From contig CM102286.1 in the NCBI GenBank assembly GCA_046563655.1, forward strand, positions 13,702,001 to 13,766,000: DNA of 64,000 nt, read 5' to 3'. The position numbers and the translations under genes are program-made. Positions within the stretch are counted from its first letter, which is position 1, and every line of letters begins with the position of its first letter. The notes beneath the pieces are model-generated. The model ran no database searches. It was not told the origin of the DNA and was given only the letters and a program-made list of their open reading frames with translations. Shown piece by piece: positions 1-64,000 of the stretch. This DNA is from Yuukianura sp. NJ FZ-2021. Taxonomy: Eukaryota.

Positions 1-422
1 CTAACTTGAACAAAACAAGTTAAAGCCAGGAGAAGGAAATTTCAAAATGCATTTTCGGTTTTGAGTTTTTGAAAAACCGCTCTGTAGATGAAACGACGTG
101 GAACGTACAGTATTTCGGAAAGTACTGGTGAACCACAGCGACTACTGACTGACTCCTCATTTTGAATAAATAGAGCCTGCTGTGCCTACTTATTGGAAAG
201 TAAGGCATTTGTCTTCTCCACCTGCCTTTCCCTTGACGCTTTCTCCAAAAACAGTCAATTTAACGTAAGCGGGAAGTTCAGAGCACGGTGACGGTGTTTC
301 TGCACCGTGGTGGAAAATGTTCAGTCTAAAAGATCGTAAATCTAGGGGGCTGTGTCAGGTTTAGACACTAAAGAAAACATAGTGTCAAAGTTGTAGAAGA
401 CGAATAGACTACTAATTCATAT

Positions 423-463
423 ATCATCATCATCACCTTCATCATCATCATCATCATCATCAC
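423..463. repeat. (CAT)n microsatellite, imperfect
   Basis: atcatcatcatcaccttcatcatcatcatcatcatcatcac seen directly. Confidence 0.9.
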
Positions 464-3400
464 TACCAGCTTTAAACCGTAATCTAGGACGTTAATTCAG
501 TGTCATGCATTTACTCCAGGATAAACTCCTCAAGAAAAACAATGCTTAAGTTCCTCACAGTTTAAGTTTTCCCACAAATGTTGATTTTAGAACTCCTCAA
601 ACCCTGCAACTTTCACCTCAGCTGGAAACTCCCTTCAAAAGCACTAAACCAACCGAATTACTAACCTTTTAGTGTCTAACATCCTACAGTATCAAAAAAA
701 CGAAATTTCTGAAACTTAGTCAACACACATGCGTAGATGTGTTTTCAATCAATTATTGACATGCGAATAAAAAATTGAGGAATTTTTGCGAATGGTCGTT
801 ATTGTGGACAGACAGACAGACAAACTGACAATGTAGAGTGAAGTAGCTTTTTGTTGTGTATAAAAGCAGAAGTTGAGAAATTTGAGTTATACTTGTGTTT
901 AAAAATACCGTGGAGCGGAAATTGGCTCCCCGGATCGGAGCTTATGATAATTTTTTTTTCTGAAGTTGTTCAATTTTTTTCTAAAATTATTTGAACAAAC
1001 TCGCACGAAGTGAGTGCTGGAAAAATAAGAAAAGTGGAGTTCAAGGGCTGTTTTTGAAGGGATTTAGATTTGGAAAAGGAAAACAGAAAAGTGGAGCTTC
1101 CTTCCAAAAACTCCAAATTCTAAATTCCAGACCGTGCCAAACGAAGTATCCAGGAGATGACGAAACGTTCATGTGCCTTTTCAAAATGTGCTTTCATCCC
1201 TTCTCCAGCGGCATTCTGAATTTCCAATCACACCAAATTTCCTAATGATAAATTGAAAAGTCGCACGCACGTTCAGATCACAAAACGTGACGATGAGTGA
1301 CACTTTCAGGAAGGCTTGGGTGCATTTACACAGTCGTTCAAATCTGCATAAGTGCATCTATGTTTTTAAAAAATTCTGTAAAAATTATGGTTTCGCACTT
1401 TTCAAAAAAATTTGAAGCATAATATGAAAGTACGGACGAAAAAAAGGCAACCCTCTAATAACTTTCTTTTAAAAAAATCTGTTTATGAAAAATAGAGAAA
1501 ATTTGTTCAATATTTTGACCTGAGTTGAATTTCTTTTTTTAAAGGAATTGAAAATGTCAAAAATTGTGCCGTTTGTGGATCAGTTTTTCAGTTTTTTTTT
1601 CTTTTTGTGAAGACATGGAACATTTATTAAAAATCAGACTTGAAAAAAGTCCAATTTTAAAAAGAGCGGGAATTTTTTTTTGAGGAGGCGGAGTTTCGTC
1701 AATAGTAAAAAGATGGGTATCACTGCTCATAGGCGGTTTCGAATTTGTGAGATCTAGTGAACGAGGTTTTTTTTTCTTCAAAGTAATAATATATTTTGAA
1801 ATCTCAAAGGAAAAGGAAGGGCACAGAGTTTTTTTCCGCTTTTTTGAAAATGGAACTCACCTTGGTTCCATTGGCCTCCTGCGTACTGTGGGCCTTTATG
1901 TGTACTGTCTGAAATTGGATCCTTGGTTTTGTGCCGTTCCTTTCGAATCTTTGCCACAGACACATCGAACACAAAGGGCTTTACATTATTTACAAAGTGG
2001 AGAAAGTAGTTGAAAAGAAATGGGACTCTCTGGATAAACAGACATTGGGCAGAGACTGTACGCAACTGGAGACAATCAAGGAAGGAACAAAGGCATAGTC
2101 AAATGGAATCCAACCAAACAATATGGTTTCCTCTTCATTTCAAACAGAGCCAACCATTTTGAATCCAAGCGCCAAACATTTTGAATCCAGAGACAACATG
2201 CCCCCTTGTCCTGATTGTGATTGCTCAATCGCCCCTCCGAGACTACTTTCACCTGAACATTATTTCGAAAGAGGCAGGAAATCCATGTCGTTCGTCTCTC
2301 CTTTTTTCCTTTCAACCTAATGTTAACCTAACGTTGCTCCTAGCCTAATGTTAACCTAACCTCGTTCTAGAAAGTTAGCCTAACCTTTGCCATGGAAGTG
2401 TAAAGCCTCGAAAAGAAAGTGCGTAGAGAAAGTAAAGCACACGTTTACCTAATGTTGTAAGAATAGAAACTCAACATAGGTTTTTTCCCGCCATTTTCAA
2501 AAAAGAGAAGAGAAGGTGTGAAATATGGCACGAGTGTATTTTGTGCTTTGAGGAAGTTGAAAAAGCTTGAGAAATTTGGATCGAAGGGGATTTTGATTTT
2601 GTTCAAAAGAGAAAGTGTAAAATTTAAGACCGAAGCCGTTTCCTTTGTAGCTTTGAGCTCGGAGCTCTGCTGTGCTCCAACAGTCCTTTCTTCATCTTAT
2701 TTTGCATGGAACTATGGTTCAAGGTTTACTTTAGGTTTTTTACATTAGGTTTTTGTTAAGGTTAGGTTATGGTGAGCGTGAAGGAAAAAAGAGAAAGGTG
2801 TAAGGTTTGTGAGCTCTAGCATGATAGGGAAAGAGCACAATGGAGCGCGGAAGACATACTAAAGTTAAGGAAAGATGAGATTTGGATTGTGGATGAACAG
2901 TGCGGAGATACGAAATGAGATCGAAAGTCTGTCTTGAATTTTCTTTTGGCAAAAATTTACATGTGTCGTAAGCCATATTACGTTTTCGGAATAGCCAAAA
3001 TTTCCAACAAAAATTCATCAAATTTTGGGCCTGAATTATTTTTTTAAATAAGTTTAGTTTACCTTTCTTCTTCAGAAAAATCAACTCTTGTTCATATAAT
3101 TCCCAAACCATTTAAAACTTAATTTTATTTAATTGCAGTAATTAACTAGCTTTAATTTTGCTCTTAATTAACTTTTCCGAAGGTTGTTGTTGTTACTCAA
3201 AAGTCAATACGTTAGCGTCAACACGAAACAAAGCTTAACCGTGCGGCTTTCCACCTTGATGCAACAGATCTAACTCTTCGTCAACAATTTGACTATAATT
3301 GTCGATTTTCTGGAAATCGATTTTTAGATTACTCGATTGCTCAATTTTCAAAACTTAAAAAAAAAACGCTACACGATAAACCTACAACAAAGAAATTTAC

Positions 3401-3637
3401 ACCTAACGCTTTAACGTTGTGAGTAACCGCGTTTTAATCAAAATGTTGCATAATAAAGATGCTAAAAAATCGATTTTTTCAGATTTCCATCCAATTTTAT
3501 ACTTTTTACTGAATCCGCCTAAGCTATATATAGTTGGCTTGGGTTTGATTAGAGTTGGTAGGATGGTTAATCGGCTTGGTGAGTCAGTGAAGCGACTTAT
3601 GGAGGATTTGGAAAAGCTTAAATCCGATTGACTTTAC

Positions 3638-4217
3638 CTGTAACGTCCAACGGAAGAATCGTGTTGGAAGTGATGAGAGGCGTGACTGGTGAAATTGGAA
3701 CGAAGAGAAGGCAGAGACTGGTAGAGATTATGCATGAAACGAAATCACTTAGTTTCACTGAGCTAATTTGACACTTGACACGAAGACGTCTTTTCCAGGG
3801 GTAGCTCATTCTGGACGTAAAGCTCCTAATGCAAGTCAGTAGATACAAAACTAATCTGATTACTTTCTCCAACTCCAAATGGACTCCTAGCTGAACAGCA
3901 TCATTGTTCTTCCTGTGCTCAACTGTGAGTCTACCTGGTTCAATTTCAGTTGCTAAGCAACGGCATCTCTCCTCCAAATCTTGCTGCTCTTTTCTAGTTT
4001 CAGACTCTGACAACAGTGTCTCGGAGCTACAAGGTGACAGGAACCTGCGTGTCGCTGTGTTGCTAAGCTCTTCTGAAGTTTTGTTAGAGTAAGTTAGACT
4101 AGTGCACCTAATCATGTCACCTTGGTTTCCACTACAATATGTTAGGCGTCTGCTTAGACTTCGGTTGTACGGGGTACATGTATGGTGAAAGTCGACTTTC
4201 TCTGATAAGTTCGTCAT
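3638..4217 (-). CDS. Probable first coding exon of an unidentified (possibly secreted/membrane) gene that continues beyond the window start
   Basis: ATG-initiated open frame (ATG 4217, internal ATG ~3810). It ends in a hydrophobic stretch (CIISTSLCLLFVPISPV) followed by a phase-1 donor ACAG|gtaaag at 3638. An Inr-like TCAGTT lies on the minus strand near 6181-6186. No recognisable domain. Confidence 0.35.
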
Positions 4218-5004
4218 TGTGCTTTTTATGGCGGGAAAGTGTGAATTTCAATATTCGGATTGTGTCACACCTCCACTTTTTTGCACAAGACCTTCCTTCT
4301 CCTTGTTATTCTTCTCCTGACTTTCTCCTTCAATCAATTTTATGGACCGAAAATCCAGAATCCGTGTTCCTACAAGACGTACAACGCAAGGACATGGGTC
4401 ACTGCCACTTCCACTTTCACTCCAAATCACTATATCGATTTCTTTAGAGTTCAAACTAACCTAACAAAGTGTAGGCTAGACTAATATTAGTAGTCTAACC
4501 AACGGAGATTGACATTTGACCTCAATTGGTTATCAACTTTTTGCAGTATTTTGGAAATTGACCTCAATTACTCTCGCTAGGTTTTCACCTGGTTCAGCGT
4601 TTTAGTCGTTTTCTGTCCAATTTGCTTACGCCCAACTTTCACTTTCCAGTTCACAAATTTTTGCTTGGGAAGAGAAAGCAGATAATTTGGAGAAAATATA
4701 AATTCGTTTTTTCTATTTCTAAGTTTTTTCTATTCAATACTAGCTCAACTTTTGCAAAAAGTTGAAAATTTGAACAAACAATTTTTCGTTAAAATTTTTG
4801 CGAAAAGAGAAAACTATGGTGTTTTGTTCAAAGTTTTTGTTATAGTTTCTGTTTGTAACTTTTTTGAAGCAACTTTTCTATTCTTTTTTAGAAAATTGGA
4901 GAAAGTTGAAGGATTTTGATTAAGTTGAAAACAGAAGAAATTTGTGCCAAAAACGCCAAATTTTTGATGAGCAGATAAGCTGTCCTGTGTGTATTGGATT
5001 CGGG

Positions 5005-5360
5005 TTGAAGTTTTCAGTGTTCTTTTTCGACGCTGAAGTTTTCAGTGTTTTCACGACGTCAGAGTTTTCAGTGTTTTTTTCTGCAACCGCTAAGCGTTCA
5101 GTGTTATTTTGTCCAAGCTCTAAGTTTTCAGTGTTATTTTCACAAGCACTGCTGTTTTCGATGGTTTTTTCCGTTGCTATTAAGTTTTCAGTGGTACTTT
5201 CACCGAGATTAAAGTCTTCGGTGTTTTTTGCACAAATTTTCGGTGTTACTTTCACCAGCGTTCAATTTGTCTGTTTTCAAGGTTGTAGTTTTTGGTGTTG
5301 TTTTCACGGAGCGTCAAGTTTTCGGTGTTACTTTCACCATAGTGTATTACTTTCACCGAA
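5005..5360. repeat. Degenerate ~30-bp tandem repeat (AAGTTTTCAGTGTT... units)
   Basis: Recurring aagttttcagtg / ttttcggtgttactttcacc units. These produce the repetitive spurious ORFs 4920..5255 and 4942..5370. Confidence 0.8.
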
Positions 5361-8300
5361 GCAGAAATAAATTCATCCTCAAGTGTGTTCCTTGGTGTAG
5401 TGTGTTTCTCAAAAGTGTTTTGTTCGTAAAACCAGACAAGAACCTTGCTTTCTTCTTGAGTCCAGACAGCCCAGACTATATTTTAGTTTCCCTAAAGAAT
5501 TCCTGGAACACAGATGCTTTCTCCCGCCATTATGTTTTTAGCACTTTCACACTTTTCATAATAAATTATTTATCAGAGACATATTTCTTCTTAGGTTAGG
5601 TTTCATTCTCTCCTAAAAATACTTTAGGCAGACTGCATGGAGCTTCTGGAAGGTTTTTGTCTGTGTAAATCGATCCTACAAAACACAAACTGTTTTCATG
5701 TTTTCATTTCGAAAAATGTAAGTTTTCTCATGAAAATTTTTCCGTGTTAGTATAACACAGAAACTAATATTTTGTGAAGACTGAGACAGTGATGGATCCT
5801 TTCTTTTCCATTCAATTAGTATCAGTTTAAGAATGTTGCTGAGGAGGTCTTAGCACTTTCACCGATGACACGCTAGGATCAACACTTATAAAAATTTTCA
5901 GAACACGAGAGATTAAACACGGATTTTGGCGCCAACAATTGAGTTCTTCAGAAGTTGTTCAAAAAGTAAACCACTTTTACTAGAAACTCTTAAGAACACT
6001 AATTCTTTCCTGTTTTTTTACTTTCACTTTTTCAGTTTCTTTCGAAATTTCACCTTGAAAGTGTTGTACTTTTTACAGTTGGGTTAGCTTTTACATTTTT
6101 GAAAAAAATGTTTGAAGAGTTTTCAAAATTTCTTTCCCAAGAGTTGAGTTGGCTTCAAGCTGTGTTTAGGAAGACTAACGAACTGAAAGTGTGTGATATT
6201 TTGGGGAGAAAGGCCGGTTTTGGTGTGTGTGAGGCTTGTGATGGTTCCTGTGTGCTTCTCATAACATTGTGAAAACTTCCCTTGCGCTGTTCAACCAAAC
6301 TGTTCCTAGCCTAACATAACCGCCTTTGCTGTTCCTAGCGTAACGGTTAGGTTTAGAGAGTGAAAGTCCAAGGACTTTCACTATTGGAAAATCTTTCCAG
6401 TGGAGCCTAACGGAAAGGGCAGCGGAGGGCTCACACTGGAGTGTATATGTTCTGCCTTGGTCAAAATCCATACAATTTTTACCTTTACATGTGTCCTACT
6501 ATTAGCTCAAAAGTTGCAAACCTAAATATCACAAGTCACCAACTTTCTCTCGCAAAAGCCACTAACATAAGCTATAGCATATGCTAGCGAGTAGGCTGTT
6601 AGTCCTTTCGACGCTAACGCTCAACTTTCCCCAAAATGTGCCAATTTTCAAACACTCTTCACTCTATTTCTCTCGCTCGCTACTCAATATCACTCCCTCC
6701 AACTAATAATTTCCACTCAAAACGCAAACCTAACATGTCATGTACAGTGTGGCCCAAAAAAATGGGAAGGAAGCAAAAATATTAATTTCAAAATATTTCA
6801 ATTTCAAAAATAATAATTTCAAGCTTTTAGAAATTTTCTAGCTTGTGGTTTTTGTTCAAGGTAAAAAAAAATTCTGAATTAAAACTTTCTCTGCTGCTGT
6901 TTTTTTTTTAATTTATCTGTAAAGCAGAGAGAAATTTAGAATATGCAAATGTATTTTTCTAAAAAGTGAAAGTGTGAAGGGAGTTTGTGGAAACTTTTTT
7001 TTTTACTTGGAATGTAGCAAATCTTGTTTTGGACAAATTTATGTTAATGTTATACTGTGCTAATTTTTATGTGCTGTGACCTTTGCCTTTAGAAATTTTA
7101 AACCGAATGAAATTTTTAAGCCGTTTGACCTTTGCGGTGACCTGTTCTCTTGGGGGCAACATTTTCGAAAGCAGTGAAACTTCTTTTCATGAAACTTTTT
7201 TTTTGAAAACTGTGTATTTTGTGTAGTAAATATTTGAGTCTATTTAGAGAGCACTTAAATTGTTCCAGAAGGAGAGAGGAAGATTAATGGGATTCCTAAG
7301 GGAAGAGAAATGGAGGCCACAGGAGTATATTTCAAATGTCAGGACTAGCAGAATCACAAGCGGGAGAAGTAAAGGTTCAAATCATTATATTTGGGGTGAA
7401 AGGTGAAGAATCAATGCTGGGAGAAGCGGGAATTTTCGGGGAGTTGAATTCGATCAGCATTAAGAGGGCGTTTCCTTTATTTGGAGAACATTTTCTGTCA
7501 CTATTTATACTGTTGTCAATGTCTTTCCTTATGAATTAAATATGGACTCAACACGAGTACACCTACATAGTCCAGCCACAGCCCTACTTCAACCAAAATC
7601 AATGACGTTTTAGGTCCCATTATCCTTGTGCACACACGTTGCTTCACAAAATCAGAAATTATCCTTTCTCAGATTCAAATTATGTGAACCAAGTGTAATT
7701 ATTTTGTCTTCTAAAGTTAGAATGTCAACAAAAAATTATTGACATTTGATATTCCACTGTTGTTCCGTTTTGTATCTAAATTCAAAAAAAGGAAATGTAA
7801 AAAGTGAAAGTTCTCCAATTCTCAATAATTTTAGGCAATGTGAGTTGAATTAAAGTTATTGTAGAAAGTAGTGGACTTTTTCTGAATACTTTTTTGAACA
7901 CTTTTTTTTTGAAAAAAATAAGTTTTCTTAAAAGAGTTAAGCAGTTGATTGAATTTAAATTAGATACTTTCTAAAGTAAGGCGCATATTTACTTTTTGAG
8001 ACTCTTCAAAAAGTGGACCGCGTTTCCTGCGCTGGTGAAAGTCACTTTTTCTTTACCTCTTCAGCCCAAGAGTACAACGTTACTCAAAATTTTGGAAAAG
8101 CTATTTTTTTTTTCAAAAATTAAGAAAAAAATGTTACACACGACTTTGCCCAAAGTCTCAAAGATTAGAAAAAATGGAGAAAGCATGTTAGTGAAACCTT
8201 GAACAACACTGTACATTTAAGGGTCCGCAAAACACAATAGAACTTTTGAAAAAAGCGCGCCTATCCGTCCAATAAACAAACTGAAGTGGAAAGTGAATGG

Positions 8301-9996
8301 ATTTGTGAAAAATTGGATTAAAAATGCACAAGTCTGTGTCGCTGCTGCTGCGGAAACCTCAACATCAACCGTCATCGTCAACCTTCCCTTCCCGCCTTGT
8401 CAAACTCAGTTTCTGTTTAATAATGAAAATATGGAGGAGAGGCAGAAATGGATTTTGAGTTTGGCGGGTGAATACAAAAGTAAAATTTGAAAATTCTACA
8501 GCTACTGTTTGCTCTGTTCCTCCATTCTTCCATTCATCCGCCATAAGTCCAAGCAGCAGCGGTTGTTTTGGTTCGGTTGACCCCAGTTGAATAGAAAGTT
8601 ATAAACTGTGAAGATGAAAATGTAGGGCTGCTGGGATTGAAAGGGCGCCCCCTCCCTCGTCAGCACTCAAACATTGATGTGTATTTGCCACTTAACGTCA
8701 TTTCAATTGACTCAGCGTACTTTTTCCCGCCATTTTTTTTCGTTTTTTGTGTCTTTCAGTAGAGGAGAAATGTAGAAATTTCGACCGATATTGAAAAGTA
8801 GTGTAGAAAAAGGTTTTGTTTGACTAATGTTCGGAAATGGAACGCTTGCGAATGTTGGTCGTCAGCAAAAAAGACAAGAGGATCTCCAACTTCCTTGCTA
8901 TTGAATTTAATTAACATTTTAAATTTGAAAAGCCCGCTTTTTTCAAGTTTTAAATTCTAGCCAAAACCGAACCAGATCGAAAGTCAACAAACCTGAAACT
9001 GCAGGAACTCGAAGTTTTACTCCAAATTTCGAGCTGTACTAAAAATGTTCACAATTCTTCAACTTTCTGAAACATTTTGCCAAAAACTTTTTTTAAGAGA
9101 ATAGCAATTCAATTGGATTAATTTTGTCAAAAAGTTATTATTGTGTATTAATTTTTGGTTCTGTTAATTTTTGGTTAAAGGCATGGGTTTAAAGCTAGTT
9201 TTTTTTAAAAAAGACCTTGTTAAAATCTCTAGGAAAACTGAAACTAAAAAAAGAAACTTGAAAATGTTTTGTTCTAAAAATAAGCTTACACATTTTTGAA
9301 AACTTTCTTTTGGTGAAGCAGAGTCTAATTATTTTTGGAAGGCGGAAATTATGAACTTGTAAACGACACGATCAACTACTTTGTGCAAGAGACGCATGCG
9401 ACACTGACATTTTTGATTCAACTAACAAGTCGATTAATCTTAACGTCGAAGGGAAAAGGAACAGTCAGCAGGGTTCCGTTCTCCAACCGTCTGTTCGATG
9501 AATAGATCAAAAGCTTCCACTTTCTAAAAAAAGTTTTTCAAAAAAGTATCTCACATTTTTTCATTTTTCCCAGAAAAAATGACAACCAGGAATTCTGAGT
9601 CTGGAAAGACCAAAACCTAACCTAAAAAGTTGACTAGCCTAACTAACCTAAATGTCCGCCATGGTCTCTGTGTGTCTTCAAAAAGAATCTGTTCAAACAA
9701 AGTGCCAAATGATGAGGGAACATTAGAGTCACACGGGGACACATAGACTATGTGACATAGTCTAACAAAAGAGACTTTTGACATGACACCATGCACTTGG
9801 TTACTATCTGTCCCACTTTTTAGACATTTTCCCAAACTATAGTCGTTTTGGACATTTCCCTAAACTATAGTCTTTTTTAGACACTTTTCTACTATCCGAT
9901 TTTAGCCAGTTCTGTTTTCTTCTAATGGCCAACCTCATTCTCAGCTAATCATCAACGCCTTTGTCCATTAACCCACTTTTAAAAACAAAGAAATTT

Positions 9997-10034
9997 GAGG
10001 TCATTGACCTCCGCTATGCTAGGTCATTGACCTC
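9997..10034. promoter_or_regulatory. Two perfect IR1 nuclear-receptor palindromes (AGGTCATTGACCT), EcR/USP-type response elements
   Basis: AGGTCA-T-TGACCT at 9998-10010 and 10021-10033. Confidence 0.6.
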
Positions 10035-10878
10035 AAAAGTGCGATGTAGTTTTGAAATTTGTTGTTTTCTGGATTCTTCCCGCTCAAAATGTTGGTGTCT
10101 GTCATGCGACGCGGAAAAATGATCGTTTTAGGACGGAGAAAGCACAAAGTGTTTGAGTGGAATCCTGACGCTGAGAAATTTTTTTGCACTTAACCTTGTT
10201 CTTTTGAAATATGATGCCACTGGGGCTTAAGTGTTTGTTTTAGGGTTAATTTTAATTGAAAATTTAAAAAATTAAGACTTTGTGACATTGTTGTAACATT
10301 TTGTTGAATGTAAATGAAATGTCAAAGACTTTCGTTTTCAGACAGACTTCAAAGCTACGCGTCTTCGTCTGGAGGCGTGTTTGCCAAAACAAACTCAAGA
10401 ACGCCCAGCATGGTGCAAAACGAATTAAACTGAAAGCGAAAAGGCTTGAGTTCCTTCGGTATCAAATAGAAACAGCGCGGATTTTAAATTTCAGTTAGAA
10501 TTCCTGTAGATCTTGACTTTCAAGAGTTGCGAAATTTTGAAAAAAAAAAGTTTTGCAATAGCTTAGTACTAGTAAATCAATTTTATTTTGTCAATAAATT
10601 AAAGTTTAATATTTTAAAATTTTAAAAGAAGACAGTTCATGTGTACAAAGTGTTGCAAAAAAAGTTTTTTTCTCGAAATTTGAAATACTTTGTGGAAAAA
10701 GTATGATTTTAAATTCTAAATTTTAAGGAAAAAAGGAGTTTGAAGATCCATTTTTGGTTAGTTCTGCGACGGCGTTGGAGAAAGTTGCTGAACATCAAAA
10801 GAGAAGACGTCCAGATTTGCATTGTGGTTATGAGAAACAATAAATTAGGAAATTTGCACAAAACGGCTAGAAAGTTGG

Positions 10879-13750
10879 TCAGTTATTAGCGATTTTAGAG
10901 GGAAGGTTGAAGCAGACAACGGGAGACTTTCCATCGTTGAGCCCATACTGTACTTGCACATTTACCTACAAACAGACAAAAGGCGGACATTTACAATTTA
11001 GAACAAAACTTTGTTCTTTACACTTCTAACAAAAGTTGGCCCATTAGTTTTTAGCTTACTCAACCTAACAATCATAACCTAACATTTAAATTCTACCATT
11101 CAAAACTAGAACAAACTCTTCCCTAAATCAAATCTTTTGTTTTATCATTCTATAAACTTATAGTCCGTTCCACAAAATTGTGGCCCAGGCACGATTTCTG
11201 CCAAATTTAAATTTTTATGAAAAATACTTAAATATACAATTCAAAATGTTTAAAATTTAATACAATTAGGTTAACTTTTTAATTTTGTTAAAGTTATACC
11301 TAGCTTGTTCAAATTAGGTTATGTGAGTTAGGGGGAGGGGGAGGGAGAAGGTGGGGGTTTGAGGCCGCATTTGAATGAAATCGACTATAAATTAAGGTTT
11401 TACTCACCGCAGGGTAGCTTTTGAGAATTGGAAAGCTGTTTTTGTACGTGTAATGTTCTCCAGTTTGCAGTGGACATCCAGCTTTGCTATCTTTTTTTCG
11501 TCGAACGTCTTTGCAAGCATTGCTGCCGTGGATTTCACGAAAAGGAACGCGGATTATCCCAATCCCTCCGAAAACAGCAGTAGTCAACTCCTTGTAGTTC
11601 TTGTCTATTGTTTGAACAAAGAAAAAAAAATAGTAAAGTGATCACCACCACCACACCAGTGTCTTTTGTCCCGCCAAAATTCAAATTTGAATTTCAAAAG
11701 AGCCCATTGTTCCCCCGCCAAAAGCCCAGCTTTTGTTGAATATTGCAAATTCCAGTGGAGAAATTACAGGATCCAATAATCCACAAATTACTTTCTCCTT
11801 TTGAAAAGAGTCACAAAATCAGAGATAGGGCTTTGTGGGCAGTAAATTGAGCAAGAATTAATTCCATAATTCTTTAGTTAGTTCAATTACAGAGTAATTA
11901 CGCCCGTAATTACCTTCGAACAAGATTCAACTTCAAAACTAAAATTATACTAATCATAAAATGTGGTTCGTACCTGGAACAAAATCAATTTCGATCGTAT
12001 AATTGTCTCCTTTTCTCAATTTACACGGCGTAGACGAACAGTCACTCACACGAACATCTTCAATTTTGGCAGTTCCGTAGGATCCATCCTTGGCTCCAAA
12101 TATTTCTAAAAGAAAAGTGGAAATTAGACAAAGAACATTAATCATCACACGCCTGGGTTTCTAGCAACTCTAGTCTTTTTTTCCGTAAAAACTACTGTGT
12201 GAAACGGGCAGTCAGCGATTCAGCGATGATGATTGCGTGTCAACCTCATAAGTTTTCGTGTGCTTTCACACGGACGGAACCGCAGGCAAGCTGTCTCAAA
12301 AGGTTTGAATCTTCCGGCGTGGTGAGCACTTCGTATACTTAACGTTAACATTGACAAGAACTTTGTTAAGGGTGTGATGGGAATGTGCAGAAATGGATTC
12401 GGGCTGAACAGAAGTCGAATTTCCACAAATGTACAGTGAGAGTTTAGAAATTTTGAAGAAGGAAAAGTCAAATAAAAGTTTCCCGACAATTTCAAAATTC
12501 TTCTTTTAAAGTAATTCTGAAGGTGTTGCTGTGGTTAGCTGCCTTGATTTGAATTTTTTTTAATTTGAATTTGTAAAATTTTTGTTTCTTTGCAGTAAAA
12601 ATTTTCCTGTTTTGCTTTTTGAGGTCAATTTTGTTTAGTAGTTTATGATTTGGGTAAAAATTGAATAAGAAAGTTGAAAAGTGAAAGTAACTCTAGGTTT
12701 TTGAAGAGCAGCTCTGTATAAAATTAGATCAAAGCAATGTCAAAGGCATTTCACACCTTTCTCTCTGGATTTTGGCAAACAAGGAAATGGAGAAAGTGAA
12801 AAGAGAGACGGATGGGAGACTGCCAAAATAAATAGAGCAGAAGGAAGGCAAAAGCGGAAGGGAAAGCAACCATCTGTCAACTGCGTTCAAATAGCACATC
12901 GTTAGAATGTACTACAGTACATATTCCATATTTTGTAAAAACAGTTTTTGAAAACCCGAATTTTGAAAATCTAAAAATCAAATTTGAAACTGGAGCTCAA
13001 TCCTCCATATTCTAAAACCGAACATTTTAAATCTTTTTGACTCAAATTTGTTTTAAAAAGAAAGTTCAGCCATTTGTCAAAGTTCTCAAAGAAGCGACAA
13101 CGATAAAAGACAACGATACAGAGAAACAAATTTAAATTTTTCAAAATTTCAAAAAAATTATTTTCGAAATTGTTTTTTTTTGTCGTTGACAGAGTATGTA
13201 GTGTTATACCTTGGTAGATTTATATTTTGTAGGGCTAAAGTAATAGCTCTGTGGTAGCTGCTAATGACTGCGTTGAGTCTAATTAAACCAATTTATGCCA
13301 CAATTTGCTGGACAATAAAATTCATCCAACACTTTACGCTCCTCATGCCTTAGCCTAACGTTAACCTAATATCAACCTAACCAAATCGCAAAACCTAACA
13401 TAATAATACACAAATTAATTTTCAAATTAGGCTAACTGTTAAGTTAGGCTAACCTGAACTCATAAATTACCAAAAATCCGACCAGTTTTTCCCAAATTTA
13501 GAACTTGTGGCTTCATCTACTCCAAAATTCTCTCAATTCTGTGCGTATAAACTAATAAACGGAGATCCATTATGTTCACCTGTTCTAAAATTTGGAAAAC
13601 CTGTTCTAAAATTTAGAACAAGTGAACATGTATTGTTAATTACTGTACTAAATTGAAACAATTAACAATACACTTACCTCTGCACTTGTCTACATGGACT
13701 GCAGAGCCAAGGGATATGCAGCAGAGGAGGAACAGAGCGTATTGGAGCAT
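10879..13750 (-). CDS. Npc2: NPC2 / ML-domain (MD-2-related) sterol-binding secreted protein, 4 exons
   Basis: Exons 13750-13678 (MLQYALFLLCCISLGSAVHVDKCR, signal peptide), 12105-11974 (…DVRVSDCSSTPCKLRKGDNYTIEIDFVP), 11604-11408 (…NACKD…GCPLQTGEHYTYKNSFPILKSYPA) and 10965-10879 (VNVQVQYGLNDGKSPVVCFNLPSKIANN*). All introns are GT-AG with consistent phase, and the Cys pattern is typical of ML domains. The paralog identity is unknown. Confidence 0.92.
13572..13630. repeat. Short inverted repeat with internal direct duplication (MITE-like remnant) in NPC2 intron 1
   Basis: atgttcacctgttctaaa…tttagaacaagtgaacat arms; cctgttctaaaattt is duplicated internally. Confidence 0.55.
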
Positions 13751-13823
13751 GGTGAACAACAATGGAACTGGACTGGCTTACTTTTGATTGCCAAATAATG
13801 TTAGCATTGTGTCCACCTACCTT

Positions 13824-13830
13824 ATTTATA
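13824..13830 (-). promoter_or_regulatory. TATA box of NPC2 gene
   Basis: GTATAAATAAGG on the minus strand ~75 nt upstream of the ATG. Confidence 0.55.
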
Positions 13831-15087
13831 CTAATGTCCAAGTCAGTTAAAGTTAGTGCGCAGTTTTTTAGCAGGAGATAAGTCATAATTAACTAAGAAG
13901 TTAGCTAATCACTGTTCTTGGCCAGTGATCCCTTCCATGTCCTCCTTTTCAGTGTAACGTAGGAGCATGATCATAAAATAGCTTTACAAAACTAAAAACT
14001 AAACAAATTTTTTGTTTGTCTCAGACCAATTTGCCCTGAAAAAGAAGAATCCCTTGAGTAAATTTATTTTATGCGACATTGAAAACTACAACTACAATAT
14101 GAACAGTCAACATAACTTTTTTTTTCACCTAACGTAACCTTAGCATCATACCAACATGACAGTGTAAATGTCAAAATGTCACTGCAAATTCAACACAAAC
14201 TGTAGAAGTTTTCAAAACTTTGGCGACCCTGAAAAAAACTTTTTTACTACAAATTGAGTCAATGCATTTTTACAGCTCACAAATTGGTAGGGTAGATGCT
14301 AATACAAACCAAATTCTTTAAAAATGATTTCAAAATTGTACTCTTTTTTTTTGAAAAAGTGCTTTTTGAAAATGTTAATTTGTCATTTTAAGTACAGTTT
14401 GACCCTGATGAACCGGACATGGGCTAGGTAGGTTGAAGGTCAAGGGAAAAGACAAGCCTTCACCTTCATTGAATTTGACATTGTGGAAAATAAATGTGAT
14501 TGACGAAGGCCTCAAGTGGGTCAATAAAAGTAAGAACTTGTTTGATTCGTCCACTCCAAGAACAAAAGCCACAACATACGTTAGTCACTGTTAACTTTAC
14601 TCACAATTGAAGCATTAACCTACTCAAACTTATTCCATTGTTAGCTTCTCAGAAAATAAATGAGTTCAGGGGGTTCCAAGATTTGAGAAAAATGTAACGC
14701 TGACGCATATAAACTTTTCGTGTTTTGCGTTTTATTTTTGCAACTGTAAACAATTGATTGTAAAATGAGTCTAAACGTGATTGTCTTTAGTTTAAAAATT
14801 AGCGGGTAGAAAAGTAGAAAATTAGAACATTAAAAGAGTACAAGATGCAGAAACAACAAAAACATCTTAAAACTTAAATTACATTTAAACGTAATATATG
14901 TTAGCCTAACTTAAATTTAATTAACTTTAAACACTTTAAACTTTACGTTTACGTTGTGTTGTATAACTTAGCCTGGTTGATTACGTTTACATGTCCACTT
15001 CAGATCTTAACTTTTGATCAACTAATTTTAAACGTTTAATTACAATTACAATTAATTAAATTAGCTTAAATTTAGCTCCTTAAATTC

Positions 15088-18000
15088 CTAAAGTTCACTG
15101 GATTTGTTACTGTGTCCATTAGCTTCCATGTCGTAGTTCTGTCACGAACAAGAAGAAACCCAAAATGTCAAAATTCGTGGTATTTTTTTTTCAAATTTCG
15201 AAAATTTTATGAAATTTTGAATTACCTTAAATGAAGGATTGTCATAAGATGACTCCGATTTTCTATCGTTGATTGGTAATTTGGATTGGCTTTGTTTTTT
15301 TATGAGAATCATTAACAAGGCGATAATTCCAATGACGGAAAATGTCGCCACGATGGCCAGAGCCACGAGAGCTCCGTAGTAACTGGTTGCTGGTTGTGCT
15401 GGTCCAGGAGCTCCAGCATTCAATAAATTAGATTCTGAAATTTCAAAACCAAAATTTCAAAAAACTAAATTTTTAATGTTTTAAAAAAATTCTAACCTTG
15501 TTCTGACTTTTCTGGTGACGGTAGGCTACCACTGCCAACTTTGGTAAGAACGTAGATGACATTTGAGCGTTTCTTTTTTCCATTCGTTAGGAAAGCTTCC
15601 AACCATACGCGGTACCTACAACAAAAAATTCAATTACCGCTCCAATTCAATTATCCCGTTTTTCAAAAAAAAAGTGCTCCCAAATTTTGTTTTCTTGTTC
15701 CAAGTTAAGCTGAGGACTAACCTCGTTCCAGGTTTTAAGTCCTGGAGAACTGCTCTCTTGGTCGTCTCTCTGTCTGCCACTTTGAAGTAACTCTTCTGTT
15801 CCTTCTGATTGTCACTTTGATAGAGGACTTGAAAAATGTTAACAAATTTATCTTCGGGGAATGGCACTCCTTCCCAAATGAGTTCTGCAGTGGTTTCTCC
15901 AATTTTCCCTGCCTCGACACTCACGGAAAAGGAGAAGTCATCGACCTCTGGCGGCGTCTCGACGTGAATTCCACTTTCGGACTGAAGTTCTGTCGTCTGA
16001 TTGGTGAAGGGAACGAGGAGCAGCGACACTTCATACTTTTTGCCTGGCTGGAGGTTGGTCAACTTGTAACTGTTGAGAGACCGGTGAATCAGTTCGGAAG
16101 TCACGTAGATCTAAAATTTCAACAACAAAAATACCACATTTTAAAGCATTTTTTGAATTTTGGCACTTTTGGATTTCGAAAGTTTTGTATTTCGGCAGGA
16201 TCAACTTTCGAAAGATTTTAATATAAGAAGTTTTAAATTTCGAAATTTTAAATTCTGGAACGTTTAAGTATAGGAAGTCATAGATTTTAGAAGTTTTGAA
16301 TTTCGGAAGATTGGAATTTAGGAAGTTTTGCATTTAGAAAGATTTGAGTTTCGGAAGATTGGAATTTAGGAAGTTTTGAATTTAGGAAGATTTGAAATTC
16401 CGGCTAACCTGGTCATCATAGGCTTTGTACTTGACTTGCACACCGTCAATCAAAGACGACTCAAAATCCGTAAATTTTCTCCAAGAAACTTCCAAAGTGC
16501 GACTCGTCGTTTCCAAAACTTTCAGTTCCGGATCGATTTTTACAATTGGCGGTAAAGCTGGCAAGTATTTTAAAAATTTGAGTTTTTGTGTATGAAATTT
16601 TTAAAAAGTTGGCGTAACTAGGCTAGCCAAAGTTAAATTTAGGTTATTTGTACCTGCTGGAGGAGTGCGTATAACAAAAATGTCACTGACAGGTGAATTG
16701 TGGATGCTTGAAATGATCACTTGGATTTGAAGATGATACTCTGAATTTGGTTTGAGGCCGTTGAGGAATAACTGTAAGTGAGAATTGTCAATAACGTCTT
16801 CCGGTTGTTGAAAAAGTTGTTTTTCCCACTGAGTTGGATCGGGTTTCTTCCTGTAAAATTTTTCAAAGTTAAAGAAAAATGCAAAATTTTGAGTTTTGAG
16901 TTGGTTTGTGGTTTACCCAAATTCATTCGTGTATGAAACTTCCACGGCTCCTTGCAAACCAACCAAAACAGGAGAAACAGTAAAATCAATATGAAGCGTA
17001 GACTCGTTCAGTGCTCGAATTATGACGCCAGTAATTTCGTCATCTAAAATTTCAAAATTCAAATTCAATGTGAATTGAATTCATAAAATTTCAAAATTTT
17101 GAATAATGCAGAACTAGTTCTTACGAGCCATTCCAGTTTCCGTTTCTTGCAGATTCGTTCCACCAAATGGAAATTGATTCGGCGCTAGAATTAGTTGAAA
17201 CAGAAAATTAATTACTACACAACTTTTCTTTTAAGGCAATTTAAAATTTAAATTTTTATCTTTAAAAATTTTGTTTTGTTGGAAAATTTTTGGAAATTTG
17301 AAGCAGAAAAGCAAAGCATCTGAACAAAACAAGCACAAACCTGGAAGCATTGCATGGGGAAAGTTTGGTCTCGGAGGTGATGGTGGGAACGGTGGCGGCG
17401 GTGGGGCTTCAGCTCCATCTTCCGGCACAAACAGAATCACACTTCCATCTGGAGCGTGTCCCACCACGCGAGCTCCTTGACGCTCCAGCTCACGGATTTC
17501 GGCGGTAACTTTTGAAGAGACGTGTAACCCTGGGCGACGGTGACCTTGACCTTGACCTTGCCCTGGTCTGTTTGGATGACCTTCGTTTTCTGCCGACAGT
17601 CGATGCAACAGTTCCTGGAGCTGATGGGCTTGGAGTCTGTCTAATCCTATGATACTCGGCTCATTTCCGGTAGATGGCGGCACCAACAGATCTTCATTTT
17701 CTTCATCATCTCCATACAGTAGGCCATGGTGAAGAAGGTGCGTCAGGGGCGGTGGGATGTGGAATCCTGGTGGGGCATTCGGTGGGGCCAGTTTTGGTGG
17801 GACCGAATGATTTGTAACTACTGGGTGGTGGCTAGGCGGGGCATTAGGAAGCAGTGGCACAGATCCATCTAGTGTCAAAAGCCACAATGAAAAGGTCAAC
17901 AAAAAGTGCAGCAAAAAATAAAAAATTCAAAAAAGTCAGCGTCTAAAAATGTTCTAAAGTTGGAAGCATTTTGAAATTCGACTAAAAATGCTAAACTAAG

Positions 18001-21000
18001 TTGAAATGGCTTTAAAATTTTGAAAAATTAAAATTTTTACCAGTTTTGTTCGGAATAGGACAAACCCATCCCATACAGCACTCGTTGTAGTGGAGCGGCA
18101 TGACCTTGGCAACCCCGGGTGGACATTGCAGATTTTTTGGCGGAGTTTCACTCAAACGGGGACAAGCACTTTGACACGTCACGTTTCCATACTCGCAGTA
18201 GCATCTCTTTTCACATCCGCTCAGCGTTTCCGGAATTTCTTCAAAATTTCGAAAAGTCCGTCCCAAAAACGAACAACTCGAATTTTGAACACACTTCATT
18301 TGTGAACAACAGTTCGGCGGAATGCGTTCTCCCTCGGGCTCTACCGGTTCCCACTTGACACAGTTGGGGTCAATCAGGTCAAGGCCAAAGTCCGTTGGAC
18401 ATTCCAGTGGAGAACATGAAACGCTGCCAGCATCTTCGCAGACGCAGTACTCCTCACATCCGTCATAAAATTCTTCACCAGCACTAAAAGTTTTGTTTTT
18501 GTAAGTGCAAACGGCTTCACCCGAAGTCGGTCCGAAATCGTCCCGAGCTTCTTCGGAACTTTCTTCTTCGTATTCATGCACTTCGTTCTTGTCTTGTGCT
18601 TTGGTTTTTCCTGACCCGACGTCACTTCGAATCCCGTTGACCTCAACTTGAAAAAAATAAAGTTTCCCGGGGTCAAGTCCACTAACGATTGTATGCAGTT
18701 CGTCACTTCCTTCAACGAACAAGTCTTGCACTCGGAGTGTAACCATTTTAGACCAGGAATCGGTTGGAGCCGATTCGTTCAGAGAATAAAAAATGTGGAT
18801 CGGCAGTTTCAAAATTTCGGAAAGATGATCTTCTGCAACTTTTATGGAAACGAAAACAGCCGATTCGTTTATGGGCATGACCGTAGTGATTTTCAAAGTC
18901 AAGTGTTGAATCTGCGTCTGCGCAGTGGTTGTGGTACCGCGGAAGCGTGAATCGTCAATGTCGTCCAACCGTGCGGTTCGTTCCGTGGAGCTGGCGGCAT
19001 TTTGGAGTCGTTTTCGTTCAAGTTCGATCGCTTGTTTCATGACGTCACTGACGGTATGGTTTCCACATACGGTGACATTACAACATGGATCGGTTGGATC
19101 TTGAAGTGTGATGCAATCTTTGTCCAGAAGTACGGGACCCATAGGTGGACACCTTGGCAAAAAAAAGTCAGAATTTCGAAATTTTACAAAACTTCAAAAA
19201 ATTGCATTTTTAGGAAATTTCAAAAAATTTGAACATCTTAACACAAAACGTGAATACCGTTGTCAGTTTTTCCTAAACCAAAACGGAATCTTTAAAATTA
19301 TTTACGGTCGTCGACCCTATTTTGATTTTAAAATTTCGAAGTTAAAGCGGAAAACTTTATGTTTTCGAAAATGATGTAAGAAGTGTGTAGAAAACCACAG
19401 GAGAAACAGTTTAAATTTTGTCAAAACAGGAACGTTATTTGCAAAACCCAGTCTCAAGTTTGCCATTTTGTGTCACCAGAGCGTAACGATTTTGTTTGTG
19501 GTTATGTTATGTTTTTGTGGTTTTAGTTTAGTTTTCCCTTGACTAGTTTGAAATGTTTCAGTTCCTTAGTCAATTAATTATACCTTGGTTGACAAGTAAC
19601 ATCACCATTGAGGAAGCACATGCACTGCTGATCACAACCATCAAAAAATTTCTCCTCTTTTTCATAACTTCGGTTTTTGTACAAACAGCCATCAGTGGAA
19701 ACGCGGGCTTTTTCTTTTTTAACTTCTCCTTCGCAAACTAAAGTTTCGCAACATTCTGGATCCGAAGCGTCTTTTTCAATGTGACATCCTGCGGGAATCT
19801 TCTGCTCTTCGTCGTGGCGGTAACTGCACCGCGGCTATTCAAAAACAACAAAATTCATAAATTTTTCAAAGAATTTTCAAAATTCTTTGAATTTTGAACT
19901 TACTAAACACAAAAATTCTCCTGACACTTCACAGTGACACTTGTAGCTGCATCCGTCTAAATACTCTTCACCATATGAAAACGTTTTATTATTGGAACTG
20001 CAACCTTCAACTTTTTTGTCCTGTGCAGAAACGGCGGGAAAAGTTGAATTTAAAACTGGAGCTGAAACGTGAGTGGACGTTGGCACTAAAAAGCAAAAAA
20101 AAAATCTAATGAGGTCATTAACACCAAATTTTTCATTTTTGTTTCATACAAATTTTGTTCGTGTCACGTACGCCTGTGCAAGAGTAATTTAAAACACGTA
20201 CGTAATTTATTGCTCAACTCAATACTCAATTGAGCATGTTCTAAATACTTCTTGTTTAATTTGTGTTTTTTGAATACCTGCTGCGCATGCGTTTTTGAAA
20301 CAAAATTGTTTTATAATTTGTAAGCGTGTTCCACACCTTTTTTGTTCTTTTTTGCTAACAAGTTAAGTATAAAGTCGAGCTCAGAATTTAGTTAACCTTG
20401 TGTGAACGTGAAATGGAAAGCGGATCTCTCGTGCCAAAAAAAAAATATAATTGAGTTTAAAATCAACATTTTGCAAACACAAATTTCAAGACGTTTTACT
20501 CGACCTCGAACTCATCTTCACAAAACTCGTTTTTCTCAACAATTTCTAAATTTGATTTACTTTTGTAAGGAAAGAGACATGAACAAAAAACAGTAAATTC
20601 TACTTCACTTTCAAAAATGCGTAAATCAAAAACGCAACTTTTTTTTTAAAACTTAAGAAACCGAAACTAAAATTTAGAGTATTTTTTTTCTTTCTCGCGT
20701 TATGTGAAAATTGCCAATTTTTGTAATTTCCGCATCGATGAGATTGAAAGCAAAAAAGAATTTGAACTTTGGCTCCAAAAATATCATTTTTTCAATCTCA
20801 TCTTCTTACATCCGTTTTTTAACAAAAGTAAAAGGAAAAGCATATCGGAACTGAAAATCTGACGCGTCAAGCTATACAGGTAGCTTGAAATTGCAAAAGA
20901 AGAGAAGAAGCTGATGGTTTTTTGCAACCAAAGAATGCGGGAGGTCATTGACCTTTTGATTTCCATCATTCCATCCCACACGGTGGTTGACTCGGAATAT

Positions 21001-24000
21001 TAATAGATGCAACATATTTCAAAGTCAAGAACTTTCGTACAACAATTTACGTCCTGCAGAGCGTCTCAAGACCCCCAATCACTCCTAACCACTACTCTGA
21101 GATCTCCCTGCGCCTGCGCAGCTTGAATTTGATCAAAACCTAATGTACCATCATGATTCAAGTTTAATCTAACATTAGTTTAATTAATTTCAAGTATAAT
21201 AACATATGTCTTACCCATTTGACATCCTTTGACTTTGTCATAAGCATCTCCACTGAAATTTTCTTTGCACACGCACAGTGTATCTTCATTTGGACTCTCA
21301 GATTGCATTCCGGCTGGACTCACTTCATAACGACAGTCTGCATTTGGACCACATTTGACCATGTCACATGGGTTCAACGACAGTTCTGCAATTAATCAAT
21401 CAAAAATTGACGTAAGACATAAGGTTTTGTTCATGAGTAGCATGAAATTTTGGAATGTAATAATTTTTAACAGCTAAAATTAATTGTGCACTTCAAATTT
21501 TTTGAAAGCTCCCTCCTCCCTAGTTCTCCTTCAATTGACTTGTCATTGATAGAGTTTTTTTATGGTGGCCAATCAGAATTCAGCTTTCATTGCGAATTCT
21601 TGATTTGAGTGAAAGTTTTTACTTGGAAGTAAAGAATGAGGAGGAGTGCATGTAAGTACAAGCAAATTGTGACATCTTCATTTTTAAAAAGTGATGCCAA
21701 AATTTTCATTGTTGCTCGACACCATTTTTATTGTTAGTTTAAAAAAAAATGCTAACAAGGAGTCGTTAACAGAACAAAAAAATTTTTTTGCAAACTTGTA
21801 ACTGCAAAAACTGCAAGCTGCATGAACTTTCAACGAATTTCAATTTCAAAAGAAAAGAGGGCCAATTCTCATTTTTTTTTCCAAAATAGAGCTCGTTGTC
21901 AAATTTTTCCAAAATGGAGCTAATTTTCTAATTTTTGCAACATGCTTTCAACCCTACATGAAATATTGGAAACTAAAAATTTGAGTTAGTCTTAAATATT
22001 TTATCAATTTTATAAAAAACTACATGGAGTTGTAACTCAAATCTTTTTTCTGTTTCTGATTATGGTTTTCGATGCAAGATGAAAGTGTAGGTGTCAAGTG
22101 AGGGCAACGCCCATCCCACTCACCTCTAAAACAAACAATAGTTTACTATGTTAATTAAAGTTTAATTAAAGTCAATTAAGTTAAAAAGTAACTCACCTCT
22201 GGCCATTCCGGCATGGGAAGAACGTGCACAAGCCACAATTACACAACATTCGTCATCTCCTGAAGGCTCTTCGAAACAAAGTGGGTCGGCGGCAAACGTT
22301 CCATTTTTAAAAAATGGAATTGAGCATCTCTCCATGCACTTCATCTCTCCATCCGCCAAACACTCGCATCTTGTATCACATCCTTCGAAAACAACTGCTC
22401 CCACGTGATACAAACTATTGTTGAACAAGCATCCAGTAGCAGGAGTAACTTCGGAAGTATTCGGTTGAAGTTCGGTTTGTACCGAAATAGTTGGTTCGGA
22501 ACTGCTCGGTTGCGGTACGGCTTCCGTCGTGGTTGTACTCACCGCTTCAGGCGTTTTTTCTGTCGTAGTGGTTTCTTTAATGGCTTCAGGAATATTGGTC
22601 GTAGGTTCGTCTCCATCTTGGGGCAATTCTTTTTCAGAAATTTCATCTTCTGTTGACTTTAGTTGCTCATGCGCAGACTGTTTCTCAATCTCACCTTGGG
22701 CTTCATCTGGTCCATTGTTTACAAAAGGCACTGAATATGAAAGAGAAAGCAAAACAAATCCTGTTAAGAAGTAGCAATTTACGAGGATTTGACTTTCAAA
22801 AAAAATGTTTCGTGCAAAGTTTTCAAAATTTGACTCATGCACGAACTACGTTGTTTGCGCAACCGCTAAACGGCTGTCACTTCACCTTTCTTTTGAGTAT
22901 GTGAGTGACTACTGCCTTATTAAAGATGCAGAAACGGATTCATGTGTCGAGAAATCTTATTCATCAGCATCATCATCATCATGCATTATTGATGCGTCAG
23001 CAGACTGACACTTAACGTTTCGTCATTGGGGAAAAATTGTCAAAACTTTTTCTTTGCAAAAAGGAAGATCACACTTGGCGATTTGTATGAGATGCGAAAA
23101 TTGCATCTCTAGAGACGCAAAAGGAGTTTGCGAATTGCAAAATCCTCGAAAACCCTCAACCATAATCACAATGATCTTAATTTTTTTTTAGGTCATGATC
23201 CATACAAAACTTATGGCAGTCAAGAAAAAGCATTTTTTCATTTTGAAATTTCAAATAATAGTGATACTTTTTCAAAAAAAAATTGAATTGTTCAATTATG
23301 GATCAAAACCGAACTGTGAACTTTTTTATGAATTTCTTAAAAATTATTTCGAAATAAAAAATGGCACATAATTCATCCATCTGCTGTTTGTCACAAATTT
23401 TGTTGAAGAAAATTGACATAACTGTTTTTGAAAAAAAAAATTGTCAGGAATTTTGTTGAGAAAAATTGACAAAGCTGTTTTCAAAAAAAATTGTCAGAAA
23501 TGTTGAGAAAAATTGATAGAACTGTTTTTTTAAATTGTCAGAAATGTTGATAAAAATTGACAGAACTGTTTTTGAATAAAAAATTGTCAGAACGTTTCTT
23601 GAGAAAAATTGACAGATCTGTTTCTAAAAAAAATTTTGAGTAATTTTGTTCAAGAAAACAATCTTTTTTTTCAACTACGCTAAAATTTTCATTTATTTTT
23701 TTGGAAATTTAAACCTTACCGTCAGAGGGCGTTGAAAATTGGACTTCTGGATATGTTTTGTGTCCCACCGTGTACTTGACAGTGTAAGAGTGGTTAGGTG
23801 CCAAATCCGACAGTGTCAACATTCCAAGTCCTGGAGGAATCATGTGATCCTTCCACACGTGATCTTCGTCATGCGCAGTTTGAGGTTCCGCGACACTTGA
23901 GGACAAAGCAATTGACAAAATGGCCGTTTTGTCATGCACTGGTAACTTTATAGATGCAGAAGTAGCTGTTGTTTTTACTATACTAATTTTCATCATTTCG

Positions 24001-27000
24001 CTTTCTTCGTCATGTGACATTTCAGGCACATCGGATGTCAACAGTTGGACTCCATGTTCATCTTCCTGCAAAGTGCCATCAGCGTCGTGTGAATGCTCAT
24101 TTTCAGCATCTTCATGCAATTCTTCGGAAGGAGATGTCACCAATTCAGCACTTTCGTCTTCAATTTTTCCGTTTTTGTGTGTATGTGCATCGGAATCTTC
24201 GTCATCTTCCCGCCGTAGATTGTTTTGGTCATCGGAATCTTCAAATTTGAAATTTCGAGCCTGCGCATGCCCATGACCGCTGGCAGTCACATTATGACCT
24301 GTTCCGTTTTTGCACCCTTCTGGTTTCACACCCCCATCTTCCAAATGGCATAAAGTGGCTACACAAAGAGGAACAACGGGAGATGAGCAATTATTCGGCT
24401 ATTGGTGTCGACACATTTATTATTACAATTATCACCCCCTTCCACCCCCATTTTTCAAAAAAGTACTCAAAATGGTATGAAGTTCCAAAAACTTCAATTG
24501 AATTGTCATGATTCTACCACAGAAATTGGTCTTGGCCTTGAAAAAAGATGAGTTTAGGATCATCACGACTTTGCAATTTTTTGGAGATGAGTTGCTCATA
24601 ATTCTTAAAACTAGGCACAAAAACTTTAATTGTTGAGCACCTTAAAAGCGTGCTGTTCTTCCTTGAGTTTTTGTAAATCTTAATTCCTGTCTAATTGCAA
24701 TATGAATTATTGGCTTAACATTAAAAAAATCAAGGTTCAATTTTTATACAAATCTATTTCAAATTTTTACGAATCGAGGCATGTAAATCCATGTGTCATG
24801 AATTATCAATTAGCGGATTCCGAAAATTTATTGACAAAAAGTGTTGATTAATGAATGTAAAAAGTGTAAAGTAGCCATGAAATTGTTGTTGTGACCTCAA
24901 ACCAATTCACTTACATTCTAAAAATGAAAAAATATGCACACATCCAGTTCATGCAAACTTCAAAATAGTCCACAAACCTTGGCGTCCGTTTGAAACTGTA
25001 GAGATTAAGTTTTTCAATTAACAGTTTTCATGAAAATTTTTCAACTGATGGATAATTTTATAAACACAAAACGGAAAATAAACGACAACAAAAACAAGTA
25101 GAAAAAAGTTCTCAAAATATTTTTTTTGTATTTTTAGTTTTTGGAGACGAAAAAAACCAAGGTTTTGTAAACTTTTTGAAATTTTTGTCTTGCAAGATAT
25201 AATTATAACGGTAACTTTTGAATTTTTCTTAGCTTTTTTTGAATGAATGTTATTTTATTTGATTTTGATTGTGAAACTGATGATGATGTAAATTTTATAG
25301 CCTAAATCAAAGTTGACAAATCGTGTCCACGTTTGGCCGTGACGATTGACAGTTGAATAACAAAAAATTGTCAATTGAAATTATGAAAAAATTTATACAC
25401 CAAGTACAATTGACATTTTTTTGTAAGAAAAAAGTTTCTTTTGTTCCCACGAGTGTAACTGAATCTTATTTCCAAGGTCAATGACCTCCTACCTGGTTTC
25501 TCTTGTTCCTTTTCCTTGGAAATGCCGGAAGAAGCGCCAGCGTCTGCGCACTCTCGAGTTCCCTCAGCAACGGCTTGTCCCGTTGGACATGCGCAGAGAG
25601 CTCGATGACTCCGGACGCTGCAAATCCCATTGGTTGGTCCACTCTCTGCGCAGACGTCACCCAACACTTTACAAGGATCAGCACACGCTCCACCAAAACA
25701 AAAACGGTCATTCGAACACTCAGTGTCATCCACACAGGAAGTCTCGGCTATGAAAAAAAACAAACAAACAATGATTTTGCACAAAAGAGAAAAAAATTTG
25801 CACATAAAAAAGTTTCCGTTGTGCAAACTTTTGTTTTACAATATTACAAAGGCTCTCACAATTGGCTTACAAAAAAAAATCAATTTTAAGCTCAATTATT
25901 TGCAGTAGCTTTACGCCACTCCTTGTTTATTTTTTTTTAACCAAAATCCAATTTCGACAATTCCAAAAAATATTGACAAAAAATCAGCACAATTTCCTAA
26001 TAATTTTTTTTGTAGTTTCTACATATATGCGAGACATGAACATCTTTAGTGTGTTTTAGCAGCAAAACCAAATGTTAAACTTCGTATTTAATTTTACTTA
26101 TAATTAATAGATTTAGATTTGAGATGTGATTGAGCGTGTGAAAAAAGTGATGCTGCTTTTCTTTTCAGTTTCACATTCACAATCTACAGTAACTTTTGTT
26201 TTGGAAATTGGAAACGTACATTTACGCGTACAAGTCGTACATGGCGGAAAGTGTGTCATGCAAACTTCGGTGCTGAACACACCTTATACACACCTTTTAG
26301 ATAAAACTACAAAGCAGAAAGTTCAAGTGCAAGGATGTAAAAATGTAAATGCACCAAAGTCATTCTGCCTTTGTTCGTTAGTTAGTAAAATGCGTTTATT
26401 CAAACGGAACGCACATTAAACCATCAATTTCCTGATCAAATCTCAAACTAACGCAGATCTCGAAATCCACGGAGATCCTGATCCTGTCAACGCCCAATGT
26501 CAACAGTAAAAATTTCACTTGAATTTTGTACCAGCAGTATGGCCACCGAACACAATTGTTCACAAGTAGTTAAATTTTTGCACATCACTCAACTCAACCT
26601 GCAGATTTGTTAAATTTGCAAATTCTGCAAGAAATTTGTAAAATTGAAATTCTAAAAATAATTTTAGTTTTTACTTTTAATTTCGATCTGGATGAATGAA
26701 TACAAGTGAAATATAAAAATCAGAATCTGGCCAATTAACCTACTCCTTGCAAATTCCGATTGTTAAGGAAAAGTTGTAAATTTGTAAATGAAAACTTTTC
26801 CTTCAGAGAAAAAAAATCGCACTAAATGCTTTGTTCAAAACTTTTACCCACTCTGCTGTGCTGATCAAGTGAAGATGCGTTTCGAATTTGAAAAAAAAAG
26901 TAGAATAACTTGTTAGGATGAGACATAAAAACCAAAAAAATTTCAATTAATTCTGCACACAGATTTGTGAAATTTTGAACAGTACAGTAGTCAGTCCACC

Positions 27001-28113
27001 TTCTCTGTCCACATATTGTCACGTTGACCTAAAATTGTGATCTTTCAATTCAACAAAAAGAAACACGAAATCAAGTCAAAGTAAAGCCAAATGTCAAAAT
27101 GAAGCGTTTTTTAGTCAAAACTTTTCAAAAGCAAACTTTCTTAAATAAAAATTTTTCAAAATGACTTCTTTACCCTTGTCACTTGTGTTTTTAAGACCAA
27201 TATTTTAAAAATTAAACAGCAATTGTATGTAATTTGGCTCGTGAAAATTATTTACGTTTGATAAAATTTTGAGAAACAATACAAAAAATTGGCAAATGCT
27301 TGAAATTGTTCCATTTCATGAAACAAACAATTACGAACTCAACTTCCTATAAATCACATGTTAGGTTGTACAGTATGAACAGTATATTATACTGTCAGTA
27401 TTTCTGGGTACTGCACAGTATCCGCATATTCTTTTCATAAATACGATTCTCAACAGATCTTATAATGATACACTTGCCGCACGCTAATTCCCGACGTCAT
27501 TTCACATGAAAAGTTGCTTCACCCCATGGGAACCCCAGTCCATTCATTACAAAAAAAAATTTCCTAGTACGCATGTGCACGGCGCACGATTCTACATGCG
27601 GATGCTCAAATTGTGGATTTTGCAAACTCAATAATTTATCAAAAAACTTGAACTATTAGTATTGGAAAACACAAATTTTGTTGGTGTGACCTTTCACATG
27701 GTCGAAAATTTTGAATTTTTCTTTTTTTTTTAAATTTTGTGACCTTTGACCTCTAAAAACTTACGTTGGCACTTTCGATTCTCTCCGACTGAACAAACCA
27801 AGCCAAAATCCGTGTCGCACGGTAACTCTACGTCGTTGCACGGATCACTCAACTGTTTGGCACAAACTAGACAGCATGAACAGTCTTTTCTGGGCAGTAG
27901 TCTACCGGAAGTACATTTGGCTTCCGTTAGGTTCCGGGCAGCACATGGTACAGCGCCGTCGCACAAACAACTTAAGTCATTTTCTGCTAACACATCACTA
28001 ATAAATACAACTACTAAACTAAGACTTAGCACAAAAAATGTTGTCGTGACCCTTGACCTCGGCGCCAGTCTTGAATTGTCTCTGAAGGACCGATTGTTCC
28101 ACTGGAGCCACAT
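15088..28113 (-). CDS. sas: Stranded at second (Sas)-like epidermal cell-surface receptor: signal, IGFBP-like, EGF-like, VWC repeats, FN3 repeats, TM, NPxF motif, PDZ-type C-terminus
   Basis: Approximate exons: 28113-27765, 25747-25493, 24358-23720, 22730-22197, 21385-21215, 20085-19904, 19834-19584, 19152-18041, 17868-17341, 17184-17125, 17043-~16917, ~16850-16653, ~16557-16410, ~16110-15722, ~15615-15497, ~15433-15226, 15138-15088. There are five VWC-type modules (C.Y/FxN..Y..GE.F.DGC…C.C…G…C). The three membrane-proximal FN3 domains carry Sas-like motifs (IDGVQVKY; WEGVPFPEDKFVNIF…DLKPGTRYRVWLEAFLTNG). TM is YYGALVALAIVATFSVIGIIALLMILI, followed by tail YDNPSFK and C-terminus …KSSEL*. Confidence 0.88.
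16150..16400. repeat. Intronic degenerate tandem repeat (TTCGGAAGATTGGAATTTAGGAAGTTTTG)
   Basis: Repeated units visible directly in a sas intron. Confidence 0.75.
23395..23655. repeat. Intronic ~45-bp tandem repeat (TGTTGAGAAAAATTGACAGAACTGTTTTT…AAATTGTCAGAA)
   Basis: About 5 degenerate copies visible. Confidence 0.8.
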
Positions 28114-29042
28114 TACGCTGATTCTCAAGTGGACAATTGACTAAAATTTAGAAACTACCTTAAAAAAAGTAAACACTCAACCGGATATTGACTTGTCGAC
28201 TTAGCGTCTCCTGTCCATTACTTGGACTCAAAATGGTTACAAGGATGTCATTATTGTCACTCCATTTCAGAAATCCAAAGTTACACTTTCTGAAAGTTAC
28301 ACTGAAATTTTGAAATGACCAAACCGTTACTTTGGGGAGTTATTTTGAGCCAGAAAAAGTAATTGTTCAAGGCCACAGGAAGCTCTGCAGGTAAACTTCA
28401 CTTTCACTTGGACAGAAACAGTAGAGCGATGTGTTCCAAATAGGTTAGGGTGGTTTTGGAAAATTTGGAAAATGGATTTAGAAAAAACTAGAACAGGACG
28501 AATGTTTTGAAGTGCCTGTTTGTTTCACTGACCGAAATAAACTATGTTGTATTGGCTTCATCAGGCTCAGAAGTGGAGGTGGTTGATGATCTTAAGAGGC
28601 TCAGAAGGCGACAAAGGGGGTAGAAGTGCCAAGGGGATGATGACGCCGAGATTGTTAGTTTTTGCTCAGACTTCCAACGTTATTGTGACTCTTCTGCTGA
28701 CTCCCTCGATGCTTCGATATCCTCCTAACAATTATTGTTTCCTTACAAGTTAGGTAAAGGTGAAACACGGGCGGAAGATGTAGGTGTGCTATTAAGTAGG
28801 AAGAGCTACTTTACTCATCCACCTTCTCTGTATGTCTGTCCGTCTGTCTACGGTCCATTACCGCCAACCTCAGACACGGCTAATCTGTTTTAAGAAACGG
28901 TTCTCGGATATTCGGATTTTTGTTCCGGATATAAATGCGAATTTTTGACGGATTCGGATTCTTGCAAATCGGGATCGGAAAAATGGAATCCTGATTTGAC
29001 GGCTTTTTCGTTCCATTTCAGGGTAGGAAAAATTGGAAAATG

Positions 29043-29211
29043 CACTTTAGTGATTTTCTCAGCCTAATCGTGACTTTTCCAAAAGTCCTACTGTAGAAAG
29101 TTAGAAGGTGTGATGATGTTTTAAAAAAATAATATTTTGGAATTTTATAATTTTTCATAAATTAGGAAAACACACTTGAGTGATTTTCTCAGCCTAATCG
29201 TGAGTTTTCCA
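29043..29211. repeat. Pair of ~38-bp direct repeats upstream of sas
   Basis: cactt(t/g)agtgattttctcagcctaatcgtga(c/g)ttttcca at ~29043 and ~29173. Confidence 0.8.
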
Positions 29212-29897
29212 GAAGAAAGCGGCGACGGATTTGCACTCCTATTCCCGGAAACGCTTTCACCGTTGAACCTAGGTGTAATCAATACCGTTAGCCTGTCATG
29301 GGTCAAATTTGTCTGTTTAACAAGCAGACACAGGTTAACTTCGTTCTTAACCCTTTACCATTGTTTCTCTACTGTGCACTACGGCTTTCAGCGGTTCTCT
29401 ACGGAGCACATTGGTTCATCTTCCGCTACTTGTTTACACCCCCTTATTAATTGTTCTTGAGAGTCGAGGGATGTTGCTGGTACGAAAACGGGTAGAGGGT
29501 AACTTCAGGTTTCTTGAAAGCTGAAGCAGGTGAATGCCTCAAGCAGTTCTGTGAATTGTCCAAGGGGAGGATCCTTGGAATTCTTCAAGTATCTTGAATT
29601 ATGCTGGTCTTCAAAGTACTTTTGAAAGTATCTTGCGAAATTTTTCAAGCGTGACTCCATGTACAATCGAGAGCTGGAAGTCCTTGGAAGGGGTCCAGAA
29701 CCCTGCAAGAACAAAAAATGAAAAAACCATTAAAATTTTACATTTTCAACACGAAACCTTGATCATAACTTTTTGATTTGCAATTTACGTAGTACCTGGC
29801 TGACGTTTCCAGCAAAGAATTTTTATCACATCCTGCGTTTAGCATCTGCTTGAAATTCAATTTGAGCAAGATATACAATCTTGTGCAAAATATTTAT

Positions 29898-30000
29898 GCA
29901 GAATTTAACAAAAAATCAAAAGTTCGTGGTTTCAAAAAATAATCCTATCGCATTATTTTTTGAAATCACGAACTTTTGATTTTCTTTTGTTAAATTCTGC
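29898..30000. repeat. Long near-perfect inverted repeat (~47-bp arms, 8-nt loop); MITE-like or hairpin RNA
   Basis: gcagaatttaacaaaaaatcaaaagttcgtggtttcaaaaaataat-cctatcgc-attattttttgaaatcacgaacttttgattttcttttgttaaattctgc. Confidence 0.85.
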
Positions 30001-30497
30001 CTACTTAACATAATGAAAAAAGAGAAATTCGAACGAAATAGAAAATTCGTAATTCGTAATTCAATGTATTTCAAATATTTTCTAATAGAGTGAAGAGACC
30101 GAGTAATGAGTATGAATAAATACTTTCTTATAGCGTCTTAGCAGTAAGCTCAATTACCATTTTAACCCACTACCAGCAGAGTAAATATAAAAATAGCTTG
30201 TGTTATTAATTAATATTACAACTAATTATTACTTGTGAATTAAATGTAAACGCGTTTAAGCACAATTCTGAATCAATTAAGTAAATCAACTTGCAACCAA
30301 CCGAAAACATTTGAAGTCAAAATTCAATATCCGCATAACAATAATTCCGTAATTTTAAATTAATTAAGATCCCTGTCCATGATTTCTGAAATGCAAAAAG
30401 CAGTAAGCAGTCAATGGCTATACCTCACGTCGTGTCAATTTACCAAAAACGTTAAAGTAAAATCATAATCGTCAGTTACTATCCAGTGTTAAGCATA

Positions 30498-31920
30498 TTA
30501 GGGCGTCTCCTCTGTCATTTTGACCAAAACGGAAGAAAGATTCTGCATTGTCTGAAGTAATTGAAGATCCAGTTCACGTTTCTGCTTGTATTCTCGAATT
30601 TGCCGAGCTTCGGTTACTTCCCATCTCCGCTGAGCACTTTCTTCCATTGTGCGAAGCAGTGTTAGCCAAGATGGCGGCGGAGTGTCGTCGTTGTCACGAC
30701 GGTGATACTTGAGTGGCGGCGGTCCAGTGTTGTAGTCATCTTGACGATGATCGAGCATTGTGTTGTTGTCAAGGCGGTCACGAAGAGAAATGTTCAAATG
30801 CGGGCTGTTCAAGACCACACTGTGACCAAGACTTTGTGGCGAAGCCTGAAAGAAGAAAAAGTTATGATTTTTTTTGAAAATGTTACAATTTTAAGAAATT
30901 AAACTTACGTCAATATCATCCAGTTCATCTTGAAACCTTCGCTTATTCGGTTTCACTTCTTCAATTGTTATTGTTGGAGTTGGACGGAATTTATTGTTGG
31001 ATCGGTGATTTGTAACAGGCTTAATCTCAATCGGAAACTTGCGGACCTGGAGTGGAGGACTGTCTGCTTTCCTCTGAGGCGAGTAAGGTACTGCCGATAT
31101 TTCCAAATTGTCAACATGCGGCACATGATTGTGTGGACGAATTTCAATGTCACCTCGTCTTCCAATGACACCGTGATCTCTGGCTTCATCATCTGATTCG
31201 GTCAATGTCACGGACAAGAACTTATTTAAGTCACCTTCCACCTCCTCATTGTCATCAAACTCTTCTTCGACCAGGTTATCATCTTGATAGCCCCCCATGT
31301 CACCAAATGCAATGTCATCAGCGTTATCTTCGTCTTCCTGGAACCCATCTCCTCCTGCACCTTCTAAAGCCAGCTTCCTTATGCCAACGGGATCCTTCTT
31401 TTGCCAGTAAGTGAGCAAATCGTCATAAAATTCCCAAGTGTACGGAAATCTTCCTTGTTTTCCCTGCGATCCACGGCTAACTGTGCGACGAAACGATACT
31501 AACAGATTGCGCCACTTCTTGTCACCTAAAATAAATCCAAATACTTCGTTGTATACTACTGATCTTAGATGTTGTTGCGTGTGTTCATTACAAATGCTTG
31601 GAGGAAAGTCAAATCCATTTTCTTTGAGAGCCAGTGAAATCCGCTCCCAGAGGTCCATCTTCCTTTGATTCGGATCATCGAATTCTGCATCTAGTTCTGC
31701 TCTGATACGAATCAGTAGACGAGTTGCATCCTTCGTCCAGCTGTAGTTGACAATCTCTGTAATTTGATTTAACATTCCGAGTTAACACGTATAAATAAGC
31801 ATAACAAATGAAAGTGGGATTCTAATCCATTTTGACATTGACATTACTTGGATCTCGGGAATATATGACCTCATCTCCGACATCTCCCTCCTCCTTTACG
31901 GTCACTTCTCCTCGATACAT
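30498..31920 (-). CDS. Myb/SANT-like (trihelix / MADF-related) DNA-binding protein with C-terminal coiled coil
   Basis: Exons ~31920-31848 (MYRGEVTVKEEG…), ~31757-31592, 31525-~30908 and ~30846-30498. The motif W-TKDATRLLIRIR…F…LWERISLALKENGF…CDKKWRNL…W.FYDDL is typical of Myb/SANT trihelix domains. It is followed by an acidic linker and a C-terminal EESAQRRWE…ELDLQLLQTMQNL helix. Confidence 0.8.
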
Positions 31921-33469
31921 GAGGTCTGAAAATAAGAGACAAGAGAAACTTTAGAATCATTCATCAGTACGTAAAATTAATAAAGTGGTTAAAACAACAA
32001 AAAATATGCCGTTATAAAAATTGAAATGAGGGCAAGGGCTTACACGTTAAGAGATGACTCTTCCTGGACGTTCCTTGATGTTACTGTTGTTCATTGGCCA
32101 GAAACGCTGAAAATTACTTACTAAACTTTACTAAATTTGACAGTGAAGGTAAATTTGAATTGACGTTTGAAGAAACCGATTTGTTTTGTTATTTAGTTAT
32201 TTTATTTTTCAAAAAATGAAAAAAGTAAAATTTTTGTTCTTTCATTCAAATGACTCAGATTCCCGCGGTTTAAAAAATTTTCAAATTCCACCCTCTAGAT
32301 GGCGAAAACTGGAGTCAGCTAACACTACGGCTATGTTTAGCGTCATTTTGCACGAAAAAAAAATTTATGGGAGAAAAATGTGAAAATTTGGAAAACTGTG
32401 CTAGTTTTAAGTTCGTATTAAATTATAATATTTTATTCGTAATTTACGCAAATACATTTCAAGAAAGTTATTTCATTAATGTTTTTATACTGAAGACCGG
32501 TATATAAAATATCAGTGTCTTCGCTTATTTTTTTGCCCTGCACTTTCTTCTTCGTAATTTCTTAAAGTCATTTCATAAAACATAAAATTTCCATAAAGTG
32601 TCTTATTGGCTTCACCCTTTAGGTGAATTCTTGTTTCCATTTTAGCATAATAGAACCTAATTTAAGGTTCAAAATTAACTTATTAATTTACTATTTAATT
32701 TGTATTTCCATTAACTTTCGAAATTTTGCCTAAAGTAATAAAAACTCAGTGTCAATTTTTATTTCAGCTTCTAAAATGAACGGACAATGAAATGACTTTT
32801 AGACAAGGTTTCGAAATTGTTAGTTTTTTAGTTAGGCTAGTTGTTAGTTAGTTTTTTGTGCAAATTGTAATAATGTTTTGTTAAGCATTCATGATGATAA
32901 TGATGATGGACCAAGCCTAGCTTTCTCTGCTTTCATTTGTAAAGTTACTGCTGGGAGTTGGACTAAAAGCTTCGTTTGGAAGTTGAAGGAGCCGTGGCAT
33001 GATTCTCCGGCACAGTGTGACCCGCCGTGACTCTGCGGAGGAAGTAAGTCTGAGGGCAGCGTCTGTGCCACGGTTTGTTCCAAGAGACGCGTAAAGGTTG
33101 GATTCTACCCGCCTCTTTTGGGTTGAAAGTTTCCGCCCAGAATGGCCATTGAGCTGAGAGTCATTGGGTGGATGGCATTGGGGAAATCCTCCTTTCACGT
33201 CTCAAGAGACATGTTATTAGCCCCTCCACAACCATCCCTCCATCCACTTCTGCCAACCTAACCTTAGCCTAACCTTAGCCTAACGTTAGGTTCCTCTCTC
33301 TCTCGTCCATTAAAAGTCTCTTCACAATTCCAAGTAGAAAAGCTACCAAATCAAATAGAAAGTTCCTTTATTCCTTTCCCAAATATTTCAATTCCACAAT
33401 TTATGATATTTTCCACTTCCGCTTTCTTTCTCAAACCATTCGTCGCTTGTCCACCGCTGTCCAGCTTGC

Positions 33470-33705
33470 GACTGAAGTTAGACCTAGCCGGTCGCCGCAA
33501 GTTTCTAGTTGCTTGTCCAAAGTTTCTAGCTGCTCGTCAGTAGTTAGACCTAGCTGGACACCAGAAGTTAGACCAAGCTGGTCACCAGAAGTTAGATCTA
33601 GCTGGTCGCCACTAGTTTCTAGCTAGCTGTCCATAGTTTCTAGCTGATCGCCAGTAGTTTTCAGCTGGTCGACCATAGTTTTGAGCTAGTTGGCCATAGT
33701 TTTTG
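33470..33705. repeat. ~21-bp tandem repeat (GTTAGACCTAGCTGGTCRCC / GTTTCTAGCTG) upstream of scro
   Basis: About 11 degenerate units visible. Confidence 0.8.
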
Positions 33706-34571
33706 GTATCTCCAGCATTTCGCGGGCTTCTGAAACTCAAGGGCCGAAAATCAAGAGAGCCTAAGTTGAAAGCCCTAGTAGACGAGAGCCCTCCTCAAGT
33801 CCCGGTTGACAACCCTCCAGAATCCCACCATTCCTCAAGACACGAAGCACCAAGCTTAACCAGAGGACGACCCCATCGTCTCTTTTGGGGTGGGCTTTTC
33901 ACTTCAATTCGAAAGCTTCCCAAGAGATCTCGACACCACGAGACCAGTCAGCCCTCAATCGTCACAGTCATTACAACTTGAACTGAGGACTCTTCACCTT
34001 TTAAGTCATAAGTTCCCACTACTCGAATCAATCCTAACCTCTTAGGCCAAAACTAAAAGTTAGGCCATTTGAAGTTGTTGGACACTCCAAAGTTGGCTGG
34101 ATAACTAAAGTGGTCCTCTTTTCAAAAAACCCGGTTTTAGCACCAACTCTCAATTATCATCAACAGGAACAGTAGGAAGGGTTCTCACCTTTAGGCCACT
34201 TTAGTCCTTGAGAGACACACTTAAGAGTCCTCTTCCTGCTCTTATCCATTCAACTCCATCAAGGCTCATCACTAAAGTACTCTTGGAAAACTAAACCGAA
34301 TCATCATGTCAACTTATCCAAGTGTGGACTCCATAACGATAAAAGTATTGCATATCCGACTACTTTAAGAGTGAAAGTGAAGTGAACTCCAATTTGGGCC
34401 AATTCCACTCTTCGATTGGCCAAAGTGGACCGATTTCAAGGAAAGTGCTTTTGGCCCCAAGCGTTTAACGCGGGAAACGACTTTCACCGTCAAACGCAGA
34501 CTTTCACTGCTTCCGCTCCAGCGACCTCCTACTGTTCAGCTGAACTAAATAGAAGCAGTGAATTCTTCAAC

Positions 34572-34791
34572 TCAAAGGTCAATGACCCCGAATTTCTGAA
34601 TTGCAAGGTCAATGACCCCGAATTTCTAAATTCCAAAGTCACTGACCCCGAATTTTTGAATTCCAAAGTCACCAACTCCGATTTTCTGAATTCTGAAATC
34701 ACCAATTCAAAATTTTTGAAGAGAAATCAAGCTGAATTGAAATTTTTGAGCGTAAAGGTCAATGACCCCGAATCCGACAGGTCAAAGGTCG
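34572..34791 (+). repeat. 30-bp tandem repeat carrying IR1 nuclear-receptor sites (AGGTCAATGACCC)
   Basis: AGGTCAATGACCC at 34576, 34606 and 34756; variant AAGTCACTGACCC at 34636; DR1-like AGGTCAAAGGTCG at 34779. Confidence 0.8.
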
Positions 34792-34970
34792 ACAATCTCC
34801 AGTTCTCCTTTGTAACAGAAACTGAAGTGACAGGATTGGTTAATCCATCAATTGACGAACCAATCACCGTCGTAAAACAGATTTCAGATTCCACTTCAAG
34901 TAATTACGATCATCATCGAGCTGGAGACGCTACTTTTTCAGCGCTGGCTGACCGTCCAGGTGACCTGGCC

Positions 34971-37900
34971 ATGTCTTTGAGCCCAAAGTCACTCATCCAC
35001 GACCAGCATCAGCATCAGCATCAGCATCATCAGCTCCACTCCAGTACTGCGGCCCATTCAACCCCATTTTCAGTGTCCGACATCCTGAGTCCACTGGAAG
35101 AATCTTATCGCCTCTCAACATCAGCTTCTGGAAAATCCTGTTTAGAAAGCATCCCTTCATCAGCAGGAAGTTTAACCCAACTGGCTTCGGCTAGCAACTC
35201 GCCAGCATCTTCTCCCTACAACCCCAACAGTTCTAAACTATTCCAAGGTCAACTGTCTCCCGATACCCCAAATACTGCCAGCATCCAAAATACTTCCAGT
35301 ATGAACGTCCAGTCTACCTCGCCCTACACCCACATGCATGTGCCCCAACTGTCCCACCAAGCAGCAGCATTCCAAGCACAGTATTGCAATGGAGCTGACC
35401 TCCACGGAATGGCTGGTCACTATGGAGATGTCCGCAGTTCGGCCACAGCCGGCTGGTACGGAGCCACCGCTGGTGATCCGCGCTTTGCAAGTAAGTTTTT
35501 TGGCGGTTAATTTAAAACTTTCTAGAAATTCAAAAATTTCAAATCAATTCAAAGAAAAATTTCACCCCGGTTTTTTTTTCAAAAGTTGATTCCAGCTTCC
35601 CGCTTTTTTGTCCCGATGCTGGAGTCAATTAGGAGGGAAAGTTGATTTTTGAAAGTCCTAATTGCATTAGGCAGTTTGAACAAAATTTTGAACAGTTTGA
35701 ACACGAAGTCATTAGAAGAGGGAGTGCGGATGGTTGGTTTCACGGAAAAAACATGATTTGGTGTGCTGATGATGAAACATGGTTTATCTCCAATGATCCT
35801 TGATAATCTGTGGAAGTGAAATCGGAAGTTTCCCGCGTTTGTCTAAACTTTTTGAAACGTGACTAAACTTAAATTCAACTCAATCATGATGGTTTTAAGC
35901 AGTTGGTGCAAAACAGGCGGTTATTTTTTAAGTTTTTGAAAGCAAAGAACAACATTTGGAACCCCTTCCATCTTGATTCCCGGATTACGTAATATGTGAA
36001 ACCAAAAATAACATAAAATTTTGAAAAACTTTTTTTTTCGTTTTTTGTTGACGTAGTTCGTCTGATGGGATCATCGAGTGCCGGGATGAATATGAACGTG
36101 TCAAATATGTCAAGTTTGTCTGGATGCACTATGGGAACGGATCCAAAACCTATGCAGTTCCCTCTGTCACAGAGACGGAAGCGTCGCATCCTATTTACTC
36201 AAACCCAGGTAAAAAATCAAAAAAAGAAGCATATTTTTCAAAATTTAAAATCTGAACAAAATCAAAATGATTCAAATTTTTGCGAAATATTGTTGCCAAA
36301 CTCATTTGTCAAAAATTTTCATTGCTTTGGCTATGCAGCGCTGAAATTTGTGAAAATAATTTCAGAACTTTAGCTTAACAGGATTTGTAGGTTCTTCCTT
36401 GTTCATTTTGCTGCAGCTTTTCAATTACAAATTTTGGTGGTTTCACCGAAATTTGCTCGAAAGTAAAAAGGTCTGAGAAATTTTTTTCGTTGCTAAATTG
36501 AAAAATTGCGGGAATCTTTTAGTTTTGAACAAAAACTTTATTAAGGACTACAGTTTAGACACCAATTTTGAAATGAAGTGTAAATTATTGTTGATTATGG
36601 GCACTTTTAGGCTGGAGCGGGAGTTTAGTTTTGAGTTTGAAATCCAAAATGAAAACAAAGAGATCAAGGCGGTGTGTAAATTGAGTCAACAGAAGATGGC
36701 TCAGAGTTGATTAAAGATTTAGGGAAGGGCGGGAGACTGGAGAGGGTGAAAGTGTACTTTCCCCGGGAATTTCAAATTTCCTCGTTTCGCGGGAAACTGT
36801 ACACAGACGACTACTGTAGTAGGAGAAACAGTACTGAAAACTAGGGTTAGGATTAGGTTGAAGTTAGGTTGTGTGGAATAAGTTTAGGTTAACCCCTGAG
36901 GGGAACAGAGGGGGACAGAAATTGAACCTATTATTCAATTGAGTGAAGTCATATTAGGCATTAAAGGCTTTTCCTTTTAACCAATTCCTAAATGCTTTTA
37001 AAACCTTGTTTGATGAAGTCTCTCTCTTCCCAAAAGCTCAAGCGAACATTTCTAAACTTTGGTTTACGAAGATTCGAATCCGTAGGGTGGGGTAAAGTAA
37101 ACTGTTTCACCCTTCTGCATTTGAAAATTTCACAGTTCAAAAGTTCCCGCCGTTTGGAACTACCCGGGCATTTACTGCACTACCCGCTTTTTACTTTTGA
37201 ATCGAAAGTTTTGATTTTAGAAGATGAACGATGCCAAATAAATCGCATGAACAGATTTTGATTTTGGGCTTTCAAAGTTTGTTGTGGATGGAAAATGGAA
37301 AAACGCGGGAAATTTGAAAATTTTGAAAAACTGAACCGGAAAGATCAGTATCTAGGTGTAGTAAGTAGTTTTTGTGAAAGAAATACCATGGTGTTCAATT
37401 GTGTCTAAACCTACATTATCGCTACAATCTGACATTCCCATTGTTAACGATCATTCTGCATCATGGAACACCTTTTGTTGAGACACTCTGTACATTCAAA
37501 CCTTTCGCTCCATTCATAAATTTCTTTATACTCCACTTCATAACTACACAACTTCAAAAAAACTTACAAATTCTTCAAAAAAAATTTCAAGACTAACGTT
37601 TTTTTTCAAAACGCGTTTTTAAGAAAACATTGCCCACAGTGTAAAAATCGTAACACATTTTCTTCAAACTCTACTTGTCATTCAAAATTACATAGAAATG
37701 GGTCACAAATTGTAATGTGAAATTATAAACATTTATTTCAAAAAAGAAAATTTCAAAATTTCAAATTTCTTGATTCAAAATTTGAGATTTTTTTTTTCGC
37801 TCAACTTTCACATTAACGCCAACCACAACTTTGACAAAATGGAAAAGAATTTTGGACTTGAAAATAAAAGTTTAAACTTCCATTATTAGTGCAGTATCAA

Positions 37901-39631
37901 AATTTTTATATTTTTTGCATCAATTTTTTTTATTTTCCAGAAAAATAAATAAAAATTGTATTTTGAGAATTGACACAGTTTGAGGTCATGTCATGAGAAA
38001 CTTTGATTTTGAAGATAGAATTGTTGAGCCACAAAGTGTGGCAAATAGAGATATCCTATTTCTGAAAAATTTGAAAGAAATTTTGACCTTTCTAATTTTT
38101 CAAAATCCTTCAAAATGGAACCTTTGCTTTGACTTTCCTTGTCAGACCCTTGGAGGGGGCCCTTCCAAATCCCATTTACCTTCTTATTTGTTCCGAACAA
38201 CAATAATGCCCATCTTCTTGTGGTTTTTTGAACAATAGGTTTTTGAATTGGAGCGAAGATTCAAAACACAAAGGTATCTGTCAGCACCCGAGCGGGAACA
38301 ACTAGCCAGTCTCATTCAACTGACCCCAACACAGGTGAGTTTTGGAGATGACATTCTTAGAAGATGACATTCCATCACTCCCGCCTTCTTTTCTTAAGTG
38401 TCATCATCACCTCTAAAATTTTAAAATTTTGAATGGAAACCTCCCGGGAAGTTTTTCGAATTCTCTCGGGACCTCCCTTGTCATCTTAAAATTACTTTTG
38501 AGGTTTTTCTCAAGTGTTGATCCACTTAAGTAATTGTTTACTTTATCTTTTTTTGAAAAAGGTGAAAATATGGTTTCAAAATCATCGCTATAAGTGCAAG
38601 AGGCAGCAAAAGGAAAAACAAATGGCAGAACAAAGTAGTAATCAGGTAGGAACAAATTTGTGGCTTGAGGAGATGGAGGGAGAGGGAAAGTTAGAATTTT
38701 GGAGAACTTTATTGATTTTGTGTTTCTGTTTTTCTGGGAACTTTTTTTTGAAATTGATTTGTAAAATGTAGAGTTCACCACGACGTGTAGCAGTTCCAGT
38801 GTTGGTGAAAGATGGTAAGCCGTGTAGCAGTTCCAATGGAGAAGGGCATAGCACTTCAGGCGGATCAGCAGCTTCTTCTGGATCATCCGTAGAGCTCAAG
38901 CCGTTCATCGGAAACTCAGCGTCACCCAATTCACAGTCAGCGCTCGGTCTACAGCCAAACTGCTCCCAGGTACAGCAGCAATAAAAAAAATGAATTTTAA
39001 CAAAAAAATTCTAAAAGTATTTTCAAGGTTTCTTGACAACGGAGTTGGATTTCCTACAACAGGTTGTCTAATAACTTACGGTTTTCAAAAATATTGCTTC
39101 AAACAACTTTTAGCACCAATCCCATTTAGATTACATGCAAAAAACTACTATAGAAAGGAAGATTTTAAAACTTCAAGTTATTGGACAACCTTGTGTAGAA
39201 AAACTTTTCTGTTTACAAACCTTGTGTATTTTGTCTAACACAAAAATTTTACTCCATTTTTGTCTCTGAAAGATTTTTTTACTATAAGTCGTTTTTTAAG
39301 TTTTTTTTTTCTTTTCTGTTGTAAAGTTCTATTTTTTTTTGAAAAAAAAAACGAATTTCTAAAAACTTTGGAAATTTTGTGTTAACGCATAACGTTTTTG
39401 TTGTAGGGCGGTCCGATGGTTTCGTTTGGCCACCAGTCGGCGTCTGCGCATTCTGGCAACATTGCAGCCCTTGGTGGCTACCAGCGACATGCTTTGACCC
39501 CGACCTTGGGCATGGGGTCACACGGCCTGTCTCACCATCACCACCAACAGCAACAGCATCATCACCACCAGCAACAGAGCCTCATGTGTGCTACTCCATA
39601 TCTACCACAGCTCCCTTCAAGGGCCTGGTGA
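34971..39631 (+). CDS. scro: NK2.1-class homeodomain transcription factor scarecrow (NKX2-1/NKX2-4 orthologue), 6 coding exons
   Basis: Exons 34971-35490, 36057-36208, 38239-38334, 38562-38645, 38772-38969 and 39407-39631. N-terminus MSLSPK, then TN/eh1 motif [18 protein letters not shown] and [12 protein letters not shown]. Homeodomain [59 protein letters not shown] has Tyr54. NK2-SD is [17 protein letters not shown], and the C-terminus is RAW. Confidence 0.95.
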
Positions 39632-41324
39632 AGGGCCCCTCAATCACTCTGACCCCATGACCTTTCACCTCTAAGTTTCTCTACAGTTGACTACTGAAGA
39701 ATGGACGAAAACTAGCTGCAAGAGCCCTTTGCTCAGTTACGGATTTTGTTTTTCAAAATTTTGGAATAATTTAAGACTTTCACCATTTTGTTTAAATTGT
39801 GCTTCAATTATAATTCCTTAGGCTAAGGGTTTTTCTCAAAGCGTGTGAAAGTTGATGTCGAAAATTCAAAAATTGGAAGTACAACTGAACTCAAATGGAG
39901 TCAATGAACAGAAAAATTTGTTTTGAGGACACATCATTAGGACTAGGCTAGGCTAAGGTTAGGTTATGAGTACTTGAGAAGACCTCCTCTGTCTGGGAAT
40001 TTGAGAAAATGAAAGATTCCAAGAGATGACTTTTGAATGTCCAATAATTTCCGCTTTGATTACTTTTAATAATATTTTGGAAATGAAAAAAGAGCGAGAG
40101 ATGATTTCAGTGGGAAGACTTTGTCGTTTCCTGGAGTGTGAGATTCTCAACCTTTGAATTGAGGTTTGAATTTGAACCTTGGAGCCAAAATTTTATGAAG
40201 TTGAAGAAGAAGTGCAACCATCCGCAGAAATGAACTTCACCTTTCACCCCCTCCTTTTTTTCACAAGGACAAAAGAATGCCATTTCGAGCGGAAAATCAT
40301 CACGGGAGAAAAAAGATTTTTCAAAAATATATTCACTGTACATACAATTAAACTCTTTGAAATTTCTAAAATTTTGAATAATTTATAAATATAAATATTG
40401 TGATATTTGTCATCAAAAAATTGAAAAACCAAAACAAAAACTTTGCAACTCAAGCTTGAGATCATGAAAACCTTAAAGTAACTTTTGAATTTTTGAAACG
40501 CAATGCTTCTAAGTTAAAATTTTAAATTTTGAGTATCGTCGTAGCACAACAAAGTGAAAATTTTGGACTCCACTGTGATTGATTTTGTTTTTGGATGAAG
40601 TTGGGGTTGGCAGTTGTTTGTGCTGGTTGAGTAACTTCGGAATTGGATCTCCCGAAGCAAGTCAATTTGTGTGGTGTACATTGGGGTCGTTCAGCTCAAC
40701 TTCAACCAAAAGTTAGCCTAGCCTTTGGTTAGGTTATTTCTTCTGTTCACCATTGATTTCCTGCCTAATTCGACCAAAATCTGATTCAATTGCTTCAAAT
40801 AACCAATTTTGTGAACTCTATAAACCCGATGTCACAGCTCACTTTTCAAATAAAACACATTTTGCAAAATTAGTTTCAAATTAGACAGTTAAAGTTTAAA
40901 TTAATCCCAGCTACTGTTTGAATTTTTTTTTGTAAAGTTAGGGTAGGTTTAGAAGACTTCCACTTTCAAAATTTTGAAAGCCTGTTTCTTGTGCTGAAAG
41001 ACGGGAAGTCTATTGTTGGGTGTTGATGCGGCGGGAAGATTTGAATATGTATGAGCACTGCGGCAGATTCGAATTGGTTGGTGTTGAGCATTACACGGTC
41101 TCTCGCTCCAAATTGAATTTGGTTCTTGGCGCTGCCCTGCCATGAATGGGATGGACTCAATGATATCAACGGAAACTGTCATAACCGGCAACTTCTGCTC
41201 ATGTCACCCACACTATTATTAACTCAAAACCAAAATTAGTCACACACAATAACATCAACATCACACCACATCAACACCAACTCTCATTCAATCAACTCAC
41301 CCCACCACAAAATTAAGAAATTGG

Positions 41325-41490
41325 ACAGCAAATTATTCGAAAATAAAAACCAATTCTAGCCAACAATTTCGTATTTTTTAAACAAAAATCAATTCTGGTC
41401 AAGAAATTTGTGTTTTAGAAGAAAATCAATTCTACCCAAGAAAGTGTTTTAAAAAAACAATTCTAGCCAAGAAATTTGTATTTTTGAAAA
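41325..41490. repeat. ~40-bp tandem repeat (AATTCTAGCCAAGAAATTTG…TTTT)
   Basis: About 4 degenerate copies. Confidence 0.7.
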
Positions 41491-44400
41491 AGTTTAGTTG
41501 CAAAAAATGAAAAATTTTCTGTTCCGAAGTTCCAAGAAGAAATTCCAAGTTTAAAAGTTAAAGTTGAAATTTCAAAATTTCAAATTGTTAACTTGAGTGA
41601 GCTGATGACAGGAAATATGACGTTTCAAAATTAACCCTTTGTGTTTAATTTATTTTTGTTTGACTTTGGATTAATCCTAGCCAGCGACAACCTCGTACGC
41701 TGGAGGGATCATCGCCTCGTGCGCTCTACACGAAGCGTCTTCCAGGATTCGAAGTCTTCTGGATGAGCATGAGGGTGTCCCAATTTATTCTGGACGGACG
41801 GTCGTTCGTGTCCAAAAACCGAATTTTCCCTCCCTTTGTCGTGGCTTTCTGGTTCAGTGAAGAATGGAGAGGGCACTTTCTTTACAAAAAAGAAGTTTGT
41901 GTCCAGCTTAGAAAAACTTGTGTATTTCTGTTTGGCATCCAACTTTCTCCCGCGTCTTGAAAAAAGAGAAAGTCAGAGTCCATTTTCTGGATATAAAGAT
42001 TCCATTTTGTTCAGACACACAAAAACTTCACTTTTTCTTCTTTTTTGATATTTGGAGGTTCAAAAAGAGAAGGAAAAGGTCACAAAGCGTGACCAAATAT
42101 TTATTGATGGAAAGCGTTAACGCTGTCCGCTGGTAGGAAAAAAAGTAACGTTGCGGAGCGTGCACTTGACAGGGCAAAGTATAATACGAACCGAATTTAT
42201 TAATCTTCCTATTCCACGGATTTTACGGACACACCATTCACCAGTACCGTCCATCTCAACAAAAATTGTCAACGGATAAGCTTGTCGGACGAACAGACAT
42301 ACAGCATTTCAAAACAAAATTTCAATTTTCTACAAATTTTTACAAAATTTCCTGTAAAATTGTAACTCACAGAAAATCTTTCTTAATTTCGACGTCAACA
42401 AAAAAGTCACAAAAAAACAAAAAATTGTGAAGCCAAAAATCACAAGTTTCTTCCGTTAAAGTTTCTTCAAGTTGAATGTTTTGCGCGTTAAAAATTTTCG
42501 CATCAACATCAACAAAGTTTGTCGAATTCAAATTTTTAGAAATTCAATCTTCTTCGCAACGCTTTCCACAAATATCTAAGAATATTAAAACATTGTAAAA
42601 TTTTGGAAATTTTTCCAAAAAATTGACGAATTCGTGGAAATCTTTTAAAATTCACTAAATTTTCGTATCGTCGATACCTTATTCAGTACTAAAAATTGTA
42701 AATTGAGTGTTGTGTGTCAGTTGCACAAAAAATTAATTATGAATGCATGGGCCTGTGTGTTTTTGGTGAGTAGGAAGATGTGTGTTTCGGTGTGTATTTG
42801 CTGAAGGTGTGTTCTTAAAATAGTTTGAGTGACTGCACAGAAGCTCAAGTCTTCTTCTTCAATTCTTTTAGTCACGATGTGTGTAAATGAAGAGGAGACT
42901 TGAAATGGTGAAGTTAGTGGAGGGTATTGTCCCTGTGTACACAATTCCAAGGAATTCCATACCGTGTGTCTCTGCATCTAAGTATTAAGTGTACAAGTTT
43001 AAATACAAGACAATTCAAATACTTTGGACAGAGATGCAAGTCACGCCAATTTCCAACCCACGCCATCACAACTCAACGGAGCCAACTTTCAAACAAGACA
43101 AGCCATGTCCTACTCCTGGGATTCGCCGTTTACTTTGTCTTTTACTAAAGGTTGGGAGGAAAATGTCTATAATGCACAGGATTCTGTTGTAACAAAGTAG
43201 GACCTGCGTGGGAGGCCGTGTATTTGATCATCATCATCATCGCTGATCATCACTCTGATCATCACTAGTCATCATCACTTAACTCAATAAAAATTCATCA
43301 TCACTCTAAAAGTAACCAACAACGTTGCAAAAATTTAACAAAATTTACTCATGGAGATTCTGCGCGATGAGTAAAAGTTGTCGTTTTTTCAAAATTCTTT
43401 TTTTTAATGCTGTTTTTTTTTATTATTTTGAAAGACGTGGCTGCCTTATACAGCTCAATATAATTTTCCATTCAAAAAATAATAAGACCGGCGTGCTGCT
43501 TGGTGGTGTGTTGTTTTCAAATTGGAAAATTCAGTTTTCTAATGAATAGAAAATTGAGCAAAAAGGGGGAAGTGGAGGGAAGATTTGAATTCTTTAGTCA
43601 AAAGCCAAAGTTACTCCCGCCATATTCCACTTTTGTGAATTCCTATTTCAATTCTAATGTTTTTTTAAATCCATTTGTCTTGTTTCGTGGAAGCAGAGGG
43701 AAAGTTCCCTTTTCATAAAGTCACGTAGACAGACGCACACGAAAACACTTGAAAGCAAGGGCAACTTCAATCTAACCAAAAATCATGCTTCCACCACCGA
43801 AGATCAGCCTTTGACCTGTCACCGAATTTCCACAACAACCAACATGTCAATTTTCAAAAAATATATTTCGAAAACTTTTTTTGAACATTCTACACTAACT
43901 GACAGTTCTCAAGTACTTCAAAGTTGAAAGAAGTTAGTTCTCGGAGTTCTTAAATTTCAGAAACTCAAATTTCAAAATATTTCAACTTTTGAATTTTTGA
44001 AACTTTCGATTAACTTTTGCCTCTACCTGGGCTTAAACTCATCAAATCAAAGTTTAACATTCCAGTTGCAGTTGAACGTTTGTGAAATTATTGGATTTGT
44101 GAAAGATTAGTTTTCTGGAAGAGTGACGACGCACATGTCAGAGTGCTAGTTAGGTTAGTTTTACTTTGATCCGGGAGTTTTTGAAAACTCCCGGATAAAA
44201 TTTAATACGATATGGAGAGGGGGATCCAGTTACCTGCAACTTGGCTCCGGTCGTTTTCAATTTGTAATAAAGCATGACTAAAGTGAGCTTAATTTGTTTC
44301 AGGAATTTAGCTCGTTTGAAATCTCTTATCCAACACAATCAGCCAACTACGCGGGAACTGGAAGATCAGAATTCAAATCTACCCGGGAGTTTCCATGGCA

Positions 44401-45292
44401 GCGGGAGAAAGTGAAATCCAAGAGCATACGTCCAACTTTTTTTGGAATTGGATTATTTCCCGCTTTAGTTTCTACCAGACAGGCAAAAAAAATTCCAATA
44501 TAAAAGTTTTTTTTTTCGGTCAGGTGAGAGTTTGTCTTTCGTTAGAGTTGAACTGCAGAGAAAGCGGAGAAAGTTTGCAAACGGAATGAGGAAGAAAATT
44601 CTTTTTCAGAGGTGAATTCAATAAAACCGAAAACGGGAAGAATTCCGGGCGACTCGGATGAGGTTGAGGTTGGCGTTTCCCGGGTGAAAGTTTGATGAAG
44701 GAGAAAGCAGCTTTAATTCAACCTACTTCAAACTAGTAGGTTGCCTAGGTTATGTTAGACTGGAGAGGTTACGTTGTGCTGGCTGCTGGGAGATGCTGCA
44801 TGTGCTTGTATTTCATTGGAGCTTCTCTGCTTTCACTACTTTCTCCATTGTCACGGCTTTAAATTGCATTTTGAAAAGGTGCGCGGTTACATTCCGAATA
44901 CTAATTGGGCAAAGGCAAACTTTTAGACACGACAATAAGGAATTTCTCTTGTTTCTTTTGACAAAAAAATGAAGGAAATTTTAAAAAGTTAAGGAGTTTC
45001 GTCGTAGAAAGCGCCAAACGGCTAGCGCAAGACAGGAAATTTAAAATACAAAAAAATGTGTGAAATAAAATTAAAGTTTGAAATTGTAGGAGAAGTGGAA
45101 CAAACTTTGCTAATTTAAGTTTAAGCACAATTTGAAAAAATGAAATTTTGAGTTTCAACTTTTTGCCAATTGAAATTTTGTTTTATTAGTTAATTATTGA
45201 ATTCCTCTAATGGTCCAGATAAATTTGTGTTTTGGAAACAAGTTTCGGAAAATGTTGAGTTTTGTATTTGAAATGTTTGGGAGACTAGTAAA

Positions 45293-46212
45293 TTACTTAC
45301 GCTTGTTAAACTCTTTATCAAAATCGTTGCTTTCGAAATCTTGCTCCAAAGATTCATCTTCATCTTGACGTTTCGTCAAATCTTTGGCGTCAAAATCCTG
45401 CTCCAAATCTTGTTCAAAAGAATCACTATCCCAAGCGTCGTCTTCATCTTGACGTTTCGTCAAATCTTTTGCGTCAAGATCTTGGTCAAGGTCTTTCTCT
45501 GCAGAGTTGTCCTCCGACCAATCATCTTCGTCTTGACGTTTAGTCAAATCTTTAGCGTCAAAATCCTGCTCAAAATCTTCTTCAGAAGAATCGTTTTCCG
45601 AAGCGTCATCTTCATCTTGACGTTTCGCCAAATCTTTGACGTCAAAATCGTCTTCGTCTTGACGTTTCGTCAAATCTTTGACGTCAAAATCGTCTTCATC
45701 TTGACGTTTCGCCAGATCTTTGACGTCAAAATCGTCTTCGTCTTGACGTTTTGTCAAATCTTTGGCGTCAAAATCTTGTTCGGAATCTTCTTCCCAAGCG
45801 TCGTCTTCCTCTTGACGTTTAGTCAAATCCTTTGCGTCAAAATCATCTGCGTCATCCTCATCTTGACGTTTCTTTCGTTCAGCAAAATCGTCTCCATCTT
45901 GGTCTTGGTCAAAATCCTCCTCCAAGTCAGTGTCGAAATCTCTTCTATCTGCTTCTAGCAAGTCATCAAACACCGAGCGCTTGTAGATGTCATTAAATGT
46001 TTGACGTTTTGACACTTCCTTTGCATCGAAAGCCAACGGAAGCCCAATTGCCACTGAAATACAAATATTAAAGCTCCCGTTTAAAATTTCCTGACCTTTG
46101 ACCTCTCCGCTAAAATTTTGTCCTCAAATGTATGTAGCCAAAAATTCGGCCAATATGTCCAACGCTTACCGCCAATTCCTCCTGCCAGGCAAAGGAAAAT
46201 GAACACCTTCAT
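45293..46212 (-). CDS. Orphan secreted precursor of tandem acidic peptides separated by KR dibasic sites (prohormone/Kex2-type repeat precursor), 2 exons
   Basis: Exon 1 46212-46170 (MKVFIFLCLAGGIG, donor G|gtaagc) and exon 2 46053-45293 (acceptor tttcag|TG; VAIGLPLAFDAKEVSKR…). The join gives an in-frame signal peptide. There are 12 KR sites, with repeats KR-Q(D/E)ED…(F/L)D(A/V)KDL(T/A)-KR. AATAAA lies ~110 nt after the stop. Confidence 0.85.
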
Positions 46213-48454
46213 TTTTCAAATTTCCAAATTTTTTTGAAAAACTTTTCTAATCAACTGTACACTTCAACTGTGAAATTCCTACTGCCAGTAACTGACTTTT
46301 TCCTTAACTTTTGTTTTTAAAAACCACAAAATCCGGGAAACAACCCAATGAAAAATTTTGTTTCTCGTGATTTCCTGGATATTGTAGTGGCAAAACCACT
46401 TTTAAGAACAAAAAATGCAAATTTCCTTCAAATTTTTTGGTAATGCCTAACTAATGCCTAACTTAAATATAAAAACTATCACCGTTTGCAATACTCAGTT
46501 ACTTATCTTATCTTTTGTCCCGACTTATTCAAGAATTCAATAATGTTTTGCCACTTGAACGATTATGAAATGCTGACCCCCACGTCAGCTCTAGTTGACG
46601 AAAAACAAATTCATGGCCTACTTTAAAAAAAACATCGATTTTTTCAAATTTTGAACAAACCTCATAGTAGTATTATCCAATGCCTTTCCATTAGAAGCCC
46701 AACGGTGTGGCTATGACCTCCAAAATTTTGACACTTTTGACGTGTACTCTATCAAATCCTTCCTGTTTCTTACTCTACGCTGCCATTTTGGAAAACGAAA
46801 AACATTTCTTTTCCATTATTTTTTTTTCAAAAACTGAAAGAAGACAGTGGGTGTGTTTCCCTTTTGAATTTTTGAAATTCGTTTTTGTAAAATTAACTAC
46901 AAAAGAGAAGTAGAGAGTTGCTGTCAGAGCATTTTGCTGAAGTCGAACATTTTGTGTCTTTTCGGATGCATTTGACACTTTTCCTTCTCAAGTATTTTCT
47001 CCACTTTTCTCCCAAGTTTTTGTCTAATTGGGGGAACTGTGTGATGAATCAATAGAGTTGTTGGCAGTTAGTAACAATGTTACAAGGGAAAAATATCATT
47101 CCAAAATGAAAAAAGTGAAAAAATGGAAAGAATGACAAATTTATTTGAAGAGGGGAGGGGAAAACTCGCTTGGGATCTTGCGTTGAAGTGGAAAAGAAAA
47201 TATAATTCTCCATTCGAGGAGGTTAGAGTCCTAGCTTTTATGACAAACCTTCTACAATCTATGTCGTAAGCCTCAAAAATTGCAATTGGCATTAAAATCA
47301 CAAAAAAAATTGTTACAGAGTTAAGTTAAATTTTTTATATGTTTATATGTAGTGTTTCAAGTTCTATAAAAAGCCAAATTCTGGAAGAATTTTAGTAGAA
47401 GTAACAGCAATTTATTTGATGACGCCGAGTAAAAAATGTTTCTGTTTACCTACCCTAAAACCCTACGTTGAAAACTGAAAGAAAAAAAAAGTAAGGAGAA
47501 AGCACTCGAAATTTATTGAAAGTATTGAATTTTCAAGTGTCACGGCATTGTCGTATTCTCTTTTCTCCAAAATTTTCTTGTAATTTCTCAATTTTTACAG
47601 TTCGTCAATTCCAAAGAATTCATAAACGAATTTTGCATTTGTCAACTGGAACTATAAAAGCAAAAGTTTTAACTACTATTATCTAATTTTTTTAAATGTC
47701 GTCTAAAGCAATGCTTGTTGTTTTTTTCATTCTCACTTCCTACTTTTTTCGCTGATTTTTGAAATGTTTTTCAGTTCCTTCGGCAAAGCATTGGTATTGG
47801 TGTAGGGGTACCAAAAATTTCATTTTTGTTGTCTTTTGTTTTTGGAAAGTCGTTTTAAAAAATTTGCTGATGCTTATTAGAAAACATGCCCTAATTGATA
47901 CAGATTTGTGAAAATGAGCCAGTACTACTGGAAGTACTGTGTGGCCCAGTTGATGGCCCTTTAGGTAGGCTGAATGATACTCTTGGGTGTCACTTGATGG
48001 ATACTCCACAGTTGTGGATGGATCTTCAGCACCTCCGAAGAGTATCATTCAAGGGACACTGGAGCATACTTCCACTACTGCAACAAATTCAAAATACAAG
48101 GCCCGCCTTTTACCCCCAAAGTAATTTAAGAGGGTTATAAACAGTCCCTTGGAAGGAGGGGGCCCTTCAAGTCTTCCCGCGCTCTCCTTTGAATCCAATC
48201 CAATGATATGATGGTTCAAGACGATAATGAGTCCAGTGATACTTGAACACAAAGTCAAGGCTCCTCCAGCCATAAGTGTTCTCAGCCCAAGTCCTCAGGC
48301 ACAATCGCCCTTAAGCAGCTACTTCATTCCAAACACTTTCAAAACATAAGCTAACAAGGGAGGAACTATTGGAACAAGTGATTTGTTTCATGAAATGAGT
48401 AAAACTAATTTAAACATAACCGAATTTCATGTTAGCTCAATAAAGTAAAAACTA

Positions 48455-48680
48455 ACCTGATCAGTAATACATGATCAGTGATAAGCTGATCAGAAATTAC
48501 TGATCAATTATACCAAAACTCTGATCAATAACGTAAAAATCAGTAATCAGAAAAAAACTGGATCAGAAATGCCTGATGAGCAAAACTCTGATCAGTAAAG
48601 TGAAAATCAGTAATCAGCAAAAACTGATCAGTAAATGCATGATCGGTAAAAGCGTGATCGGCAAGACGTGATCAGTAAAT
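48455..48680. repeat. Tandem repeat rich in palindromic TGATCA (CTGATCAGTAA units)
   Basis: More than 10 tgatca/taatca units. Confidence 0.8.
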
Positions 48681-51003
48681 GAGGCCTAACTTGAAGGAAT
48701 GTGTTTCCCATGCTCTTATCAGCTTTTCGCATCTTTTCTCAACTGTATCAGACACAAATCAGTCTTTTGTTGCTGATCAAAGGAAGATCTGCGGTTGAGA
48801 TTAGGTTAGGCTAAACCTAACTTTAATACAAAAACAGACCAGGGAGGGTCCGATGTGATGTTGATCCTGTCACTGTCCGCAAAGCCCGGAGGCACATTCC
48901 CACATCCTTGGCTGACTTCCTAAACCTGCCCTTAAGGGTACCTTTAATCTCTGAAATCCAATTCCCTTTGTTGTTTGAACAACAATTAGTTTAAAATTTC
49001 CCAGATTTCAGTGATTAGTAAAAGTAAAAGTAAAAAGTACTTGAGACATTCCCCATTCAGAACTTGGTGCGTGGAACTAATGATCTTGAGTTTGTTAGCA
49101 GGAGGGCCCCGCGTATTTTCAAATTCTCCAATGCAGAACAATGGCTATTAAGGATAGTACCTCAGTCGAGAGCCTTCCACAAGAAAAAAGAGTGTAGAAA
49201 AAGCGAAAGTCTCTCGTCAAGTGGGTTTTTGACAATTGTGGAAAGAGTGCTTCAAATTTTATGGGACACCGTTGGAAAAAGTCCTTCTGAATTTGAAGAT
49301 TCCCTCTGATCAGCTCTACTACAAATTGTTCAGTTTTTAGAAAGAATGGAATAAAGAATAATAGAAACGAAGCCACTCATGACCAAACTCTCTTTCTGCA
49401 GCACTGCAGAAGTTAAAAAAAGTTATAGGACAAATGATTTTCTGGAGGGACTTAGGAGGACCCTTAGCCAGTTGAAGTAGATCACACTTAAAGGGAGACA
49501 AAGGGTCACAGAATAGAATAATCCAATCCAAACTAATTCACTACGTTAGGTTTAAGTTAGGGTATGGAACTGTATAGCTCCAGGAAACAACGACTCACTT
49601 CCAGAGTCCTTAACTTCCTGGAAATTCCAGGAATCAAGCCTTCCAGAAAATCCAAAATTCACATAAAAAGTCAACCGACGCTGAAACTACTTTCAGCCCT
49701 CAAGCGATTTTCGTAAACTGCTGACCTGAATCCGGAAACTGCAAATTTCCAAACCTTGAATACAAATTAACATTAAAACGAACTAAAAGTAGACAATTTT
49801 TGGAAATTTAGAAAAATTCTCAACTCATTTCTCAACTTTACACAAAATTGACAAATTTTGGACAAAAACTGTTTTTGAAAAATTTCAGTGTACTGAAACT
49901 GTTGCCGGGCTAAAATCTGCAGAAGAGAAAGTTGCAGAGTGATTTCTCTTTTTTGAAAAACTTTTTCTTTTGCGAAAATGGTTTAGAAAAATTTGAAAAT
50001 TTTTGCCGCTTGCCGCTTTCGAACTGAAGTTGTTACGATTGCTTTCAGAGTAAAAAAAAAAGTTGGTGAGTGACATTTTATTTTTGTGTTTCGTAAAATA
50101 TAATTTCGTTTTTTATTTATTTACTTTTTGTGCAATAAAAGCCCCCTCCTTTTCCCCTGTCACCACTTTGGTACTTCTGCCAAAAATTTTGTTAGGTTTC
50201 ACCACGTACCAAAAACGCACACTGTGATATTGTTCTGGTTAGGTTTTTGGTAACGTTAGGTTCTTCGTGTTATCCAATGCATAATCCCATAGTAAGTTCC
50301 AAGTTGAACAAAATTACTTTCAGAAACTCCGCCGAAAGTTTCATTCCGTATTCCAGGAGCACTACTGTGTGCCATCTCAAGAGGCCCTTCAAGTACCCCG
50401 AAAATTCATACAAAAGAGATATCAAGGACCTCAGCAGCCCCAGCACACAGTTACGACGAGGGCAGAGGTTCGAAACCCACAGGCTGCAATGCTGCTGAAA
50501 AAGTTATATGTCGAAACAACTTTAGTTTCGAACCGAACTGTATGAAACTCCGAAATTTCGGTTTTTACCGTTCCAGCCAAAACTTTGCTACGACATAACA
50601 TAGAAAATTTCTTGCTGAGCTTTCCAATATTGTACTTTACCACCACCAACCACTTTCCTCTCTCTCTTTGCATCCATTTCAAAATTTTGAGAATGGATAC
50701 TTGAGAAAATATGCCTTGCTGGCTACGACGACCAACACAATTGAATCAAGAGGATTTTCATTCAATGCTTAAAGGTTTCCAAGCATCAGCACAATGACAA
50801 AATATCTTTTGCTAAAATGTAACTGCCAAAAAATTCTATTCTTTTCATCATCATCACGACGACGAACGACGCACACCGTCGAGCTACATTAGACAAAATG
50901 AAAAAAATCCACTTCAAAATGCTTCTCGTTGGACTTTTTTTTTCAAAACGGGCTCCCTTCGCTCATTCCAAAATCCAAGTAGATACTTGAGAGCAAATAA
51001 AAA

Positions 51004-51009
51004 TTTATT
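51004..51009 (-). terminator. Putative polyadenylation signal of XRN2
   Basis: AATAAA on the minus strand ~310 nt after the stop at 51317. Confidence 0.5.
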
Positions 51010-51316
51010 TCAATAATAAACACTTTAAACTACTACCAACTTATGAGCTCTGTCCCTCGTCGTTAATAATAATAAAAATAGTCAATCATTACTAAACAAC
51101 AGAGTTCTAAAGTTCTCAACTTTTGAATTTTAGCATTCATGCAAGCAAGTTGATTGGGTGACTCAATATGTTGAGAACAAGCGCTGATTGGTCGACTCAA
51201 TTTTGATCATAGACCTTGTTAATTTATAAATGTGCATACTAAATAAATCCAACTCTTAAAAATTTTGAAATCTAAAACTCCGATCTTGTATCAATTTTCA
51301 ATTTTTGTGGGTTCTT

Positions 51317-54300
51317 TCAGTATCTCCCGCCACTGTTTGTGTAATACCCGGGATTTTGGGGGCGGCCACGCCCTCCCCCACGGGGAGTCGAAAAATTGTT
51401 CCAACTGCTGCCGTGATTCCGGTTGTCATGGTTTCCTCCTTGGTTACGGTTGTCTTGGTACCCGAAACTTGACGACTGCCGGGGCGATGGCGAGTAGAAT
51501 CCACTTCCTCGTGGTGGGTAACTGCAAAAACCAAAATAAAATGTTAAGTTTTTCCAACATTTTGTGAAAATTCTAACGTTCAAATTCCTGCCAAGATTTC
51601 TGTCACCTCTAATCCCTCATCACTCAATCAATAGCAGAAAAAGGAAGTTGTGAGCATCAAGTGCACAATATTCCATGGATTGGGATTTAGCGACACACCA
51701 CCACCATCGATATTAACTCAAAATGCATCCCTACCCTAACAAATACGTTTACTCTACGCCTTAACTAACGTCTCCAGTTTTACTATTTACAGAAGAGCTA
51801 AAAGCACTCCCTCTGCCCAACAGTCGTGTCATAATACTTCCCTTGTCTACTTTTGGATTAAACACCTCCCCTAACCTCTTCAAACTTCAAGCATATTCCA
51901 ATATTCCACTATTCCATTCCTCAATATTCCGAAAAACTATTCAAATCCAACCGTTATCAACTCCAACGTCTTTGAAACCAAAATTTCCAACATTTCTAAA
52001 AAAAAAACCATTGCTACTTTTCGTCTTTGGGACATTTGTCGGTTTGAAAATTTTCTTCGCTCCAAAGTTGCAAAAAACAACACCTCTGAATTTGAATTCT
52101 GCTCATTCTAAATTTGAAATTGGCGTAGACTTTTTCTACTTTTTAGTAAAATTCATGACATTTTGAGTTTACCTGCTTCCATATCCGCCTCCACTACCAC
52201 CACGTCCGCCCGAGTAAGAGTTGCCACCACTACCAACATATCCATGTCCAGAGTCGTAACGATTTCCGCCTCCACTGCTGTAACCTCCTCTCTGGTTATA
52301 CCCGCCTCCACCATAGTTACTTCCTCCACCTAAAACAAAACAAAAAGTTACATTCAAAAAAGTGGCAATTCACTTCCTCTAGCCACCAGTTTTTCACTTT
52401 TTTTTTTGTTACTAAAGTCTTCCGTGAGAAAATGGAGCCAAGGAAGCTTGAGAAATTGAAGCCGGGAATTAAAATTAAACCTTTATTAAGTGGCGGGAAA
52501 AAGTCAAGAAAAAAGAGAAAGCAAACAGACTCTCCCCCACCACTCTCTTAACAAGACTTTTCAACTTTCGAGTCAGAAACAAAAACACAGTTAGTCAATT
52601 TCACAAAAACCGCAATCAAACTTTCCAATTTCAAAATTAAAATGTTTTTCTAAAATCAACTTCCCATTTTCACAACTTAGAACTTAAATTAGAAAATCAC
52701 AAACTTTCTTTCAAACAAACCAAATTTGTGAGCACTCAAACAATTTCCAACCCTAAAATTGTCATTCCTCATTTTGATTCAAATTGTTGAATGAGTCCAA
52801 ATTTCAATTTACAAAATTTCATTAAATTCAAAGTCCAAAAGGAAGGAAGAAGAAAGAAAATGGAAAATGATGACAAAAGTTGAAAAGTAAATAAATAAAT
52901 GGTGTGCTGCTTTTCCATTTACTTTCTCCAATTCCAGTTGAAAGGGAAAGCTAACGATATTACATTCTTCCCTCAGCACCAGCCCCAAACTTCCTTGTGC
53001 AAACTTATTTTGTTAGTAGAAAGTCATAGACATCCAATGCATAGCCTCTTGCCCTTCACTTTCTTCATCACAAAACGACTCTCCTTGTACTTTATTGTTT
53101 GCCAAACTTCTACTTCTGTCATCATCATGCCGTAGTGACTGGGATGGACCAAATCCTGACGATGGCACACGCTCCTCACTCCCTTCTCTACACAATAATA
53201 ACAAGACAGTTGAAGAGGTCGGACGACCAACTTTCACTTCCACTTTCTCCAATAACTCAAACTTTCAGCACAAAAAAAAAGTTAAGCTACACATTTTTTA
53301 ACTTTTTCTCAAACTAACGTGCCAATGAATTCAGAAAATTTTCTGAAATTTTCGAAAAGTCATAATCGCAGAACATCAAGAGATTGTTGTCCTTTAAGCT
53401 TCCAATTAATTTTGAAAACTGCGGATTTCAAAAATCAGTAACAAAACAACAGGAAATGATGAATCCACTTGAAACTTTTCTGTTCCAATTAAAAAGTTAA
53501 GAAGATCAGGGAAGAAGATACCTGGAACCAACATGGCGGAAATTTTCAAAATTCAAATCCTCAAAGTTTCCGTGCTTCTTCCTACTTTAATTTCAAATCC
53601 ACTCCAATTTGAAAACAAATCTCCCAATTAGTTCTGCTCAATTTTGAAAAACCAAAAGAATTATAAAATCTGCTTGCCTCAATTTCCAAAAAAAAAAAAA
53701 TTTTTTTTGAAGAAACCAAACCCATTTCTTCAATTTGAACCTGCGGATTTCTGCTCTAAAAAAACCCTTAAAAAAATTTTTTTTTCCACTGGCTTTAAAA
53801 TAAAAACTTTTTTTTGCTTCCAAACTTTTCAACTCTTTTCCTTCTTCAACTTTACTTTTAAAAAATGTTTTAAAAATGAACTCTCAACGGTTTATTCCAG
53901 TCGATGGAGTCCATTCGACAGAAGATAGTTTGAACAACGGATTGTATCGGTTTCAAAACCCCCCAAAAACTATTATACCCTTAAGCTCCTCCTCCAAAGC
54001 CATCCTGAGTCCCTGAACAGATGAAGATGGAACAACTTTTGGCAGATCTTTACACAGAATCCTCATCACTTTCTACATGGATAACAATAGAAAAAAGTGA
54101 AAAGCCTCAAAATCCCTCATAACCTAACCCTAAAAACTTATATCCTAAGCCTAGTTTCCACTTAAGCACAAAAGAACTTTAAAAGTTGAGGCCCTTTAGC
54201 GGGTAACAAAGCCCTTAGAAGATTCGGGGACTTAAGGGCCTATGTTTTGATAAGGGTGTGAGTTCTTGTTGTGCCCTCTGCTCTGTCTAGTTCCTCCCTC

Positions 54301-57300
54301 TACCAACAGAACACTTTCAATTCTTCAATACAAACAAAAGGGCTCTACGAAATCCATTGTTAACAAAATACTACGCATAGCCTCGGGCGTTCCAAAGAAC
54401 CAACATGCAGTATTTATTGTTATGACACGGTCAACGCTGCCCTCAAGTCATAGCCTATTCAAGGTTCCATTAGCCACGCTTTGTCGTCGCATAATTTCCA
54501 ATCATCACACCAACACAAATACTAGTCGTCAAGTCCGATTTTTCAAAACAACTAACCTCCAAGTAGCATTTAAAAAAAAACTTATGCCCATTTAGCATTT
54601 TTGAAAACAAAAACACTGACACCCACTTAGCATTTCTGAAAAATGAAAACTGGAAAAAACTTTACATTTTTCAAACACCAACAAAACGCCCCGAGCAGAA
54701 CACTTTTTAAACAAAAATGTAGCGAAAATTATTCTCCTTGAACAAAAATTACTAAAAACTAAAAAGCGATGTTCGGATGCTGATTTTTTTTTTCTACAAC
54801 CACAGAATCCCATTCAAGCGTCAGCGTTTTCGACAATCGCTGAAAAGTAAAAACTTCGAACAGTAAAAACCTTATGAACGCAATCATCAGTGGTTCAATT
54901 GTTCAAAGAAGCAGAAGGTAAACGAAGTCTCTGAAGCGAAAACTGAATAGAACAACCTCATTCTTTTTTAAAAAGAAAATGAATTGGAAGAAAAAATGTT
55001 GATTTGTAAAGAAGATGTCAAGAAAATAAAAGATGAAATTGCCTCAGATCAACCATCCGAAATCCAACTATACAAACAGGAGATGATTTCTAACATCTTT
55101 TTAAGCATCATGTTTAAGATGTACATCAACATCACGCAAACTCGATAGGAAATGTTCAACTAAACGTTCAACGGTGATCCTGACATGAGACATGACATTT
55201 TCATTCCTTTCGAAAAATTTCGAATTCAAAAACCATCAAAAACTTACACATTTCGTCGTCAATTTCACAAAAATTACTTTCTCAACTACCCCAAAAATGA
55301 GAGAAAAATTTCCTTATTTTATATAAAAAACATTTTGTGTGACGTTAAGTTGTGCGGTTTTCAGTACTTATAAATTATGACATGAAATACGCAGAAATTT
55401 TCTATTCAGTCCAAGTTTTTGCTTTTTAAACCAGGTTTTCGGAAAACAGGAAACCATAAAATGCGAAAATTCGGGCGAAAAAGCTAGAAAAACGGTCGTT
55501 ACTTGGATATACCCCAAAAAACTGTAAAAGACGTGTACTTTTGGTGCTGGTGGAACAAAATTGGATTCCTGTTGGGGCTGACCGCAGCGTCCGCTCCGCG
55601 GCATCCTTCTCCAATTTTAACACCACAAATAAAAATCAATAGGAAACAGATACTGGACACCCCAAGAAAAGAAGAAACCAGATACTCCAGCACTCCCGGT
55701 TTTACACAGCAGCATTCCACCTTAAATTAAATGAAATAAAAACAACCCCACCCATTTCTACCACCAAAAATTAAACCCGCTAAGTTTTTCTACTTAAACT
55801 GACACCTTTCCAATTTTTAAATTAAATTCCTCACTTGTGAGAATTTAGATCCCACTGTAAATGCTAAAGTTAAGCCGAGTCACACGAAGATTGTCTAAAC
55901 GAAGGCCAGTTTCAGTGTGGTCAAATGCATTTAGAAAAGATTAAGTTCACAAAATGCTAACAGATTGACAGCCAACCAATCCATCAGAAGAACAAAGCGC
56001 AGTCAAAACTAACACTCTGCGATGGTCGTGTTGTGTTTGAAAGATCCGTTCGTGATGAACGGGTCATCGCCAATGTTCATCTCCCTTCAAAAGTCCAACT
56101 TGTAACTTGTCAATCACACCAGTCCAAACACTCTTTTTGTCTGTCCTAATCTCCTTAATACAAAAAACATGAAATTTCGAAATTCTTGTTTTGACTATTT
56201 TTTGACAAAATTTTGACTATTTGACCCAAAAAGCAATCCGTGTCCTCGTTACTCTGGATTTGGCCTAAAAATTTAGGTTTTGACCACCTCCAGGAATTTG
56301 CCGTCGAATCGAATTCATGAAAATCAAAAGCATTTCCGATTCCCACTCAAGAAATTCTTTTTTGTACCACGTATTGAAATTTTGTTTAGAAAACATTTTA
56401 AAACAAAAGAAATCAACAAAACCTCAGCGCTCCCATTCATGTCCATAACCAAAACTTTAGCACAACGTAAAAAAAACAGTTGAAAACAAAAAATATAAAG
56501 AGTTAAATGGTAATAACAAGTTAAACAGAGTGAATTTTTTTCCACTTTCACTCAATAACAAATTGCAAGCGGTTAGTCATAAAATTCAACCACTTCGTGT
56601 ACTTACCTCTAGGCGAAGGCGTGCTGTATCCACCGGACGAGTAGCTACTTCGTTCATGTCCATCGTAGCTGGAACTCCGATGACGTCCATTTCTCGTATC
56701 TTCAGTGTAAGGCGTATACCCGTACTGCGGAGCTGGATTGTTTCCCAAAGACCGACGATTGGCCATGTCCTGACTCCGAATGGCACTGCCCAATGCCCTA
56801 TGTCCAGAAGAATCTAAACTGGCTCTTTGAGTAGCATGAGTCATGCCAATCATTGGTCTCCAGTTCCTGGATTGCTCTGGAGTCAAGTCTCCTGGTTTCA
56901 ATACCGTCGGAGGATCCCTGGAAACAGAACAAAAATATAAAAATCTTCAACTTTATTTATAATATTATATGAAAGTTATTTTAGACTCATGTTAGAATTC
57001 GTAGGACTTTTAATTCTATGAACTAGAATTGAAAGAGTATTGTCAGATTCTACTTAATTTATCTCCGTTTGTTGCTAATTTGTTCATAAATTGAACTAAA
57101 CTAGCCTTTGATAGGAGAATTCTAGAAATTTCTATTATGAAAACTTACACTGCGCCTTCCAGACGAGTTGCTGGGAAGACATGGTCCGATCCAAATTTCA
57201 AGTCACGGAAGCGTACACTAGAAAATGAAAAAGTTTAAAAACAAATCTTTCAATCAGAAAACAACTTCGAATCTTGATAACTCACAGCGCTACTTGATTT

Positions 57301-60300
57301 TCAACAACATCAGGATTCTTTGGAATGGGTGACTGAAGAGAGCTGCAATGTTAGTAAAAGTTACACAAGTTGAGTAAAATAATTATAAAAAATCACAAAA
57401 TAAAATAAAAATACTGAAAGTCAGGAACGTAGCTTCATACCCGTTGAGAGCAACTAGTTCTTGAGGTGCCACAAGGACAAGTCCACCCATCCCTTCGAAT
57501 GCTGAAGGCTCCAGTGCGACTTCAGTACTCTCTTCAAATTGATTCTCGTACAGTCCCATCACAAAGTCGTAACCAGCATGGCCCTTACGGACGTACAGCC
57601 TGTCATCGCCTCGAGCATTTCGTCTTACTACAAAATCACAGAAGATATTCGAAGATATTCTTAACAATACTTTCTTCCTGCATTAAAAAAATTATTTTAA
57701 TAAACATTACCTTCTTCTGGCGTAAGTTCGCAATAGTGATCCTTCAAAACTTCCTTGAGACGAACTTCATCAACAAACGGCAGAAGAGCAACGCCCTGCC
57801 AAGCAAACTTCTTTCCGTTCAAATCCACTTGGAAGTCTTCCGGATAAAAGTCAATAATTGGTGATTCCTACAAACAAAAACAGTTTTATAACAATACTGC
57901 ACTATTTTTAAGAAAACTAAATTTCACTCACCGGATCACACATGAGTTCACCCCAAGGCTCTGGGACGTGACGTCGACTAGCAGCGGGAAAAACGCTCAT
58001 CAGCTGCTCGAGTGGAAAAAACTAAGAAACAGAAACGAAGTTTTTAGCATTTTCTCAAAATTTTTATGAAACTGTGTCAATTGAACAATAACTTACTGGC
58101 TTCGTGTTCTTATCGAATTCGGATGATAAATCTCCGACGTTGACAAAATCCGATGCAAATGGGGCGTAGTGGTACGGGTAATACCACTCCCAAGAGGCAC
58201 ATCCCTGTCAAGATAGGAAAAACAAGTTAATGCCTCAACTTTTAATAACTTGTTAAAAAACTTCAAAGTTACCTGATAGTAGTATCGTAGTACCCAGCAC
58301 AGACCTTTGACATATTCGTGCCCTACTAGAATTCGGAATTTGACGTTGTCCGGAAGAACGTCGAATTTGGATTCGTAGTAACGATCTTTGAATCCCTCTT
58401 GCCACAACCGAACTTCGTCATTCGGTTCGTCGTCATCTGAATCCTCGATTCGAGATTCTGCTTTTCTTTTGAGCGGAGTACGATTTACCATTGGTGATGA
58501 AAACCCTGGAGATGAAGAAGTCGAAGACGCAAAACTAGTGTCCAAAGACTGTGGCGACTACAAAACAAAAATCAAGTTGCAAAAAAGTTCGTAACATTGG
58601 TTTTGGTGCTAAGTACTATGACTTACATCTTTGCTTGTCATTGCAGCCTTTAAAGCAGCAGCAGCATCCTTATTTGTTCGCGGAGTATTGGCATTCGTGT
58701 GCATTCCTTGAACTCGCATATTGTAGGCTTCGTTTCGGGCGTTTTGAACCGGCGAATTGTTGTATCGGCCTACAGGCTGCAATTAATTGATTGATCGTTA
58801 ATCCTTTGATTAATTAAAATTGGAGCTTAGTGAAATGTTCAAATAAGCTTACCGAAGGTGCAAATGATCCTCCTGCAATAAAGGCAGGTTTGTCGTAGCA
58901 ATTCACATCTTCCATCAACCTTCGACGTTTTTCCGACTTCTGTCTAGCCCTGAATCTCAATTCATTGTTCTGTCGGTTTTTGAAGATTTCGTCCTCCATT
59001 GCTCCCAATTCCGACATAATCAGTTGCACACGAGCCAGATTCGGTACACCATTTTCCGTCAACCATCCTCCTGTTTTATAAACGCATTGCTTATACAGTC
59101 TCACCAGGCGATCAATCGCTCCTTCCCGAATTTCCAGCGATGGAAGATGAGGGAGGAAGTCGTTTCCAACAAAGAAACACATGAAGACCCAGTCATCCAC
59201 GGCTCTTTCCAAGTCAAACTTGAACGGAAGATTTGGCATGTCCAGTTCCTTTTGAAGATACTCCCGAAGCACATTGAGTCGTACAAAGATGAATTCCAAT
59301 TCACTACTGGCCGGAGGTGGATCGGGGCCGTCTTCTGGAACTTCTTTCTCCAGCCCCAAGCAGTCCTTCATCTCATGTCCTTCTTGTCCACAGATGTCAC
59401 AGGGACGGGCCTTGGTAGGACGAAACTCTTCTCGAATGATGGTGAAATTGGGTTCGTGAGTAGCCAATCCAAGCATGATCAGATCTGCATCAGCTCCGCA
59501 CAAACAGTGAGTCGTATTTGGGTTATGACCTGGTTGGGCCCGTTGTCGTCGAATAAAATCCATGACTTTGTGTTCTCCTTCACCGGGAACGTTGGCGTCT
59601 GATAAAATTACTTTGATGTTTCTCCAAGCTGGATCCGTGTTGAGACGGTCGTGAATGTAGTAATTCAGTGCTTTTGACAGCCGATCCATAAATGGAGTTC
59701 CCTGCATGATAGGAGAGAAGTATTTTACAGGAGCTATAGGTTATAATAACATCTCATTTATAAGTAAAACACTTACGGGAGTAATGCAATTACTATCAAA
59801 ATGGGCACTTCGTTCTTTGGCGGGCGGAAGTAACAGGCCCCTTGCCTCCATATCCTCCCGGATACGTTCGATTTCGTTTAGTTTTTCAGTTGTTTCTTTA
59901 GTGGCACGAAAACGTCGTGAACGTTGCTGATTCATCTTAGCTCTGGGAGCCTATCAATGAAAAGTAAGTAAACAATTTAACTTGACGTAATTCAACAAGG
60001 TCATGTTATAGAAAACAGTATCCGTTCATACCACACCGTCGATGGCCATGTACAACAGTTTCCGCGGACGTACGATCCGGAAGAGTCGATCAATACATTC
60101 AAAAATGGCAATCATCATCTCATCCTCATTCTTGGGAGGCGGCCTGAGAGAATCATTACAAACGTTAGATTAACCGCTCTACAATTAACACTAAATTACA
60201 AGTTCAGATACATGGAGTAAATTCTACTTATTCTCCGGATGCGTGCAAGGATGAATGATACCGTTCATGTCCAGGTATAAGTTATCAAATTCAACGCCAT

Positions 60301-60505
60301 TGGGATTAGGTGCCGTGGAGTCCACTGGAACTACAACACCGTCAATCATAGCCGTCTAATAACAAAAACGGGTTAATTTCAAGTGCCAATTCCACATAAT
60401 ACTAAACAGCAGCAGCATGTAATTGATTACCTTATCCTCCACGCAATGTACAATTACCGATGGATACTTCTTTGTCAACCAACGAAAGAACGATGGAACT
60501 CCCAT
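51317..60505 (-). CDS. XRN2: 5'-3' exoribonuclease 2 (XRN2/Rat1), ~16 exons, with Gly/Arg/Tyr-rich C-terminal tail
   Basis: ATG 60505 ([16 protein letters not shown]). Hallmarks: [51 protein letters not shown] knuckle [25 protein letters not shown] and WVLRYYYQ. Terminal exons 56918-56607, 52329-52173 and 51521-51317 join in consistent phase (1, then 2) and encode an RGG/YGG-rich tail. Confidence 0.95.
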
Positions 60506-60961
60506 GATCGTGCAGTATTCAGTTGTCTTCTAAGATTAGCTTAGCCTTCGATCCCCCAAATTTAGATGACCTAACAATGTAAAAACCGGGTGACCTTTCA
60601 CTAAAATTCGGAGAGTAACAAACGTTTCGAAACAAAACCAAAGGAGGAGGAGGGAATCAAACAATCTGCTTTGCTGCTTGTCGTCTGCTGTATCACGAAT
60701 GTGCGGTTTTGGTGCGGCGGCGGTACGGTCGTACGGTACACAAGAAACGGTACTCGTTTGGAAGGTTCGACTTAAAGAAACGTCATCGTGGCGTTTCCTG
60801 ACGATGAATTCTATAAATTTTCATAATTCGTATAATTTTTATAATCCTTATAATGTTTGTAAATAGCTAACAATTGTTTAATGCTTTGCAAAACATGGGT
60901 TAATTTAATTGGGTTCAAATTGGCTTTAACTTTATAAGTGGTTTTCGGATTTATGTAATAT

Positions 60962-62804
<1,843 letters not shown>

Positions 62805-64000
62805 TATCAAGTCAAGGTGATTGCGATACGACGATGTTTGATGAACACCTCAAGTGGATGGTACGAACTTAACACCAGTACAGCAGACAGCAAGGCCTAA
62901 TTTAGCAGATTAGTAATTGATAATCAGTAACTTAAAATACCGTCATCAGTGGATCCGATTTGAAAACCGAAAAGCAACCGGGTGATGTTCTTTATGAAAC
63001 AGACGTCGGCAATTCCTCAATATTCAGTTGAGACTTGAGAGATGACATGAATTTGCAAATTCTTCAATTTTGAATTTCCCGCATTCTCACTATACTGTCT
63101 TGTCAAATACCCGGCTAAAGTGAACTTTGTAGTGCCTCATTGCACCTCCACCTCATATTAGTTGAGAACCACATTTTTTGAACCCCGCAAAATCTCGAAT
63201 TTGAATTGTAACCCTTCTTCCAGTTATCATTCGTACGGCTAGGAACGCAAACTTTAATAAATAACATCTTAAGTTTGGATGGTACCCCACCCAGCATAGT
63301 ATTAATATGTTAGGGGTATGGGGTACAATATAAATTCAAGATTTTTGAATGTCCCAGTGTGATTGTATTGTGATTTTTTATATTTAGGTAAAATATCTAA
63401 TGTTAACCAGTATGAGGGGAGATCGACTGCTTTTCAATACGATTTGCTGCAAGATTTTTTTAAAAAACACAAGCAAAAATTCCTTGCAGAAAATAGGGAC
63501 GAACATTTTCTGCAAGCTTTTTTCTTGCAGAGAACGGAGGCGTTGCACAGTGGGGCCGATCGCTTCAAACAACGACAAGCGTTTCGGGGGAAACAAATTG
63601 ATTATTAGAAAATACACGATTATAGAGGCAAAACAGTCGCTAACTTATTGACATAACAACCGAAAGTACAGCGCGATTTCAGTTTTTATGATTTACGAAC
63701 TGGATTTCCCCTCATAGACGCAATTTTTCACCAACTTCAAAAATCAGTTAAAAATACTAAATTGGTAAAGTGGCACCAAGTGGCGGTCGGACTTGATACG
63801 TGATGCTGTCTAGTTTTTATTGCTATATTCAGGTTATCTGTAGGTAACGGACATTTTTGGACGATTTGATCTTTGTAGATCCTGATTTTGGCATTCATTT
63901 TTAATGTAATTTCTAAAAATCAACATAGCGTTTCCCCTGACAACCGTGGCGCCTGTTTGAAGCAGCGACTCCACTGTGCGTTGTTATAAGAAGTTTGCGC

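Follow-up and report, generated by a model that had tools for sequence, protein, structure and literature searches.

A candidate multi-copy precursor of polyanionic peptides encoded by an orphan gene of a springtail-related hexapod

Described precursors of similar architecture and the orphan gene

Fungal KEX2-processed repeat proteins (KEPs) are defined operationally by a signal peptide, internal repeats, and KEX2 sites (KR/RR) located between the repeats, according to the available text of PMC6339444. Among known arthropod families, the orcokinin precursor combines a signal peptide with tandem, near-identical copies flanked by KR, the products of which are acidic and unamidated (PMC4696782, peptide list and accompanying text). 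In Drosophila, Sparkly (CG4577, hereafter Spar) is an acidic, Cys-free, lineage-restricted precursor with dibasic sites; the available sections of PMC11196111 report that its processing by convertases was demonstrated by mass spectrometry, liken it to the secretogranins, and state that no secretogranin is known in Drosophila. Drosophila Baramicin, an insect immune polypeptide precursor as outlined in the accessible part of PMC8423362, is one secreted precursor from which several repeated peptides are released by furin cutting.

The gene considered here lies on the minus strand of a 64,000 nt stretch of Yuukianura sp. DNA, the whole of which was analysed (the window). It has two exons, and the joined coding sequence of 804 nt is in frame and specifies a protein of 267 aa. 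Its features, numbered by window position, are as follows.

46314–46321, minus strand: TATA-like A/T box, TTTAAAAA, 109 nt upstream of the ATG (consensus-level pattern match only)
46291–46295, minus strand: initiator-like TCAGT, 83 nt ahead of the ATG and some 28 nt past the A/T box (consensus match only)
46170–46212, minus strand: exon 1, 43 nt, with the ATG at 46212; the first 14 codons plus one base, covering the first part of the predicted signal peptide
46054–46169, minus strand: intron, 116 nt, phase 1, GT-AG, GTAAGC...TATTTCAG, with a pyrimidine-rich 3' end
45293–46053, minus strand: exon 2, 761 nt, continuing in phase to a TAA stop at 45295–45293
46043–46053, minus strand: start of exon 2, the remainder of the predicted signal peptide, to residue 18 (by hydropathy)
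45866–46042, minus strand: non-repeat pro-region, residues 19–77, with KR, KR, RR and RKKR sites
45299–45865, minus strand: array of nine Gln-initiated acidic units, residues 78–266, each closed by KR
45620–45745, minus strand: sub-array of three 14-aa units (a 12-mer peptide plus KR), Tandem Repeats Finder period 42
45368–45619, minus strand: sub-array of three 28-aa units whose acidic inserts are rich in Ser and Trp, Tandem Repeats Finder period 84
45293–45298, minus strand: last Lys codon and TAA
45182–45187, minus strand: AATAAA polyadenylation-type signal, 105 nt past the stop (consensus match only)

The stop-to-stop frame around exon 2 (276 codons) contains no Met, so exon 1 is required for the start of translation, and the initiator is the single Met of the protein. 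The TCAGT upstream of the ATG is presumably a match to the arthropod initiator consensus, and the AATAAA is the sole AATAAA/ATTAAA in the 393 nt searched downstream. In both length and splice sites the intron fits those of the neighbouring XRN2 gene, where alignment of a collembolan XRN2 protein to the window gave six introns of 54–252 nt, with GTAAG, GTGAG, GTAAC or GTAAT donors and YAG acceptors behind T-rich tracts. A further exon, downstream of a GTAAGT at 45300–45295 that overlaps the stop codon, was considered and rejected, as the minus-strand frames below 45293 look non-coding by eye.

Residues 1–18 form a hydrophobic leader, predicted to be a signal peptide (mean Kyte-Doolittle hydropathy 2.07 for residues 2–22 and -1.90 for the remainder), and cleavage after residue 18 would leave small residues at -3 and -1, in agreement with the -3/-1 rule when judged by eye. 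The pro-region carries basic sites at residues 30–31 (KR), 39–40 (KR), 51–52 (RR) and 74–77 (RKKR); in the protein as a whole there are 12 KR besides a single RR and a single RKKR. The pro-region is predicted to yield a 7-mer, QTFNDIY, and in addition two or three acidic peptides, with SVFDDLLEAD ahead of RR. The nine units that follow measure, in order, 17, 23, 14, 14, 14, 28, 28, 28 and 23 residues. Every one starts with Q(D/E)ED and ends with KR, and a lone Lys stands between the last unit and the stop. The tail (F/L)D(A/V)KDL(T/A)KR is common to eight of the nine, the remaining unit having a related tail, and three units are 12-mers of the form QDEDDFDVKDL(A/T). Tandem Repeats Finder detected a 42-nt period in 4.1 copies and an 84-nt period in 3.5 copies; each period is divisible by three.

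All 15 Arg of the protein are in di- or tetrabasic sites. Gln stands directly after ten of the 12 KR, one such site being outside the repeats, while Gly precedes none of the 12, i.e. a C-terminal amidation signal is absent. Asp makes up 27% of residues and Glu 11% (38% D or E), the net charge past residue 18 is -63, the sole Cys is in the leader, and five S-x-E motifs are spread over four of the nine units. An AlphaFold2 single-sequence model (pLDDT 53.6, pTM 0.12) is a low-confidence coil with nearly no secondary structure; as modelled, the mature chain is intrinsically disordered, Cys-free and polyanionic. The predicted products are all anionic and lack amidation, an atypical profile among arthropod neuropeptides.

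Much of this anatomy had been put forward in a sequence-only reading of the locus, and that description held up in all its details. The spliced model with a 43-nt exon joins in frame (43 + 761 nt, across the GT-AG intron), and the hydropathy contrast agrees with the proposed signal peptide. The 12 KR sites, the peptides QTFNDIY and SVFDDLLEAD…, and the nine Q(D/E)ED peptides were all found in the 267-aa translation, with the counts of 12-mers and of (F/L)D(A/V)KDL(T/A) ends as given; the predicted products indeed lack an amidation signal, and the S-x-E motifs are present.

Set against a generic convertase-processed multi-copy precursor, the protein has the predicted signal peptide and the repeated KR-flanked copies and is without Gly amidation, a signal that is frequent in such precursors but not obligatory. 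It shares with fungal KEPs the signal peptide, the internal repeats and the KR between repeats, and differs from them in belonging to an arthropod genome, in having a host-type intron, and in lacking an XA/XP (STE13) signature after KR, as far as these traits are described in the available text of PMC6339444. The resemblance to orcokinin lies in the signal peptide, the KR-flanked tandem copies, and the acidic, unamidated products. However, by-eye comparison with the peptide list of PMC4696782 found the orcokinin core directly after KR in none of the units: the loosely similar stretch, xFDxxDx(S/T), is C-terminal rather than N-terminal, and the GFGF-type tail is absent. The predicted peptides are 12–26 residues long, far more acidic than the listed orcokinins, and have no sequence relationship to them.

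Like the vertebrate granins and Spar, the orphan protein is acidic, has many dibasic sites, lacks Cys past the leader and is unamidated, and it further resembles Spar in being taxonomically restricted. Unlike Spar, the peptides of which are not paracopies, it consists almost wholly of paracopies, and its net charge is -63 compared to -6 (available sections of PMC11196111). In kind, Spar is the nearest to the orphan precursor. Composition and dibasic sites fit an acidic secretory protein of the granin type; as to homology, no Pfam family was matched at E<=1 and there was no granin among seven phmmer matches (see below). The architecture of Baramicin can be likened to that of the orphan protein from its description in the accessible part of PMC8423362, although the latter has a single furin-type RKKR and polyanionic products. 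The 39 families that the available part of PMC4770511 lists for non-pterygote hexapods do not include the orphan precursor; in that survey known families only were sought.

Coding constraint between the repeat units

Since repeats can generate long open frames, the copies were compared with one another. The comparison covered five head and ten tail codons of eight units (28 pairs) and gave 139 pairwise differences, of which 26, 15 and 98 fall at codon positions 1, 2 and 3, respectively. In the proposed frame, pS across unit head and tail is 0.467 and pN 0.039 (pN/pS 0.08), values to be read with the caution that each pair offers 7–14.5 synonymous sites, that the pairs share ancestry, and that gene conversion is possible. 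When the frame is shifted by 1, pS becomes 0.087 and pN 0.126 (pN/pS 1.45), and a shift by 2 gives 0.108 and 0.120 (pN/pS 1.11). The KR and Gln codons are invariant in all eight units, and both the unit lengths and the inter-unit indels are without exception multiples of three.

The three 14-aa units differ little from one another (pairwise pS 0.14–0.27, pN 0–0.03), and the three 28-aa units differ considerably more (pS 0.29–0.82, pN 0.085–0.195). The synonymous divergence between the latter indicates that the copies are old and that each has been retained. As no orthologue was found, conservation was measured solely between copies inside one gene; on this measure the unit copies are old and each is kept by purifying selection. 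Conservation is highest over a stretch of 15 residues that reaches from the tail of a unit, across KR, into the head of the following one. The putative peptides vary in the length of their middle part by 0–14 residues.

On the opposite strand there is an open frame of 228 aa (45272–45958). The variable positions of the repeats coincide with codon position 1 of this plus-strand ORF, which marks it as a mirror image of the minus-strand frame, and it was rejected as a gene for this reason.

These data bear on the possibility that the locus is non-functional, either a minisatellite that is open by chance in one frame or a decaying relic. Repeats do lengthen ORFs, as the 228-aa frame on the other strand illustrates, and no homologue was found. 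Against this stand the distribution of differences over codon positions (26, 15 and 98 of 139), a pN/pS of 0.08 that is confined to the proposed frame, variation that falls on codon position 1 of the plus-strand ORF, and inter-unit indels that are all multiples of three, to which can be added an in-frame ATG exon that supplies a hydrophobic leader, matching splice sites and a polyA signal. A non-functional origin is very improbable. The two-exon protein-coding gene is genuine.

Searches for relatives and genomic setting

A word-seeded protein search with the exon-2 protein found nothing at E<=0.01 among 8000 scored candidates (lengths 138–441), a list that acidic words may have swamped. No Pfam family and no PDB sequence was matched at E<=1. 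A phmmer search of 1.84 billion representative proteins returned seven matches at E<=0.001. All seven were inspected and rejected as homologues, being unrelated periodic repeat proteins without the combination of a signal peptide and KR-Q architecture. Among metagenome contigs there were 61 pattern matches, the patterns being drawn from variable parts of the protein, and none was confirmed. The tail-KR-head motif, as a fully degenerate back-translation (Arg as CGN only, with an exact amino-acid match required), was absent from metagenome, prokaryote-genome and viral contigs. The best ESM Atlas score was 0.81, which is below lead level; the nearest clusters are fungal, and a score of at least 0.8 was attained by one third of shuffled proteins. 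Three 7-residue strings from the repeats were not found in the literature, and publications on Collembola neuropeptides, anionic or multipeptide precursors, springtail acidic proteins and invertebrate granins gave no description of this protein.

The gene is an orphan in the sense of being absent from annotated proteins and from the DNA searched; these collections are without unannotated arthropod genomes, and uniqueness to a single species is unproven. The 43-nt first exon and the low-complexity body are probably why protein databases contain nothing similar. As a sequence family it is new; its architecture is of a known kind.

Within the window, tblastn revealed no paralogue, the next matches (E 0.01–6) being acidic stretches of other genes, and Rfam gave no matches for the whole window. 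Between about 39 kb and about 50 kb there is no other Pfam-recognisable ORF (80 ORFs of >=70 aa scanned). The genes recognised on either side are:

38502–38768, plus strand: homeodomain exon of an NK-type homeobox gene
50285–50542: weak DBR1-like ORF
56791–60505, minus strand: XRN2, located by alignment of a collembolan XRN2 protein to the window
61153–61539: AAA ATPase exon

The best matches to the XRN2 exon were two Collembola, followed by insects, at 70–78% identity. A maximum-likelihood tree of 22 proteins, picked for taxon spread from the 120 listed, placed the XRN2 of the window with the two Collembola (support 98/94), on a long branch. The host is accordingly a springtail or a near entognathan relative that has no proteome in the databases. 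The G+C content around the orphan gene (0.385) falls inside the range of the window (0.335–0.432). The genomic context is arthropod.

This setting bears on whether the gene could have come from a fungus by horizontal transfer, as a Kex2-processed repeat protein, or else belong to a described arthropod family, of which orcokinin is an example. The protein does fit the three operational criteria for KEPs in the available text of PMC6339444, its tail xFDxxDx(S/T) loosely resembles the start of orcokinin in the peptide list of PMC4696782, and the nearest ESM Atlas clusters are fungal, at a score of merely 0.81. However, the gene has arthropod genes on both flanks, with XRN2 grouping with Collembola (98/94), a host-like intron, and the same G+C content as its surroundings; no homologue, fungal or other, was found among the 1.84 billion representatives, and neither genome nor homology places it among the fungal KEPs. 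The Atlas score is one that a third of shuffled proteins reach, and the orcokinin-like stretch precedes KR rather than following it, with the GFGF-type C-terminus missing. Of the explanations considered, this is the least probable.

Horizontal acquisition, which the sequence-only reading had entertained, was therefore not borne out: G+C equals that of the flanks, the intron is like those of XRN2, and no fungal, prokaryotic or viral relative was found. Its remark that the peptides were not recognisable as any known arthropod neuropeptide family agrees with the negative results from the word-seeded search, Pfam, PDB and the 1.84 billion representatives, and the homologue search it had called for yielded none in proteins or in metagenome, prokaryote and viral DNA.

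Dibasic sites and proposed processing

In convertase substrates, Arg is characteristically restricted to dibasic sites. The same point is made in the available sections of the Spar paper, PMC11196111. Repeat copies are non-independent, and for this reason residues 19–77 were tested alone. There, all six Arg adjoin another basic residue, an arrangement equalled in 301 of 100,000 shuffles, and at least three KR arose in 560 of 100,000. With a reduced protein, in which the non-repeat part was combined with a single 28-aa unit and the final unit, the corresponding numbers were 21 per 100,000 (all-Arg-dibasic test) and 15 per 100,000 (test for at least three KR). Dibasic sites are in excess of chance, the non-repeat part included. 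Arg at P4, as in furin sites, is seen at one of 13 sites (RKKR) and is absent in the other 12; cutting at KR sites without P4 Arg would call for a PC2-type enzyme or a relaxed furin activity, and this would hinge on the cell type.

The best reading of these features, though no more than an even call, is that the gene encodes a lineage-restricted, convertase-processed multi-copy precursor of polyanionic peptides capped by pyroglutamate (pyroGlu), in a springtail-related hexapod. Under this proposal, the hydrophobic N-terminus would direct the protein into the ER, and subtilisin-like proprotein convertases would cut the one RKKR (furin-type) and the 12 KR sites, the latter by PC2-type or relaxed furin activity. 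Nine of the KR sites read L-(T/A)-K-R with Gln immediately after. A carboxypeptidase would then remove K and R, glutaminyl cyclase would convert the exposed N-terminal Gln to pyroGlu, and a Golgi kinase might phosphorylate the five S-x-E sites. Processing would release some twelve peptides for secretion. Nine of these would be polyanionic paracopies, 12–26 residues long, that start with pQ(D/E)EDD, and eight of the nine would finish with the (F/L)D(A/V)KDL(T/A) tail. The convertase-processed Spar offers a precedent for such a precursor. As to the putative role of the peptides, first preference goes to neuroendocrine or paracrine peptides, or to an acidic, granin-like cargo carried in dense-core vesicles, and second preference to peptides that bind cations outside the cell or serve as anionic defence.

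The conserved stretch spanning KR, together with the variable middles, also fits an uncleaved protein with a repeated linear motif. The protein could then be a secreted, polyanionic and disordered repeat protein in which KR-Q is simply part of the conserved 15-residue tail-KR-head motif, the intact chain acting perhaps as a low-affinity, high-capacity binder of Ca2+ or other metals, as a matrix, cuticle or secretion component, or as a desiccation protectant. Conservation does peak across KR while the centres between KR sites vary in length, P4 Arg is missing at 12 of the 13 dibasic sites, and the composition (38% D or E, net charge -63) and the disorder of the AlphaFold2 single-sequence model are in keeping with such a chain. 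Less easily accommodated are the Arg of the non-repeat part, which are likewise all dibasic (301 of 100,000 shuffles), the Gln immediately after ten of the 12 KR, and the ratio of pN 0.039 to pS 0.467, which indicates that an exact motif is conserved and not composition alone. In acidic structural proteins it is usually the composition that is conserved, not an exact motif. An uncleaved protein is the main rival to processing, somewhat unlikely though a possibility of some substance.

A different division of labour can also be imagined, in which a single N-terminal peptide is bioactive (e.g. the Gln 7-mer flanked by KR) and the acidic repeats serve the precursor only as spacer or for sorting. 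Among peptide precursors, acidic pro-regions are a common feature, and the 7-mer has KR on both sides, starts with Gln, and is the least acidic of the predicted products. Strong purifying selection on the individual repeats, at both of their ends, would however be needless for a spacer, and no orthologue was found against which the 7-mer could be compared; this arrangement is quite improbable.

Cleavage into multiple paracopies could be given a broader interpretation, namely that the fungal KEP principle has an equivalent in animals: an orphan gene of the springtail lineage that mass-produces pyroGlu-capped and possibly phosphorylated polyanionic peptides, either with an extracellular role or as a granin analogue. 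This is a tentative idea and, on balance, an unlikely one. In the extracellular case the peptides might serve Ca2+/metal chelation, anionic defence, or chemical communication in soil, and as a granin analogue the precursor might organise dense-core vesicles in a lineage without a known granin.

Lineage-restricted precursors of this general kind turn up regularly, and an orphan precursor alone opens no long-standing question. The orphan gene illustrates how genes with a small first exon and a low-complexity body escape annotation. It also has a practical yield: peptidomics gains a set of exact masses, and other entognathan genomes can be searched with a short conserved motif. The predicted paracopies, all anionic and pyroGlu-capped, are unusual, and peptidomics offers a direct test of them. 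Should the peptides be made, they would constitute a new and unusually anionic family among the few lineage-restricted secretory precursors of hexapods, and their source would be an early-branching and little-studied hexapod group.

Opposite strand and 3' end of the proposed precursor gene

The nine Gln-initiated acidic units that make up the repeat array of the precursor gene are read from the minus strand, and two further features coincide with this part of the gene:

45272-45958 (+), open frame of 228 aa, antisense to the repeat array
45295-45300 (-), perfect GTAAGT overlapping the precursor's final Arg and Lys codons and its stop codon

The positions that vary between the repeats fall at codon position 1 of the plus-strand frame, and on this ground the frame was rejected as a gene, being no more than an artefact that mirrors the precursor repeats. 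The GTAAGT at the stop codon is a candidate donor that could serve cryptic or alternative splicing; on frame inspection, the minus-strand frames 3' of it are non-coding in appearance.

Other repeat-bearing regions

Tandem repeats were also found in two other parts of the window, one of which precedes a homeodomain exon:

4920-5599 (both strands), overlapping ORFs of 113-148 aa spanning a short-period repeat
34386-35507 (+), long ORF with tandem units of ~10 residues in its first third and a sub-threshold Pentapeptide_4 match
38502-38768 (+), homeodomain exon (E 3.3e-05)

The arrangement of the latter two suggests an NK-type homeobox gene, with the repeat lying within or ahead of its 5' part. 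The first tract, in which units of the T-E-N type are abundant, looks like another minisatellite.

Neighbors: a Myb/SANT-like gene, XRN2 and an AAA ATPase

30894-31781 (-), gene whose product has a DNA-binding domain of the Myb/SANT-like type (PF13837, E 4.1e-11)
56791-60505 (-), XRN2, a 5'-3' exoribonuclease, with at least 7 exons and introns of 54-252 nt
61153-61539 (-), AAA ATPase exon, next after XRN2

Judged by eye, the predicted ATPase sequence looks like that of a proteasome regulatory subunit. The Myb/SANT-like protein has only three relatives at E<=1e-5, all of them unnamed JGI or Logan proteins (63, 58 and 47% identity), and the protein databases therefore cover this lineage poorly.

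Putative extracellular proteins

15637-24398 (-), series of large ORFs with an fn3 match, a TILa match and Cys-rich stretches
23712-24398 (-), acidic, His-rich ORF, part of this series
27733-28140 (-), ORF in which a hydrophobic stretch precedes a Cys-rich segment

The last of these matches the IGFBP N-terminal domain at E 3.1e-05 (25 bits, under the 28-bit cut-off), and its product may be a secreted protein of insulin-binding type. Within the larger series the fn3 match is at E 7e-08 and the TILa match is sub-threshold; these ORFs probably constitute a single large multi-exon gene encoding an extracellular protein.
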